Shown: one piece after another, positions 1-64,000 of the stretch | How the letters are laid out: each line of letters starts with the position of its first letter | Numbering within the stretch: the stretch's first letter is position 1 | Origin: an uncultured Bacteroidales bacterium | GTDB taxonomy: Bacteria > Bacteroidota > Bacteroidia > Bacteroidales > WCHB1-69 | Length of the DNA stretch: 64,000 nucleotides | Assembly (NCBI GenBank): GCA_946624065.1 | Contig: CAMORT010000003.1 | Span: forward strand, 3,593-67,592 | Reading direction: 5' to 3' | Notes under the pieces: generated by a model | What the model was told of the DNA's origin: nothing | Database searches by the model: none | The model's input: only the letters and a program-made list of their open reading frames with translations | Translations under genes and position numbers: made by a program

Positions 1-1
1 C

Positions 2-154
2 CAGAAAATCGACCCGGGCGATTATATCGTTTTCACGACTTCCATTTATGATGAGGATGAAATTCCGTACCTTATCCAACGAAGTGTGACGGTGACTTCC
101 CCCGAAACCATTGTTGAAATTGAAGAACCTTTCCAGGTTACGATAAAACCATAA
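2..154 (+). CDS. C-terminal fragment of an unidentified protein (5' end lies outside the window)
   Basis: Frame 2 is open from the window edge to TAA at 152-154 (...SPETIVEIEEPFQVTIKP*). It is absent from the ORF track because it is truncated. No motif recognised. Confidence 0.3.
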   Translation, partial: QKIDPGDYIVFTTSIYDEDEIPYLIQRSVTVTSPETIVEIEEPFQVTIKP

Positions 155-163
155 TTTTTTAGC

Positions 164-568
164 ATGAAAAAGATTCTAGCAATCCTGATAATTTGTGTGA
201 TAGGTGTTTCCTGCTATGCGCAAAGTTCCTCAAAACGCGACTCCCGCAAGAATCTCGTCGTAAAGGAATGGAATCGCGGCGACGGCGGAAAGGGCGCCCG
301 TTTTCTTGATCATGTGACCAAGTACAACGCTGACGGGCGCAAGTGCGAGGACATTGAATACACCTCCTCCGGTACCATAAAGGCCCGCTGCACCTACGAG
401 TATGACGCCAACGGCAAGGTGTCGCGCGAGGTGGTTTACAATGACCACAACAAGGCCGTCCGCATCCGCAAATTCGAGTACAACGCCGACGGCACCAAGA
501 AAAAACAGTACAACTACGCACCTAACGGCAAACTGCAGTCTGTAAAGGAATTCGAATATGTTAGATGA
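164..568 (+). CDS. small secreted protein or lipoprotein with YD-like repeats (KYNADGRK, EYDANGKV, EYNADGTK, YAPNGKL)
   Basis: N-terminal signal peptide MKKILAILIICVIGVSCYAQ. Four x-Y-[ND]-A-[ND]-G-K repeats. Its stop overlaps the next gene's ATG by 11 nt. Confidence 0.6.
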   Translation: MKKILAILIICVIGVSCYAQSSSKRDSRKNLVVKEWNRGDGGKGARFLDHVTKYNADGRKCEDIEYTSSGTIKARCTYEYDANGKVSREVVYNDHNKAVRIRKFEYNADGTKKKQYNYAPNGKLQSVKEFEYVR

Positions 569-1349
569 GGTGCTTTGCGATATGGCCCCAATCTCGCTGG
601 AAGAGATGAGCACGGTGAAACTGATGAATCGGACGGACACCAAGTATCTGCTTAACCGTCAGATGCTTGCGGATATTGCCCGACATTGGTCTCCGCTGTT
701 CTTTGTCCAGGATATTGCGGGCAAGCGCACCGCCTCCTACAAAACCCTCTATTTCGACACTCCCGACGCGCTGACCTATACCGTACACCACAACCGCCAC
801 CTTCACCGCCAGAAAATCCGCCAGCGTGAGTATGTGGATACAGGCACCCTCTTCTGCGAGGTGAAAAACAAAGTGAATACCGGCCGAACCAAGAAGAAAC
901 GGATGGAAATCCCTGCCTCCGAGTGGGGCAAACTCTATGAGATGCCAGAGATGAAACAATTTCTGAAAGAAAAAGTGTGGATTACCCAAGAACCGCTGCT
1001 CCCCAGACTCCAGAACCAGTTTCAGCGCATTACGCTGGTCAATAAGGCAAAGACCGAGCGCATTACCATCGATAGCGGTATCCGTTTCCACAATCAGTTA
1101 AACAACTGTGTGGCAGATGTTTCCGATTTGGTGATTGTGGAGGTGAAACAGGATGGTAACCAGCCCTCCGACTTCAAAAAACTGCTGCTCGACGCGCGGG
1201 TGCCCCAAAAACGGCTCAGCAAATACTGCCTCGGCATGCTCCTTACGGACGAACACATCAAATACAACCGCTTCAAGGAGAAAATCCGCTATGTCAGCAA
1301 ACTTATCAACCGGGAACTCACTATCGCTGCTATGAACTTTGAACTTTGA
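558..1349 (+). CDS. VTC domain (polyphosphate-polymerase / CYTH-like domain) protein
   Basis: The N-terminus (PISLEEMSTVKLMNRTDTKYLL) and the length are typical of bacterial VTC-domain proteins, and a DUF4956 partner follows. An alternative start is at 582. Confidence 0.75.
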   Translation: MLDEVLCDMAPISLEEMSTVKLMNRTDTKYLLNRQMLADIARHWSPLFFVQDIAGKRTASYKTLYFDTPDALTYTVHHNRHLHRQKIRQREYVDTGTLFCEVKNKVNTGRTKKKRMEIPASEWGKLYEMPEMKQFLKEKVWITQEPLLPRLQNQFQRITLVNKAKTERITIDSGIRFHNQLNNCVADVSDLVIVEVKQDGNQPSDFKKLLLDARVPQKRLSKYCLGMLLTDEHIKYNRFKEKIRYVSKLINRELTIAAMNFEL

Positions 1350-1354
1350 CTATG

Positions 1355-1439
1355 AACCATCCACTCATACTCTATTACTCCTCTTTTCCTCTCTTCCTCT
1401 TTTCCTCTTTTCCCCATTTATCCTTTAAACTTTAAATTT
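1355..1439 (+). repeat. 85-nt G-free pyrimidine-rich tract (CCTCTTTT-type units, contains CCCCATTTA), followed by four 7-nt TTAAACT-type units at 1425-1452
   Basis: Direct reading finds no G between 1355 and 1439. It fills the spacer between the VTC and DUF4956 genes. Confidence 0.9.
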
Positions 1440-1455
1440 GTAACCTTCAACTGAT

Positions 1456-2187
1456 ATGACCCAATCCTCATTCCCCGATTATGATCCTGAAATCATGCGC
1501 GAATTCGGCATGGAAACCGTTGACGGCGCAGGACAATTGTTTGGCATACCGCTTTTTGACGGCCCTTCCCTGTGGCACATGCTGTTCCGCTTTGCCATCA
1601 ATCTGGTCTTCTGCTGGCTGATTATTGGTTTGTTTTATTACAAAAGAAGCAAACGCCGTGATTATTATTTCACCTTCATGATGTTCAGCATCACCATTTT
1701 CTTCCTCATCTTCCTGATGGACAATGTGAAGGTGCAAATCGGCTTCGCCTTGGGATTGTTTGCCATTTTCGGCATGATACGATATCGGACCGAATCCATT
1801 CCTATACGCGAGATGACCTATCTGTTTGTGGTTATTGGATTGTCGGTCATTAATGGCTTAGCCATGACCGTGAGTTATACCGAACTTTGTATAACCAACA
1901 TTCTTGTTTTGGTGGCGGTTTGGATTTTTGAGCGCGCCAAGTGGAAACACAGAGTGGAAACGAAGATTATCCTGTATGAGAAAATAGAGCTGATAAAAGC
2001 CGGCCGTGAGCGGGAGCTGATAGCCGATCTGAAAGAACGCACCGGATTGGATATCCTGAATGTGGAAGTCGGCCATATCAATTTTCTGAAGGATACCGCT
2101 TATGTGAAAGTGAGTTACAAACCGACCCAAGCGGAATACAGTACTATCAACAATCTGACGAAAGTGAGGTCGGACAAGTTTTTTTAG
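1456..2187 (+). CDS. DUF4956-family membrane protein (usual partner of VTC-domain proteins)
   Basis: There are 4-5 predicted TM helices followed by a soluble C-terminal domain. Its position directly after the VTC gene is the conserved pairing. Confidence 0.7.
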   Translation: MTQSSFPDYDPEIMREFGMETVDGAGQLFGIPLFDGPSLWHMLFRFAINLVFCWLIIGLFYYKRSKRRDYYFTFMMFSITIFFLIFLMDNVKVQIGFALGLFAIFGMIRYRTESIPIREMTYLFVVIGLSVINGLAMTVSYTELCITNILVLVAVWIFERAKWKHRVETKIILYEKIELIKAGRERELIADLKERTGLDILNVEVGHINFLKDTAYVKVSYKPTQAEYSTINNLTKVRSDKFF

Positions 2188-2263
2188 ACGTGAGGCTTGA
2201 GATGTGAGATGTGAGAGATGAGACGAGAGACTTGAGACGTGAGAGATGAGACGAGAGATGTGA
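2187..2263 (+). repeat. 11 exact-length heptamer units of the form G[AG]nn[TG]GA (GACGTGA GGCTTGA GATGTGA ...)
   Basis: Parsed by hand: 77 nt equals 11 x 7. The tract starts at the last base of the DUF4956 stop codon and is purine-rich on the + strand. Confidence 0.9.
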
Positions 2264-2294
2264 ATTTTTAATACATGTTCCCTAATCCAAAAAA

Positions 2295-2969
2295 ATGATA
2301 AGAATTTCCAAAATCCTGATATTCGCGATCGTGCTGCTCCTCTCGGGGCGGGTGGTGGCGCAGTCTTTCGAGACCGGCGGATTGTTGGGAGCGGAGTATG
2401 AGATGAAGATCTTGAAGGGGTGGCACTGGGGTGCGGAGGCGGAATTCCGTTTTGATGAGAATTTCACCCATTTCAACCGCTTCAAGGTGGCGGTGGGGAC
2501 GGATTATACCTTTTGGAAAAAACGCATCAAGATCGGGGTGGGGTATGGTTATCTGAATTATCATAAAGACGATTTTTTTGAAAGCCGGCACCGTATCACG
2601 GGGTCGCTGACGCTTGCGGAGAAGTTCGGCAACTGGAAACTGTCGTACCGTGCTGCGTTCCAGAGCACCTTCCGTGACAACCGCCGAGGCGATTACACCT
2701 TCAATCCCAAGACATACATGCGCAACCGCCTGGCGGTCAGTTACAAGATACCGGGCAAGCCGCTGAAACTTCACGCGTCCGAGGAATTCTGGTGGCGGCT
2801 ATATCATCCAGAGCACAACATTATAGACGAATTGCGCACGGTTGTGGGGGTGGAATACGCCATCAACAAACGAAACACACTGGACTTCTTCCTGCGTTCC
2901 AACAACGAGGTTCAGGTGTCAAATCCGAAACACATATTTTATATAGGTGTCTGTTATGGGTTTGAGTAG
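2295..2969 (+). CDS. DUF2490-like outer-membrane beta-barrel protein
   Basis: Signal peptide (LLLSGRVVAQ), alternating beta-strand pattern, and a C-terminal YGFE. R/E-rich strand motifs resemble DUF2490. Confidence 0.55.
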   Translation: MIRISKILIFAIVLLLSGRVVAQSFETGGLLGAEYEMKILKGWHWGAEAEFRFDENFTHFNRFKVAVGTDYTFWKKRIKIGVGYGYLNYHKDDFFESRHRITGSLTLAEKFGNWKLSYRAAFQSTFRDNRRGDYTFNPKTYMRNRLAVSYKIPGKPLKLHASEEFWWRLYHPEHNIIDELRTVVGVEYAINKRNTLDFFLRSNNEVQVSNPKHIFYIGVCYGFE

Positions 2970-3015
2970 TTGAAAAAAAATATTTATAAACAATTGATTG
3001 TATAATTTTTTTTTC

Positions 3016-3023
3016 TATTTTTG
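3016..3023 (+). promoter_or_regulatory. Bacteroidota -7 promoter box TAttTTTG upstream of the rplV block
   Basis: Matches the TAnnTTTG consensus. It lies in the AT-rich spacer 97 nt upstream of the rplV ATG. Confidence 0.45.
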
Positions 3024-3119
3024 CCGCCCGATTGAAAGGAAAAGGCGAAGAGGGGTTGTATCGGTATTTAATAAATTGATTTTCAGATATTTACAATAAA
3101 ATAAAGATAAAATAACGAA

Positions 3120-3554
3120 ATGAGTGCAAGCAAGAAATTAGCAGCAGATGCGCGAAAAGAAGCGAAAAAGACGACTTACATGGCCCGATTAGTGGATAAT
3201 CCGACCTCCCCGCGCAAGACCAGAATTATGGCAAACGTGATCCGTGGAAAAAATGTGGATTACGCCATGAATGTATTGAAATACAGCCATAAAGAATCAG
3301 CAGAGAAATTATTGAAACTTTTGAAGTCCGCCGTTGCCAACTGGCAAGTGAAGAATGAAGGTGCCAGACTGGAGAATGCGGATTTGTATGTGAAGACCAT
3401 CATGGTGGATGGCGGCCGTATGCTGAAACGTATCCGCACCGCTCCCCAGGGTCGTGCCAACCGCATCAGAAAACGCTCCAACCACGTTACGCTGGTGATT
3501 GCCGACAGAAATACGGAAAAAGCAAATACAGAAAATATAACAACTGAAGAATAA
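3120..3554 (+). CDS. rplV: 50S ribosomal protein L22 (uL22)
   Basis: The translation (PTSPRKTRIMANVIRGKNVDYA...) and its position before rpsC. Confidence 0.95.
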   Translation: MSASKKLAADARKEAKKTTYMARLVDNPTSPRKTRIMANVIRGKNVDYAMNVLKYSHKESAEKLLKLLKSAVANWQVKNEGARLENADLYVKTIMVDGGRMLKRIRTAPQGRANRIRKRSNHVTLVIADRNTEKANTENITTEE

Positions 3555-3571
3555 ATAATAATTAATTAAGT

Positions 3572-4321
3572 ATGGGTCAGAAAGTAAATCCGGTAGGCTT
3601 ACGCCTTGGTATAGTAAGAGGCTGGGATTCTAATTGGTACGGCGGCAAAAATTTCGCCGGTAAGATCGTCGAAGATGACAAGATTAGAAAGTATCTGAAC
3701 GCTAAGTTCTCCAAAGCCGGTATCTCAAAAATTTACATTGAAAGAACTTTGAAACTGGTCACCGTGACCATCAGCACCGCACGTCCGGGTCTCATTATCG
3801 GCAAGGGCGGTCAGGAAGTTGACAAAGTGAAAGAAGAATTGAAAGTCATCACCAACAAGGAGATTCAAATCAACATCGTTGAGGTGAAACGTCCGGATCT
3901 GGACGCTCAGTTGGTGGCACAGAACATCGCCAAGCAGATTGAGGGTCGTGTGGCATACAAGAAAGCCATCAAGACCGCAGTCGCTTCCACCATGCGCGCG
4001 AATGCGGAAGGTATCAAAGTTACCGCCGCTGGCCGTCTGGGTGGCGCCGAAATGGCTCGTTCCGAGCATTTCAAAGAGGGTCGTATCCCGTTGCACACCT
4101 TGAGAGCGGACATCGACTACGCTCCGGTTGAGGCACACACCACTTACGGTTGCATCGGCATCAAGGTTTGGATCTGCCGCGGCATCGTTTATGGCAAGCG
4201 CGACCTCTTCGCCCAAAATGTGGACAGCAAGGATGCCAAGGGCTCTGCCAAACGTCCGTTCCGCGGACCCCGCAAGGGTGGCAACGGTCCCCGCACCAGC
4301 AACAGAAACATGAATAAGTAA
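3572..4321 (+). CDS. rpsC: 30S ribosomal protein S3 (uS3)
   Basis: [14 protein letters not shown]... KH-domain signature; conserved gene order. Confidence 0.97.
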
Positions 4322-4376
4322 CACGACCGACGCAAAGATGCCGGTTTATCAATAATAATTAAAAACATTAAAAGCA

Positions 4377-4802
4377 ATGTTACAACCTAAAAAAGTAAGA
4401 TACAGAAGGCCGCAGAAAGGCAGAATGAAAGCCATCACCAAACGTGGTGCTGAGATCTCATTCGGTTCTTTCGCATTGAAAACACTGGACGAATTTTGGA
4501 TCAGTGCCCGCCAGATTGAGGCTGCCCGTCAGGCTATCACCCGTGAGATGAAGCGTCAAGGTCAGCTGTGGATTCGCATTTTCCCGGATCGCCCCGTTAC
4601 CGCTAAGGGTTTGGGTGTTCGTATGGGTAAAGGTAAAGGTACTCCTGAGTCTTGGGCCGCACGCGTGAGCCCGGGCCGTATCCTCTTCGAGGCCGACGGC
4701 ATCCCGATGGAAGTCGCCAAGGAAGCTATGAGACTTGGAGCCCAGAAACTGCCCGTTCATACCAAATTCATCGTTAGAAGAGATTATTCACCAGAAATTT
4801 AA
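4377..4802 (+). CDS. rplP: 50S ribosomal protein L16 (uL16)
   Basis: [19 protein letters not shown]... signature; conserved gene order. Confidence 0.97.
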
Positions 4803-4813
4803 TACGAGGCGAT

Positions 4814-5014
4814 ATGAAACAGAAAGTTATTAACGAGCTTACGACTCCGGAAGTGAAAGAGAGACTGGATGTGGAAAAAGACAACCTGGTCAAGATGAGA
4901 CTCAACCACGCCATCTCCCCGTTGGAAAACCCCCAACTGATTAAAGAGCAACGCAGAACAATCGCAAGACTGTACACCGAGTTGCGCAAACGCGAATTAA
5001 ACGATAACAAATAA
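4814..5014 (+). CDS. rpmC: 50S ribosomal protein L29 (uL29)
   Basis: 66 aa, in the expected position between rplP and rpsQ. Confidence 0.93.
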
Positions 5015-5028
5015 TCCACCTGACAAGT

Positions 5029-5283
5029 ATGGAAAGAAATAACAGAAAAGTGAGAGAAGGCATCGTGGTCAGCGACAAGATGGAAAAATCCATCGTCGTG
5101 CTGGTTGAACGCAAGATGAAACACCCCATCTACGGAAAGTTCCTGAAACGTTCCACCAAGTTCATGGCTCATGACGAGAAGAACGATTGCCATATCGGTG
5201 ACAGAGTTAGAATTATGGAAACCAGACCTTTGAGCAAAAACAAGTGCTGGCGATTAGTAGAAATTATTGAAAGAGCTAAATAG
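5029..5283 (+). CDS. rpsQ: 30S ribosomal protein S17 (uS17)
   Basis: [19 protein letters not shown]... signature; conserved gene order. Confidence 0.95.
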
Positions 5284-5285
5284 TT

Positions 5286-5654
5286 ATGATACAACAAGAA
5301 TCAAGATTAGCAGTAGCAGACAACAGCGGTGCTAAGGAAGTCCTCTGCATCCGCGTTCTGGGCGGTACCAAAAAACGCTATGCAGGCGTGGGCGACAAGA
5401 TTGTGGTCGCCATCAAGAGTGCCATCCCCTCCGGCCAAGTGAAAGCCGGTACAGTCTCCAAGGCAGTGGTTGTGCGCACCAAGAGACACGTGCGCCGCAA
5501 CGACGGTTCCTACATCAAGTTTGATGACAATGCCGTTGTGCTCCTCACCGCCGCCGACGAACTCCGCGGTACCCGTATCTTCGGACCTGTCGCACGTGAG
5601 TTGCGTGAGAAACAGTTTATGAAGATCGTGTCTTTGGCTCCGGAAGTATTGTAG
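5286..5654 (+). CDS. rplN: 50S ribosomal protein L14 (uL14)
   Basis: [19 protein letters not shown]... signature. Confidence 0.97.
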
Positions 5655-5719
5655 AAATTAATTCATAAAGATACAATTGACAAAGACCAATTGGCGAACA
5701 TTAAAATTTTAAAAGAAAA

Positions 5720-6034
5720 ATGAAACTTAAAATCAAGAAAGGCGACATCGTAAAAGTCATCACCGGCGAGTATAAGGGTACTCAAGGCAAGGTCCTTGAA
5801 GTCCTGCCGAGTGCAAACAAGGCTTTGGTGGAGGGTTGCAACATGGTGTCCAAGAGCACCAAGCCCAACGCCAAGACCCCGAACGGTGGCATTATCAAGA
5901 AAGAGGCCCCTATCCACATTTCAAACCTTATGGTTGTTGACGCTAAAGGAAACGCTACCCGCGTTGGTAGAAGATTGAATGACAAAGGCAAATTAGTAAG
6001 ATATTCTAAAAAATCTGGAGAGGAGATCAAATAA
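5720..6034 (+). CDS. rplX: 50S ribosomal protein L24 (uL24)
   Basis: [25 protein letters not shown] motif. Confidence 0.95.
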
Positions 6035-6588
6035 TGTACACACCGAGATTCAAAGAGAAATACCAGAATGAGGTGCTTCCCGCCCTCAAGGAACAGTTCG
6101 GATTCAAATCCGTTATGCGCGTTCCCCGTATCACTAAGATTTGCCTCAACCAAGGTTTGGGCAAGTTCGGCATCGCTGACAAGAAACTCATCGACGCCGG
6201 TGTTCAGGAGATGACCATGATCGCTGGCCAAAAGGCTGTTGCGACCAAGTCCAAAAAAGATATCTCCAACTTCAAATTGAGAAAAGGTATGCCGATCGGC
6301 GTCCGCGTGACCCTGCACGGCGACCGCATGTATGAATTCTTAGACAGATTGGTTTCTGTTTCCATTCCTCGTATCCGCGACTTCAGAGGCATCAGCGACA
6401 AGGGTTTCGACGGCAGAGGAAACTACACACTGGGTATTCCCGAGCAGATTATCTTCCCGGAAATCGATATCGACAAGGTGGCCAAAATCAACGGTATGGA
6501 CATCACGTTCGTGACCACGGCCCAAAACGACAAGGAATGCCTTGCCTTATTGAAAGAATTTGGCTTACCATTTAAAAATCAGAAATAA
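6034..6588 (+). CDS. rplE: 50S ribosomal protein L5 (uL5)
   Basis: The translation and gene order. The ATG overlaps the rplX stop. Confidence 0.96.
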
Positions 6589-6590
6589 TT

Positions 6591-6890
6591 ATGGCTAAAG
6601 AATCCTTAAAAGCAAGAGAGATAAAAAGAGCAAAATTAGTTGCCAAATATAGTGCGAAACGCGCGGAACTTAAGAAAATCATGAAGGGTGACGACTATGA
6701 CGCTAAAAGAGCCGCTGACATCGCCCTCCAGAAATTACCCCCCAACTCCAATCCTATCCGTATGCACAACCGCTGCAAACTGACCGGTCGTCCGAAAGGC
6801 TATATCCGTCAGTTCGGCCTCTCCCGTATCAATTTCAGAGAAATGGCCATGGCAGGCTTGTTGCCGGGTGTAAAGAAAGCTAGTTGGTAA
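6591..6890 (+). CDS. rpsN: 30S ribosomal protein S14 (uS14)
   Basis: The C-terminal [24 protein letters not shown] motif. Confidence 0.95.
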
Positions 6891-6913
6891 AATTAAATTA
6901 GAAGTAAAAGATT

Positions 6914-7312
6914 ATGAATACCGATCCAATATCAGATTATTTGACTCGTTTGAGAAACGCTATCCGCGCGAATCACAAGGTGGTGGAAATCCCCGCCTCC
7001 AACGAGAAAAGAGCTATCACCAAGATACTCTTTGACAAAGGTTATATTCTCAATTACAAGTTCGTGGATGATGTGCACCCCAAGATGATCAAGATCGCCT
7101 TGAAGTACCATCCCACAACGAAACAATCAGCCATTACGACGCTGCAACGCGCCAGCCGCCCTGGTCTTCGTAAATACGCTGGTGTGAACGAACTTCCTTC
7201 CGTGCTTAACGGACTTGGCATTGCCATCGTCTCCACCTCCCGCGGTATGATGACCGACAAAGAGGCCAAGGCCCAGAATGTCGGCGGTGAAGTTATTTGT
7301 TACATTAGCTAA
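6914..7312 (+). CDS. rpsH: 30S ribosomal protein S8 (uS8)
   Basis: DPISDYLTRLRNA signature. Confidence 0.96.
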   Translation: MNTDPISDYLTRLRNAIRANHKVVEIPASNEKRAITKILFDKGYILNYKFVDDVHPKMIKIALKYHPTTKQSAITTLQRASRPGLRKYAGVNELPSVLNGLGIAIVSTSRGMMTDKEAKAQNVGGEVICYIS

Positions 7313-7326
7313 TAGGAGGAATTGAT

Positions 7327-7887
7327 ATGTCAAGAATAGGTAAATTACAAATTGCGATTCCCAGCGGAGTCGAAATCAAAAGAGATGAGAAGTCCAATGT
7401 CGTGACTGTAAAAGGTCCCAAGGGCGAACTCAAACAATATGTCGATCCTCGTATTGAAATGAACATCGAAGACGGTCATCTTCATCTGACTCGTCCTACC
7501 GATAACAAACGCGACAAATCCATGCACGGCCTTTATAGAGCCCTCATCAACAATATGGTGACCGGCGTTTCTGAAGGATTCCAGATTAAGATGGAAGTGA
7601 TTGGTGTAGGTTACAAAGCCGAAGCCAAAGGTGCCCACCAATTGGACATGGGTCTGGGTTACTCCCACAATATTCTGTTCGACTTCCCGGAGGAAATTTC
7701 TGTGGAGACCATCAATGAGAAAGGTAAGAGCCCTATCATCATCCTGAAGAGCATTGACAAACAACTCCTCGGTTTGGTGGCCAAGAAAATCCGTTCCTAT
7801 CGTAAACCTGAACCGTATAAAGGCAAAGGTATCCGCTTCGAAGGCGAATTTGTTAGAAAGAAAGCTGGTAAATCAGCAGAAAAATAA
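7327..7887 (+). CDS. rplF: 50S ribosomal protein L6 (uL6)
   Basis: MSRIGKLQIAIPSGVEI... signature. Confidence 0.96.
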   Translation: MSRIGKLQIAIPSGVEIKRDEKSNVVTVKGPKGELKQYVDPRIEMNIEDGHLHLTRPTDNKRDKSMHGLYRALINNMVTGVSEGFQIKMEVIGVGYKAEAKGAHQLDMGLGYSHNILFDFPEEISVETINEKGKSPIIILKSIDKQLLGLVAKKIRSYRKPEPYKGKGIRFEGEFVRKKAGKSAEK

Positions 7888-7905
7888 TCGTGTAAATTTG
7901 TTATT

Positions 7906-8265
7906 ATGGCATACAATAGAAAAGAATATAGAAGAAAAAGGATTAAAAACCGCGTGCGTAAAATCGTTAGCGGTACTCCTAATCGCCCCAGATTGTCCGT
8001 GTTCAGAAGTAACCGCGACATCTATGTTCAGCTGATTGACGATGTGGCAGGGGTAACCTTGGTTTCCGCATCCTCCAAACTGCCGAACATTGCAGAACAA
8101 AAAATCACCAAATGCGAGAAGTCCGCTTTAGTAGGCAAGGAAATTGCCCAACGTGCTATCGCTGCCGGTATCAACGAGGTTGTTTTCGACCGTAACGGTT
8201 ATTTGTATCATGGTAGAATCAAATCTTTGGCTGAAGCAGCCAGAGAAGGTGGTCTTAAATTTTAA
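7906..8265 (+). CDS. rplR: 50S ribosomal protein L18 (uL18)
   Basis: [20 protein letters not shown] signature. Confidence 0.95.
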
Positions 8266-8276
8266 AATCAAGACGT

Positions 8277-8795
8277 ATGGCTAACTTAAATATTAAGAAA
8301 GTAAAAGCAACTGACATCGAACTCAAAGAAAGAATGGTGGCAGTTAATCGTGTGACCAAAGTGACCAAGGGTGGTCGAATCTTCAGTTTCGCCGCTATCA
8401 TGGTAGTCGGTAATGAGAATGGTATCGTGGGCTACGGCCTTGGTAAGGCTCGCGAAGTTTCCACAGCCATCTCTAAAGGTACGGAAGATGCGAAAAAGAA
8501 CCTGATTCAAGTGCCTGTGCTGAAAGGTACGATCCCTCACGCTCAGGAAGGCAAGTACAGTGGAGCCACTGTCTTTATGAAACCTGCCGCCCCCGGTACT
8601 GGTGTTATCGCCGGTGGTGCTATGCGTGCCGTGTTGGAAAGCGTTGGCGTTAAGAACGTGTTGGCAAAGTCCAAAGGTTCCTCTAACCCACACAGCGTTG
8701 TGAAGGCTACTTTTGATGCCCTTTCCAAAATGCGCGATGCCTATACGGTGGCACAAGTTCGTGGTGTGGACCTTGACAAGGTATTCAGAGGCTAA
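8277..8795 (+). CDS. rpsE: 30S ribosomal protein S5 (uS5)
   Basis: [20 protein letters not shown] signature. It is the last gene of the block in this window. Confidence 0.96.
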
Positions 8796-8821
8796 CATAT
8801 TATATACTATAACTATTTATA

Positions 8822-8849
8822 ATGACCGCAATCGCGGTCATTTTTTTTT
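8822..8849 (+). terminator. intrinsic terminator after rpsE
   Basis: Stem ATGACCGC / GCGGTCAT (8822-8829 / 8834-8841), loop AATC, then a run of 9 T. Confidence 0.8.
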
Positions 8850-9241
8850 GTAATTATGGGTCTTGCCCCAGCTATGGTGTAGCTTCCGCTCAACGCTAAT
8901 GCGACTTGCGGAATGGTGTGATGCCTATCTTTCTTCAAGTATTCTTTCGACACGAACACCATTCCGCCTTGAACATAGTAAACGGCGTTATTCCGATCAA
9001 CAGAACGTCATGTTAGGTCAACTTCCATATTGGTGTTTTTTTATAATTTTTTATGAACATAAGCTTGTGAAAAGGAAAATAATTTTTTATTTTTGTTGCT
9101 GTCTTTCGTGCATGTTGCCACCAGCAGTTGGTCGTATCTTATAACGCTGCTAATTTGTATGGTCTCAAGAAATGGATAAAGGATAAATAGAACTAATAAT
9201 CAGATATATTTTCAATATAGTATAAACTAAATCTTATTATT

Positions 9242-12200
9242 ATGAAAAAAGTATTATTCCTTCTGATGCTTGTTTCCTTTGGCCTATCAGGTACATTGCA
9301 GGCACAACAAACCATTACAATTGGTACGGGAACATCCACTGGGTATGTCACCCCGTTTAACTCTCTTTGGGGGTATTCTTTTGTTGAGCAGTTATACTAT
9401 GCCAATGAAATTAGTGTTGCTGGCTACATAACGGAAGTCAGCTTTTATTACGATCATGGTGGTTCCCAGACGAATAATATTGAGCTGTTTATGAAAAATG
9501 TAAACAGAACAACGTTCTCGTCTGATGCGGATTATGAATCTGTGACCCAGTCTGATCTTGTGTACTCGGGAACCTTTGTTATTCCCAATGATTCCGGTTG
9601 GGTGTCTATTACATTAGATGTCCCTTTCTATTATGATGGCATAAGCAATCTCATGATTGCCATGCATGAGTTTACAAGCGGTTATTCATCCCGCTATTTC
9701 GCCTATACCTCTACAACCAATGCGGTTCTTTCCTATCATAGTGACTCTGCCAATCCCGATCCCTATAATTTAGGCTCTTATTCCGGCAACAAGTACACCA
9801 GTGCAAATAGGGCTAATGTCCGTCTTGAAATTACTCCAGCTCAACTTACTTGTCCGGCAACGGGTTCTCCTGTTGTCGATACTGTAGATGCCCATTCCGC
9901 TACATTGTTGTGGTCTCCTAATGGATCCGAAACCAGTTGGGATGTTTATTTGACTACTTCTGCGACTGATATTCCCGATTCTAACACGATTCCCACCGAT
10001 TATGTTTATGATACTTCTTACAGTGCGTCGAATCTGAACAGTTCCACGAAGTATTACTTTTATGTGCGTGCCAATTGCGGTGCTGGTGATGTTAGTTGGT
10101 GGAGAACCGTGAGTTTTAACACGCTTTGCGAAGCGTTGACTACATTGCCCTTGTTTGAAAACTTTGACAGTTGGCCGGGTGCTTCAAGTACATCCGTTTC
10201 AGTTAACAACCTACCACATTGTTGGCATCATTTATCGGGTGCCTACAGCAGTTACGCTGGCTACCCGATTATATACAGCAGCAGTACTTATGCGGCCTCC
10301 GGCAGCAATGCCATGCGTTTCTATACATCAACCACCACATCATATAGTTATGGTGATGAGTATGCCATATTACCTCGTGTTGATGTCACATATTATCCGA
10401 TTAATACGCTTCAGATTACGATGGATGTGAGAAAGAACAGCACATCGTACACTGATTTCACGCTTTTTGTGGGTGTGATGAGTGATCCAACCGACCCGAC
10501 AACTTTTGTGCCGGTTGATACTATTGTCAAATCCTCAACAAGTTATGAGGAATTTACCGTAATGTTTAATAATTATACTGGATTGGGTGAATATGTTGCC
10601 CTTTGTGCGCCGAAAGTCACATCATCAAATGTTAGTTACAATACGGGTTATGTGGACAACCTCGTGCTGGAACCCATCCCATCTTGTCTGAAACCGACAG
10701 GTGTGACGCTCTCCAACATTACCGCCACCAGTGTGGATGTGGATTGGACCCCGGGCGATTACGAGCCGGCATGGGAGATTGTGGTTGTGCCTGCGGGTAC
10801 TCCCGTCACCTCCGGCCTTGCCGAGTATGCCACAACGCATCCATACACCGTGGGCAATCTTGACGATAACACTCGGTACGACCTTTATGTGCGTGCGGAT
10901 TGTGGTGGTGGAGACTACAGCTCATGGACACAACCCCAATCCTTCACAACAGATCCGTTGTGCACACCTCCCTCTAATCTGACAATTAGTCAGGTTGCGG
11001 GAACCTCCGCGCTGGTTTCATGGTCTCCTGCTCTTGTGGGCGCAACGAACTATACGGTGGAGTATTCTGAAGCGGGAATGGACATGTGGACTCCTGAAGT
11101 CGTGAATGGAACAAGCTACATGATTCCGTTCCTCAACCCGCAGACCTCATACGATGTGCGCGTGTATTCCAACTGCGACCTCAGTTCTGCGGATACATTG
11201 ACCAGAACATTCAGTACGGGCTGTCTTTCAGGTGGTGATATGAATATAGGTGACGGCACGAACACCAGCACCTCCATTCCGTCCTATAGTTTTTACAAAC
11301 ACGGTTATTCCCAGCAGATTTTCACGGCTAGCGAGTTGGGTGGTGCCAATACTTTTAATTCCATTTCATTCTATATGGTGAATCTGGCCCAGCAACGCAA
11401 TTACAAGATTTATCTGATGCACACAACGGCTACCACTTCGTCAGATTGGTTGCCCACAACGAATGCGCAATTGGTGTATTCCGGTCCGCAGACTCTGGTC
11501 GCTGATTCATGGAATACATTCAATTTCTCCACGCCGTTTGTATATAACGGTGTTGATAATTTAGCGGTTATCGTAATAGATTCAAACTCCAGCTATTCCT
11601 CTGGAAACAGTTGGCGAGTGCACAACGCCCCGGCTGGTACAGGAGCGACTAAATACACCTACAATGATGGCACTGCGTATAGCATCACGAGTGCGCCTAC
11701 AACGACTAACGGAGGTGCCTTGGCTGTCCGTAACAATGTGAAATTTGGCGGAGATTGTGACAGTCTGTCCACTTGTGTCAGACCGAATCTTTATATTGCC
11801 AGCAAGACGGACGAGAGTATTACCATAGATTGGGCTCCCGGTTATATGGAAAGTTCCTGGGATTTGGAATACAGCACGGATGACACCACTTGGGTGTCTC
11901 TGGGATCTCTGTCGAGCGCACCTTACACATTGGACAACCTGAATGCGAACACTGTGTATTATATCCGCATCCGCTCCAATTGCGGTAGTGATTACAGCGA
12001 TTGGGTAAAGATTCATGAACGTACCGAATGCGGTTATGTCAACATTCCTCTGATGGAAGGTTTTGAGTCTGCACCAGGCAGCGGTTCTGGCAATATGATC
12101 ACCTGCTGGTCAACCAATTCCAACTATACTTCAACCCATTATCCCTATACCTCTAGCAGCCAGCACCACAATGGCACCTATAGTGTGTATTTCTATGCTG

Positions 12201-15200
12201 GTTCCTCCTACTATTCCTATTTGATTACGCCTCGTTTCGATGACAATGTCATGATGAACAACTTGGAAGTATCCTTCTGGGCCTATAAGACCTCGTCCAC
12301 TTATTACATCCAGGTGGGTGTGATGAGCAACCCGGAAGATCCGAGCACATTCGTCCAGATTGGCCAGTTCTCGCCGTCTGCGACCAGCGTTTGGGAACTC
12401 TTCGAGGTGACCACCGCCTCTTATACGGGCGACGGCCATTACATTGCATTCAGATTGCCGAGTGATACCACGAATTACATGTATATTGATGACATTAATA
12501 TTGATGCGATTCCTACCTGTCAGCATGTTACCAACATCCATGTGGATGGCACCACGCTTACGGGTGTGTCTGCAGATATCCTTTGGACGCCAGGCGGTAC
12601 AGAAAGCGAATGGGAATATGTGGTTGCACCCGCTAACACGGTGACGAATCCCGAAAACGAGCTCTCCAATACGGTTTATACGGCAGTGGCTCCTCTCACA
12701 GGCCTTGTTGCCAACACATCGTATGACATTTTTGTGCGTGCGAACTGTGCTCCTGGTGATAACAGCCGATGGGAAATGTACACCTTCAGAACCGCCTGCG
12801 ATGCTATCACCGCTTTGCCTTTCGTGGATAATTTTGATTCTTATGGCATCGGTTCGGGTGTTTGGATACCTTGTTGGAAAAAATTCAGAACCTATACATT
12901 ATCCACCACTTTGCCTTATGTGAGTGGCAATAATTGGGGAGGTACTGCCGGTGCTGACGGTTCTGTGGGTTATCTCTACTTCTATACGGCCACATCCGGA
13001 ACCTACACGATGGCTGTTACACCCTCATTTGATCCTTCTATTCCAATCAACACATTGCGTGCCAAATTCAAATACAAAAGACACAATAGCAATGACGAGG
13101 TGATTGTGGGTGTGATTAGCGATATCACCGATAGCACGACCTTTGTTCCCGTGGATACGATTACGGTATCTACCACCGATACTTGGACCGACACCCATGT
13201 TGACTTTTCTTCCTATACCGGAACGGGTACTTATATCGCATTCATGTGTATGTATCATAATAACAACACCTATTCCATGATTGACAATCTCAGCATCAAT
13301 ACCCTTCCCAACTGTCTTGAACCGAATGGCTTTATGGTTAGTTCTCTGGATGAGACCTCTGTTTCCCTCACTTGGAATGCCGGAAACGAAAACGAATGGG
13401 AGTTGTATGTTGTGCCTACAGGATCCACTTTGGAAAATGTTACTCCAATTACGCTTTATGACACCTCATATACTGTTACGGGTTTGAACTCAAACACCTC
13501 GTATGATGCATATTTGCGTGCTGTTTGTGCCGGTTCCGGATATAGTGACTACTCCATAACTTACTTCACTACAACATGTGCTGCGATGGATAGTCTGCCG
13601 TTTGTTGAGAACTTCGATAGCCATACGGGCTCCACATCCGGAACCACCAACAATTTGCCGTCCTGCTGGAACAATATTTCCGGTTCGTATAGCAGTTATG
13701 CCGGTTATCCGATTATCTACAACAGCAGTTCATCTGCCGCTTCCGGCAGTAATTCAATGCGTTTCTACACAGGGACCACAACGTCTTATGCATATGGGGA
13801 TGAATATGCAATTTTGCCTCCTATTGACGTAATGATGTATCCGATCAATACACTTCAACTTACGATGGATGTGAGAAAGGGCAGCACCTCATACACCGAC
13901 TTTACCCTCATTGTGGGTGTGATGAGCAATCCGTCCGATGCAAACACTTTTGTGCCGGTAGATACGATTGTCAGGCCCGATGCCACTTACGATGAATACA
14001 CCGTGTATTTCTCCAACTATACGGGCACGGGTAATTTCATAGCCCTTTGCGCACCGAAAAACACACAGAATAATGTGGCATATAATACGGGTTATGTGGA
14101 TAATATTGTGGTTGATGTGATACCCAGCTGTCCGCGTCCAAACGACCTTACGGTTACGGGAATCACCAGCAATACCATCGATTTGTCATGGACAGATTAT
14201 AGCTCTGGAGCTGCTTCCTCATGGACTGTTGAGTATGGCACTCCGGGATTCACGCCAGGAACCTATGCGGGAACCATCCTGCAAGCCAACACGAACTCCA
14301 TCACGCTTCCCAACCTCACGGCTAACACATCCTACGAGATTTATGTGATGGCGGATTGCGGTATGGGTGACCAAAGCACTTGGTCTAATCCTCTTGTTGT
14401 GACAACCAGTTGTGACCTGTTGACCACACTGCCGTTTACGGAGAATTTTGACTCCTATACGGCCTATACTAGCACATCAGCGTCCACAAGCAACCTGCCT
14501 AATTGTTGGAATAACCTGTCCGGTTCGTATAGCAGCTATGCCGGTTATCCCATCATTTATTATAGTTCCAGTACCAATTATGCGTCCTCTGCGCCTAACG
14601 CTATGCGTTTCTATTCAGGTACAACAACATCTTATAACTATGGTGATGAATATGCTATTCTTCCTCCGGTTGATCAGACACTCTATCCGATCAATACGCT
14701 TCAACTTACGATAGATGTGAGAAAGGGCAGCACCTCATACGCGGACTTCACTCTCTTTGTGGGTGTGATGACGAATCCGCAAGATGCGAGCACTTTTGTG
14801 GCAGTGGATACGATTGTCCAACCTAATGCCACCTATTCTGAATACACCGTGTACTTTACAAATTACACTGGATCTGGCAACTTCATTGCCCTTAAGGCAC
14901 CCAGACACACGCCTACAAATGTGAGTTATAATACGGGTTATGTGGATAATATTTATCTGGAAGAGATACCTTCCTGCCCTCGTCCGAATGGATTGCATGT
15001 GGATGCCGTTACGAATTCCAGCATAACTTTAAGTTGGAACGAAATTGGTTCCGCCAATAGCTGGGAAATCGAATATGGTGCTCCCGGTTTCACTTTGGGC
15101 AGTGGTACCACGGTACAGGCCACCTCAAATCCGATGACGGTTACAGGACTTCAATCATCATCCAACTATGAGTTCTATGTCCGTTCCGTATGTTCCGCAA

Positions 15201-16321
15201 CGGACATGAGCAACTGGAGCAACGCATGTGTGGGAACAACCGAATGCGATGTAACGAATGTGCCTTATACAGAGGATTTTGAGTCTTATGCTGGAACCAC
15301 ATATTCTGATAATAATGGTCCTGTTCCATTGTGCTGGACGAATTATGGTACCAATACAACATACGGTCATCCGCATGTGTCGGGTAGTGGTTCTTACCAT
15401 TATACTCATAGCGGTAACAATTCTCTTGTCTTCACCGCCGGAACAACAGGGAATGGTACGGACGCGTATGCCATGTTGCCCACTTTCACACAGCCTCTCA
15501 ATACATTGCAGATAGGTTTCTATTATGCCATGGAAAGCACGAGTTATGGTACGCTATCTGTTGGATATGTGACCAATTTGGCTGATCCAGCAAACACTTT
15601 CGTTATGTTGGAAACAGTTACCTCTATTGATGGTGATGAAGTTCCAATGGATTCCATTACGGTGGACTTCAGTTCGTATCCGTCTGTCCCTGCCAATGGT
15701 AATATCTGTTTCCATTGGAATGTTACTGGGAGTTGGTATAACTGTTGTATTGATGATATTGCCGTTAATGTTGCAGGTTCTGGCCCTATAGTTCAACCTT
15801 GTGAGGTACCTCAGGGCTTGACCGTTGCCAATGTGGATAATACTACGGCCACGCTTACATGGACTCCGAATGCCAATGTGCAATACTGGACTATCGATTA
15901 TAAGAAGACCAGTGCTAACACATGGACTACAGTGAATAATATCACCTCACCGACCTACACTTTGACGAACCTCAATCAGATCACCCAATACGATGTGCGT
16001 CTGGCTGCGGTTTGTGGTGACAATAACACCAGTGACTACACACCTGTCGTTCAATTCACCACCACGAATGTTGGTGTTAACGATTATGAGATGAGCACTA
16101 CACTCTATCCGAACCCGACTACAGGTGAAATCAGAATTCAAAATACAGAATTCAGAATCCAAAGTGTTGAGGTTTACGATGTGTATGGCAAACTGATCAA
16201 GTCTGTCAAGGTGGATGACTTCAGTGTTGTCATCGATCTGTCCGCCAACGCATCAGGTGTTTACTTCACGCGCATCATGACAGATAATGGCATGGTGACC
16301 AAACGCGTAGTGAAGGAGTAG
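9242..16321 (+). CDS. 2359-aa T9SS-secreted modular surface protein (FN3-like domains alternating with choice-of-anchor-J-like modules; type A C-terminal sorting domain)
   Basis: Signal peptide MKKVLFLLMLVSFGLSGTLQAQ. Six modules start C-x4-LP[FY]xE[ND]F[DE]S and contain LPxCW. FN3-like segments (C.P..L.V......A.L.W.P) lie between them. The C-terminus (LYPNPTTGEIRIQ...ASGVYFTRIMTDNGMVTKRVVKE) matches the T9SS type A CTD pattern. Confidence 0.85.
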   Translation: MKKVLFLLMLVSFGLSGTLQAQQTITIGTGTSTGYVTPFNSLWGYSFVEQLYYANEISVAGYITEVSFYYDHGGSQTNNIELFMKNVNRTTFSSDADYESVTQSDLVYSGTFVIPNDSGWVSITLDVPFYYDGISNLMIAMHEFTSGYSSRYFAYTSTTNAVLSYHSDSANPDPYNLGSYSGNKYTSANRANVRLEITPAQLTCPATGSPVVDTVDAHSATLLWSPNGSETSWDVYLTTSATDIPDSNTIPTDYVYDTSYSASNLNSSTKYYFYVRANCGAGDVSWWRTVSFNTLCEALTTLPLFENFDSWPGASSTSVSVNNLPHCWHHLSGAYSSYAGYPIIYSSSTYAASGSNAMRFYTSTTTSYSYGDEYAILPRVDVTYYPINTLQITMDVRKNSTSYTDFTLFVGVMSDPTDPTTFVPVDTIVKSSTSYEEFTVMFNNYTGLGEYVALCAPKVTSSNVSYNTGYVDNLVLEPIPSCLKPTGVTLSNITATSVDVDWTPGDYEPAWEIVVVPAGTPVTSGLAEYATTHPYTVGNLDDNTRYDLYVRADCGGGDYSSWTQPQSFTTDPLCTPPSNLTISQVAGTSALVSWSPALVGATNYTVEYSEAGMDMWTPEVVNGTSYMIPFLNPQTSYDVRVYSNCDLSSADTLTRTFSTGCLSGGDMNIGDGTNTSTSIPSYSFYKHGYSQQIFTASELGGANTFNSISFYMVNLAQQRNYKIYLMHTTATTSSDWLPTTNAQLVYSGPQTLVADSWNTFNFSTPFVYNGVDNLAVIVIDSNSSYSSGNSWRVHNAPAGTGATKYTYNDGTAYSITSAPTTTNGGALAVRNNVKFGGDCDSLSTCVRPNLYIASKTDESITIDWAPGYMESSWDLEYSTDDTTWVSLGSLSSAPYTLDNLNANTVYYIRIRSNCGSDYSDWVKIHERTECGYVNIPLMEGFESAPGSGSGNMITCWSTNSNYTSTHYPYTSSSQHHNGTYSVYFYAGSSYYSYLITPRFDDNVMMNNLEVSFWAYKTSSTYYIQVGVMSNPEDPSTFVQIGQFSPSATSVWELFEVTTASYTGDGHYIAFRLPSDTTNYMYIDDINIDAIPTCQHVTNIHVDGTTLTGVSADILWTPGGTESEWEYVVAPANTVTNPENELSNTVYTAVAPLTGLVANTSYDIFVRANCAPGDNSRWEMYTFRTACDAITALPFVDNFDSYGIGSGVWIPCWKKFRTYTLSTTLPYVSGNNWGGTAGADGSVGYLYFYTATSGTYTMAVTPSFDPSIPINTLRAKFKYKRHNSNDEVIVGVISDITDSTTFVPVDTITVSTTDTWTDTHVDFSSYTGTGTYIAFMCMYHNNNTYSMIDNLSINTLPNCLEPNGFMVSSLDETSVSLTWNAGNENEWELYVVPTGSTLENVTPITLYDTSYTVTGLNSNTSYDAYLRAVCAGSGYSDYSITYFTTTCAAMDSLPFVENFDSHTGSTSGTTNNLPSCWNNISGSYSSYAGYPIIYNSSSSAASGSNSMRFYTGTTTSYAYGDEYAILPPIDVMMYPINTLQLTMDVRKGSTSYTDFTLIVGVMSNPSDANTFVPVDTIVRPDATYDEYTVYFSNYTGTGNFIALCAPKNTQNNVAYNTGYVDNIVVDVIPSCPRPNDLTVTGITSNTIDLSWTDYSSGAASSWTVEYGTPGFTPGTYAGTILQANTNSITLPNLTANTSYEIYVMADCGMGDQSTWSNPLVVTTSCDLLTTLPFTENFDSYTAYTSTSASTSNLPNCWNNLSGSYSSYAGYPIIYYSSSTNYASSAPNAMRFYSGTTTSYNYGDEYAILPPVDQTLYPINTLQLTIDVRKGSTSYADFTLFVGVMTNPQDASTFVAVDTIVQPNATYSEYTVYFTNYTGSGNFIALKAPRHTPTNVSYNTGYVDNIYLEEIPSCPRPNGLHVDAVTNSSITLSWNEIGSANSWEIEYGAPGFTLGSGTTVQATSNPMTVTGLQSSSNYEFYVRSVCSATDMSNWSNACVGTTECDVTNVPYTEDFESYAGTTYSDNNGPVPLCWTNYGTNTTYGHPHVSGSGSYHYTHSGNNSLVFTAGTTGNGTDAYAMLPTFTQPLNTLQIGFYYAMESTSYGTLSVGYVTNLADPANTFVMLETVTSIDGDEVPMDSITVDFSSYPSVPANGNICFHWNVTGSWYNCCIDDIAVNVAGSGPIVQPCEVPQGLTVANVDNTTATLTWTPNANVQYWTIDYKKTSANTWTTVNNITSPTYTLTNLNQITQYDVRLAAVCGDNNTSDYTPVVQFTTTNVGVNDYEMSTTLYPNPTTGEIRIQNTEFRIQSVEVYDVYGKLIKSVKVDDFSVVIDLSANASGVYFTRIMTDNGMVTKRVVKE
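10126..10690 (+). repeat. intragenic module copy A (about 188 aa) of the giant T9SS gene
   Basis: By-eye alignment of LPHCWHHLSGAYSSYAGYPIIY...GDEYAILP...YPINTLQITMDVRKNSTSYTDFTLFVGVMSDP to copies B and C gives roughly 75-85 percent amino-acid identity. Confidence 0.8.
13576..14140 (+). repeat. intragenic module copy B
   Basis: LPSCWNNISGSYSSYAGYPIIY...GDEYAILP...YPINTLQLTMDVRKGSTSYTDFTLIVGVMSNP. Confidence 0.8.
14411..14987 (+). repeat. intragenic module copy C
   Basis: LPNCWNNLSGSYSSYAGYPIIY...GDEYAILP...YPINTLQLTIDVRKGSTSYADFTLFVGVMTNP. Confidence 0.8.
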
Positions 16322-16370
16322 GTCATGGACTGTTAGTTTTAGGTATTCTTTAAACCTTAAACTTGAAACT

Positions 16371-16405
16371 AAAGAGGTTCCTCAATCGAGGAACCTCTTT
16401 TTTTT
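16371..16405. terminator. hairpin terminator between the convergent giant T9SS gene and the 773-aa gene
   Basis: 13-bp perfect stem AAAGAGGTTCCTC / GAGGAACCTCTTT with loop AATC, followed by a T run on the + strand. Confidence 0.8.
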
Positions 16406-16407
16406 GT

Positions 16408-18729
16408 CTAGAACCCTCTTGAGCTTCGCGCCGCGCTTGATACTACGGTGCTACGGGAACGGACGCTTCCGGAACTGGGAACCGTTCGGGATTGTCCGGA
16501 AGCGGGTCTGCTGGTTGTGGCGCTCTTGCTTCCGGAAGTTGTGCTTGGTCTTGGCGCGGTTGCGGGTTTTGTGGCTCCGGGCGTAGTTGTAGGTTTTCCG
16601 CTCACTGGCTGCGAGGTGGTAGGTTTGGCTGTCGGTGCGGGATATGTGCGAGGTGTGCCTCCACCGGAACCGGCTGACTTGTAGTTCGTGGTGCTGCCCA
16701 CTCGGCTGATGCGTGAGGAGATATTGTGCCCGCCTGTGGTTACCATGTCGTTGTAGGTTATGATGACCGACGGGGTTTTCAGATAACGCCCGCCGCTCTT
16801 GCTCAGGTTGCCGACATAGTAGTCCTTGATTTTGGCTAAGTCCACCCCGATGAGCTTGAGGTTGTTCTTTCCAATGGTGCGCAGCAAGTTGTTCACCTTG
16901 TGTGCCTGCAACATTCGGTTGTAACTCTCCTGACTGTTGATGGTCGTGCCGCGAGGGTAGGAGAGATAACGGGCCAATTTGCCGAAATTCTCTTCCGATA
17001 GTCCATTCAGCATGGTTCTCACCCCCTGTAACTCCCCGATGATCATTTGTTTTTGCCTCCTGTTTACATCTTGGTAGATGTCTCGCTGATTCTCTTCCGT
17101 ATAAGAAAAGTTGTACCGGTCTTCGTTCTCCCGCATCTGTTTGTTCACCTGATTGCGCCCGTAGGCGTCGAAATGGATGCGCGACAGCGTGTCTGCTAAT
17201 TGCTGAAGTTGACTGTCATCCATGTTTTTGAGAATGTTGAGCAGGTCTTTGCAGGGCTTGGCCAGCAAATAGGGTTTGTTGGACGGGAAGGCGTTGTGCA
17301 GCAACTTGCCTTTATAGTGTATGCCATTGTCCATAAATAATTGGTATAGAGCAGTATATTGCACCACACGGGCGATGTCGGTGTTGCCGCAGTTGGCGAA
17401 ATAATTGCCCGCTTGCCGCTCGTAACTGCTGCCGATGCTCTGGTGGCTCTCCTGAGAGTTGAAGTACGACACTGGCAGCGCCCCGGTTCGGTTCAGCGTG
17501 TAGATGGTGTGCTCCGGCAGATCAATGGCGTACATGGTATTGGCGGTGTTCCAGTTGTAAACCAGCTGGTTGATTCCCAGTTTCTGAAACAGCGGACGGT
17601 CGAAAGGAAAATAGCCGGGAGAAGGGTAGTGGTAGGATGCCTCTTGGATGGTGCCGCTTTCCGACCAGTCCTTTAACAACACATCCGTGATGGTGAGCAG
17701 ATGCCCAAGCTCGGTGTTCTCCAGTTCGCGGCTGAGGTAGGTAGGGCACCAGTCGCGGCCGTCGGGCATCTTGCCTGCCAGACAGTCGTTGATGTCCAAA
17801 CTCTGCGAGAGTTCCTTGGCGCTGATGCTGGCAATAAGCAGTACGGTTTCCACACGCAACGGAGGCAGCACCTCCAGCGGTTGCTCGCGCTCGCGCCCAA
17901 TGATGACAAGTGTGGACGAATCGCGCAAGGCACCCAAAATCAAGTCCGCATCCAGCGCGAACCGCCGGATGTCACCCGCCTGGTTGATCAGGTCACTGTC
18001 GCGACGGATACACCAGGCCACTAATCCCGGTGCTTTGCTGAAAAACACCCCTTTGCGTTTTTGCTCAAACATTCTGCTGATAGTCAATGTTTTGGAGGTG
18101 TCTTTCTCATCGATAAATTCTTCCGCCGCTTGGAAAAACCAATCGTCAAATTCGGCCAAAGAGATTTGGTAATCCAGATTTTCACGAGTGAAATAGGAAC
18201 GCTTAAGCTCTTTTTGCAGATTAATGGCGTTGGGTTTGTAGTCGGAAAGATAGAGATGCTTGGAGATTTTTGTTACCAGATTGTTGAGGTTTTCCGTGGT
18301 TGCATTCCCCAAAAGCATCATGATGTCCGTCATCCGGCCGTCGTAGCCGATATGGACCTGCTTGCGCACGGTTTCGTGCGTGAACTTTTCGCAGATCTTT
18401 TCCAAACTGTCTGTTTCAAAGAATGGGGCAGGTTCTGAAATGAGGATAATGCGGCTGCTGTCGGCGAAAGTGGCTGTGCCGATGGTCTGGTAGTGCATCC
18501 GGAAATGCTTGCGGAATTGCTCGTGTACGGAGTCGGCTTTCGCGAACGCTATCGTCTCCTCCATGTTCACATGCTGGTCAGGGATGAACTCCCGCTTCAT
18601 CAGCGTGGCTGTCTGTTTCTTGATCCCTTCGACCACTTTCGTGCGATTGCCGAAAGTGAACAGGCAAACCACCAGTATCAGCATAATACCGGCAGCAACG
18701 AGGACTCTGTTTCTCACATTGTTGGTCAT
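16408..18729 (-). CDS. 773-aa membrane-anchored protein of unknown function with an S/T/P-rich basic disordered C-terminal tail
   Basis: Single N-terminal TM helix (RVLVAAGIMLILVVCLFTF). About 640 aa have no motif I recognise. The last ~95 aa are low complexity (TPRTYPAPTAKPTTSQPVSGKPTTTPGATKPATAPRPSTTSGSKSATTSRPASG...). Confidence 0.7.
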   Translation of the reverse strand: MTNNVRNRVLVAAGIMLILVVCLFTFGNRTKVVEGIKKQTATLMKREFIPDQHVNMEETIAFAKADSVHEQFRKHFRMHYQTIGTATFADSSRIILISEPAPFFETDSLEKICEKFTHETVRKQVHIGYDGRMTDIMMLLGNATTENLNNLVTKISKHLYLSDYKPNAINLQKELKRSYFTRENLDYQISLAEFDDWFFQAAEEFIDEKDTSKTLTISRMFEQKRKGVFFSKAPGLVAWCIRRDSDLINQAGDIRRFALDADLILGALRDSSTLVIIGREREQPLEVLPPLRVETVLLIASISAKELSQSLDINDCLAGKMPDGRDWCPTYLSRELENTELGHLLTITDVLLKDWSESGTIQEASYHYPSPGYFPFDRPLFQKLGINQLVYNWNTANTMYAIDLPEHTIYTLNRTGALPVSYFNSQESHQSIGSSYERQAGNYFANCGNTDIARVVQYTALYQLFMDNGIHYKGKLLHNAFPSNKPYLLAKPCKDLLNILKNMDDSQLQQLADTLSRIHFDAYGRNQVNKQMRENEDRYNFSYTEENQRDIYQDVNRRQKQMIIGELQGVRTMLNGLSEENFGKLARYLSYPRGTTINSQESYNRMLQAHKVNNLLRTIGKNNLKLIGVDLAKIKDYYVGNLSKSGGRYLKTPSVIITYNDMVTTGGHNISSRISRVGSTTNYKSAGSGGGTPRTYPAPTAKPTTSQPVSGKPTTTPGATKPATAPRPSTTSGSKSATTSRPASGQSRTVPSSGSVRSRSTVVSSAARSSRGF

Positions 18730-18772
18730 AATCTGGAAAATCGTTGCAAAAGTAATGCTTTTTTAATATCGG

Positions 18773-18885
18773 TCCCCAGTCTTAAATCTTAAATCTCCAG
18801 CCTTAAATCCCCCAGTCTTAAATCTCCAGTCTTAAGTCTCAAGTCTCAAGTCTCCAGTCTCCAGTCTCCAGTCTCCAGTCTCAAC
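18773..18885 (+). repeat. 16 tandem degenerate heptamers (TCTTAAA / TCTCCAG / TCTCAAG)
   Basis: Parsed by hand. One unit is 8 nt. The tract ends 10 nt before a -7 promoter box, in the divergent spacer between the 773-aa gene and yqeY. Confidence 0.9.
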
Positions 18886-18894
18886 TCTTTTTTG

Positions 18895-18902
18895 TATCTT
18901 TG
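18895..18902 (+). promoter_or_regulatory. -7 promoter box TAtcTTTG for yqeY-lpxB
   Basis: TAnnTTTG, 25 nt upstream of the ATG at 18927. Confidence 0.55.
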
Positions 18903-18926
18903 CACCCACAATAAAACCCCGAAACT

Positions 18927-19376
18927 ATGAATTTGGAACAAAGAATCAATGAAGACATCAAGGCTGCCATGCTAGCCAAGGAAAAAGATAAACTCAATGC
19001 TCTGAGAGCCATCAAGTCCGCCATTTTATTGGCGAAAACCCAGAAAGGCGCTGCGGATGAGATTAGCGAAGAGGGTGAAATCAAGATTTTGAAACAGTTG
19101 GTGAAGCAGCGTCAGGATTCCGCCGAAATGTATAAGCAGCAGAACCGCGATGATTTATATCAAGAGGAGAAATTCCAATTGGACATCATTTCCGCCTATC
19201 TGCCGAAGATGCTATCCGAGGAAGAGGTGGAAGCTTCTCTGAAACAGATCATTGCCGATAATGGATTCGCTGGCATGAAAGATATGGGCAAGGTGATGGG
19301 GCAGGCCACGAAGTTGTTTGCCGGTAAGGCCGACAACAAGATGGTGTCCGACATAGTGAAACGCTTGCTGTCTTAA
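18927..19376 (+). CDS. GatB/YqeY domain-containing protein
   Basis: MNLEQRINEDIKAAMLAKEKDKLNALRAIKSAILLAK is the typical YqeY N-terminus; 149 aa. Confidence 0.85.
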   Translation: MNLEQRINEDIKAAMLAKEKDKLNALRAIKSAILLAKTQKGAADEISEEGEIKILKQLVKQRQDSAEMYKQQNRDDLYQEEKFQLDIISAYLPKMLSEEEVEASLKQIIADNGFAGMKDMGKVMGQATKLFAGKADNKMVSDIVKRLLS

Positions 19377-19377
19377 C

Positions 19378-20502
19378 ATGAAGTATTACATCATAGCAGG
19401 CGAGGCGTCCGGTGATCTTCATGCGTCCAACCTTATGAAGGCGCTCAAGGAACGCGACCCGCAGGCGGATTTCCGTTGTTGGGGCGGCGACCTTATGGAG
19501 CAGGCGGGCGGCGATATCGTAAAACATTATAAGGAACTGGCTTTCATGGGTTTCTTTGAGGTGATTACCCACCTGAATGAGATTCTCCGCAATTTCAAGA
19601 TCTGCCAGACCGACATTTTGCTGTATGAGCCAGATGCTGTCATTCTGGTGGATTATCCGGGATTCAACCTCCGCATGGCCAAATTCGCCAAAGAGCAGGG
19701 CTTCAAGGTCATCTATTACATCTCTCCGCAGATTTGGGCATGGAAGAAGGGCAGAATCAAGAAAATCAAGAAATATGTGGATGAAATGATGGTGATTTTG
19801 CCTTTTGAGGAGGAATTTTATGCCAAAAACGGCATGAAAGTGCATTATGTGGGGCATCCGCTGTTGGATGCGGTAAACTGCGATTTGCACCAATCCGAAG
19901 AGGTGCTTCGTTTTCGTGAACAGTATGAGTTGGACGACCGCGAGATTATTGCCCTGTTGCCTGGGAGCCGCAAACAGGAGATTACCGCCATTCTTCCGCA
20001 AATGCTCAAGATGATCCCCCTGTTTCCACAGTATCAGTTTGTGGTTTCCGTGGTGGATTGGCAACCGGCGGAACTGTATGACAAGTATCTGAAGAAGTAT
20101 TCCGTAAAAAAAGTGAAAGGCAACGCCTATCCGATGTTGGCTAATGCGAAGGCCGCCATTGTGGCCTCGGGTACTGCTACGCTGGAAACCGCTATGATCG
20201 GCACCCCGGAAGTGGTGTGCTATGCGGGTAATGAATTGTCGTATCTTATTGCCAAACAGTTGATTACGGGTATTAAGTATATTTCTTTGGTGAATTTGAT
20301 TATGGACAAACCGGTGGTGGCGGAATTGATACAGCACGATTATGACACCCCGCACTTGCAGAAAGAGCTCCAGCTTATCACCGAGGATGAGTCGTATATT
20401 GCCGCCATGAAAGCGGATTACAAGCAGCTGGTCACGCTCTTGGGCGACGGCTCCGCTTCCGCCAAAGCGGCTGAAATTGTGACAGATGCATTGTCAAACT
20501 GA
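19378..20502 (+). CDS. lpxB: lipid-A-disaccharide synthase
   Basis: MKYYIIAGEASGDLHASNLMKAL...VDYPGFNL... LpxB signature; 374 aa. Confidence 0.9.
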   Translation: MKYYIIAGEASGDLHASNLMKALKERDPQADFRCWGGDLMEQAGGDIVKHYKELAFMGFFEVITHLNEILRNFKICQTDILLYEPDAVILVDYPGFNLRMAKFAKEQGFKVIYYISPQIWAWKKGRIKKIKKYVDEMMVILPFEEEFYAKNGMKVHYVGHPLLDAVNCDLHQSEEVLRFREQYELDDREIIALLPGSRKQEITAILPQMLKMIPLFPQYQFVVSVVDWQPAELYDKYLKKYSVKKVKGNAYPMLANAKAAIVASGTATLETAMIGTPEVVCYAGNELSYLIAKQLITGIKYISLVNLIMDKPVVAELIQHDYDTPHLQKELQLITEDESYIAAMKADYKQLVTLLGDGSASAKAAEIVTDALSN

Positions 20503-20511
20503 AAAATTGTA

Positions 20512-20519
20512 TATTTTTG
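20512..20519 (+). promoter_or_regulatory. -7 promoter box TAttTTTG
   Basis: TAnnTTTG, 48 nt upstream of the ATG at 20567. Confidence 0.4.
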
Positions 20520-20566
20520 CAACATTTAATGTGATAGTTCGTTATTAAATTTATATAGCATATAAA

Positions 20567-21010
20567 ATGAGAAATAGTATATCTTTTTTGACCGTTGCGG
20601 TAACCCTGTTGTTAGGGTCTTTTGCAGAAGTTTCCGCTCATGATGTGGACTTCGGTAGTGCGCAATATGTGAATGTGATGGTGGCTGATACTATGCCGTT
20701 CTATGTCCCTAATGCGTTTACTCCCAATAACGATGGTGTGAATGAGTATTTTATGCTGAAATATGAACTGACGCCGGAAGAAACTTTCGCCACATTTTTC
20801 ATGATGATTTGCGACCGATATGGGAATGTGCTGTTCAAGACCTACAACCCGACCGCATACTGGGACGGGAAGGATAAGAATGGAGTGCTTTGCCCCGCTG
20901 GCGTGTATTCCTATGTCATCAAGTACAAATTACGCCGTAATACCAAAGTTGAACAAGTCAACAAAAACGATTTGGAGGTTCGTACGGGTAGTGTCGTGCT
21001 GATACGATAA
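20567..21010 (+). CDS. 147-aa protein made of a signal peptide plus a T9SS type B (gliding-motility-associated) C-terminal sorting domain, with almost no passenger
   Basis: Signal peptide ending AEVSA. FYVPNAFTPNNDGVNEYF...YWDGKDKNGVLCPAGVYSYVIKY...GSVVLIR matches the type B CTD pattern. Only about 20 residues lie between the two. Confidence 0.75.
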   Translation: MRNSISFLTVAVTLLLGSFAEVSAHDVDFGSAQYVNVMVADTMPFYVPNAFTPNNDGVNEYFMLKYELTPEETFATFFMMICDRYGNVLFKTYNPTAYWDGKDKNGVLCPAGVYSYVIKYKLRRNTKVEQVNKNDLEVRTGSVVLIR

Positions 21011-21044
21011 TGATTATGTAATATTCCCATTTCCCCCACTCGAG

Positions 21045-23954
21045 ATGAAAAGGATCGCTTTTTTTCTGTTCGTTTTCCTGTCTGTTAACGTAAACGCTTT
21101 ATTTGCTCAGGATATTATCATGACCAACACCTCGGTGGTGCAGGGTATTACAGAGGATAGTCGAGCTTTTTATGATCCCGGTGGACAGAATGGGGATTTC
21201 GGTCTTGGCATTCGTGACACGCTTACGATGCGCAATTCCATGTCAGGCCAAGGCACGCTGAGCGTGATTTTTGATGATTTTGCCATGGGTTATGGCGATA
21301 CTTTGTATGTTTTCGACAGTCAGACGTGCGACCCGAACCATTTGATTGGCTTCTACAACTCCGTAAATTCTCCCGAGGAGGTTTCCACGGTCTCAGGCTA
21401 TCTTACCTTTGTCTTTCATTCCGACAGTATTCATGATTATGGCATCTTGAAGTCGGGTTGGGTGGCACGCGCTTATGTGACTCCGGCTAATCCCGATCAA
21501 CTTTGGCTTAATTCTGATAATCAAGGGCTCACCATGACATCTTGTAATTTCAAGTTCTATGATTCAGGTGGCCCAGGGAATATGACAACCAATACCGGAA
21601 CTGTATGGTGTGAGCTTCAATCGCCTGTATCTCATGTGAAACTGGAATTCCAATCTTTCAATGTGGCTGGTGTGATGAAGATTTACGATGGGCAGTATTA
21701 TGATCCCAATAAACGTTTGATAGGTCAGTGGCATTCCACTACCGTGGGGCCTACGGGAAAACCACCTGTGTTGTTTTCTTCCGGAAACACCTTGACAGTT
21801 GAATATGTGAGTGCTGCCGGTGATATGAACAAGCCAGGTTGGGAGGCCACGGTGAGCTGCGTTACTGAGCTTTTTGAAAGCCCCGATGGTTCGGCCTGCC
21901 CCAGTGTTGTGAGTCAAAATGAGTTGGGAGAAGACTTGCCAGATACGTTATACCATACATGCGGGGTGCCTATCATTTTGTCGGCTAAGGTGACCGCTAC
22001 CGGAAGATATACTAACGACTATACGGTGAAATCCATACCATTTAATCCGCCATATCCTTTCACGGCGGGTACATCTTGCAACGCTAATGATGATGATAGC
22101 TGGTTGGCACAAGTGTCATTAGGATTTACTTTTTCATTTTTTGGTAATAATTATACTACGGTTTATCCAGGAACAAATGCCATAATATCTTTAGAACCAA
22201 GATCAGGATCTTGTAATTGGAAGTACGGTACACCCCCGGCAAATCCACCATATACCAATATTTCTGGAAACCAGACCCAAGGTCATCCATATAATTATGA
22301 AAATGCCATTTATGGAGTGTATCATGATGTGCATTGTGCACATTATTCAAATGGTGGTGCTGTTCGTAAGGGCGTTTTAGGTGAATACCCTTGTCGATCT
22401 TTTGTTTTCAATTATGATCACATTGCCTTGTTTGGTAATGATAGTGAGCAAGGAAGCACTCCCAATGAGTATGATAATGGTTATTATAACACCTATCAGA
22501 TGGTGATGTATGAGGGCACTAACATTATTGACATCTATGTGAAGCATTGTAGCAAGGGACAGACTGCCACCAGTATTGATGGGAAGGAAGGTGTAATTGG
22601 TTTACACAACAAATCCTCTTCACAAGTATTATTGGCTCCAGGTAGAGGCCCTGACTGGTGGGTGAATCCAGGTAATCCCCAAAACGAGAATATCAAAAAG
22701 AATCAGGCTAATGACGAGGCTTGGCGTTTTACTCCCATTACACCAATGGATGAAGCCGCCACTATTGACTGGTTTGCCAATACGGTTTCTGACTCTACCT
22801 GTGTGGGACACTCCAAGAAACTGGTGGTGGACCCTCAGGATTCAACAGATTACATCGTAAGATATCACTTTACAAATGCGGGTAATAATCCATTCGACCT
22901 GTATGACACCGTGCACGTGATTGTGACGGTGCCGAAGTTGTCGCTGGATACTTTTACCGTTTGTCCAGGAAAAACGGTTAAGTTGGAGCCAATTTACAGT
23001 GACACAACGGAAATACATCCGGAGAGTTTCTTGTGGAACACCTCAGACACAACAGATACCCTCAGCATTCGAGCAATGCAGACCCAGGAATATGAGCTAA
23101 CCGTTCTTTTTGACAACAACTGCCGCCGTACCGCCAGAACTGTCGTGAATGTGGACACTATGGCTATTCCGCATATTTCCGGCGACTCGGTGATCTGCTA
23201 TGGAGACCAGGCCCGTTTGGTGGCCCAGGTGGACAGTCCGACCTATGTTTTGCGTTGGGGCAACGGATACGAGGGTGATGTGCTGGTGGTTCGCCCCACC
23301 GATACTTCCACCTATGTGGTGAAAGCCATCGAACCCTCTGATGAGGAATGCTTTACCACGGATACCATAACCGTCGTGGTTCTTCCATTGCCCGAATTGT
23401 CATTTACCTATTCGCCTGAATCAGTGGTGATTGAAAGGGGCGTGGGTACGCTGACCTGCTTCACGGATTGTGACCCCGATTACAATATAGTCTGGAATTT
23501 TAATGACCGGTATAATCCCGAAACTTCCATAATTGAGGATTTGCATTCCGTCACCCATGATTTTACCCATGTGGGATCATACGATGTTACGCTATCCGCC
23601 ACCAATCAGTATGAATGTCGCGATTCTGTGACGGAACATGTGCGAGTGTATGTGCCGGTTTCCTTTATGGTGCCCAATGCTTTCACTCCGAATGATGATG
23701 GACTTAACGATTACTTTATCCCCGTTTATGAAGGCGTTGAATTGGCACAATATCTGATGCTGGTTTATGACCGTGCCGGACGGCTGGTGTTCAAATCCAC
23801 CAATCCGACTGTAGGTTGGGACGGGCGTGATTTTAACGGCCAACTCTGTCCGCAAGGTGTGTACACCTACTATATCCATCATTGGACTCAAATGGATGAT
23901 TTGCGGGGAACGGGTCAGCCTGCCATTACGGGCGGTGTAACCTTGATTCGATAA
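21045..23954 (+). CDS. 969-aa secreted protein with CUB-like N-terminal repeats and a T9SS type B C-terminal sorting domain
   Basis: Signal peptide. Two segments of the form FYDPGGQNGDF... / FYDSGGPGNMTT...VMKIYDGQ. C-terminus VPNAFTPNDDGLNDYF...GWDGRDFNGQLCPQGVYTYYI...GGVTLIR. Confidence 0.75.
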   Translation: MKRIAFFLFVFLSVNVNALFAQDIIMTNTSVVQGITEDSRAFYDPGGQNGDFGLGIRDTLTMRNSMSGQGTLSVIFDDFAMGYGDTLYVFDSQTCDPNHLIGFYNSVNSPEEVSTVSGYLTFVFHSDSIHDYGILKSGWVARAYVTPANPDQLWLNSDNQGLTMTSCNFKFYDSGGPGNMTTNTGTVWCELQSPVSHVKLEFQSFNVAGVMKIYDGQYYDPNKRLIGQWHSTTVGPTGKPPVLFSSGNTLTVEYVSAAGDMNKPGWEATVSCVTELFESPDGSACPSVVSQNELGEDLPDTLYHTCGVPIILSAKVTATGRYTNDYTVKSIPFNPPYPFTAGTSCNANDDDSWLAQVSLGFTFSFFGNNYTTVYPGTNAIISLEPRSGSCNWKYGTPPANPPYTNISGNQTQGHPYNYENAIYGVYHDVHCAHYSNGGAVRKGVLGEYPCRSFVFNYDHIALFGNDSEQGSTPNEYDNGYYNTYQMVMYEGTNIIDIYVKHCSKGQTATSIDGKEGVIGLHNKSSSQVLLAPGRGPDWWVNPGNPQNENIKKNQANDEAWRFTPITPMDEAATIDWFANTVSDSTCVGHSKKLVVDPQDSTDYIVRYHFTNAGNNPFDLYDTVHVIVTVPKLSLDTFTVCPGKTVKLEPIYSDTTEIHPESFLWNTSDTTDTLSIRAMQTQEYELTVLFDNNCRRTARTVVNVDTMAIPHISGDSVICYGDQARLVAQVDSPTYVLRWGNGYEGDVLVVRPTDTSTYVVKAIEPSDEECFTTDTITVVVLPLPELSFTYSPESVVIERGVGTLTCFTDCDPDYNIVWNFNDRYNPETSIIEDLHSVTHDFTHVGSYDVTLSATNQYECRDSVTEHVRVYVPVSFMVPNAFTPNDDGLNDYFIPVYEGVELAQYLMLVYDRAGRLVFKSTNPTVGWDGRDFNGQLCPQGVYTYYIHHWTQMDDLRGTGQPAITGGVTLIR

Positions 23955-24602
23955 ATGTCACGGATTCTGAAAATTACGATGATGCTTTGCTGCGGCATTC
24001 TCTTGTTGGGAATGTCGGGTTGCGCCACTGCGCAAGTGGCGCAGGATACGATTGCGGGACCGCAAATTGACACGGTACTTGCTTCGGTGGACACAATGCC
24101 TCCCCTGGCTTCCGGTTACCAGTGGCTCTCCTATCGAGGCAAGGCCGATATCGTCGATACCGGTGGCACACGCACCTGCAACTTCTTCTTTGTGAACCGT
24201 GTGGATAGTATTATCTATTTGAATGTCAGCGCATACGGTATTGAGGTGATGCGGGCGGTGCTAACCCCTGACAGCATCAAATATGTCAACAAACTTACCT
24301 ATCAGTACTATGCGGGCACCTACGCGCCCCTTCGGTTGTTGTTGAAACGGCCGGTGAACTTCGCTCTGGTACAGGACATATTGCAAGGATACGGCGATGA
24401 GCGTCTGGCGCACTCATCCTTTTCGTGCGAATATCATGATTTTGCCGCAATGGATTCCACCCGTTCCTTTTTTACGGAAATGATATTGAAAGACTTGAAT
24501 CATCTGGTTGAAATTCAGGCCCATCTAAAGGTGATACGCTTTGATGTGCCAGGTCCCACGGGTATTAAAATTCCCGAGAAGTTCACGGAACTGAAACTAT
24601 AG
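23955..24602 (+). CDS. DUF4292-like (LolB-fold) lipoprotein
   Basis: Lipobox LLGMSGC. YRGKADIVDTGGTRTCNFFFVNRVDSIIYLNVSAYGIEVMRAVLTPDSIKYVN resembles DUF4292. The ATG abuts the upstream stop. Confidence 0.6.
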   Translation: MSRILKITMMLCCGILLLGMSGCATAQVAQDTIAGPQIDTVLASVDTMPPLASGYQWLSYRGKADIVDTGGTRTCNFFFVNRVDSIIYLNVSAYGIEVMRAVLTPDSIKYVNKLTYQYYAGTYAPLRLLLKRPVNFALVQDILQGYGDERLAHSSFSCEYHDFAAMDSTRSFFTEMILKDLNHLVEIQAHLKVIRFDVPGPTGIKIPEKFTELKL

Positions 24603-25516
24603 TGGTGATGCGTTCCGATCAAGTGAAGCAATGGATTCTGGATGCCGGTTTCTCTCATGTGGGCATTGCTCCGGCGCACGCTTTGTGCGAGGCGGAGGAG
24701 CGGTTTATGGCTGCCATAGGGGAGGGGAGGCACGCGGACATGCGCTTCCTGGAACGCGATGTGCACAAGCGCTTCGATCCTGTGGAACTGCTCCCCGGGT
24801 GCCAGAGTGTCATTGTGGCGGCTCTCGATTACCGCATTGCCGAGCAACCCGCCAGCGACAAGTACCGGACTGCCCGTTACACTTGGATTGAGGACTATCA
24901 TGTGCTGGTGAAACGGATGTTGCAAGAAGTGGTGAGCAAGATGTCGGAACAGAATTCGTCGGCGCAATGCCGCATCACGGTGGACAGCTCCTGCATTTCG
25001 GAAAAGAACTGGGCGGTAGAGGCCGGGGTTGGCTGCTATGGCAAAAACGGTCTGGTGCACAACGATGACGGGTCTTATTTCGTGTTCGGCATTATTTTGA
25101 CCACTTGCGCCTTCGATCACTACGATTCTCCGAAAAAATCGGACTGCGGCGATTGCATGTTGTGTGTGAACAGTTGTCCGGCCCAGGCATTGTCACCCTA
25201 TAAAGTGGATGCGAACAAATGCTTTGCCTATCAGACGGTGGAGAATAAAAATACTGATAATGAGGTGTTTGTAAGGGCTCCATTGGTCTTTGGATGCGAT
25301 TGTTGTCAGGAGGTTTGTCCAAAAAACAAAAAAAATGCCGGTCTGCGTCCGAATGTATTGAAAAGTTCATTATTTTTGCGGCTCCAAAATGAGGAGATGG
25401 AAAACCTCTCACCGGAGGAATTCAAAACCTATTTTGGAGACACTGCGATGGCACGAAGGAAGTATGAGCGATTTAGCCGTGCCATATCTGCTAAAAAGTC
25501 TAAAAATTCAGAATAA
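24602..25516 (+). CDS. queG: tRNA epoxyqueuosine(34) reductase
   Basis: 4Fe-4S motifs CGDCMLCVNSCP and GCDCCQEVCP, and the overall QueG layout. The start is GTG at 24602 or ATG at 24608. Confidence 0.85.
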   Translation: MVMRSDQVKQWILDAGFSHVGIAPAHALCEAEERFMAAIGEGRHADMRFLERDVHKRFDPVELLPGCQSVIVAALDYRIAEQPASDKYRTARYTWIEDYHVLVKRMLQEVVSKMSEQNSSAQCRITVDSSCISEKNWAVEAGVGCYGKNGLVHNDDGSYFVFGIILTTCAFDHYDSPKKSDCGDCMLCVNSCPAQALSPYKVDANKCFAYQTVENKNTDNEVFVRAPLVFGCDCCQEVCPKNKKNAGLRPNVLKSSLFLRLQNEEMENLSPEEFKTYFGDTAMARRKYERFSRAISAKKSKNSE

Positions 25517-25522
25517 GGAATC

Positions 25523-26497
25523 GTGGATTTGAAAGACAGGAACGACATAATCAACTACGCCGCCGAGGTGTTGCAAGAGGAGGCGAATGCTGTACAAACC
25601 CTCAAACAGTATCTGACGGATGATTTTGTGAAGAGTGTGGAGACGATTCTGAATTCAAAAGGCCGGGTCATCGTCACCGGCATTGGAAAAAGCGCGATAA
25701 TCGGTCAGAAGATCGTTTCCACGCTGAATTCCACCGGCACACCGGCAGTCTTCATGCACGCGGCGGATGCCATACATGGGGATCTGGGCATTATCCAGCA
25801 AGACGATGTGGTTCTTTGCATATCCAAGAGCGGCAACACACCTGAAATTTCTTTGTTGACGCCCTTTCTGAAGAAAAACGGCAACATCCTGATTGCAATG
25901 GTCGGCAATACGGAGTCGCACCTCGCCCGCGAGGCCCATTATGTGCTCAATTGCACTGTGGAACGGGAAGCCAGTCCCAATAATCTGGCCCCAACAAGCA
26001 GTTCCACCGCCCAATTGGCCCTTGGCGACGCCCTTGCCTCCACCCTGATCAAGCTGCGCGGCTTCACTTCCGAAGATTTCGCCCAACTCCATCCAGGTGG
26101 CATTTTGGGAAAACGCCTCTATATGAAAGTCAAGGACTTGTACAAGTTCAACGATGTTCCGATGGTGGCCCCAACTGACCCGATGCAGACCGTGATTTTG
26201 GAAATCTCCGGCAAATGCCTCGGCGTAACCGCCGTGGTGGAGAATGAGAAGGTGGTGGGAGCCATCACCGACGGCGACCTCCGGCGAATGCTGGAACGCA
26301 ATCCAGATTACAGTCGCCTCACCGCACAGGATGTGATGACAAAACAGCCGAAATCGGTCCACGAAGAAACCCTCGTCGTGGATGCGCTGGAACTGATGAA
26401 GAGCAAGAACATCACCAACCTCTTTGTCATTGACAGCCAGGAACGTTATCTTGGAGTGATTCATCTCCACGATATCATCAAGGAGGGTATTTACTAA
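25523..26497 (+). CDS. kdsD: KpsF/GutQ-family arabinose-5-phosphate isomerase (SIS + 2 CBS)
   Basis: GRVIVTGIGKSAIIGQKIVSTLNSTGTPAVFMHAADAIHGDLG SIS motif, with a CBS pair at the C-terminus. GTG start. Confidence 0.88.
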   Translation: MDLKDRNDIINYAAEVLQEEANAVQTLKQYLTDDFVKSVETILNSKGRVIVTGIGKSAIIGQKIVSTLNSTGTPAVFMHAADAIHGDLGIIQQDDVVLCISKSGNTPEISLLTPFLKKNGNILIAMVGNTESHLAREAHYVLNCTVEREASPNNLAPTSSSTAQLALGDALASTLIKLRGFTSEDFAQLHPGGILGKRLYMKVKDLYKFNDVPMVAPTDPMQTVILEISGKCLGVTAVVENEKVVGAITDGDLRRMLERNPDYSRLTAQDVMTKQPKSVHEETLVVDALELMKSKNITNLFVIDSQERYLGVIHLHDIIKEGIY

Positions 26498-26499
26498 CT

Positions 26500-26581
26500 G
26501 CCCGGATGGCGGAAGTGGTAGACGCGCACGTTTCAGGTGCGTGTGCCGAAAGGCGTGCAGGTTCAAGTCCTGTTCCGGGCA
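26500..26581 (+). tRNA. tRNA-Leu (anticodon CAG)
   Basis: Acceptor stem GCCCGGA / TCCGGGC. D arm TGGCGGAAGTGGTAGACGC is typical of tRNA-Leu. Anticodon stem CACGT / GCGTG with loop TTCAGGT. Long variable arm, T arm GGTTCAAGTCC, and no encoded CCA. Confidence 0.85.
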
Positions 26582-26586
26582 CTGAA
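26566..26586 (+). repeat. attL-like copy of a 21-bp direct repeat (AGTCCTGTTCCGGGCACTGAA), covering the last 16 nt of tRNA-Leu(CAG) plus 5 nt
   Basis: Identical 21-mer at 31298-31318. Confidence 0.85.
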
Positions 26587-26636
26587 GGATTTTGCAAGTA
26601 GTTCAAAATGAACGAAAATGCAGAATCCTTTTTTTT
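26585..26636 (+). terminator. hairpin plus T run following tRNA-Leu(CAG), supplied by the inserted DNA
   Basis: AAGGATTTTGCA / TGCAGAATCCTT (12 bp, one G-U pair), 22-nt loop, then TTTTTTTT. Confidence 0.55.
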
Positions 26637-26711
26637 GTGTCGTTTTGTCACGAGTCATATTTTATGTGTTCATGCATAAAAATTATTGTTTTGCTGTTAC
26701 AAAATAATACT

Positions 26712-26719
26712 TATCTTTG
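26712..26719 (+). promoter_or_regulatory. -7 promoter box TAtcTTTG for the YhcG-like gene
   Basis: TAnnTTTG, 22 nt upstream of the ATG at 26741. It shows that the track's TTG start at 26717 is an artefact. Confidence 0.5.
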
Positions 26720-26740
26720 CATTCTAAAAACAACAAAACT

Positions 26741-27907
26741 ATGACTAACAAAACGACATTTATTTCCCGTGACATCATGACTGCCGATGAGGGCTATGTG
26801 CAATGGATGGCTGACATCAAGCAGCGTTTCCGTCAAAGCCAATTAAAAGCGGCAGTTCGAGTGAACACCACCATGCTTGAATTTTACTGGAGTGTAGGCC
26901 GTGATTTGGTGGCACTGCGTGCTGAAGAGCGTTGGGGATCTGGCGTGGTTAAACAATTTGCCCTTGACATGCGGCAGGCATTTCCTAATGAAACAGGATT
27001 CTCATACTCCAATGTAAAATACATGAAACAATGGTATTTATATTATTATGAGAGAGTTATAAAATGTCAGCAAGCGGCTAACGAAAAAAGCCACCAGCTT
27101 GGTGGCCAATTGGAAGTCGTTGAAAAAAGCCAGCAAATTGCTGGCCAAATTGATATTCTGAAGAAAGGCCAGCAGCCTGCTGGCCAATTAGAGATGCCCG
27201 AGATTTTTGGAAGAATACCGTGGTTCCATCATGTCCAGATCATTTCCAAATGTAAGACTCTTGATGATGCTTTATTCTATATCGATCGAGTGGTGGCAGA
27301 AGGCTGGAGCCGCAGCAAACTTGAGAACCAAATTGCCGCTAATCTTTACGGCAGTCAAGGTGCAGCGGTTAATAATTTTGCAAGCACATTGCCTTCCACA
27401 CAGAGCCAATTGGCGAAAGAACTATTGAAAGACCCTTATCATTTCGACTTCCTGTCCATGGAAGAGGAGTATGTGGAAAAAGACTTGGAAGACGCCCTTG
27501 TCTCGAAGGTCACGCAGTTCCTGTTGGAGTTGGGGAAAGGTTTTTCATATGTGGGTCGTCAGATGGAGTTGCAAATGCCCGGAGGGCAGACCTTCTTTCC
27601 CGACTTGTTGTTCTATCACATACCGCAGCACCGCTATGTTGTCGTTGAGTTGAAGGTGGTGAAGTTCATCCCCGAGTTTGCCGGCAAACTGAATTTCTAT
27701 GTCTCTGCCGTTGACGAGTTGTTGCGTGCTGAGGGCGACAACCCCACCGTAGGACTGATTATCTGCAAATCGAGCGACAAGACCGTTGTGGAATGGTCGT
27801 TGAAAGACATCAGCAAGCCTCTTGGCGTATCCACCTACCAACTTGAGCAGGTGGTCGCTCGCACGGTGAGAGAGTTGGAACAGAGGAAAGGAGAGGGACG
27901 GAAATAG
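26741..27907 (+). CDS. YhcG/DUF1016-family PD-(D/E)xK nuclease domain protein
   Basis: DUF1016 N-domain pattern (NTTMLEFYWSVGRDLV...WGSGVVKQFALDMRQAFPNETGFSYSNVKYMKQWY). C-terminal nuclease core (FLLELGKGFSYVGRQ...FFPDLLFYHIPQHRYVVVELKVVKF...GKLNFY). Confidence 0.8.
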   Translation: MTNKTTFISRDIMTADEGYVQWMADIKQRFRQSQLKAAVRVNTTMLEFYWSVGRDLVALRAEERWGSGVVKQFALDMRQAFPNETGFSYSNVKYMKQWYLYYYERVIKCQQAANEKSHQLGGQLEVVEKSQQIAGQIDILKKGQQPAGQLEMPEIFGRIPWFHHVQIISKCKTLDDALFYIDRVVAEGWSRSKLENQIAANLYGSQGAAVNNFASTLPSTQSQLAKELLKDPYHFDFLSMEEEYVEKDLEDALVSKVTQFLLELGKGFSYVGRQMELQMPGGQTFFPDLLFYHIPQHRYVVVELKVVKFIPEFAGKLNFYVSAVDELLRAEGDNPTVGLIICKSSDKTVVEWSLKDISKPLGVSTYQLEQVVARTVRELEQRKGEGRK

Positions 27908-28220
27908 GTTGCACAGGGCGGTTGTATTTTTGCAAATGAGAAACGAAACAGAAACGAAGCAAATAATTTTAAAGAAGCATATTATTTGTTCGAATAACTG
28001 ACTCTAAATTATTCGTATAATAAAAATCCACATCGAAATGTGTCACCATCTCGAAGTTTAAGATTTTTTTGTTATTTTTGTATCGTCTTTTTTTTGTTTT
28101 GGAGAGAAACCAAAACTCCCCTTCCATATTATAACCTTAAATTATGTTTCACAATACCATTCCTATTAAATATAATTCTTCAACTGTAACTTTAACGGAA
28201 TAATGCCTGCCTTTTTGTGA

Positions 28221-30242
28221 TTAGAAAGGCACATTGTCAAATAATGACCTCATCTTTTCTCTCTCATTATAAATTTCATAGATCGCATTATCAGCCATAC
28301 TTTCACCAAGTTTGGAAGCTCTTTCATAATACTTTATCGCCTCATTGTCATCTTTCTCAACCACAATTCCATTGTGATAATATTCTCCAATCATAAAAAT
28401 CGCCTTCGCATAATCATCCTTGGCCGCTTGTTGGAAATATCCCAAAGCCGCTGACTTGTCTTCTGTAACTCCTTTGCCATTATAAAGACAATATCCGAGC
28501 ATAAAAATTGCAGGAACATAATTCCCGGATGCTGCCATCTTAAACCATCTTACAGCCTCTTCCTCATTCTCTTCCACTGCATATCCGTTAAAATAATGAT
28601 ACCCTATCATACATTTGGCGCCCACATGACCTGCCGCTGCCGCTTTCTGAAAACATTGAAAAGCCCATTTTTTATTTACTTTGGTCCCATCACCGTAATA
28701 GTAGCAACAGCCTGATGAGAACAATCCACTTAAATGGTTTTTTGACGCAGAAACTCTGAACCATTTTGCTGCCTCCTTCATGTTTTTCCTTACACCCTCG
28801 CCATATTCGTACATTAACCCCACTTGGAATTGAGCCTCCTCATTTCCAAGAGTAGCAGCCGAATAATACCACTTATACGCTTCCTGCCGATCTTCTGTCA
28901 TCCCATTTTTACCATCACAATAACTGTCTGCAAGAAAGCATTGGGCATCGGTATCTCCCATCTTCGCTGCCTTGCGATATGCGGCAACGATCTCTTCTGT
29001 AGGAGCATGGAGTTCCTCAAGACAATAAGCGATAAATACTTGAGCAGTAGCATCGCCTTTTGCAGCCGATTTTTCAAATAGTTGCATTGCCTTTGAATAG
29101 TCTAAGGGAGAACCTTCTCCTCTGAAATAACTTAGCCCGAGATTGAAATGAGCGTGACGATGTCCTTGTTCGACTGCCTTAATAAACCACTTGTTTCCCT
29201 CAACGATGTCTTTTTCAACGCCCTGTCCGTAAAAATAACTGTTCCCCAAATCGCATTGACACTTGGCATCCCCTTTTTCGGCAGCTTCCTTTATCCAACT
29301 GATAGGGCGGTCCTGAATCATATATTCTTCTCCCATGAAACCATTGCACCACCAATTCGTAGAGACATTCCACGAAATGCAATTCAATGCACCACCCTTC
29401 CGAACAGCCTCCAACGCAGGTATGCCGACAACACTACATTTTGGCATCGCAGCTGAAATTTGTTCCAGAGCCTGTTCATCCTCTGGTATTCCTAACTGAG
29501 GGACTAAAACCAATGAACCAATCTGGAGAAAGTTGATGTATGCCCAACTACGTTTATGCTTGCGTTTCACATTGTACTCCAACGGAATAACTTCCACATA
29601 TTCATCCAATGCCTTGATATACTTTCGCGCCATTGATGCATCGAAATCAGCATAGTTGGTCATAAGGACACGATTGTTGCCAACATAATGAACAATGCCA
29701 TCGCTGTGACCCAACATCTCTTGCTTATCCCAAGGTAAGAATACAATACCGCATTGGAAAGCTTCTTCAAGCATACGGATAACTTTCACCTGAGATTTGT
29801 CTTTATTCTCAAAGAACACCTTCTCCGTCATTATTATTTTGTCATCGCATTTTACAATATTCCCCCCATCAATCACCAGATCCAGATTCGCAATTTCTCC
29901 TTCGTGCAGACAATCAATATTCCCCACCTTATTGACATCGGTGATAGTTCTCCGGAGATGTGGTTTTTGAAGATAGTCGGGATTATACTTGTAAAAGACA
30001 AAATGGTTCCAATCAGTCTGAATAGGCATATAATCACGACACCAGATGTCTCTTGTATTTGTCAAAAGCCTATGGTCTATACATTTCTCATGTAGAATTT
30101 TATGCAAGCTTTCATACAATATCGGACACTCTTTTGGGAGCCAATCCGAGAAAAAGACCGTGTCAGTCATTCTGTCTACTCCGTGACAGCCGTGATAGAC
30201 ACCATATAAGGTGTTACCGTTTTTGATATTGCCATTAGCCAT
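28221..30242 (-). CDS. pentein-superfamily (agmatine deiminase / PAD-like) enzyme fused to about 10 Sel1-like repeats; 673 aa, no signal peptide
   Basis: Motifs in canonical order: DIWCRDYMP, VIDGGNIVKCDDKIIMTEK, MLGHSDGIVHYV, KGGALNCISWN (Cys288). Sel1 repeats span about aa 305-660 (e.g. AAEKGDAKCQCDLGNSYFYGQGVEKD). Confidence 0.7.
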   Translation of the reverse strand: MANGNIKNGNTLYGVYHGCHGVDRMTDTVFFSDWLPKECPILYESLHKILHEKCIDHRLLTNTRDIWCRDYMPIQTDWNHFVFYKYNPDYLQKPHLRRTITDVNKVGNIDCLHEGEIANLDLVIDGGNIVKCDDKIIMTEKVFFENKDKSQVKVIRMLEEAFQCGIVFLPWDKQEMLGHSDGIVHYVGNNRVLMTNYADFDASMARKYIKALDEYVEVIPLEYNVKRKHKRSWAYINFLQIGSLVLVPQLGIPEDEQALEQISAAMPKCSVVGIPALEAVRKGGALNCISWNVSTNWWCNGFMGEEYMIQDRPISWIKEAAEKGDAKCQCDLGNSYFYGQGVEKDIVEGNKWFIKAVEQGHRHAHFNLGLSYFRGEGSPLDYSKAMQLFEKSAAKGDATAQVFIAYCLEELHAPTEEIVAAYRKAAKMGDTDAQCFLADSYCDGKNGMTEDRQEAYKWYYSAATLGNEEAQFQVGLMYEYGEGVRKNMKEAAKWFRVSASKNHLSGLFSSGCCYYYGDGTKVNKKWAFQCFQKAAAAGHVGAKCMIGYHYFNGYAVEENEEEAVRWFKMAASGNYVPAIFMLGYCLYNGKGVTEDKSAALGYFQQAAKDDYAKAIFMIGEYYHNGIVVEKDDNEAIKYYERASKLGESMADNAIYEIYNEREKMRSLFDNVPF

Positions 30243-30243
30243 A

Positions 30244-30999
30244 CTAATTCCATTTTTCAGTTATACCGCTTCTAACAAATCTCCATTGTCTTGGGTCCTG
30301 TCTATAATAATGATTCTTATCTACCTTAATATATTTGTCCTGATTGGCTATGTAATCCGCTTCGCTAATTATTCTTTCCCCATTCCAAACCCTATTATCT
30401 TTTTTATCCGGTTGTAAATATACTGCAACATTTTTTCGTGTAAGAGGGGCCCCTAATGTGAAGTCATTCCCTTTATGTTGTACCCATTCAATAGTAGTCC
30501 TTTTGGCTGAATCAAATGAAATACCATAGGGAAACATATCATCGTATATATGAGTTGAATGCGCATCAAAAATAGAATCCGTTTTCAGTTCGCTTTCCTT
30601 TTTTAGCACACGGTAAGAACGAATGAGGAAAGATGCTCGATACCTTTCATCTTCATTTTCAAAAGTCACATCAATTCCAGATTGATGAAAATTGAAACTT
30701 CCCAAATCAAAATATGGGAACTTTCCATTATCATAACAGAACAAAGAATGCGATCTCTTGGCATTCGTATGATACATAATGTAATCCTTTATGGAACCTT
30801 CCTCTTCGTGATAGTATAATTCTATCGACCCCAAATCAATGATGAATTGACCATTGACGAGAAAAAATCCTTCACATAGAATTTTTCGCGCGTATGGCTC
30901 AAAACATTCAGCCACCTTATTCTCATTCCAGTCGGGACTTTTACTCATTGCATTTCTTTGTTTCCCAAATTCTTCGAGAATCGTAATCAAATCTTTCAT
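30244..30999 (-). CDS. 251-aa protein of unknown function, spaced 1 nt from the pentein-Sel1 gene
   Basis: Its TAG stop at 30244-30246 is 1 nt from the downstream ATG at 30242. No signal peptide. There is only a weak motif-level resemblance to AAG/MPG-type glycosylases (see findings). Confidence 0.6.
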   Translation of the reverse strand: MKDLITILEEFGKQRNAMSKSPDWNENKVAECFEPYARKILCEGFFLVNGQFIIDLGSIELYYHEEEGSIKDYIMYHTNAKRSHSLFCYDNGKFPYFDLGSFNFHQSGIDVTFENEDERYRASFLIRSYRVLKKESELKTDSIFDAHSTHIYDDMFPYGISFDSAKRTTIEWVQHKGNDFTLGAPLTRKNVAVYLQPDKKDNRVWNGERIISEADYIANQDKYIKVDKNHYYRQDPRQWRFVRSGITEKWN

Positions 31000-31032
31000 A
31001 ATAATGTTGTTTTAGTTATTTAATTCCAAGTG

Positions 31033-31040
31033 CAAAGGTA
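31033..31040 (-). promoter_or_regulatory. -7 promoter box TAccTTTG (minus strand) for the two-gene module
   Basis: The reverse complement of CAAAGGTA; 34 nt upstream of the ATG at 30999. Confidence 0.5.
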
Positions 31041-31297
31041 TATCGAAAGGTAGGTTTGAAAAAATCTTTTCTGTTAAAAGTTGTTAAAGTTTTCCAAAAA
31101 GTTATTTATTATTCTATTATATTTAAAAACAAATCATTATCTATTTTATTATTAACAGAATAGAAATGCTTAAAGTTGGTCATAATTTGGTCATGTTTTA
31201 GAAGTTTTGTTGGTCGTAGTAGTCATTTTTAAGAATAATATAAACTGTCAAAATTCACAATGTCAATTAAGAAGAAACAACAAGAACTTCTCTCATG

Positions 31298-31318
31298 AGT
31301 CCTGTTCCGGGCACTGAA
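31298..31318 (+). repeat. attR-like copy of the 21-bp direct repeat (AGTCCTGTTCCGGGCACTGAA)
   Basis: Identical to 26566-26586. No tRNA body precedes it. Confidence 0.85.
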
Positions 31319-31320
31319 AA

Positions 31321-31359
31321 AAAGGTAGGGATGAATGATCATTCGCCCCTACCTTTTTT
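31321..31359 (+). terminator. hairpin plus T run immediately after the attR copy (probably the original tRNA-Leu terminator)
   Basis: AGGTAGGG / CCCTACCT stem with an inner GAATGA/TCATTC pairing, an A run before it and TTTTTT after it. Confidence 0.65.
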
Positions 31360-31360
31360 G

Positions 31361-31368
31361 TATCTTTG
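31361..31368 (+). promoter_or_regulatory. -7 promoter box TAtcTTTG for rsmI
   Basis: TAnnTTTG, 20 nt upstream of the ATG at 31388. Confidence 0.55.
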
Positions 31369-31387
31369 CGCTTCAAATGCGATTATA

Positions 31388-32065
31388 ATGAAACTCTTTA
31401 TCGTCCCAACCCCTATCGGCAATCTGGAGGATATAACTCTTCGGGCGCTCAATGTGTTGCGCTCCGTGGATCTGATTCTCTGCGAGGATACCCGCACCAC
31501 CCGCAAGCTGCTCCAACACTACGAGATTGACAAACGCTGTATGGCGTACCATATCTTCAATGAGCATGAGCAGATGAACCGCTTCTTGGGTGAGATAAAA
31601 GCCCATGAGCAAGTGGCGCTGGTGAGCGACGCCGGCACTCCCGGCATCTCCGACCCCGGATTCCTACTCGTGCGCGAGTGCGTGGCCAACGGCATCGAGG
31701 TGGAATGTCTGCCCGGCGCCACCGCCTTTGTGCCCGCCTTGGTGCAGTCGGGACTCCCCTGCAGCAGTTTCTACTTCTATGGCTTCCTGCCTCACAAGAA
31801 AGGCAAGGAAACGCTGCTGAAACGCGTGGCCCAGATGGAGGAGACCGTCGTCTTCTACGAATCCCCCCACCGCCTGCTCAAATCACTGGAAAAAATGGTT
31901 GAGATAATGGGACCGGACCGCAAGATTTCCATATCCAAAGAAATCTCCAAAATTTACGCGCACACGTTCCGCGGTACCCTCGCTGAGGCAGTCGAACATT
32001 TCGCCCAAGACGAAGTGAAAGGGGAATTTGTAATGGTAATTGCACCGAAGGACGCACGAGGGTAG
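31388..32065 (+). CDS. rsmI: 16S rRNA (cytidine1402-2'-O)-methyltransferase
   Basis: MKLFIVPTPIGNLEDITLRALNVLRSVDLILCEDTR is the RsmI N-terminus. The track ORF start at 31295 runs through the att repeat, terminator and promoter, so it is rejected. Confidence 0.88.
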   Translation: MKLFIVPTPIGNLEDITLRALNVLRSVDLILCEDTRTTRKLLQHYEIDKRCMAYHIFNEHEQMNRFLGEIKAHEQVALVSDAGTPGISDPGFLLVRECVANGIEVECLPGATAFVPALVQSGLPCSSFYFYGFLPHKKGKETLLKRVAQMEETVVFYESPHRLLKSLEKMVEIMGPDRKISISKEISKIYAHTFRGTLAEAVEHFAQDEVKGEFVMVIAPKDARG

Positions 32066-32084
32066 GCACTGCGATTTGCCTAAG

Positions 32085-32162
32085 GTCCCACGTCCCACAT
32101 TCCACGTCTAACGTCCACGTCCCACGTCTCACGTCTAACGTCCAACATCCCACGTCAGTCAC
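32085..32162 (+). repeat. 11 tandem degenerate heptamers (GTCCCAC / GTCTAAC / GTCTCAC)
   Basis: Parsed by hand. One unit is 6 nt. It lies between the rsmI stop and the eno promoter. Confidence 0.9.
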
Positions 32163-32200
32163 TGTTCATGAATTACAGATCGCTATTCCCTAAAAAAATG

Positions 32201-32208
32201 TATCTTTG
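32201..32208 (+). promoter_or_regulatory. -7 promoter box TAtcTTTG for eno
   Basis: TAnnTTTG, 23 nt upstream of the ATG at 32231. Confidence 0.55.
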
Positions 32209-32218
32209 CACGTTTTAA

Positions 32219-33520
<1,302 letters not shown>

Positions 33521-33544
33521 TATTTTCGCGGTTATTCGTTAATT

Positions 33545-33579
33545 ATTTTGTAGAGACACAATTTGTGTCTCTACAAAAT
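33545..33579. terminator. perfect 16-bp inverted repeat (ATTTTGTAGAGACACA att TGTGTCTCTACAAAAT) between eno and the response-regulator gene
   Basis: Checked base by base. The loop is 3 nt. It is AT-rich with weak flanking T/A runs, so it may be a terminator, an operator, or both. Confidence 0.55.
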
Positions 33580-33613
33580 TACAAAAAACATATTCACCAA
33601 TTTTACCAATCCT

Positions 33614-34294
33614 ATGGAACCTGTAAAAATTCTTTTTGCTGAAGACGATGTCAATCTGGGCAAGGTGCTTACCACATATCTTACCGGAAAGGGCTATCAC
33701 ATTGATCATGCCACCAACGGCGAGATTGCCTACGAAATGTTCTGCAAGGGTGATTTCGATATCTGCATCATCGATGTGATGATGCCGCTTATGGACGGTT
33801 TCACGCTGGCGCAGGAGATTCGGAAACTGGACAAGAAAATTCCGATTATCTTCTTGACAGCCAAGAATTTGCAAGAGGATATGATTAAAGGCCTCTCCAT
33901 TGGCGGTGACGATTATATCACAAAACCCTTCTCCATTGATGTGCTCTTAGCCCGTATTCAGGCGCTTTTGCGCCGGACTACGCAGCAGGAACCGGAAGAT
34001 GAAGTGGTGCAGTTGGGCAGTATTGTGTTTGACAAGAAACGCCAGACGCTCACTATCCAAGGCGAGGAGAAGAAAATCACCACCCGTGAGGTGGAACTGC
34101 TGCAGATGCTGCTCGACAAGAAAAACGATGTGCTGGAGCGCGGTTATGCCCTCAAGAAGATTTGGGGTGACGACAGCTATTACAACGCCCGCAATATGGA
34201 TGTGTATATCACAAAGTTGCGCAAATACTTCAAGAGCGAGCCGAGTATCCAAATCATCAATGTGCATGGCATCGGCTTCAAATTTGTGATGTAG
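33614..34294 (+). CDS. OmpR-family response regulator (receiver + winged-helix)
   Basis: VKILFAEDDVNLGKVL...DICIIDVMMPLMDGF...LTAK, with a C-terminal Trans_reg_C pattern (VHGIGFKF). The track start at 33563 lies inside the hairpin. Confidence 0.9.
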   Translation: MEPVKILFAEDDVNLGKVLTTYLTGKGYHIDHATNGEIAYEMFCKGDFDICIIDVMMPLMDGFTLAQEIRKLDKKIPIIFLTAKNLQEDMIKGLSIGGDDYITKPFSIDVLLARIQALLRRTTQQEPEDEVVQLGSIVFDKKRQTLTIQGEEKKITTREVELLQMLLDKKNDVLERGYALKKIWGDDSYYNARNMDVYITKLRKYFKSEPSIQIINVHGIGFKFVM

Positions 34295-34296
34295 TC

Positions 34297-35841
34297 TTAT
34301 TTGGTGCTTTTCAAAGGCAGATAAACCACAAAGGTGCTGCCTTTGCCTTCTTCACTTTGAACTTCAATATGGCCGTGGTGCAGGGAAATGATCTTCTTGA
34401 CATACCCTAATCCAAGGCCATATCCTTTTACATTGTGCACATTGCCTTTGGGCACGCGGTAAAAATTCTCAAAAATGCTGGCAAGGGCTTTCTTGGGGAT
34501 TCCGATGCCTTTGTCCGTGACCGAGAGCATGAAGTTTTTCTTGTCGGACTGGGTGTTGATAAGAATTTCTGGTTTGTCAGTGGAATATTTAATGCCGTTT
34601 TCCACCAGGTTGATGATGACATTCTCCAGATGATGGCGGTCGCCGAAAATCTTGTAGGTGTCGGCGTTGAGGGCCAGATTCAAACTGCCGTTGGTGGAAC
34701 TGATTTGCAGAGCGACACTGTCTGTGACCTTATGAATGAGTTCGTGCATATCCAACAATTCCACATCCATTTTCACTTGTCCCTTTTTCAACTGGGCAAT
34801 CTGCAAGATGTTGTTAACCATGTCTTTAAGGCGGTCGTTCTCATCTTGGATGATTTTGATGTACGCTTCGCGCATAGTGGCGTCGCTATGCAGCGTCGGG
34901 TCCGAGAGTGCCTCACACGCCAGCGAGATGGTGGATATCGGGGTCTTGAACTCGTGCGTCATGTTGTTGACGAACTCATTGGTGACTTCCGACACTTTCT
35001 TTTGACGGTAAAGGGAGTAGAGCGCAACAAAGGATATAGTGAAGCAAATGATTAACAAGCAGATAATTAACCCTACTATGGTGCTCATGCGTTGCAAGAA
35101 AATACCGCGTTCAGTGGGGAAGTAGAGGATGATGTAGTTGGGCGAAGCCACCTTTTCGTTGTATTTCAAACGGAAGACATATTCGCTTTGGAGCATGGTT
35201 TCCTCATCAGTGAACTGAGGCATGATGGCGAAGTCGGTGGTGAAGGCGTTGTATAATGCGAAATCAAAGCGCGCGTCTATATTCTCTTCCGCCAAACATG
35301 CTTTGATGAGTCTGGAAAGATATTCGGGACTAAGCAGTTGCAAGGTGCTGCTGTCAATTTGCACGAGATTGGCGTCGAGGTCGCTGACTACAAAAGAGCT
35401 GGGACTTTTGGCGTTTTTCGGTGACCAAGGGTCATTGTTCAGCGGGAACATTTTCCGGTAGGTGTCGCTGAAATAGGTGGTGTCATTTTCCATCACCCGC
35501 GAGTTGTTCTCTTTCACAAACACCACCGTTTGGATAATGCCGATGGGCTGGAAAGTGACGGTGTCCAACAGAAAGCGTCTAGCGTGCTGAACGGATACAA
35601 CCGCAGTGGTGTCGGGCAATGAGTTGTCCGTGCTGTCAATGGATTCGTTGGATAGTGTGTCATTCTGGATGAGCGCATCAATCTTGTTCACAATCTCATC
35701 TCCGGCGGTAAGCACTTCGTTCACAAAGATGCTGCGCTGCACCTTTTCCGCTTCGGTGTAAAGTTTGAAGATGGAGAGAATAAGTAGTATGGATGTGATG
35801 CCAACTACAAAAAAGAGCGATACAATGATGCGTTTTTTCAT
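34297..35841 (-). CDS. sensor histidine kinase (2 TM, about 230-aa extracytoplasmic domain, HisKA, HATPase_c)
   Basis: H box NMTHEFKTPIS. N and G boxes (NLVENGIKYS, DKGIGIP, GYGLGLGYV). Confidence 0.9.
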   Translation of the reverse strand: MKKRIIVSLFFVVGITSILLILSIFKLYTEAEKVQRSIFVNEVLTAGDEIVNKIDALIQNDTLSNESIDSTDNSLPDTTAVVSVQHARRFLLDTVTFQPIGIIQTVVFVKENNSRVMENDTTYFSDTYRKMFPLNNDPWSPKNAKSPSSFVVSDLDANLVQIDSSTLQLLSPEYLSRLIKACLAEENIDARFDFALYNAFTTDFAIMPQFTDEETMLQSEYVFRLKYNEKVASPNYIILYFPTERGIFLQRMSTIVGLIICLLIICFTISFVALYSLYRQKKVSEVTNEFVNNMTHEFKTPISTISLACEALSDPTLHSDATMREAYIKIIQDENDRLKDMVNNILQIAQLKKGQVKMDVELLDMHELIHKVTDSVALQISSTNGSLNLALNADTYKIFGDRHHLENVIINLVENGIKYSTDKPEILINTQSDKKNFMLSVTDKGIGIPKKALASIFENFYRVPKGNVHNVKGYGLGLGYVKKIISLHHGHIEVQSEEGKGSTFVVYLPLKSTK

Positions 35842-37286
35842 AACTGATCACAGACTTCGCGTACGATTTTGCGGATTTCCGCTTCCGGGAATTGACGGAT
35901 AACGCCATCTTGTTCAAATTGTTCCACGATGGCATGGGTTTCATCGATGTCGTGTTTGGCAATGTCATACACTTCCTGCCAGGTGCGCTGTTTGCGGGCA
36001 ACGCCATCCTTTATGGCTTGCATGGCCACATCGGCGGCCACATTGGGGAACAGTTCGCTGTCCATCATGGTGGGCATGATGTGCTCCGAAGTAATGCCTT
36101 GGTTTTCAGCGTATTTTGCAATAGAGTGCGCTGCGCAGATGGCCATGCTGTCGGTGATTTTGCTGGCGGAAACGAGCAGCGTGCCCTTCAGGATGGCAGG
36201 GAAACAAACGGAGTTGTTGACTTGGTTGGGGAAGTCGCCGCGCCCGGTGGCCACGATGTAGGCGCCTGCTTCTTTGGCTTTGTAGGGATAGATTTCCGGC
36301 ACGGGATTAGCGCAAGCGAAAACGATCGCCTTGTCAGCCATCAGCGAGATCCACTCGGGTTTGATGGTGTCTGGACCCGGTTTGGAGAGCGCAATCAGCA
36401 CATCGGCGTCCTTGAAGGCCTCCTCGTGCGTTTCAATGCAGTTGGGGTTGGTCGTTTCGCACAATTCCCATTTGCGGTAGAATCGCTTGTCGTCACGGTA
36501 TTGTGTGCGGTTTTTGTGCAGTGTGCCTTTGGTGTCAAAAATCACGATGTTTTCCGCTTTCACGCCGTCGGTGATCATCAGACGGGCGATGGTGGTGTTT
36601 GCTGCGCCGGCGCCGTAAAGCACCACTTTGATGTCTTCCATCTTCTTGCCCACAATTTTCAAAGCGTTGATGAGTCCGGCCAGTGTCACACAGGCGGTGC
36701 CTTGTGCGTCGTCGTGCCACACGGGAATCACACACTCCTCGCGCAGCGTGTCCAGCACGCGATAGCAGTTGGGCTGTGAGATGTCCTCCAGATTGATGGC
36801 GCCGAAACTGTGTTGCACCATCTTCACAAACTCAATCAGTTTGTCGGCCTGATGCTCGCCATTTTCGTCACGGCTGTCGATGCACAAAGGGACGGAGTCA
36901 ACGCCACCCAAATATTTCATCAGCATGGCTTTGCCTTCCATGACACCCAGTCCGCCGGGAGGGGTGCAGTCGCCGTCGCCCAGCACGCGCGTGCTGTCGC
37001 TCACCACGGCCACCAAGTTGGAGCGGTTGCTGAGGTAGAACGAACGGTCGTTGTTGTCACGAATGGTCGTGGATACGGCGGAAACGCCCGGGGTGTACCA
37101 CACATTAAACCAGTTGAACCCGTAGATGGGCGCTTTGGGCAAAGTTTGCATTTTTCCACCATAATACTCGTGTGCCGCAATGGACATCTTCTTGTAAAAC
37201 AGTGTTTTGGCTTTGGCTTTCTGCTCTTCCGTGAAATCTGCAGGGAAGAGTTTTTCAATATTGTCTAAGGAAAGAATATCGGTCAT
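35838..37286 (-). CDS. NAD(P)-dependent malic enzyme
   Basis: VVSDSTRVLGDGDCTPPGGLGVMEGKAMLMKYLGGVD and VLYGAGAANTTIARL motifs. Its stop overlaps the kinase ATG (ATGA). Confidence 0.9.
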   Translation of the reverse strand: MTDILSLDNIEKLFPADFTEEQKAKAKTLFYKKMSIAAHEYYGGKMQTLPKAPIYGFNWFNVWYTPGVSAVSTTIRDNNDRSFYLSNRSNLVAVVSDSTRVLGDGDCTPPGGLGVMEGKAMLMKYLGGVDSVPLCIDSRDENGEHQADKLIEFVKMVQHSFGAINLEDISQPNCYRVLDTLREECVIPVWHDDAQGTACVTLAGLINALKIVGKKMEDIKVVLYGAGAANTTIARLMITDGVKAENIVIFDTKGTLHKNRTQYRDDKRFYRKWELCETTNPNCIETHEEAFKDADVLIALSKPGPDTIKPEWISLMADKAIVFACANPVPEIYPYKAKEAGAYIVATGRGDFPNQVNNSVCFPAILKGTLLVSASKITDSMAICAAHSIAKYAENQGITSEHIMPTMMDSELFPNVAADVAMQAIKDGVARKQRTWQEVYDIAKHDIDETHAIVEQFEQDGVIRQFPEAEIRKIVREVCDQL

Positions 37287-37346
37287 ATTGGTGCTTTTAA
37301 TGAATTGGCAAAAGTAAGAAAAAAAGTGCAGGAGTCCATTCCTGTT

Positions 37347-38036
37347 TTATTGCCCCACGGTATTGTTGATTCTTCGTTTCGCCCTTTTCCAAATGAAAAT
37401 GAAGAAGATGAAGAATCCCAGATTCAGTAATGAGGCGGTGATGGTGTCAGTGCCTTGAATCAATTCGGCATACATGAGCACGAAGTCGTAAATACCGTGC
37501 ATGATGACTGGAATAAGGAAGGCGAGGAAAAGATAGAAGTGTTTTTTTGAAGGCCTGAATTTGGCGAGGGCAAAGAAATATCCCATGAAGATGGCGAAAA
37601 AGAAATGGGCGGGCACGGCGAACAACGCGCGGCTCACCGCCACACCCAGACCACCCTGCATCACATACAGGATATTCTCCAATCCGGCGAACCCCAGACC
37701 CACGCATGCCGCATATTCCAATCCGTCGTAGTATTCGTCAAAATACTGGCTTTTCCAGATGAAAAGGTACAGGAACACCAGTTTGCAGAACTCCTCGGGC
37801 ATGGCGGCCATGCAAAACGCCTGAAACAGCGCCTGGTGCAGTGGCAATGAAGTGTCGCCTAACCTTTCGACATTCAGAACGGTAAGGAGCAACACATCCA
37901 AACCAGCAGCCAGCACACCACCCAGCAGGGCTTTAAGCAGCATGGGCAGCGGCTCCTTTTGGAACCTGTCCTTGGAATAAATGTAAATCAACAGGAAGAT
38001 GACCGGCGCGAATGATGCTATAAGAATGATGGACAT
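37347..38036 (-). CDS. PrsW-family intramembrane protease
   Basis: Polytopic membrane protein with EE..K (AAMPEEFCKL) and HxxxD (HGIYDF) motifs. Confidence 0.7.
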   Translation of the reverse strand: MSIILIASFAPVIFLLIYIYSKDRFQKEPLPMLLKALLGGVLAAGLDVLLLTVLNVERLGDTSLPLHQALFQAFCMAAMPEEFCKLVFLYLFIWKSQYFDEYYDGLEYAACVGLGFAGLENILYVMQGGLGVAVSRALFAVPAHFFFAIFMGYFFALAKFRPSKKHFYLFLAFLIPVIMHGIYDFVLMYAELIQGTDTITASLLNLGFFIFFIFIWKRAKRRINNTVGQ

Positions 38037-38048
38037 GATGGAAAGGGC

Positions 38049-38130
38049 GAAAGGGGTGAAGTTGGTGAAATGGGTGAAATTGGTAAAAGGTAAATGGGGT
38101 AAAAGGGATTAGGTTATGGGGTTTTATGAA
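38049..38130 (-). repeat. 82-nt tract that is G-free on the transcribed (minus) strand, with about 9-nt units (GGTGAARTK on plus) and CCCCATTTA; flanked by four 7-nt TGAACTT-type units at 38127-38154
   Basis: Direct reading finds no C on the plus strand between 38049 and 38130. It fills the fumC-prsW spacer. Confidence 0.9.
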
Positions 38131-38155
38131 CTTTTAACTTTGAAACCTGAAACTT

Positions 38156-39526
38156 CTACAATTTCATCCACTCGTCAAAATCTGCTTCGCTAACGAGTTT
38201 CAGCGCAAGGGCGGCTTCGCGGAGGGTGATGCCCTCATTTAAGGCGTGTTGCGCAATCTTTGCGGCATTGTAATAACCGATGTGCGGGCTCAGTTTGGTG
38301 ACGAGCATCAGGGAGTTGTTCAGGTGCATGGTGATGCGCTCTTTGTTGGCGACCACGCCTTTCAGGCAATGGTCGTTGAAGGAGTTGATAACATCCGCCA
38401 GCAGTCGTGATGATTGCAGCAGGTTGCGCCCGATGAGCGGCATGAACACATTGAGTTGCAGATGTCCCTGCAGGGCGCCGGTAGTGATGGCCACATCGTT
38501 GCCGATTACTTGGCAGCACACTTGTGAAAGCGCTTCGCACTGCGTGGGGTTCACCTTGCCGGGCATGATGGAGGAACCGGGCTCGTTGGCGGGCAGGATC
38601 ACTTCGCCTAAACCGCAACGCGGTCCGGAGTTCAGCAGACGGAAGTCGTTGGCGATCTTCATCAGCGAAACGGCCAACCGTTTCAAACTTCCCGACATTT
38701 CCGCCATGGAGTCGTGTGTGGCCATGGCCTCAAACTTGTTGGGCGTGTTCGTGAAATTCAGTCCGGTAAATGTATTTATATATTGTAACGCCAGTTTGTC
38801 ATAACCTTCGGGTGCGTTGATGCCGTTGCCCACGGCCGTGCCGCCGATGGGCAGCTCCATCAGATGAAGCATGCTGTGGCGTATGGCTTCCAGTCCGTGC
38901 TCCAGTTGAGAAAGGTGTCCGGAGAGTTCCTGTCCCAAAGTCAGTGGGGTGGCATCCATCAGGTGCGTGCGCCCGATCTTCTTGATATCCGCAAACTCCT
39001 CAATCTTAATGCGATAGGTTTCCATTAACCGCTCAATGGCTGGGATGGTGTGTTCCAACAACATTTTTGCGGCGGCAATGCGCATGCCGGTGGGGAAGAT
39101 GTCGTTGGTGGACTGCGACTTGTTCACATCGTCATTAGGGGAGAGATACAAGGGCACATCATCCAACTTGCCACCGTTCATCAGTTGCCCCAGGTGGGCG
39201 ATGACCTCGTTGACATTCATGTTGGTTTGGGTGCCTGAGCCGGTTTGCCAGATATGCAGTGGGAATTGGTCGTCCCACTTGCCTGCGAGTATCTCGTCGC
39301 ATGCCTGTACGATGAGGTTGCGCTTGTCGGCGGGCAATACGCCAAGGTCGCAATTGGCGCTGGCTGCCGCCTTTTTGGCTAAGGCAATGCCATATATGAT
39401 CTCAATCGGCATTTTCTTCTTGCCAATGACGAAATTCTCCATGGCGCGCTGCGTCTGCGCTCCCCATAATTTGTCGCATTCAACCCTCATTTCTCCAAGG
39501 GTGTCTTTTTCTGTTCTGTATTCCAT
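38156..39526 (-). CDS. fumC: class II fumarate hydratase
   Basis: GSSIMPGKVNPTQCEA signature. The start is at 39526 (MEYRTEKDTLGE) or 39544. Confidence 0.95.
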   Translation of the reverse strand: MEYRTEKDTLGEMRVECDKLWGAQTQRAMENFVIGKKKMPIEIIYGIALAKKAAASANCDLGVLPADKRNLIVQACDEILAGKWDDQFPLHIWQTGSGTQTNMNVNEVIAHLGQLMNGGKLDDVPLYLSPNDDVNKSQSTNDIFPTGMRIAAAKMLLEHTIPAIERLMETYRIKIEEFADIKKIGRTHLMDATPLTLGQELSGHLSQLEHGLEAIRHSMLHLMELPIGGTAVGNGINAPEGYDKLALQYINTFTGLNFTNTPNKFEAMATHDSMAEMSGSLKRLAVSLMKIANDFRLLNSGPRCGLGEVILPANEPGSSIMPGKVNPTQCEALSQVCCQVIGNDVAITTGALQGHLQLNVFMPLIGRNLLQSSRLLADVINSFNDHCLKGVVANKERITMHLNNSLMLVTKLSPHIGYYNAAKIAQHALNEGITLREAALALKLVSEADFDEWMKL

Positions 39527-39611
39527 TGTTTTAGCGATTATCAATTATTGAGTAAGAGAGTAAACGATCAGTTTTTATTATTTTCTTCCTTTATTTCTTC
39601 GTCTTAATCTA

Positions 39612-41522
39612 TTAGTCATAAAACCTCCATGTGATTCCCAGTTCCAGATTCCGTCCCTGCATCGGGTAGAAGGGCGTGGTGAAATATTTGAAACTGAACA
39701 CACCGGCCAGCAGGTTCCCGCCACGGACATAGAAGGCGATGCGTTCCACCCGCAAGGTGAGGTTCAAGTCGAAGTAGAGGTAATTGCCCACTTGCTCGTT
39801 GCCCTGATGATAGAATTGGTGTAGGAGCGCATTGTAGGCATCCGCATAGTATAATGTGTTGTACATCAGGTCTCCGCCGATTTGGATGTTCAAGCGTTTC
39901 CTGAAAATCTTGAATTGGTAGGCGGCGTATAATTTGCCGGCGAATATGGGTACGGCAATATATGATTTTGTGGAATGTTGTACGGAAACATTGAGGTCAA
40001 TCATGAAATTCTTGACGCGTAACGGAGCAAACAGGTTGAGTTGCACCACATTGATGGATTTCTCATAACTCTCCGGTTCAAAGTGATGATTCAGAAATAC
40101 ATAGCGGTTCAGCATGAAGTAGTTGAAACTCACTTTGTAGTCCAAAATGGTATAGAAGGCGCCCAGTTTCAGGATGTTCTGCTTTTTCCAATCATTCAGC
40201 CAGTAATTGTTGTTACCGTTGTAATGCGTGAAGATGAAGTCGGGGGATATGCGGTAGAAGTTCGCCTCCAGCCCCAGATAGGATCGCAGTTTTCGGTTAA
40301 TGGCGAAAGTGCCCGCCACATTGGCGATAGCGTCATTTTTGTTGTAATTCAGGAAAGAATAGGCGAAGTTGCCGTAAATGTCCCAAACGGAGAACAACCG
40401 TATGGATGCTCGGGCAAACAGCGAGAAATTGTTGGCTATGTAGCGGGGCATGCGCGAGTGGACGAACTCGTGGCGGATGCCGCCAGCAAACCGGAATTGG
40501 TAGTTGCGTTCGCTGCGCCGCGACATCGGATTGTAGTTCGACCACTGGAGTGTGTTTATTATGTTATAGAAGTAGAGACTGTCTTTCGTGGTGTCCGTGC
40601 TGAAATAATAATGATCGCGATAAAAATCATTGTTCAGGTTGTAGTCTGAAAACAGACTTCCGGTGCGCTTGAACTGGAACGAGTGTGTGAAGGTGCCGAA
40701 ATAGTGCCCATTTTTGTCGCGAATGTTCACAAATTGCTGGAAAAGAGCGTCGTGGGTGTTGATGCGGGAGGAGGCATTGCTGAACATGACATTGAATGCG
40801 CTCAGGTTGTTCGTGATGTTGGTGTCGCGCACATCACGGTCGGCAAAACTGTGAAAATCACTCAGTCCGCCGTTCTCGGAGAACTTGGCGTGGTTGAGGA
40901 TGTAGGATACGGTAAACCCGTACAAGCTGTCCTTGGTCTCATAGTGGAAAAGCGCATCCAGTATCAGCATGTTGACCCCCTGGTGCAGAAAATATCCCGT
41001 ATTGCCTATTCCCATAAGGTTGACCACCAGATCGCTGTGTTTGAATTTCTGGGCGTGGGTGGCATAGAAATTCTGTTCGGAAGGGAGTCCGTAGGTATAT
41101 GCCAAACGGGTATAGGAAAAATCCACATCGTAGTGTTTGAGGTCTTTTTGTGTCTTAAAAAACAGCGGATAGGGCAGGGTGAGCATGGAGAAATCGATGC
41201 TCCGCTCGTAGTCGAAAACCATCGATTTGTGCGCCTGTCCGTTGATGCCGATGCTTTGGTAAATGTTTGGCGCCTCATAAAAGGGGGAGTAGTCTGAGAT
41301 GTGGAAAATAGAAGTGTCCAGCAGGTCGTATTTCAGCGGATTGTAAAAGACGGTGGGAAAATTGGCCGTATATACGGGCACATAGGCGGGGGAGAGGGCC
41401 ATGACGGAGTCGATCTTGCGCTCCCTTTGTTCCGATTCCTGTGCGAAAATCTGTCCTATACTGCTGATTGCCAATAATATGGTGATGAGCGCAAAGACTC
41501 TCGCACGAAGTGGATGTGCCAT
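39612..41522 (-). CDS. large outer-membrane beta-barrel protein (putative porin family)
   Basis: Signal peptide from M23 (MAHPLRARVFALITILLAISSIGQIFAQ), aromatic-rich alternating strands, and a C-terminal ...LELGITWRFYD. Confidence 0.6.
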   Translation of the reverse strand: MAHPLRARVFALITILLAISSIGQIFAQESEQRERKIDSVMALSPAYVPVYTANFPTVFYNPLKYDLLDTSIFHISDYSPFYEAPNIYQSIGINGQAHKSMVFDYERSIDFSMLTLPYPLFFKTQKDLKHYDVDFSYTRLAYTYGLPSEQNFYATHAQKFKHSDLVVNLMGIGNTGYFLHQGVNMLILDALFHYETKDSLYGFTVSYILNHAKFSENGGLSDFHSFADRDVRDTNITNNLSAFNVMFSNASSRINTHDALFQQFVNIRDKNGHYFGTFTHSFQFKRTGSLFSDYNLNNDFYRDHYYFSTDTTKDSLYFYNIINTLQWSNYNPMSRRSERNYQFRFAGGIRHEFVHSRMPRYIANNFSLFARASIRLFSVWDIYGNFAYSFLNYNKNDAIANVAGTFAINRKLRSYLGLEANFYRISPDFIFTHYNGNNNYWLNDWKKQNILKLGAFYTILDYKVSFNYFMLNRYVFLNHHFEPESYEKSINVVQLNLFAPLRVKNFMIDLNVSVQHSTKSYIAVPIFAGKLYAAYQFKIFRKRLNIQIGGDLMYNTLYYADAYNALLHQFYHQGNEQVGNYLYFDLNLTLRVERIAFYVRGGNLLAGVFSFKYFTTPFYPMQGRNLELGITWRFYD

Positions 41523-41692
41523 ATCTCTATCCCTGAAAATCATACCGCAAAAATACAAAAAAACTCCATCCCTTTCATACCTTTTCACCTTGTGTCCGTT
41601 CCCTCTTCTTTTATCTCTGCCAATTTGTCAGTTGATATGCTTTGGCAAAATTATTGATGGAAAGAGTTGTCATAAAAGAAAGGAAAAACACT

Positions 41693-44290
41693 ATGAACCC
41701 GAATAATTTAACGATTAAAACCCAGGAAGTGATTTCGAATGCCCAGATGCTTGCCATGCGCAACCAGAATCAGCAGATCGAATCACTGCATTTGTTGAAG
41801 TCCATGTTGGATGTGGACGATAATGTGATACCCTTCCTGCTGAAGAAGCAGGATTGTAACCCTAAAACGATTGCCTCTGTCGTGGATCGTGAGATAGGAC
41901 ATCTGCCCAAGGTTACGGGCGGTGACTTCTACCTTGCGGGAAGCGCGCAAACCGCCATGCAGAAAGCCATCATCTTCTGCCAGGATTCCGGTGACGAGTT
42001 TGTCTCGCTTGAACATTTGCTTTATGGTATTTTCATGGCCAATGACCGTTGCTCGCAGATTCTGAAAGATGCCGGCATGACGGAGAAGGGACTGAAGAGC
42101 GCCATCGCCGAGTTGCACCAAGGCAGCAAAGTGAACAGCGCTTCCAACGAGGAGACCTACAATGCGCTGAACAAGTATGCGAAGAATTTGAACGACATGG
42201 CGCGCCAGGGAAAACTTGACCCGGTGATTGGCCGTGACGAGGAAATCCGCCGTGTGCTGCAAATCCTGTCCAGAAGAACAAAAAACAACCCGATTCTGAT
42301 TGGTGAGGCCGGTGTCGGCAAGACTGCCATTGCGGAGGGTCTGGCCCAGCGTTTGGTGAGCGGCGACATTCCCGAGAATCTGAAAACCAAGAAGTTGTTT
42401 TCGCTGGATATGGGCGCTTTGATTGCCGGTGCCAAGTACAAGGGTGAGTTTGAGGAGCGTCTGAAAGCAGTTATCAACGAGGTGATCCAATCCAATGGCG
42501 AAATCATCCTCTTCATCGATGAAATCCACACCTTGGTGGGTGCGGGCGCGTCGGGTGAGGGCGCCATGGATGCCGCCAATATCCTGAAACCTGCGCTGGC
42601 GCGTGGTGAACTCCGTTCCATCGGTGCCACAACCCTGGACGAATACCAAAAATATTTTGAAAAAGACAAGGCGTTGGAGCGTCGTTTCCAACCAGTGAAG
42701 ATTGAAGAGCCTGACAAATACTCCGCCATTTCCATTCTTCGTGGATTGAAAGAACGCTATGAGAATCACCATAAAGTTAAGATATTGGATGAGGCCATCA
42801 TTGCGGCGGTCGAGCTCTCGCAGCGCTATATCAGCGACCGCTTCCTGCCCGACAAGGCCATCGACCTGATTGATGAGGCGGCAGCCAAGTTGAAACTGGA
42901 AATAAACTCAGTTCCAGAGGAATTGGATGAGGTGGAACACAAAATCAGCCAGTTGGAGATTGAGCGTGAGGCCATCAAGCGCGAGAACGCCACGGAGAAA
43001 GTGGAGGAGTTGAGCAAGAAGATTGCCGAATTGCAGGAGAAACGCAATGAGATCTCCACCAAATGGCGCAGTGAGAAGGAAATTATGGATAAAATCCAGC
43101 ATTGCAAAGACGAAATCGAGCAATACAAACTGGAAGCCACCAATGAGGAGCGCCAAGGCAATTATGGCCGAGTGGCGGAATTGCGCTATGGTTTGATTAA
43201 GAATGATGAAGACCAGATCGTGAAGTTGCAGAAGGAACTGGAGACTTTGCAGGGCGATGATGCCATGATTGATGAGAAGGTGGGTGCGGACGATATTGCC
43301 GAGGTGGTGGCCCGCTGGACCGGCATTCCCGTCACCAAGATGATGCAGAGCGAGAAATCGAAATTGCTCCATCTGGAAGAGGAACTCCACAAGCGTGTGG
43401 TGGGCCAAGACGAGGCCATTTGCGCCGTGGCAGACGCGATCCGCCGGAGCAGGGCCGGTCTGCAGGACGCCAAACGCCCCATCGGCTCGTTCATCTTCAT
43501 GGGCACCACAGGTGTGGGCAAAACCGAGCTGGCCAAGGCACTTGCCGAATATCTGTTCAATACCGAAGACGCTATGATCCGCTTCGATATGAGTGAGTTC
43601 CAGGAATCCTATTCTGTTTCCCGACTCATCGGTTCGCCCCCAGGCTATGTGGGGTATGATGAGGGCGGTCAGCTGACCGAAAAGGTGCGCCGCAAACCCT
43701 ATTCCGTCATTCTGTTCGATGAGATTGAAAAAGCGCACCCCGATGTGTTCAATGTGCTGCTGCAAGTGCTCGACGACGGGCGGCTCACCGACAACAAGGG
43801 CAGGGTGGCCGACTTCAAGAACACCATCATCATTATGACCTCCAACTTGGGGTCCAATATCATACAGGACAACTACGCCGACCGTGCCAACTACTCTGAT
43901 CTTGAGGTGTTTGAGCGCACTAAGGCCGAGGTGACCGATCTGTTGAAAAAGACATTGAAACCCGAGTTCCTGAACCGTATTGACGAAATTGTGATGTTCC
44001 AGCCGCTCTCCAAACGCGAGATTCGTTCCATCATCGACCTGCAGATTGCCCAACTCGGCAAGTTGCTGGAACCCCGCAATATCAAATTGGAGTTCAGTCA
44101 GTACGCATTGGATTTGCTGCTGCAGCTGGGTTACGACCCCGTGTACGGCGCCCGTCCGCTGAAGCGTGTCATCCAGAAACGCATCCTCAATGAGTTGTCG
44201 AAACTCATTCTGGCAGAGGATATTGAGCATGACAGCACCATTATGGTGGATTCGGTTGAGGACGGCAAGTTCGTGTTCTACAAAAAATAA
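41693..44290 (+). CDS. clpB: ATP-dependent chaperone ClpB
   Basis: Two AAA+ modules ([16 protein letters not shown]), a middle coiled coil and a Clp N domain. The start is [12 protein letters not shown]. Confidence 0.96.
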
Positions 44291-44311
44291 CATTGTATGT
44301 TTGATATTATT

Positions 44312-44346
44312 GGCGACAGGCACCAAGTGCTGTCGCCATTTTTTTT
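44312..44346 (+). terminator. intrinsic terminator after clpB
   Basis: GGCGACAG / CTGTCGCC stem followed by ATTTTTTTT. Confidence 0.8.
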
Positions 44347-44353
44347 ATCTTTG
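44346..44353 (+). promoter_or_regulatory. -7 promoter box TAtcTTTG for pcm
   Basis: TAnnTTTG, 16 nt upstream of the ATG at 44369. Confidence 0.5.
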
Positions 44354-44368
44354 CGCTTTGAATATGAT

Positions 44369-45022
44369 ATGATGAAGACTGACAACTATCTTTTATTAGG
44401 AGCGAAGAAGCGTTTGATTGAGGAGCTTCGGCAGAAGGGCATCACGGACGAGAATGTGCTGGCCGCCTTTGACAAGGTGGAACGCCATCGCTTTGTGGAA
44501 TCTTTTCTTTGGGATAAAGCATACGAGAACAAGGCGCTGAAACTGATGAACGGGCAGACGATTTCCCATCCCTATACGGTTGCGTTTCAAACGCAATTGC
44601 TTGAGGTTCAAAAAAATGACAAAATCTTGGAGATTGGCACCGGCTCCGGCTTTCAGGCGGCAATCTTGAGCGCCATGGGCGCGCGCGTGTTCTCCATCGA
44701 ACGCCAACAGCAACTGCACTTGAGTGCCAAGCGCCTGCTGGAGAAATTGGACGACAGAATTGTGCTGTATTACGGCGACGGGTACCAAGGCTATCCGAAA
44801 TTCGCCCCATACTCCAAAATCATCGTCACGTGCGGTGCTCCGGAAGTTCCCCCTGCCCTCTTGCAGCAACTGACTGTGGGCGGCATTATGGTGATCCCTG
44901 TCGGCGACGAGTCGCATACCATGAAGAGAATCAAGAAGATAGATGAGGAAAACTACGAAGAGGAAACCTTTGGAGACTTCCTCTTTGTCCCTATGCTGAA
45001 AGAACGCGTAAGCGTTAGATGA
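44369..45022 (+). CDS. pcm: protein-L-isoaspartate O-methyltransferase
   Basis: ILEIGTGSGFQAAILS SAM motif, with a PIMT-like N-terminus and C-terminus. Confidence 0.9.
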   Translation: MMKTDNYLLLGAKKRLIEELRQKGITDENVLAAFDKVERHRFVESFLWDKAYENKALKLMNGQTISHPYTVAFQTQLLEVQKNDKILEIGTGSGFQAAILSAMGARVFSIERQQQLHLSAKRLLEKLDDRIVLYYGDGYQGYPKFAPYSKIIVTCGAPEVPPALLQQLTVGGIMVIPVGDESHTMKRIKKIDEENYEEETFGDFLFVPMLKERVSVR

Positions 45023-45041
45023 CGTAGAACACAATGAACAA

Positions 45042-45125
45042 ATCCCCAATCCCCAATCTTAAATCTCAAATCCCAAGTATCAAGTCTCAAGTCTCAAATC
45101 CCAAATCTCAAATCTCAAGTCTAAA
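45042..45125 (+). repeat. 12 tandem degenerate heptamers (ATCCCCA / ATCTCAA / GTCTCAA)
   Basis: Parsed by hand: exactly 84 nt, ending 20 nt before the ATG at 45145. Confidence 0.9.
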
Positions 45126-45144
45126 TTATAATCTTTAATCAATC

Positions 45145-45858
45145 ATGTCCGTTTCTGCATTGATATTCGCTGCCGGTTTGGGCACTCGGCTTCGTCCGTT
45201 GACAGACAATCGCCCGAAAGCCCTGGTCAAGTATCAGGGGAAAACCTTGCTGTCACACGCGCTCGACAAGGTTATGGGCGCCGGGATCTCGCAAGTGGTG
45301 GTGAATGTGCACCATTTTCCCGACCAAATCATCGATTTCCTGAAAAGCGACCCGAAATATGCGGGCGTGCGCGTTTCCGATGAGCGCGCCTATCTCCGCG
45401 ATACGGCAGGGGGCCTTCGGTTCGCGGAACCGCTGTTGGGCGACAGCGACACCGTGCTGCTTTATAATGTTGACATATTATCTTCCATCGACCTTCGGAA
45501 AATGCTCGAATGCCATAAAAACTCCGGCGCGGATGTCACCTTGGCCGTGCGAGATCGTGAAACTTCCCGCTACCTGCTTTTCGACCCATCCGACCTCTCG
45601 CTGTGCGGATGGAAAAATGTGCGCACGGGCGAAATGATTTTGCCCTCTCCTGTCGAAAATCCCCAGCCCTTGGCCTTTAGCGGAATACATGTTTTGGACC
45701 GTAGAGTTATTAACAAAATACCCTCTGTCGAGAAGCAATCCTTGGTGCCTTTCTACCTCAAAAAGATCGGAAGTATGAGAATATCAGCGTATTATCATCA
45801 AACCGACGAATGGTGCGATGTCGGTAAGTATGAGCAGTTTTATAATATATTGACATAG
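45145..45858 (+). CDS. sugar-phosphate nucleotidyltransferase family protein (MurU / mannose-1-P guanylyltransferase-like)
   Basis: ALIFAAGLGTRLRPLTDNRPKALV NTP-transferase motif. Confidence 0.75.
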   Translation: MSVSALIFAAGLGTRLRPLTDNRPKALVKYQGKTLLSHALDKVMGAGISQVVVNVHHFPDQIIDFLKSDPKYAGVRVSDERAYLRDTAGGLRFAEPLLGDSDTVLLYNVDILSSIDLRKMLECHKNSGADVTLAVRDRETSRYLLFDPSDLSLCGWKNVRTGEMILPSPVENPQPLAFSGIHVLDRRVINKIPSVEKQSLVPFYLKKIGSMRISAYYHQTDEWCDVGKYEQFYNILT

Positions 45859-46045
45859 AGATATTTACGCCTTACATATTGGTTTTCAATCACTTAAAAG
45901 TGCTACACATTTTTTTTTAAAAATCAAGGGGTTTGGTGGTGTTTTTTTAACTTTTTTTTGTTCATTTTTGCAGTCTGGGAAAACGGATGTGGGGATAATG
46001 TTAGTATCCTCATTGATAGACATATAATTTTTAGATTGCTTGCGT

Positions 46046-47494
46046 ATGGAAAGAATTACCCGAGATTATGTACAAGTTTGGCAAAATTGTTTGCACACGA
46101 TAGCTGACATTGTAGAGCCCGAAGTGTATGAAACATGGTTTGCTCCCATTGTCCCGGTGGCATTGGAGGATAAGACGCTGGTGCTGCAGTTGCCAAGTCA
46201 TTTGTACTATGAGAAGCTCGAGGAGCATTATGTGAAGGTGTTGAAAAGTGTCATCCGCAAGGAATTGGGTTCGACAGGCAAGTTGAAATACAAGATTCTG
46301 ATGGAACGCCAGGGGGATCCGGAGAAGGATAAGAGCATCATTTTGCCCTCGCACTACCGCCCCGCCGTGAGCAACCCGCCCACCTTGGCGCCTATCGATG
46401 TGTACAATACCTCCAACAAGGAGATCCCGGATCCGTTTGTGCTGCCAGGCATCAAGAAACGTAAGATTCCTTCCAATCTTATTGATACGCTGACATTTGA
46501 GAATTATGTGGAGGGCGACTGCAACCGGCTGGCGCGCTCCGCCGGATGGGCTATCTCGCAGGCGCCCGGGCAGACTTCCTTCAATCCGCTCTTCATCTAT
46601 TCCGATGTGGGACTTGGCAAGACGCACCTCGCCAACGCCATCGGTATCCAAACCAAAATCAACTTCCCGGACAAAACCGTGGTGTATGTCAGCTCCGACA
46701 CATTTTACCAGCAGTATATTGAGGCGATCAAGAACAAGAATGTGCCCGATTTCATCTGGTTCTACCAGTCGGTAGATATGCTGATTATTGATGATATTCA
46801 GTTTATTTCCGGTGGCAAGTCGAAAACGCAGGAGGCCTTCTTCCATATTTTCAACTCGCTCCATCAGAAGGGCAAGCAGATTATCATCACCTCCGACAAG
46901 TCGCCGGTGGAGATATCCGGTTTCGAGCCGCGCTTGCTGAACCGCTTCAAGTGGGGCCTCACCGCCGATCTGCAGGTGCCGGATTTGGAGACGCGTATCG
47001 CTATTATCAACAAGAAACTGGAGAACAATGGCATCACGTTCCCGAAGGAGGTGATCGACTATCTGGCGTTGTGCATCACCTCGAACACCCGAGAATTGGA
47101 AGGCGCCATGATCGCCATCCTCGCCCAGGCCTCGCTCAACCATAAGGCCATTACCGTGGAACTGGCCAAGGAGATGGTGGACAAATATGTGAAAACCAAT
47201 GCGAAAGAGATCTCCATCGAGTATATTCAGAAGATTATTTGCGATTATTTCAAGATTTCCACCGACGCCATCAATGCCAAAACCCGCAAACGCGAGATTG
47301 TGCAAGCGCGCCAGTTGAGCATGTATTTCGCGCGCAAGTACACGAAACTCCCGCTCTCCATTATCGGTGCCTATTGCGGAAATAAAGACCATGCCACCGT
47401 TTTGCACGCCTGCCGCACGGTCAATAACCTTTACGAAACTGACAAAAAAATGAAACTTTATGTTGATGATATAGACATAAAAATGAAATTATAA
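46046..47494 (+). CDS. dnaA: chromosomal replication initiator protein DnaA
   Basis: AAA+ core (LFIYSDVGLGKTHL, LIIDDIQF) and a C-terminal DNA-binding domain (RQLSMYFARKYT...DHATVLHA). Confidence 0.96.
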   Translation: MERITRDYVQVWQNCLHTIADIVEPEVYETWFAPIVPVALEDKTLVLQLPSHLYYEKLEEHYVKVLKSVIRKELGSTGKLKYKILMERQGDPEKDKSIILPSHYRPAVSNPPTLAPIDVYNTSNKEIPDPFVLPGIKKRKIPSNLIDTLTFENYVEGDCNRLARSAGWAISQAPGQTSFNPLFIYSDVGLGKTHLANAIGIQTKINFPDKTVVYVSSDTFYQQYIEAIKNKNVPDFIWFYQSVDMLIIDDIQFISGGKSKTQEAFFHIFNSLHQKGKQIIITSDKSPVEISGFEPRLLNRFKWGLTADLQVPDLETRIAIINKKLENNGITFPKEVIDYLALCITSNTRELEGAMIAILAQASLNHKAITVELAKEMVDKYVKTNAKEISIEYIQKIICDYFKISTDAINAKTRKREIVQARQLSMYFARKYTKLPLSIIGAYCGNKDHATVLHACRTVNNLYETDKKMKLYVDDIDIKMKL

Positions 47495-47534
47495 TTTTCT
47501 GCTTTTTTCTGTTGCGGAAATAAATTTTATTGTT

Positions 47535-47542
47535 TATCTTTG
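47535..47542 (+). promoter_or_regulatory. -7 promoter box TAtcTTTG for recJ
   Basis: TAnnTTTG, 23 nt upstream of the ATG at 47565. Confidence 0.5.
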
Positions 47543-47564
47543 CCGCTGGCAAAAATGTTTTATT

Positions 47565-49337
47565 ATGAAAAAGCGCTGGATATGCAACGAACTACCAAAT
47601 GATGCGGCTGCAGAGAAACTGGCCGCCCAACTTTCCATTGAGAAACCGTTGGCCGCATTGCTTATCCAGAGAGGCATTAATACGCCTGAGGCGGCTGAAG
47701 AGTTCTTCAACCCCGACATCAGCAAACTCCATAACCCCTTCCTGATGAAGGATATGGACAAGGCCGTGAAACGCCTGTCCGACGCTATTATCGACAACCA
47801 GAAAATTTTGGTTTACGGCGATTATGACGTTGATGGAACCTCCGCCGTGGCGCTTCTTTACTCTTTCCTTTGCGAGATTATCGGTGCCGATTCCAAAAAT
47901 TTGGTGGAATACTATATTCCCGACCGCTATTCGGAGGGCTATGGCATCTCCGACCAAGGCGTGGAATATTGCCGCGACAACAATGTGAACCTGCTGATCT
48001 CCCTCGACTGTGGTATCAAAGCCAACGACAAGGTGGAGATGGCCAACAAATACGGCATTGATGTCATTGTGTGCGACCACCATTTGGAAGGCGACGAACT
48101 ACCTCCCGCCGTGGCTATCCTTGACCCCAAACGCAAAGATTGCCCCTATCCCTATAAGGAGCTCTCCGGCTGCGGCGTTGGTTTCAAGTTGATCCAGGGT
48201 TATTGCCAGAAATACAAGCTTCCCGACCAGCTTTGGCTGTCTCGTATGGACCTGGTGGCTATCAGCATAGCTTCCGATATCGTGGCCATAACGGGAGAGA
48301 ACCGAATTCTGGCCCATTTTGGGCTTGAGATTATCAACAAGTTCCCGCGCGTCGGTATCAAGTCCATTTTGGACCAAGCCGGCATCAAACTGCATTATCC
48401 GTTCAAGGAGGAAACCATTTTCTCCCGCGTGATTTCCATTTCCGACCTTGTTTTCTATGTTGGCCCGCGTATCAATGCCGCCGGCCGAATGAAGAGCGGA
48501 CGCGAGTCCGTTCGTCTGTTTATTTTCGAGGATGAGGACAAGTCGGTCGATATCGCCAAACGGATTAACACCCAGAACGAGGAGCGTAAGGAGCAAGACC
48601 GCAACGCCACCGAGGAGGCAATTCATACGATCCGCACATCCCATGAGTATGTGAACCGGAAAAGCATTGTCATCTACAACCCCAATTGGTTTAAGGGCAT
48701 TATCGGTATTGTGGCCTCGCGACTAGTTGAGGTTTTCTATAAACCCACCATTGTGCTGACCAAGTCTTCCGACGGACTGATTACCGGATCCGCCCGTTCC
48801 GTGAAGGAGTTCAACATTTACGATGGCATAGACTACTGCTCAGACCTACTGGAGCATTTTGGTGGTCATAAGTTTGCCGCTGGCCTTTCGATGAAAGAGG
48901 AGAATCTGGAGGAGTTTATCGAGAAATTCGAACAATATGTGAGCGATAATCTGGAGGAATCCTCCTTTGTCCCTGAAATTTCAGTGGATATGCCGCTGGA
49001 TCTCTCCGAAATCACGCACAGTTTCCTCAATAACTTGAAACGATTTGCCCCGTTCGGACCCGGCAATATGGAACCCATTTTCCAGTCCAATAATGTGGTG
49101 GACGAGGGAGCCGCAAGAATTGTGGGTGACAAGCACCTTAAAGCTCGCGTGCAGTATCCCGACCGCCCCGTGCGTCCTATTGACGTGATTGCCTTCAACC
49201 AGAAAGACAAACTGGAAATGATCAAGGACAACAAGACGTTTGATGTGCTCTACCATGTGGAGGAGAATGTTTGGAATAATGTGGTGAATATCCAATTGAA
49301 TGTGAAGGATATACGGCCAAGCAATTCAAACGAATAG
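47565..49337 (+). CDS. recJ: single-stranded-DNA-specific exonuclease RecJ
   Basis: DHH motifs (VYGDYDVDGTS, ISLDCG, IVCDHH) and a DHHA1 region (GGHKFAAG). Confidence 0.93.
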   Translation: MKKRWICNELPNDAAAEKLAAQLSIEKPLAALLIQRGINTPEAAEEFFNPDISKLHNPFLMKDMDKAVKRLSDAIIDNQKILVYGDYDVDGTSAVALLYSFLCEIIGADSKNLVEYYIPDRYSEGYGISDQGVEYCRDNNVNLLISLDCGIKANDKVEMANKYGIDVIVCDHHLEGDELPPAVAILDPKRKDCPYPYKELSGCGVGFKLIQGYCQKYKLPDQLWLSRMDLVAISIASDIVAITGENRILAHFGLEIINKFPRVGIKSILDQAGIKLHYPFKEETIFSRVISISDLVFYVGPRINAAGRMKSGRESVRLFIFEDEDKSVDIAKRINTQNEERKEQDRNATEEAIHTIRTSHEYVNRKSIVIYNPNWFKGIIGIVASRLVEVFYKPTIVLTKSSDGLITGSARSVKEFNIYDGIDYCSDLLEHFGGHKFAAGLSMKEENLEEFIEKFEQYVSDNLEESSFVPEISVDMPLDLSEITHSFLNNLKRFAPFGPGNMEPIFQSNNVVDEGAARIVGDKHLKARVQYPDRPVRPIDVIAFNQKDKLEMIKDNKTFDVLYHVEENVWNNVVNIQLNVKDIRPSNSNE

Positions 49338-49342
49338 TGATC

Positions 49343-50248
49343 ATGAATATGTCACAGAACTACTTACCAGAGAAAAATATTTCTACATTAAAGAACATAT
49401 TCCGGATTGGTGTGGCGCTGAACCTTACTTATCTGGTTGTGGAAACCGTGTTTGGCTTTTGTTGTCATTCGATGGGACTGCTTGCCGATGCCGTGCAGAA
49501 CCTTTGTGATGTGGCCGGCATGGTGTTGGTGCTCTCCGCTTATAAACTCTCCGATCCGGTGGGTACCAACCGTTTCAACTTTGGCTTTAAGAAAGGAGCC
49601 ATGCTGATCATGGCCCTGGTGGCACTGGTGACAGGTGTCCTGCTGACGTTTATTATAGCGGGCAGTGTTCATCAGATACACTTCCCCAGATATTTGGATG
49701 GCCGGGCAATTTCATTGGTGGCGGCAATAGGGGTGCTGGTGAATGGGGTCACGGCCGGTCTATTCCTGATGGTTTACCGTAAAAGACTCCGTATGAGGGG
49801 CGCTTTCCGCCACATGCTGGCGGATGCCATCGTTTCACTGGTGGTTCTTGTTGCCGGCATGGTGATTTTCTTCACCAGATGGTACATTCTGGACACCTTG
49901 GTGGCGCTTGCGGTTGTGATTGTCATCATTTTCGCCTTGTGGGAACTGTTCCACAACAGTACCAGTCTCGTGCTGGATGGCGTGCCTGCCCGTGTGGAGT
50001 ATGAGAAGCTGGTCCGGATTTTCTATGAGCAAGACGCTGTTGAAGATGTGTACCATCTGCATGTTTGGGCAGTCGCGCCCGATACCAATGTGCTTTCCGC
50101 CTGCGTGCGCCTGCGCGAGGACAATGGCTCGGAAACGGTGGCCGCTGTTTTGCGGGATCGTCTTGTCAAAGAGGGAATTTCCTATGTGACATTGGAGTTT
50201 GAAACCGGACAACAGGAAGCGTGCCAGAACACCGACGCTAAGGAATAA
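49343..50248 (+). CDS. cation diffusion facilitator family transporter
   Basis: Six TM segments with a CDF-like HSMGLLADA motif and a C-terminal cytoplasmic domain. The start is uncertain (49337 GTG, 49343 or 49349). Confidence 0.8.
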   Translation: MNMSQNYLPEKNISTLKNIFRIGVALNLTYLVVETVFGFCCHSMGLLADAVQNLCDVAGMVLVLSAYKLSDPVGTNRFNFGFKKGAMLIMALVALVTGVLLTFIIAGSVHQIHFPRYLDGRAISLVAAIGVLVNGVTAGLFLMVYRKRLRMRGAFRHMLADAIVSLVVLVAGMVIFFTRWYILDTLVALAVVIVIIFALWELFHNSTSLVLDGVPARVEYEKLVRIFYEQDAVEDVYHLHVWAVAPDTNVLSACVRLREDNGSETVAAVLRDRLVKEGISYVTLEFETGQQEACQNTDAKE

Positions 50249-50879
50249 TCAGATCTTCCATTCGTACTTTGGGAACATAGTGCGTGCCGTCTTTGCGGTA
50301 GTAGCGATGGTCCTCACCCTCCGATATTTCAGTTAACCGGATATTCTCATTGCCTTTCCCGATGGCGAGAATGAGCAACGGATCGTATGGCAATTGCAGG
50401 GCTTGGATGATTTTTTCTTTGTTGAATGCCCCGATAATCAGTCCACGAAGTCCCAACTCTACAGCTTTGAGCAGCATGCTTTGTACAGAGATACCAGCGT
50501 CAATGTCCACCATCTTGTTTTCAGGAATGTTGCTGCAAACGATGATGAACGCTTCGGGTTCCGTGCCCTCGAAGGGGAGGTGCAATTCCGGCAGCGCCCC
50601 GCCCATCTTGATATTTTCCAATATCGATGCGGCGCCATTCTCGGCATTGACCAGTTTGAACCGCAGAACCTGTTGGTTGCGGGCAGAGGGGATTTTGTTG
50701 TTTACCCCCACGATGGTTTTCAAGGTCTCTATGCTTACCTTCTGCTGGTGGTCATAGCCGCGATAACCGCGGTTCTTCAGCAGCAAAGTGTCCAGCGACT
50801 GGCCTACCTGTCGGATGACGGTCTGTCTTTTCGCTTTGTGCAACTCGTCGAATTTGCTTTCCAGATAATTGTCGGCCAT
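50238..50879 (-). CDS. nitroreductase family protein
   Basis: MADNYLESKFDE... N-terminus and a layout typical of Bacteroidota nitroreductase-fold proteins. Its 3' end overlaps the CDF gene by 11 bp. Confidence 0.7.
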   Translation of the reverse strand: MADNYLESKFDELHKAKRQTVIRQVGQSLDTLLLKNRGYRGYDHQQKVSIETLKTIVGVNNKIPSARNQQVLRFKLVNAENGAASILENIKMGGALPELHLPFEGTEPEAFIIVCSNIPENKMVDIDAGISVQSMLLKAVELGLRGLIIGAFNKEKIIQALQLPYDPLLILAIGKGNENIRLTEISEGEDHRYYRKDGTHYVPKVRMEDLIIP

Positions 50880-50894
50880 GATGTTGGGGGTGTT

Positions 50895-50982
50895 AGACGT
50901 AAGACTTGAGACGTGAGATGTAAGACTTGAGACGTGAGATGTAAGACTTGATATGTAAGTAAGACTTGAGACTTGAGGGGTA
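50895..50982 (-). repeat. about 12 heptamers (plus strand AGACTTG AGACGTG AGATGTA) with a 21-nt higher-order repeat
   Basis: Parsed by hand. AGACTTGAGACGTGAGATGTA occurs twice exactly, plus partial copies. It lies between the DUF4270 stop and the nitroreductase ATG. Confidence 0.9.
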
Positions 50983-50988
50983 CAAGTA

Positions 50989-52302
50989 TTAATATGTCGT
51001 GTATGACAATTCCAGTCTCATGCGTTTGTCGTCGGACAATCCGGTGCCACCGAACACAAGCCGGTTGGCGCGCACGGCGGAACCTCTTAAGACAAGATTT
51101 ACAGAATTGGAAAGTTCCGAGTTCTGCAGGATGAGTCCTTGAACATATTTTGTGATGCGGAAACGGTATTCGTGTTTAGCGGCGTCATAGTTTCCGCCAA
51201 AATAAGTTGCCCCTGTATAATATTCATCATCAGGGAGATACATGATTTTTCCGTCTTTTTCGCTAATTCCTTGCAGGGTGAGGTTAGTGGGTTGTACCCA
51301 GAATGTTTCATCAGTCGCCACATTGGTGATGACCAGTTCGGCCTTGTTGATCACGACGCGGTTGTTGAGTGATTTGAACGCCTCTTTCAAGTAGGGGAAG
51401 GTGATTCTGGTCTTCACCCCACCCATGGCTTGAACGAATAGTACGGAGTTTCCAATTTCCCGGTCGCCGCCAAGCACTTCTTGCGTGAAGTTGGCGTCTG
51501 AAGAGCTCAGATAGTTGTGAGTGAAGCTGTTGAAGCGTTTGCAGGAGGACGAACTGCAGGAGAACCGGTATCGTTTGGCGCTCTGTTCGTCGTTGTGATA
51601 ATACAGGTTAATGCCTGTCAATGCGCTGTTCAGGTTGGAGATGATCATATATCCATTTGAACCTGAGTGTGATATGGCGTCAATGCAGATTCCTTTGAAG
51701 AAACTTTGGAAACTGCTGTTGCTGGTCATGTGTTGCGAATTGTTCAGCAGATACTGCCCAAATGCTTGAGAGAGCCGGATGCGCAGGTGCGGGTTATAGG
51801 AGTTGGTGTCCACAATGACATGCGTATTGGGCTGGATGGAATACTGGGTGAGCGAATAATTCAGTGGGGTAGGGTCGTAGGACACGCTATTGTTCTGATA
51901 GTACTTGTCTCCTGAAATGGGCTCTGTCAGCTGATATACGCGAAATGCCACCCGGGAGTTTGTGTCGCCGTAGTAGGATGAGATTTGGAGTGTGAGAACT
52001 ACGGAGTCGATGACGGGGTTGGTGCCGAAGTTGACCGACGAGCCGGACATGGAGAACTGGGCGAAAGCGGTGCCCTTGTGGTCGCCGAACACAGGATCAT
52101 GGATGTTTCCGATGACATTGGCCGACATGTTGGTGGTGTTGATGGTGTCTTCCAGGAAGGAATAGGCCACGATGGAGGTGGTGTCGGTGAAATCCGTACC
52201 CACTTCGTTAATCAGTCCAAGCCCTATTTCGGAGGTTTCCTGCTTGCAGCCCCCAAAGAGAATGAGGAATGCGGCGAGTATGCAGAGAAAATATTGTTTC
52301 AT
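50989..52302 (-). CDS. DUF4270-family lipoprotein
   Basis: Lipobox (LILFGGC). Its size and position directly downstream of the short glycogen-synthase gene match the pairing conserved in Bacteroidota. Confidence 0.65.
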   Translation of the reverse strand: MKQYFLCILAAFLILFGGCKQETSEIGLGLINEVGTDFTDTTSIVAYSFLEDTINTTNMSANVIGNIHDPVFGDHKGTAFAQFSMSGSSVNFGTNPVIDSVVLTLQISSYYGDTNSRVAFRVYQLTEPISGDKYYQNNSVSYDPTPLNYSLTQYSIQPNTHVIVDTNSYNPHLRIRLSQAFGQYLLNNSQHMTSNSSFQSFFKGICIDAISHSGSNGYMIISNLNSALTGINLYYHNDEQSAKRYRFSCSSSSCKRFNSFTHNYLSSSDANFTQEVLGGDREIGNSVLFVQAMGGVKTRITFPYLKEAFKSLNNRVVINKAELVITNVATDETFWVQPTNLTLQGISEKDGKIMYLPDDEYYTGATYFGGNYDAAKHEYRFRITKYVQGLILQNSELSNSVNLVLRGSAVRANRLVFGGTGLSDDKRMRLELSYTTY

Positions 52303-52305
52303 TGC

Positions 52306-53127
52306 TTATTCCTTATCAGTTGCGTCAGCCAAGATTTGGTCGTAAAATTCATCGTACAAGTCCACATAGTTGTCGTCGTCAGGGTGTTGGAGTACGGGTT
52401 TCCCGGATTTTTCCACATAGGAGAGGATGCGTTTCTTGATGTCGATGGTGAGGGCGACGGCGTCGGCGTAATCCACAGCCATTTGGGTGATTTGCTCGTA
52501 GCCAGGGGAACGGAAGCGGGTGAGGCACTCGCTGGGAATGCCGGTCAGGCGCAGTTTCTTGGCGAAATTCGGCGAAAACTTCTCCGGGAAAGCGTCCGGC
52601 ATGATGGAATAAACAATCTTTGTGCCTTGGAACAACGGATTGTCCTTGTAGAGTGTTTTGATAAACAGGGGCACCAGAGCGGAAATCCAGCCGCTGCAGT
52701 GGATGATGTCGGGCTCCCAACCCAACTTGCGGACGGTCTCCACCACACCTTTGGCGTAGAATATGGCGCGGGAGTCATTGTCGGGATAAAACACGCCCTC
52801 CTCGTCATAATAGGGAGTCTTTCTCTTGAAGAAATCCTCGCTGTCGATAAAATATATTTGCATGCGGACATTCTGGAGCGATGCCACTTTTATGATCAGC
52901 GGATGGTCCGTGTCCTCAATGATGATGTTTTGTCCCGAAAGGCGTATTACCTCGTGCAGCATGTGCCGGTGCTCGTTCACGCAACCGAATTTGGGCATGA
53001 ATGTGCGGATCTCGTTCTCGCGTTCCTGTATGCCCTGCGGAAGGTAACGACATATGTTTGAGATGTAACCCTCTGGAAAATAAGGGAATATCTCCGGGGT
53101 GATGAATAGAACTTTCTTCTGCGCCAT
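52306..53127 (-). CDS. glycogen/starch synthase-like protein (short Bacteroidota form)
   Basis: MAQKKVLFITPEIFPYFPEG...IIHCSGWISALVP starch-synthase catalytic-domain motifs. The track's 5' extension to 53268 overlaps the tRNA and is rejected. Confidence 0.8.
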   Translation of the reverse strand: MAQKKVLFITPEIFPYFPEGYISNICRYLPQGIQERENEIRTFMPKFGCVNEHRHMLHEVIRLSGQNIIIEDTDHPLIIKVASLQNVRMQIYFIDSEDFFKRKTPYYDEEGVFYPDNDSRAIFYAKGVVETVRKLGWEPDIIHCSGWISALVPLFIKTLYKDNPLFQGTKIVYSIMPDAFPEKFSPNFAKKLRLTGIPSECLTRFRSPGYEQITQMAVDYADAVALTIDIKKRILSYVEKSGKPVLQHPDDDNYVDLYDEFYDQILADATDKE

Positions 53128-53151
53128 TTTAATGTATATTTTTTGCAAGTG

Positions 53152-53159
53152 CAAAGGTA
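53152..53159 (-). promoter_or_regulatory. -7 promoter box TAccTTTG (minus strand) for the glycogen-synthase gene
   Basis: The reverse complement of CAAAGGTA; 25 nt upstream of the ATG at 53127. Confidence 0.5.
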
Positions 53160-53220
53160 CGATTTTTTTTTGAAAAATAAATTTTTTTTTTGAAGAATGG
53201 TTGTTATTTGAAAAAAAGTG

Positions 53221-53228
53221 TATTTTTG
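53221..53228 (+). promoter_or_regulatory. -7 promoter box TAttTTTG for tRNA-Leu(GAG)
   Basis: TAnnTTTG, 15 nt upstream of the tRNA 5' end. Confidence 0.55.
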
Positions 53229-53242
53229 CCGCCGCAAAACGA

Positions 53243-53326
53243 GCCCAGGTGGTGGAATTGGTAGACACGCTACTTTGAGGGGGTAGTGGGAGTACTCCCG
53301 TGCAAGTTCGACTCTTGTCCTGGGCA
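53243..53326 (+). tRNA. tRNA-Leu (anticodon GAG)
   Basis: Acceptor GCCCAGG / CCTGGGC. D arm TGGTGGAATTGGTAGACAC. Anticodon stem CTACT / GGTAG with loop TTGAGGG. Long variable arm and T arm AGTTCGACTCT. Confidence 0.85.
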
Positions 53327-53330
53327 CTGA

Positions 53331-53359
53331 AAAAGAACCTGATACAGGTTCTTTTTTTT
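53331..53359 (+). terminator. intrinsic terminator after tRNA-Leu(GAG)
   Basis: GAACCTG / CAGGTTC stem, loop ATA, an A run before it and TTTTTTTT after it. Confidence 0.8.
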
Positions 53360-53394
53360 GTGCAACTATCTCTGGTGTAATGAATAGCATTTTG

Positions 53395-53402
53395 TATCTT
53401 TG
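53395..53402 (+). promoter_or_regulatory. -7 promoter box TAtcTTTG for the MFS transporter gene
   Basis: TAnnTTTG, 13 nt upstream of the ATG at 53415. Confidence 0.5.
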
Positions 53403-53414
53403 CCCGCTGGAAAA

Positions 53415-54626
53415 ATGAAGATTATGAATTCGAATACGATAGAACCGGAACGGCTGGTACCCTTGTGGAACAGCAATTATGTGAAGGTGTGGGTGGCGAA
53501 TTTCATGATCTTTTTTTCGTTTATGCTGCTGACACCGCTGCTTCCCCTCTATTTGAAAGATACTTTTGCGGCCGACAAACAGATGATCGGCATAGTGTTG
53601 TCCGGATACACGCTTTTCGCCTTGCTGATACGCCCCTTCAGCGGTTTTTTCGTGGACAGTTTTCCCCGGAAAATGGTTCTGTTGGTCTGTTACGGACTGT
53701 TCAGTATCCTCTTCGGCGGCTATCTGGTGGCAGGGACGCTGGTGTGGTTCGCTGTGTTCCGCACGCTACATGGTGCTCCCTTCGGGGCGGCAACCGTGGC
53801 CAACAGCACGGTCGCGATCGATGTGCTCCATCCCTCAAGACGCGCGGAAGGGATTGGTTACTACGGACTTAGCAATAATATTGCCTCCGCCATCGCACCC
53901 GCCCTCGCCATCTATATCCTCCATATTACCGACAGTTACCCGCTGCTGTTCTGGATCGCCTTTGTCACCTCCGCCATCGGATTCTGCATCAACGCCACAC
54001 TGAAACTGAACACACGGGAGTTGGTGAAAGACAAACCAAAACTCTCTCTTGACCGTTTTTTCCTGACCAAAGGATGGAGCGAGGCGCTTACCATGTGCTG
54101 TTTCGCCTTTTCCTATGGTGTGCTCGCCACCTATGTGGCCATCTACGGCAAGGAGGAATTGGGTATAAATGGCGGATCCGCCCTGTTTTTCATGCTCCTG
54201 TCGGCAGGGCTTATCCTCTCTCGGCTGGTGGGGAGCCGCACACTCCGCCAGGGCAAAATCACGCGCAATGCCGCTGTGGGCGTCTCCATCTCGGTTTTCG
54301 GCTATCTTCTTTTTGCTTGGCTTCACAATCCGATAGGATACTACGGGGCCGCCTTGATTATCGGTCTCGGCAACGGTCACATGTGGCCCGCCTATCAGAA
54401 CATGTTTATTGATCTGGCACCGCACACCCAGCGCGGCACCGCCAATTCCTCCGTGCTCATCAGTTGGGATGTGGGCATGGGTCTGGGAATTTTGGTGGGC
54501 GGCATCATCGCGGAGCATTTCGGCTATCATTGGGCCTTCTGGGCCGCTTGGATCGTAAATGTGATGGGCGTGGCCGGATTTTTTGGTTATGTGCGCAACA
54601 GCTTTGAAAACAATAAATTAAGATAA
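53415..54626 (+). CDS. MFS transporter
   Basis: 12 predicted TM segments and MFS loop motifs (RPFSGFFVDSFPRK). Confidence 0.85.
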   Translation: MKIMNSNTIEPERLVPLWNSNYVKVWVANFMIFFSFMLLTPLLPLYLKDTFAADKQMIGIVLSGYTLFALLIRPFSGFFVDSFPRKMVLLVCYGLFSILFGGYLVAGTLVWFAVFRTLHGAPFGAATVANSTVAIDVLHPSRRAEGIGYYGLSNNIASAIAPALAIYILHITDSYPLLFWIAFVTSAIGFCINATLKLNTRELVKDKPKLSLDRFFLTKGWSEALTMCCFAFSYGVLATYVAIYGKEELGINGGSALFFMLLSAGLILSRLVGSRTLRQGKITRNAAVGVSISVFGYLLFAWLHNPIGYYGAALIIGLGNGHMWPAYQNMFIDLAPHTQRGTANSSVLISWDVGMGLGILVGGIIAEHFGYHWAFWAAWIVNVMGVAGFFGYVRNSFENNKLR

Positions 54627-54661
54627 TATTGTAGAAGGTCTTGGTTTGTTGTTATTTTTGT

Positions 54662-54669
54662 TATTTTTG
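54662..54669 (+). promoter_or_regulatory. -7 promoter box TAttTTTG (tandem with a second copy at 54653-54660)
   Basis: GTTATTTTTGTTATTTTTGC; 36 nt upstream of the ATG at 54705. Confidence 0.45.
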
Positions 54670-54704
54670 CAACAAACTTATACATTAATTTAATTTTAAT
54701 CCAT

Positions 54705-55388
54705 ATGAAGAAAAGACCACTACTTCTTTTGATCTTGTTTGCAGCGGTTTGTCTAACCAGCTGCTTGCGCGAAGGAATAGACACCATTGCGCTCCCGTTC
54801 GGCAAAATTCCAGATGGCGTTATTCCAGCGGAAATTCGCGAACAGTTTGAACAGTATATACCTATTTATGAGGGGATTACACCTCCCAACATTACAGGTG
54901 AGTATCTTGTTAGTCCGGATGTCTTGGTATTTACATCCGATGGCAATTTTGATCCGGGTTACCAGTTTGCCGATATGTACATTCAATTCTATGATCAAAC
55001 TCCAAGTGGTATATGCAAGTATAGACATCGTCAAAGTCTGTCAACGGCGGATGCCCCCGAAGTCTATGTTGTCGGGCGGGATAATAATTTTACAGCGTAC
55101 TTTATTGAGGACGAAATTAGATTTGATGACAATGGCGATACCCTTGCCTATTGCAAGATTTCGAAGATTGTTTCTGGCACCTGGACCGAGCACGGAATTG
55201 AGAATTACAGGAATGGATTCATTATGTTGGAAAAGTACGATCCGACAGACCTTTTGATGGATGTTAATGTGTTTCGTGTAGTTGAAGATGGTAACGGTTT
55301 TTCCGAGAATTACAACTGGGTGAAGTCATATTCCAAGGATGATGCGAATTTGCCAACATGTATTGATAAAAAACCTGCCCTTAAATAA
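54705..55388 (+). CDS. lipoprotein of unknown function
   Basis: Lipobox LFAAVCLTSC. No recognised motif. Confidence 0.6.
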   Translation: MKKRPLLLLILFAAVCLTSCLREGIDTIALPFGKIPDGVIPAEIREQFEQYIPIYEGITPPNITGEYLVSPDVLVFTSDGNFDPGYQFADMYIQFYDQTPSGICKYRHRQSLSTADAPEVYVVGRDNNFTAYFIEDEIRFDDNGDTLAYCKISKIVSGTWTEHGIENYRNGFIMLEKYDPTDLLMDVNVFRVVEDGNGFSENYNWVKSYSKDDANLPTCIDKKPALK

Positions 55389-55397
55389 TCGTGCCCT

Positions 55398-56624
55398 ATG
55401 AAAAAGATACTGTTTATTGTTATAATGGCCGTAGTCGCTTTCGGAGTGCGTGTGTCGGCTCAGGATTTGTCCTCTGACAATCATTTTGTGGTGGGTGCCC
55501 GTGCGGGTATCGACATCTTTAATATGCGCTATTCATCTCATGATGTGGATATTTACAAGCATCATTATGGGGTGCGCGAGCAAATTGGTCTTTTCGCGGA
55601 GTATGATTATCTTTGGAAAGGATTGGCGGTTCGTGCGGATGTGCTGTATTCCCCTCGTGGTGTGCGGCTCACTTGGCAGGATATCAACTACAAACTCCGT
55701 GCCTATTATTTTGATATTCGCATTCCCATTACCTACACTTTTTTGAGGGATAAGATGATACAACCCTATGTGATGTTCGCTCCCAATGTGAATTTTGCGT
55801 TAGGCGGGCATTCTTATTACGCAAACTTTATTCGTGATTATACGACCAAATTGTCCAAGGCCAATTTCCGCCCAGTGGACTTCAGTTTGTTCTTCGGGGC
55901 TGGTGTGAAGGCACCGATCCCTGTCGGAAAATACACTCTCTATGTTGGCGGCGAGTTCGGATATAATCTGGGTTTGTGCAACACATTCAGTCAGATGGAA
56001 CTTGATAATGTGGCGAATGCCATCAATCTGCCGATGTATGATGTGAACGGAACGCGTAAGAACGGTGGCTTTGAGGTGGCAGTAACCGTCGCATGGGTTA
56101 TTCCGCAAAAGGAACATGCTCCTAAGGTGAAGGAGGAACCTGTAGCAGAACCCGCTCCGACACCTGTTCAGGATACGGTGAAAGAGGAACCCAACTCTGA
56201 CAATGTGATTGAATATCAGACCAAAGATTGTTACTCGATAGAAGAAATGAAGGCGTTCATCACCCTGAATATGCCTATTAACGACAAACGAGTCTGTATG
56301 TTCGATATGAAGTTTGAATTTGCTTCGGCGGTTCTGAAAAAGGAATCGGAAGCGCAATTGGATAAGTTTGTCGAGCTGTTCCAGATGTTCCCGAACATGA
56401 AATTGCAAATCAATGGTCATACCGACAATATAGGTTCCGATGAATACAACCAAAAACTTTCAGAGGATCGTGCACTATCCGTGTACAATTATTTTGTCAA
56501 GAAAGGTATTCCAGAAAACAGCATGAAAATCAAAGGATTTGGAAGTAAATATCCGATTGACACGAATGAAACGGAAGAGGGTAGAGCCAAAAACCGTAGG
56601 GTGGAAGTGGATATTCAAATGTAA
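55398..56624 (+). CDS. OmpA-family protein (N-terminal beta-barrel, C-terminal OmpA peptidoglycan-binding domain)
   Basis: Signal peptide. C-terminal motif INGHTDNIGSDEYNQKLSEDRALSV...GRAKNRRVEV. Confidence 0.88.
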   Translation: MKKILFIVIMAVVAFGVRVSAQDLSSDNHFVVGARAGIDIFNMRYSSHDVDIYKHHYGVREQIGLFAEYDYLWKGLAVRADVLYSPRGVRLTWQDINYKLRAYYFDIRIPITYTFLRDKMIQPYVMFAPNVNFALGGHSYYANFIRDYTTKLSKANFRPVDFSLFFGAGVKAPIPVGKYTLYVGGEFGYNLGLCNTFSQMELDNVANAINLPMYDVNGTRKNGGFEVAVTVAWVIPQKEHAPKVKEEPVAEPAPTPVQDTVKEEPNSDNVIEYQTKDCYSIEEMKAFITLNMPINDKRVCMFDMKFEFASAVLKKESEAQLDKFVELFQMFPNMKLQINGHTDNIGSDEYNQKLSEDRALSVYNYFVKKGIPENSMKIKGFGSKYPIDTNETEEGRAKNRRVEVDIQM

Positions 56625-56709
56625 AGGGTTTATCATCAAAATATTAAAGAGGAGAATGTTAATGTTCTCCTCTTTTTTTTGAATGTGTGTAAATAATACA
56701 CAAAAAATG

Positions 56710-56717
56710 TATATTTG
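56710..56717 (+). promoter_or_regulatory. -7 promoter box TAtaTTTG
   Basis: TAnnTTTG, 18 nt upstream of the ATG at 56735. Confidence 0.5.
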
Positions 56718-56734
56718 CACTTTAATTCTAGAAT

Positions 56735-57847
56735 ATGGTAATAAAAGAGGTGTTGACCAAGCGGGATATTCGGGACTTTGTACGCTTTCCGAAACAACTG
56801 TATAAAGGTTGTCCCTATTTTGTGCCTTCCTTGGAAAAAGGAGAGGTCAAAATCATGACGAAACATCCGGCTTTGGCCTTTTGCGATGCCAAATTCTGGC
56901 TTGCTTATCGCGATGGCAAGATTGTGGGTCGCATTGGAGGCGTGATTAACCGGAAATGCAACGAGGTGAAGGGTCAGCGGCGGGTGCGCTTTGGCTGGTT
57001 CGACGCCATCGATGATGCGGAGGTGGCTAAGGCGTTGTTTGATACCGTGGAACAGTGGGGCAGGCAGCATGGAATGATCGAGATCTCAGGGCCGTCGCGT
57101 TACTCCAATATGGAAAAACAGGCTATGCTGGTGGACGGATTTGAATTTATGCCCTCCATTTGTGCCGATTATAATTACGACTACTATCCCAAATTGGTCG
57201 AAAATCTGGGTTTTGAAAAAGAAGTGGATTATATCCAATATAAAGTGCCAGTGAGAGAAGTTCCGGAGCGAATCAAGAAACTATCGGCCATGATGACGGA
57301 AAAATATCATGTCCATTTGCGACATTTCAAACGAAAAGAGGAGTTGAAAATATCCGGCAAGGAGTTTTTCCATGCCCTTAACCGCAGTTATGCGGATTTG
57401 TACAATTTCATTCCGCTAACAGAAGAGGAGATTGAATGGGCAGTGGACGAGAATTTTCAGGTGGCCAATGTCCAACTATCCTCAATGCTTGAGGATGAGA
57501 ACGGTAAGTTGGTGGGCTTCGCGTTCTGCCTGCCTTCGTTGAGCGAGGCCTACCGGAAAGCCAATGGCCATTTGTTCCCGTTGGGTTGGATTCATATTCT
57601 CAGAGCGTTGAAGCACAATGAGTATGTGGATATGTACCTCACTGGAGTGCTTCCAGAATATCACAGCAGTGGCATCCATGCTATTTATCATCAGCAGTTG
57701 CATGAGGCGTTTCTGCGAAATGGCTATAAGTATGCCTTCTCTTCGCAGCAGCTTGAGAACAATACAGCGGCACGCATCTGGCCGAAATACGGCGCCGAGT
57801 TGGCCGCCAGAAGAAGATGTTATAAGAAAACTCTTTCCAATGAATAG
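56735..57847 (+). CDS. 370-aa GNAT-fold-like (acyl-CoA N-acyltransferase-like) protein; function unknown
   Basis: Two-lobed layout, with a C-terminal lobe ending GVLPEYHSSGIHAIYHQQL...NGYKYAFSSQQLENN that resembles a GNAT core. The assignment is tentative. Confidence 0.45.
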   Translation: MVIKEVLTKRDIRDFVRFPKQLYKGCPYFVPSLEKGEVKIMTKHPALAFCDAKFWLAYRDGKIVGRIGGVINRKCNEVKGQRRVRFGWFDAIDDAEVAKALFDTVEQWGRQHGMIEISGPSRYSNMEKQAMLVDGFEFMPSICADYNYDYYPKLVENLGFEKEVDYIQYKVPVREVPERIKKLSAMMTEKYHVHLRHFKRKEELKISGKEFFHALNRSYADLYNFIPLTEEEIEWAVDENFQVANVQLSSMLEDENGKLVGFAFCLPSLSEAYRKANGHLFPLGWIHILRALKHNEYVDMYLTGVLPEYHSSGIHAIYHQQLHEAFLRNGYKYAFSSQQLENNTAARIWPKYGAELAARRRCYKKTLSNE

Positions 57848-58628
57848 CAATGCCCGACAATATGCCTTAGTGACGGGCGCGAGCCGCGGTTTGGGCAAGT
57901 CCATAGCCTTGGAACTCGCGCGCCGTAACATTCCCACCATTCTGGTGGGTACTAACGAGCGTGTGCGTGCAGTGTGCGATGAGATTGTGACTACCTATCA
58001 TGTACCGTCTGAATGCTATATCACCGATTTGACAAAAAAGAAGAATGTGCTCGCTATGGCAGAAGCCATTAATTGTCAGTTTGAGGTGTTTATGCTGATA
58101 AACAATGCTGGGGTGGGGGGGACTAAACGCTTTGAAGACGCCGATATCTCTTATTTGGAGAATATTATCAATTTGAATGTGCGTTGCACCACACTGCTGA
58201 CACATGAACTGTTGCCCAATCTGAAACGTCAGCCCAAGAGTTACATATTGAATGTAGGTAGTATGGCGGCATTTACGCCCGCCGGTTTCAAGACGGTGTA
58301 TCCTGCCAGCAAGAGTTTTGTGCTTGCGTTCTCCTTGGGGTTACGCGAGGAGTTGAAGAAAACCTCTGTGTCGGTAAGTGTGGCTTCACCCGGTGCCATG
58401 GCTACCAATCCGGATGTGACACAACGTATTTTGAAACAGGGTTTCTTCGGCAAGTTTACTTTGAAATCCACTGAGAATATTGCGCAAAAGTGTGTGCGTC
58501 AAACACTTCGAGGGAAACGCAAGATTGTCATCAATCCCTTGAGCCAATTCCTGTCGGCCATAGTCCCCGAACGCTGTAGAACCCGGATGCTTTCCAAAAT
58601 AGTGCGAAGGGAAATATGCGGTTGGTGA
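57840..58628 (+). CDS. SDR-family oxidoreductase
   Basis: ALVTGASRGLGKSIALELA (TGxxxGxG), NNAG, and YPASKSF (YxxxK). The start overlaps the upstream stop (ATGAATAG). Confidence 0.88.
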   Translation: MNSNARQYALVTGASRGLGKSIALELARRNIPTILVGTNERVRAVCDEIVTTYHVPSECYITDLTKKKNVLAMAEAINCQFEVFMLINNAGVGGTKRFEDADISYLENIINLNVRCTTLLTHELLPNLKRQPKSYILNVGSMAAFTPAGFKTVYPASKSFVLAFSLGLREELKKTSVSVSVASPGAMATNPDVTQRILKQGFFGKFTLKSTENIAQKCVRQTLRGKRKIVINPLSQFLSAIVPERCRTRMLSKIVRREICGW

Positions 58629-58651
58629 TCTCCCGTCTCCCCAACATCCCC

Positions 58652-59095
58652 CTAAAAGCACTTCACTATCCGCTCCAGCCAGAGTTGGTCCACTTCGTCG
58701 AAGGTGTTGTAATGCTCGCTGTCAATATCGAGCACGCCGATGATATGGTCATTGCGGAACACAGGCACCACAATTTCGCTGTTGGAAGCGCTGCTGCAGG
58801 CGATGTGGCCCTTGAACTGGTGCACATCGGGAACCACCAGCGTGCGTTGCTCCTGCCAGGCGGTTCCGCACACACCGCGCCCGTAAGCGATGCGCGTGCA
58901 CGCCAGCGGTCCTTGGAACGGACCTAATACCAGCTCGTTGCCGATTACTCTGTAAAATCCTGTCCACCAGAAGTGGAAGGTGTCGTGAATGGCTGCCGCC
59001 ATATTGGCCATCAGCGCGATGTCATCTGTTTCGCCTTCCGCCAAAGACTGCACCTGACGGAGCAGCAAGTCGTATTTTTGTTCTTTATCGTTCAT
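58652..59095 (-). CDS. GAF-domain protein (free methionine-(R)-sulfoxide reductase / YebR-like)
   Basis: FWWTGFYRV...LVLGPFQGPLACTRIAYGRGVCGTA...HIACSSASNSEIVVP is the typical pattern. Confidence 0.8.
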   Translation of the reverse strand: MNDKEQKYDLLLRQVQSLAEGETDDIALMANMAAAIHDTFHFWWTGFYRVIGNELVLGPFQGPLACTRIAYGRGVCGTAWQEQRTLVVPDVHQFKGHIACSSASNSEIVVPVFRNDHIIGVLDIDSEHYNTFDEVDQLWLERIVKCF

Positions 59096-59098
59096 ATT

Positions 59099-59701
59099 CT
59101 AATGGTAAAAAATACATCCAAAATAAAATCGGGGTCCTATCGGCATGAGCAGGTTCCCGTTCGAGATGCTGTTTAGACAGTCGGCCTTCAAAGTCAGATG
59201 AACGGATTTGGTGATGATGAAGTCGCAGCCGATGAACGGGTCGATGGCCATGAATGGCTGTTTGTGGAACACGGCGTTGTGCTCCGGTTGCCAGTCCGTC
59301 CTGTCGCCATCAAACATCAGCAGGGTGGTGCACGCGCCTCCGCCAACCGTGACTCCGATGTAAGGCATCACATACTTGAATGGCCAGTAGAACTCGCCCA
59401 GGAATCCGCCCCAGCCATATTTGATGTAACTGCCGTTCTTCATCTGCCGTAAGGTTGACACATATCCTTCGCCACCAATCATCCAATGCTTGCCGAGGTG
59501 CGCGCGCGCCACACCCCCAAGTCCGAAAGTGGCGCCTTTGGCTTGGTATTGTATGGATGGAATATGCCCCTGGAGATACCCGGCATGTATCATCATGCCG
59601 CCGTCAAATCCTTGGAATACACGGCGCTTTTCCTGCGCAAACCCCGTGAAGGTTATGGTGAGAATGAGAAGAGTGGAGAGAACCGTTGCGATTTTTTTCA
59701 T
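59099..59701 (-). CDS. small outer-membrane beta-barrel protein
   Basis: Signal peptide MKKIATVLSTLLILTITFTGFAQ, G/aromatic-rich strands and an aromatic C-terminus (FGCIFYH). Confidence 0.55.
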   Translation of the reverse strand: MKKIATVLSTLLILTITFTGFAQEKRRVFQGFDGGMMIHAGYLQGHIPSIQYQAKGATFGLGGVARAHLGKHWMIGGEGYVSTLRQMKNGSYIKYGWGGFLGEFYWPFKYVMPYIGVTVGGGACTTLLMFDGDRTDWQPEHNAVFHKQPFMAIDPFIGCDFIITKSVHLTLKADCLNSISNGNLLMPIGPRFYFGCIFYH

Positions 59702-59736
59702 TATTCCTGTTTATGGCTGCAAAAATAACAAAAACG

Positions 59737-61167
59737 CTATTTTTTGATGATTTTGGTGCAAGAGCCTCCGGCTTTTACAAAGTAAATGCCTGCAGGGTAG
59801 GATTGAACATTGAGTTGGATTTGGCTGTCGTGGCAGATCTCGCTTGCCATCAATTGGCCAAACACATTGTAAACCTCAATGGTCGTATTTGGCTGTAAAT
59901 TGTTGATATTTAAAATGCTGTGGCACGGGTTAGGATAGGCGACCAGCGTGTTGGCGAAAGTTTCATCCTCGATACTGTTGGGCATCCAACCGTTCATGAT
60001 GGCCACGCCGGAGAGATCAAATCCGCTGCTGCCCCAGGGGGTGGGGTAGGGGTCGTTGATAATATGGCCGTTCTTGTCAATGGAACCATATTGCGGGTCA
60101 ATGCAACCCACCACATCCACGATGCGCACATGCGTGATGTTGTTGATATCCAGATTGCTGTAACCTGCCAGTTCTTCCAAATCAAACGGAGTGCCCCAGC
60201 CCACAAGGTATTTGCCTGCCAGATTGTGGATTTTCCGTGGATTGATAGCACCGCCATTGGTCACTTGGGTGTTGGCCTGGGTGTTGGATACAGAGGGGAA
60301 ACGGTAGTAATGCTCGCCATCTGAACTAACCTCCACAAACGCCTGTTCCAGAAATGTGCTGTTCAGGGAATTCTCGAAAACGGCGAAGTCGTAACCCTCA
60401 CCGTTGCTGATAGGTTGGTCAAAGGTCAGCACGGCTGTGCCCGCATCGCCCAAACTGACCACGCCGTCGGTGGTGGATTCGCTGCTGGGACCGACGCCGT
60501 CGTTGTCGCTGCCGTAATCGGCGTATCCCAGCGATTCGTTCGAGATCCGTTTCAGTCCGCGGGTGATGTAGCAATCCGTAGCCCACCCGATGATAGCCGG
60601 GTCGTCAAAATAAATGGCTTGGCATCCCACAGTGCCCACGGAGTCATCAAACTCCAGTGTGGTCTGGTCGGGAAGTGCCACGGGCATCACGGGAGTTGTC
60701 CATGCGTAGTTGAAGTTGGTGTCGCTTTCGCCACAACTCTCGTCGCCGAATTTCACGAAGTCGCCGTCACCAACGCGTTGTGTGTTGTACCCCCATTGCG
60801 CGCCGGAACCGTTGATGTTGTACATCCACCAGTTTCCAGTGAGCTGGAGATGGAGGTTCCCCTCATGGAAATTGATGCTGTCAATCATGCCGTTGAAACC
60901 GCTGAAACTGAAGCGGTCGTCATAGATGGCGATGGTGTGCAACAGGTCGGCCACCAGGGCGCTATCGCTGTCGAAGTGCACGCCCCACGCCAAACAGGTG
61001 TCCGGTGTGGCCCAGTTTACGGCCACAACCGCCAGTCTGTCGCCGTTGCCCACCCAATAAGCCACATCCGTGGCGGGAATGGTGGAGTCGTCCGGCAAAT
61101 CTCCATGTTGGGCTCGAAGTCCTAAGGCGAAAATGGATAGAAGCAATAAACACAAAATCTTTTTCAT
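59737..61167 (-). CDS. secreted protein with a T9SS type A C-terminal sorting domain
   Basis: Signal peptide MKKILCLLLLSIFALGLRAQ at the corrected start. C-terminus LVAYPNPCHSILNI...IEVYNVFGQLM...YPAGIYFVKA. Confidence 0.75.
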   Translation of the reverse strand: MKKILCLLLLSIFALGLRAQHGDLPDDSTIPATDVAYWVGNGDRLAVVAVNWATPDTCLAWGVHFDSDSALVADLLHTIAIYDDRFSFSGFNGMIDSINFHEGNLHLQLTGNWWMYNINGSGAQWGYNTQRVGDGDFVKFGDESCGESDTNFNYAWTTPVMPVALPDQTTLEFDDSVGTVGCQAIYFDDPAIIGWATDCYITRGLKRISNESLGYADYGSDNDGVGPSSESTTDGVVSLGDAGTAVLTFDQPISNGEGYDFAVFENSLNSTFLEQAFVEVSSDGEHYYRFPSVSNTQANTQVTNGGAINPRKIHNLAGKYLVGWGTPFDLEELAGYSNLDINNITHVRIVDVVGCIDPQYGSIDKNGHIINDPYPTPWGSSGFDLSGVAIMNGWMPNSIEDETFANTLVAYPNPCHSILNINNLQPNTTIEVYNVFGQLMASEICHDSQIQLNVQSYPAGIYFVKAGGSCTKIIKK

Positions 61168-61474
61168 TTTTTGAAAGTTTTTAGTTTTACAAAATGTGCC
61201 ATTGCTTTGGGAAAAGTTTTGGAACACGACCTGTGTTCCGTGTTGGCCTACCTCCCGAAGCTGTTCACTATGTTCTTTCCAGCAGGTTTTCTGGCTTGTC
61301 TCTTTCGCCCTCGGCCTTCCCATTGAATACAACAGTGGCTTGTTTGACGGCGGTTGCCGGAGACTTACAGCAGCGGGTACTGCACAGGATTCGCACCTGT
61401 TTCCCTCTCACATCCCCATACGGGAATTGTTCACTGGAAATCACGGCAAAAATACAAAAAATACGGGATTTTTG

Positions 61475-61482
61475 TATCTTTG
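61475..61482 (+). promoter_or_regulatory. -7 promoter box TAtcTTTG for the flippase gene
   Basis: TAnnTTTG, 30 nt upstream of the ATG at 61512. Confidence 0.5.
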
Positions 61483-61511
61483 CATCTTTGTTATATACGA
61501 CAAAAGAGTTC

Positions 61512-62801
61512 ATGGGATTGGTAAGCAAATTTCAAGAATGGCAAAAGAAAGAGTTCGTTCGCAATTCTTTCATGCTGTTGTCAACCAGCACATTGGCGCA
61601 AATTATCAGTTTCGGGGTGTATCCGTTGCTGACCCGTTTGTACACGCCTGAGGATTTCGGTGTGGTGAATGTGCTGTTGAGCATAGTGGGACTCTTGGCC
61701 ATCCTGTCCACGGGACGCTATGAGCCCGCACTGGTGCTGGAGCGCGACGACAAGTCTGCCAAGTCGCTGTTTCAACTGATTGTGCTGATTAATCTGGGCT
61801 TGTTTGTCGTTGGCCAACTTGTGTTTACCCTATTTGCCCGTCCTATTGGCTCGCTGTTTCATACGACAGGTAACATGGAACGGTGGTTGCCGCTGATTCC
61901 CGTCATGGTTCTAATGGCTGGTCTGTGGCAATGCCTTAATAATTTTTGTGTGCGTCAAAAAAAGTTCAAGGTTATTGGAGAGTACAATATGGTGAAAAGC
62001 ACCTCCAATGCGGGTTTGAAGCTGGCCTTTGGGTATGCCGGAATGCTCCGCTCGGGTTTGGTGGTTTCCACTATCATTGCATATTTCTCGGCTCTTGCGC
62101 TATCGCTTGTGCGAATGGGAAAGCAATTGAAGGGAATTTTTGAAATAGACAAACAGCAAATGCGCGAGATGGCGGTGAAATATGCCAACTTCCCGAAATT
62201 TGAGTTGCCCAATGCCCTTTCCAATATGCTGGCAGGCAATTTGCCGATGCTTCTGCTTCCATTTTTCTTCGGAATGGATGAGATTGGCATGTTTTCGCTG
62301 GCTTTGACGCTTGGTTTTTGCCCCGTGGGTCTTTTTACGGGTTCCATGGATCAGGTGTTATACAAGAATATGGTGGAAAAATATCATAATCAGGAATCGC
62401 TGAAGCCCGTGGTATCCCGCTTTTGTCGGAATACGGCGGTTGGTTTATTGCCGTTTTTTGTCCTCTTTTTCTTCATTGCCGAATGGTTTTTCACAGTCTT
62501 GTTTGGCGCGCAATGGTCGCAGGCGGGCGTCTATTTCAAAATCATGCTACCATGGCTGTTCATGGTCACCATGACGGCCTCGCTGACCGCTGTTCCGAAG
62601 ATTTTTTTCAAACAGCGCACCGCCATGCTGATCGAGTTTACCTATATCTTCTTCCGTGTGGCCGCTCTGTTTGTCGGCATTTGGAGAAACGATTTCACTC
62701 TTGCGGTGATTTGCTTCAGCGCGGTGTCGGCCATAATGGTTACGGTGCAACTCGTATGGTATTTTTCCCTTATTAGTCGTCACGAAAAATGTTTGAAATA
62801 A
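61512..62801 (+). CDS. oligosaccharide flippase (Wzx / MOP-superfamily polysaccharide biosynthesis protein)
   Basis: About 12 TM segments. The N-terminus (FVRNSFMLLSTSTLAQIISFGVYPLLTRLYTPEDFG) is typical of Wzx-like proteins. The track's 5' extension is rejected. Confidence 0.8.
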   Translation: MGLVSKFQEWQKKEFVRNSFMLLSTSTLAQIISFGVYPLLTRLYTPEDFGVVNVLLSIVGLLAILSTGRYEPALVLERDDKSAKSLFQLIVLINLGLFVVGQLVFTLFARPIGSLFHTTGNMERWLPLIPVMVLMAGLWQCLNNFCVRQKKFKVIGEYNMVKSTSNAGLKLAFGYAGMLRSGLVVSTIIAYFSALALSLVRMGKQLKGIFEIDKQQMREMAVKYANFPKFELPNALSNMLAGNLPMLLLPFFFGMDEIGMFSLALTLGFCPVGLFTGSMDQVLYKNMVEKYHNQESLKPVVSRFCRNTAVGLLPFFVLFFFIAEWFFTVLFGAQWSQAGVYFKIMLPWLFMVTMTASLTAVPKIFFKQRTAMLIEFTYIFFRVAALFVGIWRNDFTLAVICFSAVSAIMVTVQLVWYFSLISRHEKCLK

Positions 62802-64000
62802 AGCTTACACATCATAACGGTTACGCATGGTACGATAATGGTACTGTGTTCGTCAAGGGTCTCCTGTTTGTGTCTGACACCTTGTTGAAAGGACCCGATT
62901 TGGTAGATTTTTTTGCGGAGTGTTCTAATCCTGAACAATTTAAGAAAAGGTTGGAGAAGGCGAACGGCATATTTTCGGTTGTGGTGAAAAAAGACACTCA
63001 ATTGTGGGTAGCCGTTGATCGATTGCGCTGTTTCCCAATATTTTACAGAAAGAAAGATAACATTGTTCGAGTTGGAGATGACGTGGACGCTTTGTTTGAT
63101 GCAAAGGAACCCAAAGTCTGTAATAGGGAGGCGCGTCAGATGTTTGCCGCATCCGGATATACGGTGGGTGAGGATACGCTGGTGGAGGGCGTGAACCAGG
63201 TACAGGCGGGTGAGTGGGTGCTGTTTGAAGGGAATGGTATGAAGCGTGACTTCTATTTCCGTTTTTCCGCTCCGGTGCGCCCTGTGTCGTACGAACAAGC
63301 CAAACGCGAATTGCACATGTTGCTTGACCGCGTGGGCAAGCGATTGGTTCAGGCGTTGAATGGTTGCCCGGTGGCCGTGCCGCTTAGCGGTGGCCTGGAC
63401 TCCCGACTCATCGCGCATCTGCTGCATGAGAATGACTGTCAGAATGTTATCTGTTTCACATACGGAAAAAAATCGGACAATGACGAGTGGCAGCGCTCCA
63501 AACAGGTGGCCGAGCACTATGGTTATCCCTGGTTTTTTGTGGATTACGAGAATGTGGATGTGACGAACCTGCTCTCTGATGAGCATTTTCTATCCTATTG
63601 CCATTATGCCGCACAATACAGTTCGAAATTCTATTTCTCGGAGTATTTTGCCGCCCGGTTCCTGCAGGAGGCGGGGCACATGGCATCAAACACGGTTTTT
63701 GTGCCAGGTCATTCCGGGGATATGATTGCGGGAAGCCATCTCCGTCCCTATATGCGAAAATATCAGTCGGTGAATCAGATAGTGGACGATCTGTTATACA
63801 CGCACTTTAATCTGGTTGAAACCACCTGCGCTGACAGGCGGTTGTTCCGTAAACGGTTGGCGCAACAGTTGCGCCAAATGCGTGACGATAGGGAGAACCT
63901 GTATTCCCTGCTGGAGTGTTGGGATGTGCGCGAGCGGCAGGCTAAGTATATTGTCAATTCCTGCAAATTGTGGGAGTTTACGGGCAACTCATATCTGCTT
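62789..64000 (+). CDS. asparagine-synthase-like PP-loop protein (partial; continues past the window end)
   Basis: My own translation is open for 404 codons from ATG 62789 to the window end. It has the PP-loop AVPLSGGLDSRLIA. The N-terminus MFEIKL lacks the Cys2 amidotransferase nucleophile. It is missing from the ORF track because no stop falls in the window. Confidence 0.75.
   Translation, partial: MFEIKLTHHNGYAWYDNGTVFVKGLLFVSDTLLKGPDLVDFFAECSNPEQFKKRLEKANGIFSVVVKKDTQLWVAVDRLRCFPIFYRKKDNIVRVGDDVDALFDAKEPKVCNREARQMFAASGYTVGEDTLVEGVNQVQAGEWVLFEGNGMKRDFYFRFSAPVRPVSYEQAKRELHMLLDRVGKRLVQALNGCPVAVPLSGGLDSRLIAHLLHENDCQNVICFTYGKKSDNDEWQRSKQVAEHYGYPWFFVDYENVDVTNLLSDEHFLSYCHYAAQYSSKFYFSEYFAARFLQEAGHMASNTVFVPGHSGDMIAGSHLRPYMRKYQSVNQIVDDLLYTHFNLVETTCADRRLFRKRLAQQLRQMRDDRENLYSLLECWDVRERQAKYIVNSCKLWEFTGNSYLL

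Follow-up and report, generated by a model that had tools for sequence, protein, structure and literature searches.

Polymorphic heptanucleotide tandem arrays in the intergenic spacers of an uncultured rumen Bacteroidales bacterium

Intergenic arrays of heptamers occur in cyanobacteria as STRR repeats, for example those with the unit CCCCAGT. Two papers that cite Mrazek et al. 2007 describe heptamers as the over-represented, predominant class of long bacterial SSRs, located between genes, whose arrays vary in length and sequence among close relatives and for which polymerase slippage has been proposed; they also state that detailed studies are lacking and that very little is known of the reason for the period of 7 or of any role (PMC4692102, PMC4679880). 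The units GGGAATC in Xanthomonas and GGGGA(T/C)T in Nostoc form intergenic heptamer repeats, and Xanthomonas also carries inverted array pairs, as do the related rumen MAGs described below (PMC4692102). Direct repeats of TAACTGA are found in marine Beggiatoaceae, in cyanobacteria and in a few Bacteroidetes, where they occur in long arrays mixed with other heptamers (PMC4679880). In Haemophilus influenzae, TGAAAGA repeats lie upstream of hmw1A and hmw2A (Dawid et al. 1999, via PMC2651432), and depending on the strain the repeats that precede these hmw genes are hepta-, octa- or nonanucleotides (PMC2651432).

Here we report on tandem arrays in a 64-kb stretch of DNA from an uncultured rumen Bacteroidales bacterium; the whole stretch is called the window throughout. 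An earlier note, made from the sequence of the window, had described five long intergenic tracts with a period of 7 and had proposed several explanations for them.

Tandem arrays in the window and their neighbouring genes

Approximately 93% of the window is coding and 6.5% is non-coding. Tandem Repeats Finder, applied to the window, reported period-7 arrays at 2186-2263 (11.1 copies), 18780-18888, 32085-32156 (10.4 copies), 45039-45126 (12.7 copies) and 50895-50977, each composed of 8-13 head-to-tail copies, and the five arrays span 77-116 nt each. Several of them also showed higher-order periods of 14, 21 or 28 nt with identity up to 96%, indicating that multi-unit blocks have been duplicated. 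A self-match scan covering periods 2-21 across the window detected four regions at each of the periods 7, 14 and 21 and a single one at period 8 and at period 9, with zero regions at the other periods in this range, so that period 7 is conspicuous. The five tracts of the earlier note are confirmed in place, and 200 locally shuffled windows yielded no arrays (0/200). With head-to-tail copies beyond chance, the arrays belong to the long SSR or VNTR heptanucleotide class. The strict heptamer phasing claimed for them was mostly found, the exceptions being one 8-nt unit in array 2 and one 6-nt unit in array 3.

All five long heptamer arrays are intergenic, falling within the non-coding 6.5% of the window, and for these five, units of a length not divisible by 3 are thus restricted to non-coding DNA. 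The broader claim that every tract is intergenic did not extend to a 4.6-copy GAATTCA run at 16127-16158, which lies inside a gene. Together with one period-8 and one period-9 array, the five heptamer arrays account for approximately 13% of the intergenic bases of the window. The 10 kb to the left of the window is nearly all coding and contained no period-7 or other short-unit array. The arrays and the clearest short run are as follows.

2186..2263, minus strand: heptamer array 1, about 11 units, CACGTCT/CAAGTCT/CATCTCT on the minus strand
18773..18888, plus strand: heptamer array 2, about 16 units, TCTTAAA/TCTCCAG/TCTCAAG
32085..32162, plus strand: heptamer array 3, about 11 units, GTCCCAC/GTCTAAC/ATCCCAC
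45039..45126, plus strand: heptamer array 4, about 12 units, AATCCCC/AATCTCA/AGTCTCA
50895..50982, minus strand: heptamer array 5, about 12 units, CAAGTCT/CACGTCT/TACATCT on the minus (sense) strand
1379..1413, plus strand: period-8 array, TCCTCTTT, 4.4 copies, G-poor, in the VTC-DUF4956 spacer
38049..38107, minus strand: period-9 array, GGTGAAATT on the plus strand, C-rich on the sense minus strand
16348..16370, plus strand: short CTTTAAA/TAAACTT run, 3.3 copies

Array 1 begins within the stop codon of a DUF4956 gene (1456-2187) and is followed by a DUF2490 gene (2295-2969); the sense (plus) strand of both neighbours is G-rich in the array. Array 2 is flanked by the divergent promoters of a gene of 773 aa (16408-18729, minus strand) and yqeY (18927-19376), with -7 boxes at 18747 on the minus strand and 18895 on the plus strand, so that no known transcript crosses it. 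A TP_methylase gene (31295-32065) ends in a stop codon 20 nt before the start of array 3, which is followed by the promoter of the enolase gene (32231-33520), with its -7 box at 32201. The boxes at 18895 and 32201 both read TAtcTTTG and stand directly downstream of arrays 2 and 3, in agreement with the earlier description of tracts just upstream of -7 boxes. Array 4 fills the spacer between a PCMT gene (44297-45022) and an NTP_transferase gene (45145-45858), and array 5 lies between a DUF4270/BamH-like gene (50989-52302, minus strand) and a nitroreductase gene (50238-50879, minus strand). The neighbouring genes are thus ordinary ones, including the housekeeping genes yqeY, enolase, pcm and nitroreductase.

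The Bacteroidetes -7 motif TAnnTTTG was found 16-48 nt upstream of many start codons in the window. A search for the same motif detected no -7 box in the spacers of arrays 1, 4 and 5, which appear to be intra-operonic; for array 4, this absence makes it probable that the PCMT and NTP_transferase genes are co-transcribed. The short TAAACTT/TGAACTT runs mentioned in the earlier note were also present. The period-8 array is followed by a TTTAAAC-type heptamer run (1425-1452) that adjoins a start codon, the period-9 array is located in the fumarase-PrsW spacer next to a TGAACTT-type run (38127-38154), and the run at 16348..16370 lies between the stop codon of a gene of 2359 aa and a bidirectional hairpin terminator.

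Other features of the window were recorded alongside the arrays. At gathering thresholds Rfam placed no family over any tract, its only hits being a cobalamin riboswitch and a tRNA. The riboswitch (RF00174, 102 bits, 61264-61453, minus strand) would precede a minus-strand ORF of 531 aa (59737-61332), and since it overlaps the 5′ end of a plus-strand ORF call (61194-62801), the gene calls there are unreliable. ARAGORN identified a tRNA-Leu(gag) at 53243-53327 that Rfam did not report at the gathering score and that overlaps the start of a crude gene call on the minus strand (52306-53268). A ribosomal-protein operon at 3120-8795 encodes L22, S3, L16, L29, S17, L14, L24, L5, S14, S8, L6, L18 and S5; VTC, DUF4956 and DUF2490 precede it where S10-L3-L4-L23-L2-S19 would normally stand, which suggests a split cluster. 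Within the ORF at 26717-27907, a 39-nt tandem repeat (27083-27189, 2.8 copies, 77% matches) is probably a 13-residue protein repeat.

Variation of the arrays between strains

The window matches scaffold_211 of the sheep-rumen metagenome ERZ28612947, and near-identical sequence is present in several MAGs named 'Bacteroidales bacterium'. Strain alleles were gathered by exact protein sequence look-up, which gave 8-10 alleles per locus at three loci. The array lengths between conserved anchors across strains were as follows.

Array 1: 58, 72, 79, 86 nt
Array 2: 44, 73, 101, 129, 143, 178 nt
Array 3: 47, 60, 61, 74, 102, 103 nt

At each of the three loci the allele lengths are congruent modulo 7 except for one 1-nt indel class, and copy number changes in whole units between fixed flanks. 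This unit-number polymorphism in 7-nt steps, which the earlier note had proposed to look for among strains, strongly supports its alternative of slippage-prone spacers. Array 2 ranges from 6 to 25 units across strains in short-read metagenome assemblies, where long arrays can be miscounted; its 5′ leading units are common to the strains, and the interior and 3′ part are variable. Unit variants appear in a different order between strains, and two alleles (L009 and L005) differ by a 35-nt duplication of five units. The period-8 array differs by 8 or 16 nt between strains, and both the period-8 and the period-9 arrays of the window behave like the heptamer arrays. For array 5 no other strain allele was found; here, and when further alleles of array 4 were sought, matching by exact protein mostly led back to the contig of the window itself. 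The counts for arrays 1 and 3 are reliable because these arrays are shorter than the read or k-mer length. In one assembly (L010, GCA_002392325.1), a run of N marking a scaffold gap falls exactly inside array 2, which indicates that the repeats break short-read assemblies and that the copy numbers of the longest alleles need caution.

Unrelated repeats replace the whole spacer at three loci. Upstream of yqeY, one allele consists of CTTTCAC/TGTACCC-type units (L003) and another of TCCTCTT-type units (L006), and a different CT-rich repeat lies upstream of enolase in a more diverged lineage (L145/L147). At the array 4 locus, the L131/L211 allele has a G-rich period-9 array followed by (TGAACTT)n, with flanking proteins identical to those of the window. 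In relatives with 69-78% protein identity (L214-L217) the pcm-NTP_transferase spacer is still built of repeats, arranged as a G-rich 9-mer array, variable heptamers (AATTCTC, AGTCTTC), (T[GA]AACTT)n and then ATG; arrays were absent from this spacer in relatives more distant than that. The retention of a repeat-built spacer with a partly conserved layout in diverged relatives suggests that the spacers are perhaps not purely neutral. At the yqeY and enolase loci, every alternative allele is likewise pyrimidine-rich on the same strand, which could reflect selection, with a small number of alleles and p ~0.1.

These are therefore true tandem arrays that gain and lose whole units and blocks of 2-5 units between close strains while their flanks stay fixed, and their unit sequence is arbitrary, differing among loci and among alleles of one locus. 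We consider it likely that the tracts are hypervariable heptanucleotide SSRs ('long SSRs', VNTR-like) that occupy whole intergenic spacers. Such arrays would arise and change size through slipped-strand mispairing, in replication or in repair, or through unequal recombination, and would persist only between genes, where indels that are not a multiple of 3 are presumably harmless. As one strand is nearly free of G, neither strand pairs with itself, and the result is a set of structure-free spacers of variable length. Effects on expression would be by-products that differ by locus, for example Rho loading on arrays whose C-rich strand is, by chance, transcribed but not translated, or a changed distance upstream of a promoter.

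Wholesale replacement of alleles, together with the recurrence of one type of composite spacer at different loci, would also be accounted for by a MITE-like mobile or horizontally exchanged cassette that carries, or consists of, the arrays. The L131 spacer and window positions 38030-38160 do share a layout, namely a G-rich 9-mer array with TTATGAACTTT-type units after it, and the two stand in opposite orientation relative to the genes. Their similarity is nevertheless of low complexity (66% mean column identity), the replacement takes in the entire spacer between the stop and start codons and leaves no conserved ends, and around the five arrays we found only trivial poly-T/poly-A arms and no terminal inverted repeats with the defined ends of a MITE or REP element. 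Given also the lack of any Rfam match, a cassette is very improbable.

By analogy with H. influenzae hmw, copy number could instead be selected to tune the transcription or translation of the adjacent gene. Promoters adjoin arrays 2 and 3, copy number is strongly polymorphic, and the switch between hepta-, octa- and nonanucleotide repeats among H. influenzae strains parallels the allele replacement seen here (PMC2651432). The neighbours, however, are housekeeping genes (yqeY, enolase, pcm, nitroreductase) and not surface or contingency genes, those with an array at the promoter being yqeY and enolase; the arrays lie upstream of the -7 box and not between promoter elements, and no activator site was evident. 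Helical phasing of array 2 was rejected as well, because its lengths modulo 21 are scattered (2, 10, 17, 3, 17, 10), and this failure to keep a helical phase argues against a spacing-sensitive regulatory design. A selected rheostat of this kind would thus be a rather unlikely basis for the arrays, and any promoter-spacing effect, like any Rho loading, is probably a by-product of hypervariable SSRs.

Orientation, unit sequence and possible roles

We analysed the orientation of the arrays relative to transcription. As the earlier note had stated, four of the five long arrays have their C-rich strand in the sense direction of the downstream gene, and three of the five in that of both neighbours. 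In the co-directional spacers of the window, with the period-8 and period-9 arrays counted, the C-rich strand is sense in 5/6, a count that is not significant by itself. In the loci of Bacteroidota relatives, which were found through one unit class and annotated with crude longest-ORF gene calls, all period-7 arrays gave 17 sense versus 18 antisense for the C-rich strand. By the same gene calling, co-directional spacers across phyla gave 17 sense versus 25 antisense among the matches listed. The arrays therefore have no consistent orientation with respect to transcription, and none with respect to replication as described below. Inverted pairs of one unit within a single spacer (TTTAGAC ... 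AGTCTTA) were observed in related rumen Bacteroidales MAGs, where they could form long hairpins:

L011, 6205-6368: inverted array pair
L015, 2015-2114: inverted array pair
L015, 7342-7500: inverted array pair
L094, 6692-6856: inverted array pair

These data bear on the explanation favoured in the earlier note, in which the tracts are selected rut sites: Rho would load on C-rich RNA after the stop codon and terminate transcription or cause polarity, and the tracts would replace intrinsic terminators. The composition is suitable, with a C:G ratio of approximately 3-7 on one strand of each tract, which provides C-rich, G-poor sequence of at least ~70-80 nt, about the length of a rut site. The C-rich RNAs of the arrays are essentially unstructured (minimum free energy 0 to -9.6 kcal/mol), and the description of them as C-rich, G-poor, unstructured RNA of about rut size holds for four of the five tracts. 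Arrays start 0-20 nt after stop codons, and arrays 3, 4 and 5 resemble rut sites in having ~80 nt of such RNA after a stop codon. Intrinsic terminators were not found in the array-bearing spacers, although hairpin and T-run terminators are used elsewhere in the window (for example in spacers 8796-8862, 16322-16407 and 56625-56734), and the 5/6 sense count in the window points the same way. Rut sites, by contrast, are non-tandem and need transcription in the C-rich orientation. Array 2 lies upstream of both divergent promoters and array 1 is G-rich in the sense strand, so that two of the five tracts fail this need, as do the L131/L211 allele of array 4, G-rich in the sense strand between identical flanking proteins, and about half of the arrays in relatives; a transcribed, untranslated C-rich sense strand is left only for arrays 3, 4 and 5. 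Arrays of one unit stand in both orientations within one spacer (L011, L015), a single locus has from 6 to 25 units, and at arrays 1, 4 and 5, which lie within apparent operons, termination would shut off the gene that follows. The earlier note had itself named random orientation genome-wide as evidence that would speak against a terminator role, and the counts measured in relatives come close to it. Selected rut sites are thus not supported as the reason for the tracts and appear unlikely on the sequence evidence, while incidental Rho loading at arrays 3, 4 and 5 would be possible.

Replication strand did not explain the orientations either. Cumulative GC skew climbs across the window except for two dips, with mostly positive skew on the plus strand, and on this strand four arrays are C-rich and three G-rich when the period-8 and period-9 arrays are included; a replication-strand bias was rejected on these counts. 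The dnaA gene is located at 46040-47494, 0.9 kb downstream of array 4. No lasting turn of cumulative GC skew was seen at dnaA, so that oriC probably does not lie next to this gene, unless the skew is too weak to reveal it.

To assess the specificity of the unit, one genome per species was scanned for 3.5 copies of GTCT[CT][AC]A, and arrays were detected in at least 120 species of many phyla, including Acidobacteriota, Chloroflexota, Planctomycetota, Bacteroidota, cyanobacteria, Proteobacteria and others among the matches listed. In viral contigs this unit gave 10 hits, versus 21 and 18 for two permuted control units matched to it in composition and degeneracy. A special unit sequence or common descent of the arrays was therefore rejected, since viral contigs contain the permuted units no less often and since other arrays in the same relatives are built from unrelated units. 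The same comparison weighs on the proposal, raised in the earlier note, that the arrays are sites for a sequence-specific DNA- or RNA-binding protein, one per 7-nt unit. Regular spacing would suit such a protein, as would the position of some arrays near start codons, similar to the TAACTGA repeats of Beggiatoaceae (PMC4679880). The units, however, differ among tracts (GTCCCAC, AATCTCA, AGTCTCC, CACGTCT) and among alleles of one locus, both orientations are present, and the permuted units are no rarer in viral contigs. Binding arrays are accordingly disfavoured, to the point of being extremely improbable.

The density of GTCTC/GAGAC emphasised in the earlier note was confirmed, with 17 of the 69 sites of the window in arrays, and is merely a consequence of the unit sequence. 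Outside the arrays, GTCTC/GAGAC is the rarest of 30 composition-matched pentamers, with 52 occurrences (range 52-231); this scarcity, in a sample as small as 64 kb, may be due to restriction-site avoidance or codon bias.

A second, AT-rich heptamer family, (T[GA]AAC[TC]T)n, was observed at 388-451 of L214, at 1161-1195 of L215, in the L211/L131 spacer and at window positions 1425-1452 and 38127-38154. In relatives at 73-100% protein identity, (TGAACTT)n adjoins the start codon of NTP_transferase in the context '...(TGAACTT)n GTAAT ATG', with approximately 4-10 units, and in L216 and L217 (69-70% identity) TAAACT-type units end before 'ATCATC ATG'. A search for (T[GAT]AA[AC][CT]T)n arrays of at least 3 units produced few further examples in the fetched loci. 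In (TGAACTT)n, TTTG recurs every 7 nt, and the family yields near or perfect TAnnTTTG -7 boxes, namely TAAATTTG at 1433 and TAACTTTG at 38135. Four periods, or 28 nt, approximate the estimated distance from the -33 to the -7 element in Bacteroidetes. Arrays of this kind could work as promoter or leader modules that do not depend on register and stand immediately before start codons. That the spacers or the start-adjacent (TGAACTT)n arrays are maintained by selection as tunable expression elements is a conjecture to which we give little weight.

A more general version would hold that the spacers of this clade are assembled from hypermutable arrays and selected as structure-free, G- or C-depleted segments that tune expression. 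We regard this as quite doubtful. If it were true, Rho loading, promoter context or the efficiency of translation initiation would depend on how many units an array has and on which way it points, and the coupling of adjacent housekeeping genes would be a rapidly evolving quantitative trait.

Comparison with described repeat systems

Reading the tracts as hypervariable SSRs has practical consequences. In annotation, they should be labelled as variable tandem repeats and not as terminators or binding sites, and it should be considered that they break or distort short-read assemblies. With many strain alleles in public rumen metagenomes, this lineage can be used to measure repeat turnover, to test array orientation against Rho-dependent polarity in Bacteroidota, and for strain typing.

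A close match is to the long SSRs with units of 5-11 nt, mostly heptanucleotides, of Mrazek, Guo and Shah 2007, as summarised in PMC4679880 and PMC4692102. These share with the present arrays tandem 7-nt units, intergenic location and lengths far beyond chance; both are scattered sporadically across phylogeny, and polymerase slippage is the origin proposed for them. The lineage here, an uncultured rumen Bacteroidales bacterium, is not among the genomes discussed in PMC4679880 and PMC4692102. The present arrays are also dense, with five long ones in 64 kb and approximately 13% of intergenic DNA occupied, and they mix several unit variants instead of repeating one perfect unit.

Like the Xanthomonas and Nostoc repeats, the arrays differ extensively in length and sequence among close relatives, and they are found in either orientation and at times as inverted pairs (PMC4692102). 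The first units of array 4, AATCCCC, are the reverse complement of the Nostoc unit GGGGATT, which is best read as convergence. Unlike those repeats, the arrays belong to a different phylum, and most of their units lack runs of four G or C, so that G-quadruplex formation is not a general property of the arrays here.

The TAACTGA repeats are likewise intergenic heptamer arrays, some of them directly upstream of start codons (PMC4679880). In Beggiatoaceae one dominant TAACTGA unit has a consistent orientation and start-codon distance (PMC4679880), neither of which applies to the TCTCAAG-class arrays: in place of one unit in fixed orientation a few nucleotides upstream of starts, units, orientations and positions all vary. 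With the hmw repeats the arrays share 7-nt repeats upstream of genes, strain-polymorphic copy number and different repeat classes at one locus (PMC2651432). The hmw repeats occupy the promoter region of adhesin genes, which are contingency genes, and have a measured effect on expression (PMC2651432), whereas the neighbours here are housekeeping genes. Taken together, these comparisons indicate that the rumen Bacteroidales arrays are an unusually dense case of the heptamer repeat class already described in Xanthomonas, Nostoc and Beggiatoaceae.

Follow-up and report, generated by a model that had tools for sequence, protein, structure and literature searches.

A 4.7-kb islet with no recognisable integrase lies between two perfect copies of the 3' end of a tRNA-Leu(CAG) gene in a Bacteroidales genome, which raises the question of how it entered the tRNA gene and whether it can still move. 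We approach this question through the 64-kb stretch of DNA that holds the islet (hereafter the window), through relatives with the same kdsD–tRNA-Leu(CAG)–rsmI locus, and through the ends of related elements at other tRNA-Leu genes. Compared contigs and loci carry L numbers, and the features of the islet are collected in Table 1.

Direct repeats, terminators and an empty site

We find that the 21-mer AGTCCTGTTCCGGGCACTGAA occurs at exactly the two places named in the original prediction, spaced 4,732 bp apart, against 0.00 exact matches expected from shuffles; no other copy appears even with up to three mismatches, and the 21-mer is thus no dispersed repeat. It is the sole perfect long direct repeat in 26400-31500, and a repeat scan of the islet finds no terminal inverted repeats. 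The left copy consists, as had been proposed, of the last 16 nt of the tRNA and five further nucleotides, and ARAGORN calls no tRNA body before the right copy. The first 17 nt of the left copy, AGTCCTGTTCCGGGCAC, are the core common to all CAG-type members of the element family described below. Insertion at the 3' end leaves the tRNA intact, with a complete tRNA-Leu(CAG) called by both ARAGORN and Rfam and a sequence 100% identical across all related loci. The related 3' end of tRNA-Leu(GAG), which the prediction had also picked out, has four mismatches to the 21-mer and carries no insertion.

Each repeat copy is followed by a hairpin and T-run, again as predicted, and both fold well (left, 26583-26640, −20.5 kcal/mol, z −4.9; right, 31315-31362, −22.0 kcal/mol, z −7.0); folding was used here because a simple terminator scanner, with its loop limit of 3–8 nt, missed both. 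An Rfam scan of 26000-32000 at E ≤ 0.1 matched the tRNA alone, placing the left hairpin in no known RNA family. Across an alignment of 18 family copies, 86% of the cells of the left hairpin pair, compared with 29–48% in slid controls, and compensatory changes are found at four pairs; we take this hairpin to be a conserved left-end signature of the element family whose structure has been kept.

The empty site that had been predicted from the letters is found in L008, a conspecific contig with flanks 97–98% identical to the window, which reads tRNA-Leu(CAG)...GGGCACTGAA and then directly AAAAAGGTAGGGATG. It differs from the window by exactly one repeat copy plus 4.7 kb and lacks the left hairpin. 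The right hairpin lies directly 3' of the tRNA in L008 and is therefore the native tRNA terminator, pushed away in the window as the prediction held. That the empty-site sequence could be foretold exactly from sequence alone makes it a clean positive control for reading such structures as tRNA-linked insertions.

Table 1. Features of the islet and its borders, in window coordinates
Feature	Position	Strand	Basis and remarks
tRNA-Leu(CAG), intact, integration target	26500..26582	+	ARAGORN; Rfam RF00005 26500-26581, 46.9 bits
attL core, left 21-bp copy: last 16 nt of the tRNA plus CTGAA	26566..26586	+	
Left hairpin and T-run, element-borne, replacing the native tRNA terminator	26587..26640	+	folding
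Degenerate remnant of two left arm repeats, TTTTGTCACGAGTCATATTTT versus TTTGGTCATAATTTGGTCATATTTT in the family	26643..26663	+	by-eye comparison
yhcG, DUF1016/YhcG PD-(D/E)XK nuclease, left module	26741..27907	+	Pfam YhcG_C 4.8e-55, DUF1016_N 5e-32
AT-rich stretch (30% GC) where the two cargo modules meet	27908..28220	.	
673-aa protein, N-terminal PAD_porph (agmatine-deiminase-like) and 8 Sel1 repeats	28221..30242	-	Pfam PAD_porph 1.2e-21, Sel1 8.3e-66
251-aa protein, no family match	30244..30999	-	
Conserved family right end	31176..31297	+	arm repeats TTGGTCAT at 31176-31183 and 31187-31194
Third right arm repeat, degenerate, TTGGTCGTAGTAGTCAT	31210-31226	+	followed by ~70 nt to the core
attR core, right 21-bp copy, no tRNA body upstream	31298..31318	+	ARAGORN
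Native tRNA-Leu(CAG) terminator, displaced by the insertion	31319..31362	+	folding; adjoins the tRNA in L008
rsmI-like methyltransferase, right core flank	31388..32065	+	Pfam TP_methylase 3.1e-31

Mosaic cargo in a variable interval

Pfam assigns a KdsD-like protein (SIS and CBS domains) to the left flank and an RsmI-like protein (TP_methylase) followed by enolase to the right, in agreement with the original view that the three enclosed genes are unrelated to their neighbours. At 39.6% GC the islet is the lowest 4.7-kb window of the 64 kb (mean 47.5%, sd 2.2); the GC contrast first reported was right in direction and overstated in size, with 39.9% rather than about 35% for 28221-30999 and 52.6% rather than about 58% for eno. 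The predicted lack of an integrase, recombinase or transposase between the repeats holds, remnants included: Pfam detects no integrase, excisionase, resolvase, primase, transposase or relaxase domain in the islet genes, tblastn with family Int, Xis, primase-like, resolvase, ORF6N and RhuM proteins gives no match within 26587-31297, and tblastn with the family proteins finds no integrase in the whole window at E < 0.08.

The product of yhcG matches the PADLOC candidate defence profile PDC-S02 over residues 14-378 (E 5.9e-132), making yhcG a candidate defence gene; it contains a tandem repeat of 39 bp × 2.8 at 27083-27189. The 673-aa PAD-like–Sel1 protein has no PADLOC match, and its 251-aa neighbour finds nothing in Pfam, NCBIfam or PADLOC. 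The AF2 model of the latter is of high pLDDT (92.4), and Foldseek returns no match in the PDB (best E 0.36) and only two weak matches in BFVD, both uncharacterised giant-virus proteins (TM 0.34–0.42). Its homologues number more than 400, a PAD_porph gene always follows the 251-aa gene, in unrelated contexts, and we regard the 251-aa protein as a conserved partner of PAD-like genes. Guilt by association makes this conserved pair, a protein of ~250 aa and a PAD-like enzyme, a candidate defence or modification system. Within the 38 index blocks searched, the 251-aa protein is confined to the kdsD–tRNA-Leu(CAG)–rsmI locus of two sister lineages and is absent from other tRNA-Leu genes and other genera.

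Comparison of carriers indicates that the islet is not one unit but a mosaic: one module holds the YhcG nuclease gene, the other the 251-aa and PAD-like–Sel1 genes. In L023 and L024 different cargo comes after an identical YhcG protein, and homology to the window stops at 28087 and 27937, respectively. The sister lineage L123 has the same hairpin and, at the same place, a yhcG 90.7% identical to that of the window; this gene is about as diverged as the core genes (kdsD 88%, eno 87%), which suggests that the left module may predate the lineage split. The left module (hairpin and yhcG) may thus be much older than the right one. Such an age would be hard to square with one recent integration event covering all 4.7 kb, and the empty allele would then need precise deletion or introgression.

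Gene order is not shared by all relatives: at least eight states of the kdsD–tRNA-Leu(CAG)–rsmI locus are seen across all those examined. The 24 contigs with an identical KdsD include the islet (9), a DpnII restriction-modification system (6), small ORFs (4), empty sites (2), a tandem array with AbiL (1) and an integrase element (1). The DpnII, small-ORF, L023 and L123 variants lack attR and end at the rsmI promoter (from ~31355), where the variable region stops on the right in every strain. The interval from the tRNA to the rsmI promoter is a hypervariable hotspot in which strains carry alternative, mostly defence-type cargo. In L006/L016, the tRNA is followed in order by a GerE/protease module, a decayed att and hairpin, an AbiLi+AbiLii+helicase module, a perfect 21-mer, the islet and rsmI, with integrase absent throughout the array.

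Cargo is decoupled from the phylogeny of the flanks, which are recombinant: over the left flank, L001 with the islet and L002 with DpnII are 2 per 1000 apart, and two islet carriers 31 per 1000. Islet copies are 99–100% identical; where the flanks were compared too, islet identity is 99.1–99.8% throughout, against 94–97% for the flanks within the species and 77–84% in the L022 lineage. In L022 a mismatch-free tract (26492-31410) runs on through attR, the native terminator, the promoter and seven rsmI codons, which points to homologous recombination through the flanks, not att × att integration; L022 is a k141 metagenome assembly in which tRNA and hairpin give 143 identical bp, so that a chimeric join on the left is possible.

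An element family at tRNA-Leu genes

We find that the ends of the islet are homologous to those of an apparently undescribed family of tRNA-Leu-targeting elements in rumen and gut Bacteroidales. The family's left end consists of the tRNA core, an element-borne terminator hairpin and two arm repeats, and its right end of three TTGGTCAT-type arm repeats ~90–120 bp before the core copy. The islet's right end is 75% identical to that of another module in L006, 89% identical to L102 and, by eye, nearly identical to L056; its layout recurs in 16 further right ends from Bacteroidales MAGs. The islet's left arm remnant has probably ceased to serve as a binding site. Searching 185,579 species genomes with the arm motif, we obtained 69 loci, of which 29 come from MAGs of Bacteroidales, uncultured Bacteroidetes or 'bacterium P3', and nearly all of these 29 fit one of two contexts: a tRNA-Leu 3' end, hairpin and two arm repeats, or three arm repeats, a ~75-nt spacer and a tRNA-Leu 3'-end copy of CAG or CAA type. 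Ascertainment is biased, as members were found by their intact arm repeats.

Full members carry a 453-aa tyrosine integrase adjoining the left end. One of them, L009, occupies the same tRNA in another strain of the same species and encodes this integrase (weak, sub-threshold Arm-DNA-bind_5, SAM_5 and catalytic-domain matches) as well as an Xis-like HTH protein of 108 aa; another element, of ~15.6 kb, has both its ends, L073 and L068, on one contig. Homology of the islet's ends to this integrase-bearing family, L009 included, shows that the original alternative of a decayed islet or one mobilised in trans was right in kind, and together with the L008 empty site it supports the proposed site-specific integration into the tRNA 3' end. 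Among ~17 left ends, one adjoins a full integrase, one a distant homologue and one (L063) a 66-aa C-terminal integrase remnant, showing decay in progress; most have no adjacent integrase. Arm repeats of TGG[CT]CA type, 11 bp apart, adjoin the integrase 3' end in three variants, and on our reading of the alignment the integrase N-terminus is the part that diverges most between arm variants.

In the same metagenomes, homologues of the family integrase number more than 1,500, over a hundred of them at >69% identity. Against phage and plasmid records, the highest tblastn identity is 40%, with genes annotated generically as 'phage integrase SAM-like', and a viral_contigs scan for the arm motif gives five matches, none with the family context, from which we conclude that the family has no phage representatives in IMG/VR. 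L056 is a small member flanked by a ~50-bp repeat that takes in the native terminator, which a simple core crossover would not predict.

Origin and present mobility

We consider it most probable, at roughly two chances in three, that the 4.7-kb islet is an integrase-less, decayed, CIME-like derivative of the tRNA-Leu family, residing in a defence hotspot, passively inherited and recombined mainly through its flanks. From the anatomy of the site and the family comparison we infer the original insertion mechanism: a circular element carrying a copy of the last ~17–21 nt of the tRNA would have recombined with the tRNA 3' end, rebuilding the tRNA from element DNA, bringing a new terminator hairpin and leaving the native terminator 4.7 kb downstream, beyond a second copy of the core. 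Core, hairpin and the right arm-repeat cluster would have been retained, and integrase, Xis-like gene and left arm repeats lost or decayed. Today the islet would be inherited passively and pass from strain to strain and to sister lineages chiefly by homologous recombination in the conserved flanks, with new elements presumably accumulating at the tRNA-proximal att to give tandem arrays.

The islet might instead be a still-mobile, non-autonomous element that a family integrase elsewhere in the cell or community excises and re-integrates in trans, a reading that we hold to be rather unlikely. On this view the modules of the tRNA-Leu arrays would act as interchangeable cassettes, consistent with the complete attP-like unit (right end, core, hairpin, left arms) between neighbouring modules in L006, L086, L088, L053 and L102. 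The perfect 21-bp repeats, a right end with two exact and one near-exact arm repeat, an exact empty site in the same species, the many left ends with no adjacent integrase, the abundance of the integrase family in the same metagenomes and the near-identity of the islet across diverged backgrounds all argue in the same direction. Against this, the left arm repeats of the islet have decayed, the one transfer between lineages that can be followed passes attR with the signature of homologous recombination, and the 251-aa protein is found at one locus in two sister lineages (38 index blocks). Recombination between 21-bp direct repeats can also give precise deletion, and the family sample is weighted towards intact arm repeats. 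One metagenome_contigs scan for the islet-type right junction returned two contigs, the known locus and L102, a tandem junction of related elements without terminal overlap, and hence no excised circle of the islet. A broader proposal, which we judge distinctly improbable, is that tRNA-Leu genes of rumen and gut Bacteroidales anchor arrays of integrase-less modules, mostly of defence type, which the widespread 453-aa integrase family would capture, excise and shuffle in trans, with the islet as one cassette and its cargo pair as a new defence system; each module would be bounded by a ~250 bp attP-like unit of three arm repeats, core, hairpin and two arm repeats, in effect an integron-like cassette system on lambda-type att sites.

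Homologous and illegitimate recombination could also account for the locus with no site-specific step at all, the 21-bp repeat being an incidental duplication. The L022 transfer, the variants that lack attR and end at the rsmI promoter, and the many E. coli defence hotspots without a detectable mobile element (PMC10121019) are in line with this idea; we nevertheless give it very little credence, disfavoured as it already is by the family comparison, in which, across many species, elements with an integrase at tRNA-Leu genes show ends that match those of the islet module by module. The repeat moreover coincides exactly with the 3' end of the tRNA, one repeat copy and the insert make up the whole difference from the empty site, and the same tRNA holds an integrase element in another strain. 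For an assembly artefact, or for a transposon that duplicated its target site, nothing specific speaks beyond the fact that metagenome assemblies can be chimeric, and we assign both a negligible probability. More than 20 independent assemblies (ENA, NCBI, JGI, Logan) share the structure, one of them 100% identical to the window over 21 kb, which rules out an artefact; a transposon or IS is ruled out by the lack of inverted terminal repeats and transposase and by a 21-bp repeat that is the tRNA end. A prophage remnant is likewise ruled out, phage genes being absent.

As a decayed CIME-like derivative, the islet is real, well documented and of an already familiar kind, and it overturns no current ideas. 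CIMEs, which keep attL and attR and have lost recombination and transfer genes, are known from ICESt1/ICESt3-related islands of Streptococcus thermophilus, where the accretion model accounts for tandem arrays of elements at one att (PMC5704250). The islet resembles them in the attL and attR on either side, which come from the 3' end of the target gene, in lacking integrase, excisionase and transfer genes (Pfam, tblastn), in a left hairpin and right arm end homologous to the integrase-bearing L073/L068 element (and to the L009 left end), and in tandem arrays that share one att and have their newer modules closest to the target gene (L006/L016 accretion). It differs in phylum, in its decayed left arm sites, in a spread seemingly by flank homologous recombination, and in small parent elements (integrase/Xis/resolvase) without recognised conjugation or relaxase genes; its cis-mobilisation is putative. 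With tRNA-targeting tyrosine-integrase islands it shares the tRNA 3'-end insertion but has no integrase of its own beside att.

The integrative mobilizable elements NBU1 (Bacteroides uniformis) and MTnPi4 (Prevotella intermedia) also occupy a tRNA-Leu 3' end (PMC5704250). They share phylum and kind of target with the islet, whose family uses a tyrosine integrase. The NBU1 att site also has paired direct-repeat arm sites. Unlike these elements, the islet lacks integrase, MobP relaxase and oriT, with a relaxase domain absent from both the islet and the scanned L009 element genes, and its cargo is of defence type, not resistance or toxin-antitoxin; among phage and plasmid records, the nearest annotated relatives of the family integrase are only 40% identical. 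E. coli hotspot #37 and the core defence hotspots of P. aeruginosa are integrase-poor and lie between core genes (PMC10121019, PMC10250203). Like them, our locus has a fixed position between conserved genes and alternative defence systems (restriction-modification, Abi, nuclease candidates), often without recognisable mobility genes and sometimes empty, but here the relic att is still legible and integrase-bearing relatives occur at the same site. Integron cassettes are similar in forming arrays, beside a fixed attachment point, of modules that are promoter-poor or self-contained and each have a recombination site as their boundary; a recombinase can act on them in trans. The islet family differs in having no IntI-type integrase, attC hairpin site or attI platform, and in multi-gene modules with ~250-bp sites of lambda-like attP style (core plus arm repeats) whose cassette exchange is putative.

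The att architecture of the family is clear (core, replacement terminator, 11-bp-spaced arm repeats), and its members include many derivatives that lack an integrase, as well as tandem arrays. At the kdsD–tRNA-Leu(CAG)–rsmI hotspot, relic att sites would record the first arrival of cargo and flank recombination would explain its present spread, a concrete case for a question still open, how defence islands termed 'immobile' come to move.

A perfect 21-bp attR and well-kept right arm repeats are somewhat surprising in a dead relic, and the site could still be used.

Insertion and its empty site

We find that the 64-kb window contains exactly two copies of the 21-mer AGTCCTGTTCCGGGCACTGAA, with no further copy when up to three mismatches are allowed (0.00 matches expected from shuffles), and that this pair is the sole perfect long direct repeat of the islet region; a search for terminal inverted repeats at the islet ends gave none. 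The 3' end of an intact tRNA-Leu(CAG) forms the left copy, the right copy lacks an upstream tRNA body, and folding places a hairpin with a T-run after each (left, -20.5 kcal/mol, z -4.9; right, -22.0 kcal/mol, z -7.0), all as the original prediction, made by a model from sequence alone, had described. It had also taken the right-hand hairpin for the native tRNA terminator, and this is borne out by a conspecific contig with an empty site, L008, which matches the predicted empty site exactly (...GGGCACTGAA followed directly by AAAAAGGTAGGGATG...) and in which homology to the window stops precisely at the repeat; the sequence expected for a restored site without the islet is GGTTCAAGTCCTGTTCCGGGCACTGAAAAAAAGGTAGGG. 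Integrase, excisionase and transposase are indeed absent between the repeats, as are remnants of the element family's own mobility proteins. The claimed low GC content holds in direction, but the proposed contrast of 35% with 58% was too extreme, the actual values being 39.9% (28221-30999) and 52.6% (eno); the islet, at 39.6%, is the lowest among the 4.7-kb windows of the 64 kb (mean 47.5%).

Features of the islet locus and of related loci (window coordinates unless a contig is named)
Feature	Position	Strand	Remarks
tRNA-Leu(CAG)	26500-26582 (ARAGORN); 26500-26581 (Rfam)		46.9 bits (Rfam)
Left 21-bp repeat (attL core)	26566-26586		
Left arm-repeat remnant	26643-26663		decayed
YhcG/DUF1016 PD-(D/E)XK nuclease	between repeats		PADLOC candidate PDC-S02, E 6e-132
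39-bp tandem repeat in yhcG	27083-27189		2.8 copies
End of yhcG module	about 27940-28087		
251-aa protein	within 28221-30999	-	no family match
673-aa protein	within 28221-30999	-	PAD_porph domain, eight Sel1 repeats
Right 21-bp repeat (attR core)	31298-31318		
Frame continuing into rsmI	31295-32065	+	starts at ATG in right repeat
rsmI beside the hotspot	31411-32040		
Mismatch-free tract shared with L022	after 26491 to 31410		
tRNA-Leu(GAG)	53243-53331		
Junction of first two array modules	L006 13880-13993		
1.5-kb family member	L056 3800-5400	-	sole gene ORF6N-like
Putative TnpB/Cas12-like ORF and adjoining repeat array	L068 5266-7516		ORF of 607 aa

The tRNA-Leu(GAG) ends, as had been noted, in a similar sequence, ACTCTTGTCCTGGGCACTGAA, with four mismatches to the 21-mer; its own terminator lies directly 3', and the gene shows neither an insertion nor element-family motifs. 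From the ATG within the right repeat (ATGAGTCCTG...) a reading frame continues into rsmI, which is therefore called longer on islet-bearing contigs (254-256 aa, versus 223-225 aa elsewhere and 275 aa on the empty-site L008); these longer calls are an annotation artefact caused by the insertion.

The content between the tRNA and rsmI was compared on 24 contigs that encode an identical KdsD protein. This islet is found in 9 of the 24, a DpnII restriction-modification system in six, two small ORFs in four, and a tandem array and a tyrosine-integrase element, with the integrase directly adjoining the tRNA, in one each; two are empty. One islet carrier, L003, matches the window at 100% identity across 21 kb. 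MAGs GCA_017412855.1 and GCA_017527345.1 also carry the islet, as do samples ERZ28612947, ERZ28653721, SRR18969901 and SRR33718320, among others. Two extra states lie behind an identical YhcG protein, with four unknown genes in L023 and a WYL protein with an NsnB/AriA-like ATPase in L024, and the array on contig L006 carries AbiLi and AbiLii. Given this varied cargo, the tRNA-rsmI site is a defence-gene hotspot, and the kdsD-rsmI locus is similar to defence hotspots of E. coli and P. aeruginosa that are poor in integrases (PMC10121019, PMC10250203). Variants without attR (DpnII, the small ORFs and L023; in L002, L004 and L023) end in a short motif resembling a tRNA 3' end (GATTCCCA, GAGTCCCACCATTCCCGCA or GTTCGATTCCCA) before the rsmI promoter, equivalent to window position ~31355; these motifs may be what remains of earlier att sites belonging to a different type.

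Cargo modules and exchange between strains

The islet is a mosaic of two modules, one formed by yhcG and the other by the 251-aa and PAD-Sel1 genes, and GC content falls at the boundary between them. Of the more than 400 homologues of the 251-aa protein, none is annotated. In unrelated Bacteroidales contexts (after groES-groEL or after urocanase; among loci L094-L101), the homologue's gene is always directly succeeded by a PAD_porph-family gene encoding ~280-320 aa and a small third gene, and the three genes make up a conserved module. The window's PAD gene is fused to its eight Sel1 repeats and located in the defence hotspot; the predicted catalytic Cys of the PAD domain lies in the motif ...GGALNCIS.... 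An AlphaFold2 model of the 251-aa protein is confident (pLDDT 92.4, pTM 0.88); it has no fold match in the PDB, and the only two remaining structural matches, both weak, are to giant-virus ORFans. Each copy of the tandem repeat inside yhcG is a GC-rich palindrome (GGCCAGCA..TGCTGGCC), and the repeat codes for a 13-aa repeat inserted into the DUF1016 N-terminal domain; YhcG of a sister lineage (contig L123) is 13 aa shorter than the window's, which suggests that copy number varies.

Islet identity is 99.1-99.8% across all carriers, with flanks 94-97% identical within the species, and flank relatedness does not predict cargo type. The L022 lineage, with flanks 77% (left) and 84% (rsmI) identical to the window's, shares a mismatch-free tract that spans attR, the native terminator, the rsmI promoter and seven rsmI codons, after which ~16% divergence resumes immediately; the L022 contig, assembled from short metagenomic reads, could contain a chimeric join. 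A tract of this kind is expected from homologous recombination via the flanks, not from att x att integration. L123, a second, independent contig of this lineage, has the same hairpin and a yhcG 90.7% identical to the window's, a divergence similar to that of kdsD (88%) and eno (87%); the cargo after yhcG differs and attR is absent. The L022 islet copy is therefore a recent import, and the hairpin-yhcG module either has been at the locus for a long time or was exchanged in the distant past. Within the species, rsmI differs between strains by ~6%, compared with ~0.5% for eno, 200 bp beyond rsmI, and ~3% for the left flank; raised diversity right beside the hotspot is consistent with imported recombination tracts.

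Conserved ends and integrases of the element family

Comparison of junctions reveals a left end made up of the core, 4-6 nt, a hairpin GGATTTTGCAAGTAGTTCAAAATGAACGAAAATGCA(A/G)AATCC with a T-run, and two direct repeats 11 bp apart, TTTGGTCATA(A/T)TTTGGTCAT, and a right end made up of TTGGTCATAATTTGGTCAT, ~15 nt, TTGGTCATAGTGACCAT, ~75 nt and the core. A scan for the arm motif in one genome per species (185,579 species) returns 69 loci, 29 of them in MAGs of Bacteroidales, uncultured Bacteroidetes or 'bacterium P3', many with a label naming the digestive tract of goat, yak or sheep; the others are scattered and without tRNA-Leu context. In Bacteroidales the motif lies nearly always just 3' of a tRNA-Leu gene (CAA, CAG, or a GAG/CAG pair) or ~120 bp before an orphan tRNA-Leu 3'-end copy. 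The hairpin is structurally conserved, with 86% of cells pairing over 18 copies versus 29-48% with slid partners and compensatory changes in four pairs, and we infer for it a role as replacement terminator of the rebuilt tRNA. The islet retains the core, the hairpin and the right-end cluster; its right arm repeats comprise two exact copies and one degenerate, and only a remnant is left of those on the left. The small family member on L056 is flanked on both sides by a ~50-bp repeat of tRNA core plus native host terminator, which is not predicted by a simple core crossover.

In the same species and at the same tRNA, L009 encodes, on the other strand and ~150 bp away from this tRNA, a tyrosine integrase of 453 aa with weak, sub-threshold matches to Arm-DNA-bind_5, Phage_int_SAM_5 and a catalytic domain; the element also encodes a 108-aa Xis-like HTH protein, a resolvase and a PcfJ-like protein. 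A 76% identical integrase on L073 adjoins tRNA-Leu(CAA), with arms TTGGTCAT, and the matching right end, L068, lies ~15.6 kb off on the same contig. At L063 the left end is intact but the neighbouring integrase is reduced to its final 66 codons, a case of decay under way. Arm-repeat types vary by element (TTGGTCAT, TTGGCCAC or ATGGCCAA), each a pair spaced 11 bp and adjoining the integrase 3' end; because the N-terminus is the integrase region that diverges most between arm variants (alignment read by eye), this supports the repeats as putative arm-type binding sites. The integrase family has more than 1,500 metagenomic homologues at E<1e-20, over a hundred at >69% identity, and its closest annotated records are only 40% identical.

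Integrases 87% identical to that of L009 occur in the small elements L109-L114 (resolvase, ~8 small ORFs, Xis-like gene, Int), which carry the third arm variant, ATGGCCAA, twice and have no adjoining tRNA; repeated contig breaks inside them suggest multi-copy or variable sequence. Just inside the right end at L068, which belongs to an integrase-bearing family member, the putative TnpB/Cas12-like ORF adjoins a series of short repeats at regular spacing, which may be a small CRISPR or omega-RNA-type cargo locus.

Mobility and known relatives

The feature is real, the original interpretation, a signature of site-specific integration into a tRNA 3' end, is correct, and the islet is a further member of an already known kind of element. 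NBU1 and MTnPi4, elements of Bacteroidota, likewise target the tRNA-Leu 3' end (PMC5704250), but the islet has no relaxase of their type. An integrase is missing beside most of the left ends found, and at L006, L053, L086, L088 and L102 a right end is directly followed by a new left end; these are tandem arrays, with internal junctions that resemble complete attP sites, and they fit the accretion model (PMC5704250).

That this copy is actively mobilised in trans by a family integrase, the other possibility originally raised beside a decayed islet, we consider rather unlikely. Its perfect repeats, good right arm repeats and empty allele speak for it, as do the attP-like array junctions and the abundance of family integrases, but the left arm repeats are decayed, the L022 copy shows a recombination tract, the PAD module was found at no locus but this one, in two sister lineages, and a single metagenome scan gave no excised-circle junction, expected to read ...AACAAGAACTTCTCTCATG AGTCCTGTTCCGGGCACTGAA GGATTTTGCAAGTAG... 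Precise loss of the islet could instead occur by recombination between the 21-bp repeats.

The junction of the first two modules of the L006 array contains a decayed core, AATCCTCCTGAGGTAC, that is closer to the tRNA-Leu(CAA)-type core than to the CAG type; the resemblance suggests that this segment was built at another tRNA-Leu gene and moved as a composite.

Follow-up and report, generated by a model that had tools for sequence, protein, structure and literature searches.

A predicted pentein hydrolase and its obligate partner, often accompanied by Sel1 repeats, form a mobile cassette of Bacteroidales with a possible role in conflict

The window, a 64,000-nucleotide stretch of a contig from an uncultured Bacteroidales bacterium, carries an islet of 4.7 kb bounded by a perfect 21-nt repeat of the 3' end of a tRNA-Leu gene. 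The only ORFs of the islet are a YhcG-type nuclease gene, a gene fusing a pentein domain to Sel1 repeats and a partner gene; no integrase gene is found among them. The features of the locus are the following:

26500-26582, plus strand: tRNA-Leu(CAG) gene, the integration target of the islet (ARAGORN; Rfam tRNA, 46.9 bits)
26566-26586, plus strand: left copy of the direct repeat, AGTCCTGTTCCGGGCACTGAA, 21 nt, comprising the tRNA 3' end and 4 further nt, attL-like
26717-27907, plus strand: gene for a YhcG-type PD-(D/E)XK nuclease (DUF1016_N and YhcG_C; Pfam, 186 and 111 bits)
28221-30242, minus strand: pentein::Sel1 fusion gene, an ORF of 673 aa
28254-29297, minus strand: Sel1-repeat array, residues ~316-663 (Pfam and inspection by eye)
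29343-30170, minus strand: pentein (PAD_porph/agmatine-deiminase-like) catalytic domain, residues ~25-300 (Pfam, conservation, AF2 with Foldseek, residue mapping)
30033-30035, 29706-29708, 29700-29702 and 29379-29381, minus strand: catalytic codons of D70, H179, D181 and C288, respectively
30244-30999, minus strand: partner gene, 251 aa, first gene of the operon, no known family
31000-31297, minus strand: AT-rich leader, the presumed promoter region of the partner-pentein operon, inferred from gene layout
31298-31318, plus strand: right copy of the 21-nt direct repeat, attR-like
31318-31359, plus strand: inverted repeat and subsequent T-run, originally the tRNA-Leu terminator and now displaced (repeat search)

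The two repeat copies were 100% identical in the repeat search, and the terminator-like inverted repeat (21-nt arms, 90% complementary) lies just outside the islet. GC content is 0.36-0.43 over 28-31 kb compared with about 0.48 in the flanks. A preliminary description of this DNA had placed the fusion in an AT-rich, acquired tRNA islet; the GC drop and the perfect direct repeat at tRNA-Leu bear this out, and the islet was horizontally acquired and inserted at tRNA-Leu. The empty attachment junction was not found in two exact-pattern scans of metagenome contigs, a negative that is weak evidence because exact matching is strict. The YhcG gene of the islet, which matches the PADLOC candidate-defence family PDC-S02 (E = 6e-132), is convergent with the partner-pentein cassette, and YhcG occupies the same convergent position in loci L061 (79% nucleotide identity) and L028. 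On the minus strand, 31266-31237 and 31143-31116 gave sigma-70-like matches in a scan that does not cover Bacteroidota promoters.

The fusion ORF was recovered at exactly the position first described, with all the pentein motifs quoted for it (DIWCRDYMP, VIDGGNIVKC, GHSDGIVHY and GGALNCISWN) and a Pfam match to PAD_porph (PF04371) of 77.8 bits over residues 60-292, for a cutoff of 25 bits. Disorder is predicted for residues 1-24, and many of the homologues have their start near M25. In an alignment of 44 sequences of the pentein family, W67, R69, D70, H179 and D181 were invariant and C288 was conserved at 90% or more. Profile-versus-PDB alignment placed the WCRD of the pentein on the WIRD of Campylobacter jejuni agmatine deiminase, its GHSD on the H-x-D of Enterococcus faecalis AgD (H218/D220) and C288 on the nucleophile, which is C315 in 6b10/6b2w or C357 in 2jer. 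Foldseek gave the agmatine deiminase 6b10 as the best match of the AF2 model (pLDDT 79.2; E = 2e-13, TM 0.66); the model had 116 PDB matches at E <= 1e-3, including agmatine deiminases, PPAD and DDAH, and all among the matches listed were penteins. Both the fold and the intact catalytic set proposed earlier thus stood, D70, H179, D181 and C288 lying intact in a predicted five-fold alpha/beta propeller (pentein) fold. Judged by sequence, the pentein of the fusion is a compact predicted hydrolase with an intact Asp/His/Asp/Cys site, in which Cys would be the nucleophile, His the base and the two Asp the residues that bind the substrate. Direct reading of the N-terminal sequence revealed no hydrophobic signal segment or lipobox, in agreement with the preliminary description, and the fusion protein is predicted to be cytoplasmic.

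Sel1-like repeats (SLR) are tandem units of about 36 aa matching PF08238 and serve as protein-binding scaffolds. Pfam matched this family to the fusion with 216.5 bits in 8 stretches, and inspection by eye resolved 9 full repeats and 1 partial repeat over residues 316-663, close to the 9-10 repeats first counted. The array argues for a protein ligand, an observation that was counted against a nucleic-acid reading.

The stop codon of the partner ORF lies 1 nt before the ATG of the fusion, as had been noted, and the partner-pentein operon is translationally coupled. The partner yielded no family in Pfam, NCBIfam, PADLOC, PHROGs or a PDB sequence-profile search. Its AF2 model has a pLDDT of 90.1; Foldseek returned no PDB fold match (best E 0.19), and its search of viral models gave nothing beyond two uncharacterised proteins of Klosneuvirus (TM ~0.4), which are uninformative on function. 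Within the partner family E60, Y62, D72, G108, E114, L125, R127 and W172 are invariant, and H77, H105, D110 and R188 are conserved at 90% or more; in a set of 70 divergent cassette partners the invariant residues include E60, Y62, H105, D110, L125, R127 and R188. The co-occurrence of partner and pentein, raised as a question earlier, was answered clearly: in about 74 of 80 loci an ORF of 190-280 aa was observed upstream of the pentein, at -29 to +28 nt, these adjoining ORFs form one family, and partner and pentein are fused in frame in loci L052 and L066. The partner is an obligate companion of the pentein, and the two act together, because they are sometimes fused into one polypeptide. Partner identities are about 30-56%, against 52-81% for the pentein, and the partner evolves much faster.

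The pentein is carried by at least 541 species genomes, almost all of them gut and rumen Bacteroidales. Among 81 related loci, Sel1 repeats are fused to it in 21, at least 17 more encode a Sel1 protein in a gene of its own downstream, and about 40 have no adjacent Sel1 module. The Sel1 module is therefore optional: roughly every second cassette has one, whether as part of the pentein protein or encoded by a third gene. The preliminary description had presented the pentein-Sel1 fusion as having no characterised counterpart: no characterised precedent was found in the literature, but the fusion is not unique. PAD_porph or agmatine deiminase combined with Sel1, defence or toxin roles was not found in the searchable literature, where agmatine deiminase is a mere table entry in one paper (PMC9881135). 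Sel1-guided protein targeting, proposed at the outset, cannot be the core mechanism, because about half of the cassettes lack Sel1.

The cassette was found at unrelated genomic places and in varied contexts, with a patchy distribution and often without a recognisable mobile element. The partner-pentein pair is present on 3 contigs of the viral collections; the viral occurrences amount to 4 of 2.9 million viral contigs, with one unverified phage record and 3 plasmids besides, and the cassette is therefore mainly chromosomal. On the figure of 4 in 2.9 million, a phage-borne gene was rejected. The suggested link with defence islands held in part: YhcG (PADLOC PDC-S02), Schlafen/AlbA_2 and ORF6N genes recur as neighbours, but many loci lie among ordinary housekeeping genes without defence neighbours. 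Searches with the PADLOC-DB v2 models gave only noise (E > 0.01) for pentein and partner, so that a known defence system was rejected, and neither protein was recognised in PHROGs. From its mobility and its neighbours, a role of the cassette in defence, as a toxin or in conflict is plausible.

Textbooks describe penteins as enzymes that citrullinate proteins or serve arginine and polyamine metabolism; to our knowledge, none acts on nucleic acid. The cassette pentein shares with AguA (6b10, 2jer, 3hvm, 1vkp) its fold, its Asp/His/Asp/Cys machinery and its sequence order. It differs from the agmatine deiminases in having only about 276 aa, at 15-18% identity, and from AguA in its obligate partner or partner fusion, its frequent Sel1 module and its mobility. 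AguB, the N-carbamoylputrescine amidase that pairs with AguA in the putrescine pathway, is a CN-hydrolase, and the partner shows no match to CN_hydrolase, a known amidase or any other Pfam or NCBIfam family. The fusion scored 41 bits against the AguA equivalog TIGR03380 (cutoff 381.8) and 39.9 bits against PRK13551 (cutoff 483). The equivalog score and the missing AguB ruled out a canonical AguA, although NCBI names the pentein homologues 'agmatine deiminase family protein'. The PPAD of Porphyromonas gingivalis (4yt9, 5ak7), another Bacteroidota protein, belongs to the same Pfam family and matched the AF2 model with a Foldseek TM of 0.57. PPAD acts on arginine in proteins and peptides and is secreted, with a signal peptide, an Ig-like domain and a C-terminal domain for type IX secretion. 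The fusion, in contrast, has no secretion features, is predicted to be cytoplasmic and carries Sel1 repeats instead.

We scanned 96 members of the partner family against all 24,736 Pfam families for weak matches. The best was Pur_DNA_glyco (PF02245), at E = 0.0014 in 1 of the 96 members; the partner of the window itself had no match to PF02245 or any other Pfam family. With hhalign, E60 and Y62 of the partner fell on the catalytic E125 and the stacking Y127 of AAG, H77 on H136, L125-x-R127 on L180-x-R182 and R188 on a conserved Arg. By this alignment, the partner would share with AAG/MPG (PF02245; 1ewn, 1f4r) an E-x-E-x-Y motif, a D...H pair, L-I-R and a distal Arg, with the order kept and the spacing similar; unlike AAG/MPG, it carries an additional helical hairpin at the N-terminus, and its C-terminal half differs. 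The alignments span 134-137 columns with Sum_probs of 67.8-69.5, above all 300 shuffled or reversed nulls (maximum 43.7) and all 34 scores against genuine but unrelated families (maximum 40.9), whereas the HH-suite probability was about 1% (P 0.05-0.08). The Viterbi score rests on a 6-column motif and is uninformative, because block shuffles equalled it in 85 of 150 runs. An hhalign comparison of the partner with the single human AAG sequence was negative, and AAG was absent among the 50 listed Foldseek matches of the partner, in a PDB that includes 1bnk, 1ewn and 1f4r. Identity with AAG/MPG by fold was rejected on the Foldseek result, and the candidate survives only as a remote collinear profile similarity. 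In sum, the partner faintly resembles MPG/AAG at the level of sequence profiles, a resemblance left unconfirmed by the HH-suite probability and by Foldseek. A UDG-like reading of the C-terminus of protein P0274, based on its VGMNPSG motif, found no Pfam support even at E <= 10 and was dropped.

The partner domain also occurs outside the cassette, fused to PDDEXK_4 (P0373), to SMEK_N (P0263 and L106) and to the RlaP nucleotidyltransferase of RNA repair (P0279). SMEK_N is a nuclease domain of short pAgo systems (PMC10810196). Its occurrence with nucleases and a nucleotidyltransferase means that the partner domain has a role of its own. These fusions, together with the polar site of the partner and its similarity to MPG/AAG, point to a nucleic-acid context, as far as sequence can tell. 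A distant plasmid-borne pentein is flanked by weakly matching HNH-like and ScaI-like genes and by an exonuclease. Type IV (modification-dependent) restriction enzymes join a reader domain to a PD-(D/E)XK or HNH nuclease, an architectural logic that the fusions to PDDEXK_4 and SMEK share. The cassette departs from it in that the pentein replaces the nuclease, and a reader function of the partner is putative.

A further comparison is offered by glycosylases that act as anti-phage effectors against phages with modified guanines: the UDG-like Brig1/Brig2 and the HhH proteins Dag1/Dag2 destroy phage DNA with modified bases, and their targets include the amidine-bearing deoxyarchaeosine (PMC11078745; bioRxiv 10.1101/2025.10.29.685425). 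Brig and Dag resemble the cassette as small mobile accessory genes in AT-rich regions that encode a glycosylase-type module (a putative one in the case of the partner). They differ in having other folds and in being single proteins with no pentein or Sel1; their defence activity is established by experiment, whereas that of the cassette is putative.

The above findings lead us to propose, tentatively and with a probability of somewhat under 0.4, that the locus encodes a mobile conflict cassette of Bacteroidales, made of two obligate parts and one optional part and probably directed at nucleic acid. In this model, the partner would be a very divergent base-recognition or excision module of the MPG/AAG type that engages nucleic acid, and the pentein would fill the slot held by nucleases in other proteins with the partner domain. 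It may hydrolyse a guanidino or amidino group on a modified base or nucleotide presented by the partner, or on a bound protein, and the Sel1 array, as an accessory, would sense a protein ligand or act as its adaptor. The likeliest role would be conflict, i.e. defence against phages or other mobile DNA, and a conflict or defence function appears to suit the cassette better than a metabolic one. A narrower version, in which the MPG-like partner flips or excises an amidino- or guanidino-bearing modified purine (for example deoxyarchaeosine-type 7-deazaguanines) in the DNA or RNA of an invader, the pentein hydrolyses the group and Sel1 senses phage proteins, would make the cassette an immune module; so specific a scheme is improbable.

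The same genes can be read as a protein-arginine deiminase effector or toxin, in which Sel1 captures a phage or host target, the pentein citrullinates it and the partner is a regulator, an inhibitor or an immunity-like protein. This explanation, which we regard as unlikely but worth keeping in view, draws on the protein-binding Sel1 repeats, which have repeatedly fused with the pentein and split from it, on the PPAD-type enzymes among the structural matches (TM 0.57), and on the likeness to toxin-antitoxin pairs of a small upstream gene, a downstream enzyme and a stop/start overlap. The partner also evolves much faster than the enzyme, as immunity proteins and antitoxins often do, but its invariant polar constellation is typical of an active or ligand site rather than of a mere inhibitor, its domain is found combined with nucleases and a nucleotidyltransferase as well, and a toxin joined in frame with the protein that inhibits it would be unusual. 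About half of the cassettes, moreover, have no adjacent Sel1, and the closest structures are small-molecule agmatine deiminases, not PADs. The low partner identities would also fit an addiction or stabilisation module of the toxin-antitoxin kind, serving only the maintenance of its islet, as would a compact, translationally coupled two-gene operon on a mobile islet without an integrase. Such a module is very improbable: the size of both proteins far exceeds that of usual type II toxin-antitoxin components, Pfam and Foldseek of the partner revealed no DNA-binding antitoxin fold, partner and pentein exist as single-polypeptide fusions, and the cassette often lacks a recognisable mobile element.

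Metabolism, salvage or detoxification of a small molecule is doubtful on the present evidence. The pentein would deiminate a free guanidino or amidino compound, such as agmatine, a plant arginine analogue or an amidino-nucleobase or -nucleoside (e.g. archaeosine from methanogen RNA), and the partner would perform a neighbouring step, either N-glycosidic cleavage of the nucleoside or hydrolysis of a ureido or amide product. Agmatine deiminases are the best matches in fold and sequence and give the homologues their NCBI name, yet the score of 41 bits falls far from the AguA equivalog cutoff of 381.8, and the partner is neither a CN-hydrolase (AguB) nor a known amidase. If MPG-like and still equipped with the catalytic Glu, the partner could just as well act on nucleosides or nucleobases, but the fusions of its domain to nucleases are hard to explain on this basis, as is the Sel1 fusion. 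The confinement of the family almost wholly to rumen and gut Bacteroidales and the many loci among housekeeping genes are consistent with metabolism; the patchy spread, the direct-repeat islet, the low GC and the varied insertion sites are atypical of core metabolism.

Whichever chemistry applies, a compact pentein clade, predicted to be intact, present in more than 500 Bacteroidales species and locked to an unannotated partner, constitutes a large uncharacterised gene system. Should the system citrullinate proteins, it would represent a bacterial PAD system that works in the cytoplasm and brings its own targeting. If the partner is glycosylase-like, guanidino/amidino hydrolysis would join the chemistries of bacterial conflict and extend glycosylase-based immunity, and if the base-directed immune module is true, its enzyme would be the first of the penteins to act on a base of nucleic acid.

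The preliminary description had placed a fusion of a pentein enzyme to Sel1 repeats at this locus, and the coordinates, strand and length of its ORF were reproduced exactly. The two adjacent genes analysed here are:

28221-30242, minus strand: pentein-Sel1 fusion ORF, 673 aa (the fusion)
30244-30999, minus strand: gene for a 251-aa protein, upstream of the fusion (the partner)

Pfam profiles supported both halves of the fusion: PAD_porph (PF04371) matched residues 60-292 (77.8 bits versus a cutoff of 25), and Sel1 (PF08238) gave 216.5 bits with 8 accepted repeats; by eye, nine full repeats and one partial repeat occupy residues 316-663. In a 44-sequence alignment of the pentein domain (A2), W67, R69, D70, H179 and D181 were invariant and C288 was at least 90% conserved. 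In a profile search of the PDB, WCRD fell on WIRD in agmatine deiminase from C. jejuni, GHSD on H-x-D in its E. faecalis counterpart, and C288 on the cysteine that serves as nucleophile (C315 in 6b10/6b2w, C357 in 2jer), in agreement with the intact catalytic set proposed earlier. The AlphaFold2 model (pLDDT 79.2; residues 1-24 and 301-311 disordered) had agmatine deiminases as best structural matches (6b10, E 2e-13, TM 0.66), followed by the Porphyromonas peptidyl-arginine deiminase (PPAD) and DDAH, and the expected pentein fold was thus recovered. As also anticipated, the N-terminus carries neither a signal peptide nor a lipobox. By profile, fold and catalytic residues, the fusion is a member of the pentein/PAD_porph family. 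Two narrower identities were rejected. The NCBIfam agmatine deiminase model matched the C-terminal third only, with 41 bits versus an equivalog cutoff of 381.8, so the fusion is a family member rather than agmatine deiminase (AguA) itself, from which the lack of pairing with AguB also separates it; a PPAD-like enzyme was ruled out because secretion signals are missing.

At E ≤ 1e-3 the pentein domain had 2775 relatives, for the most part proteins of 276-330 aa that stand alone and come from Bacteroidales MAGs; where named, they are called 'agmatine deiminase family protein', and Sel1 is present in a minority of them. When each species was represented by one genome, 541 genomes contained relatives, the best 80 being almost all from rumen/gut Bacteroidales (Prevotella, Paludibacteraceae, Bacteroidaceae). 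Whether the partner accompanies pentein homologues was a question raised by the preliminary description. In about 74 of these 80 loci, the pentein gene has an ORF of 190-280 aa directly upstream on its own strand (spacing -29 to +28 nt); BLAST links the products of these ORFs into a single family, to which the window's partner belongs. The partner is far more divergent than the enzyme (~30-56% versus 52-81% identity), and at two loci (L052 and L066) the two are a single polypeptide. The surroundings differ between lineages, with SecG/YceG/ClpB in one and AsnA/DnaX in another, which indicates that the unit is a two-gene cassette that has moved around.

Two further loci were also noted. On the Prevotella sp. 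E2-28 plasmid pE2-28 (L104, 6566-9002), a distant pentein (39% identity) with a 143-aa N-terminal extension of unassigned type precedes a 233-aa hypothetical gene and a '5-fold beta-flower' protein. A block of SOS type, with S24 peptidase and Y-family polymerase, adjoins them, and no homologue of the partner was detected there. In a 390-aa pentein (L082, 7992-9164), the C-terminal ~100 aa are the same domain as residues 1-125, the N-terminus, of the partner-family protein P0368, with the common motif ...LPDE[IL]W..IN..F..YW..EIG.GN.FD.D...; this domain has no Pfam family and could serve the system as one more adaptor.

Of 81 non-redundant loci, 21 have the Sel1 repeats in the same protein as the pentein, at least 17 have them in a gene of their own that lacks a signal peptide and begins 3-70 nt downstream of the pentein gene, and about 40 have none in the neighbourhood. 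That Sel1 and pentein have repeatedly been joined and separated speaks for a genuine functional connection between them, and the absence of Sel1 from half of the cassettes marks it as accessory rather than core. At several Sel1-fused loci (L001, 7436-8386; L010; L015), a gene for a 125-128-aa MutT-like NUDIX protein directly follows the pentein on the same strand, with a YgjP/SprT-like metallohydrolase gene coming next at L001; these genes may form an extended operon.

None of Pfam, NCBIfam, PADLOC and PHROGs assigned the partner to a family, and a sequence-profile search of the PDB gave no match. Its AlphaFold2 model was confident (pLDDT 90.1, pTM 0.88); Foldseek found no solved structure resembling it (best E 0.19), and the only fold matches at E ≤ 1e-3, among viral models, were two uncharacterised giant-virus proteins (Hyperionvirus A0A3G5A9Y1 and Catovirus A0A1V0SB56; TM ~0.4). 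An exhaustive profile search of 1.84 billion representatives gave 351 clusters with the partner domain, which makes this a small family. The residues 100% invariant in 70 divergent cassette partners were E60, Y62, H105, D110, L125, R127 and R188; those invariant in 96 partner representatives were G44, E60, Y62, D72, G108, E114, L125, R127 and W172. Conservation of this kind marks an active or ligand-binding site and does not fit a passive inhibitor.

The partner motifs E-I-E-x-Y-Y and L-I-R-S resemble the ETEAY and LLR motifs of 3-methyladenine DNA glycosylases (AAG/MPG; Pur_DNA_glyco, PF02245), and a link with MPG was therefore tested. Foldseek returned no AAG match for the partner model, and hhalign against the single human AAG was negative. 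With MPG profiles of 11 and 131 sequences, the HH-suite probability was ~1% (P 0.047 and 0.081), and the Viterbi score hung on one 6-column motif that block shuffles reproduced. When all of Pfam was searched at a relaxed threshold, the best weak match over all 96 partner members was Pur_DNA_glyco (E 0.0014). The maximum-accuracy alignment spanned 134-137 columns. It matched partner E60/Y62 to E125 (catalytic) and Y127 (stacking), D72/H77 to D132/H136, L125-x-R127 to L180-x-R182, and R188 to the Arg that is conserved in R-I-G-I. Its Sum_probs (67.8-69.5) lay above the highest of 300 nulls made by column shuffling, block shuffling or reversal (43.7) and above the highest of 34 comparisons in which one or the other profile was set against real, unrelated families (40.9). 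On balance, a remote, unproven relationship with MPG is somewhat more probable than not. Because the profile score stayed below threshold, the fold did not match and the motif mapping gave mixed results, the partner cannot be filed under MPG; although outside that family by these tests, it may work like MPG. Another partner-family protein, P0274, has a 300-aa C-terminal extension (residues ~250-556) containing 'VGMNPSG', which resembles motif A of UDG/SMUG-type glycosylases; the extension had no Pfam match even at E ≤ 10.

In the window, the cassette lies next to a tRNA-Leu gene, within the following features:

26500-26582: tRNA-Leu(CAG)
26566-26586: direct repeat, left copy, at the tRNA 3' end (perfect 21 nt, AGTCCTGTTCCGGGCACTGAA)
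26717-27907, plus strand: YhcG-type PD-(D/E)XK nuclease gene (PADLOC candidate family PDC-S02, E 6e-132)
31298-31318: direct repeat, right copy (perfect 21 nt, AGTCCTGTTCCGGGCACTGAA)
31318-31359: hairpin and T-run, directly after the right repeat copy

The repeats enclose three genes only, for the nuclease, the fusion and the partner. GC content is 0.36-0.43 inside and ~0.48 in the flanks. Housekeeping genes make up both flanks: the left one has LolB1, QueG and KpsF/KdsD, and the right one has RsmI, enolase and a two-component system of RprY type. The hairpin looks like the original terminator of tRNA-Leu. The repeats, tRNA, low GC and displaced terminator together indicate a 4.7-kb islet inserted in the tRNA-Leu 3' end, and the AT-rich tRNA islet suspected earlier is borne out by the 21-nt repeat and the GC drop. 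No integrase was found in the islet, and exact-pattern scans of metagenome contigs found no unoccupied junction. The nuclease gene contains three in-frame tandem copies of a 39-nt unit (27083-27199; 67-72% identity to the first copy). The resulting 13-aa repeat (EKSHQLGGQLEVV and variants) interrupts DUF1016_N, whose Pfam match covers 179 residues although the profile has 137 positions. The window has one more tRNA-Leu gene, with anticodon GAG, at 53243-53327. Two genes left of the islet is queG (tRNA epoxyqueuosine reductase, 24602-25516; TIGR00276, 220.7 bits), probably a coincidental housekeeping neighbour, noted since 7-deazaguanine chemistry enters one speculative reading.

Elsewhere the partner domain is fused to enzymes of several kinds:

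P0373: PDDEXK_4 nuclease
P0263, and L106 from a human-faecal scaffold: SMEK_N domain
P0279: RlaP RNA-repair-type nucleotidyltransferase

SMEK is one nuclease domain of short prokaryotic Argonaute systems (PMC10810196). YhcG recurs as a cassette neighbour at 4 loci, with 79% nucleotide identity and the same convergent position as in the window at L061; Schlafen/AlbA_2-HATPase, ORF6N and MutT-like NUDIX proteins recur as well. A distant plasmid-borne pentein of Flammeovirga, without partner, lies between weakly HNH-like and ScaI-like genes, beside an exonuclease gene. The fusions and neighbours place the partner in a nucleic-acid/conflict setting, in which the pentein occupies a slot filled elsewhere by nucleases.

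The analyses establish the cassette anatomy, intact catalytic sites, physical coupling of partner and pentein, optional Sel1 and mobility. A conflict or defence role is our leading but tentative reading (probability about 0.38): the partner would be an MPG-like base-recognition or excision module engaging nucleic acid, the pentein would hydrolyse a guanidino or amidino group carried either by the substrate presented to it or by a protein that is recruited, and Sel1 would act as adaptor or sensor. A model built on the preliminary description, a Sel1-guided protein-arginine deiminase with the partner as regulator, could draw on the recurrent Sel1 fusions, but half of the family does without Sel1, the partner has an invariant site of its own, and its domain is independently fused elsewhere; we consider this model unlikely. 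A small-molecule pathway, for instance one that salvages or detoxifies an amidino or guanidino compound, is harder to reconcile with cassette mobility and with the Sel1 and nuclease associations, and seems a little less probable still. A pure addiction module is very improbable.

The nearest functional precedents are the defence glycosylases Brig1/2 and Dag1/2, which attack phage DNA with modified bases, including the amidine-bearing deoxyarchaeosine (PMC11078745; bioRxiv 10.1101/2025.10.29.685425); their folds are different, and they lack a pentein. The literature searched describes no pentein-Sel1 protein, as the preliminary description had supposed, and does not assign any pentein to defence or toxin systems. 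This real and widespread feature is uncharacterised, and the cassette matches no known system, although the kind of enzyme is itself known. For a specialist, the obligate partner, the fusions and the possible glycosylase link are unexpected, and the hypotheses they raise are directly testable.
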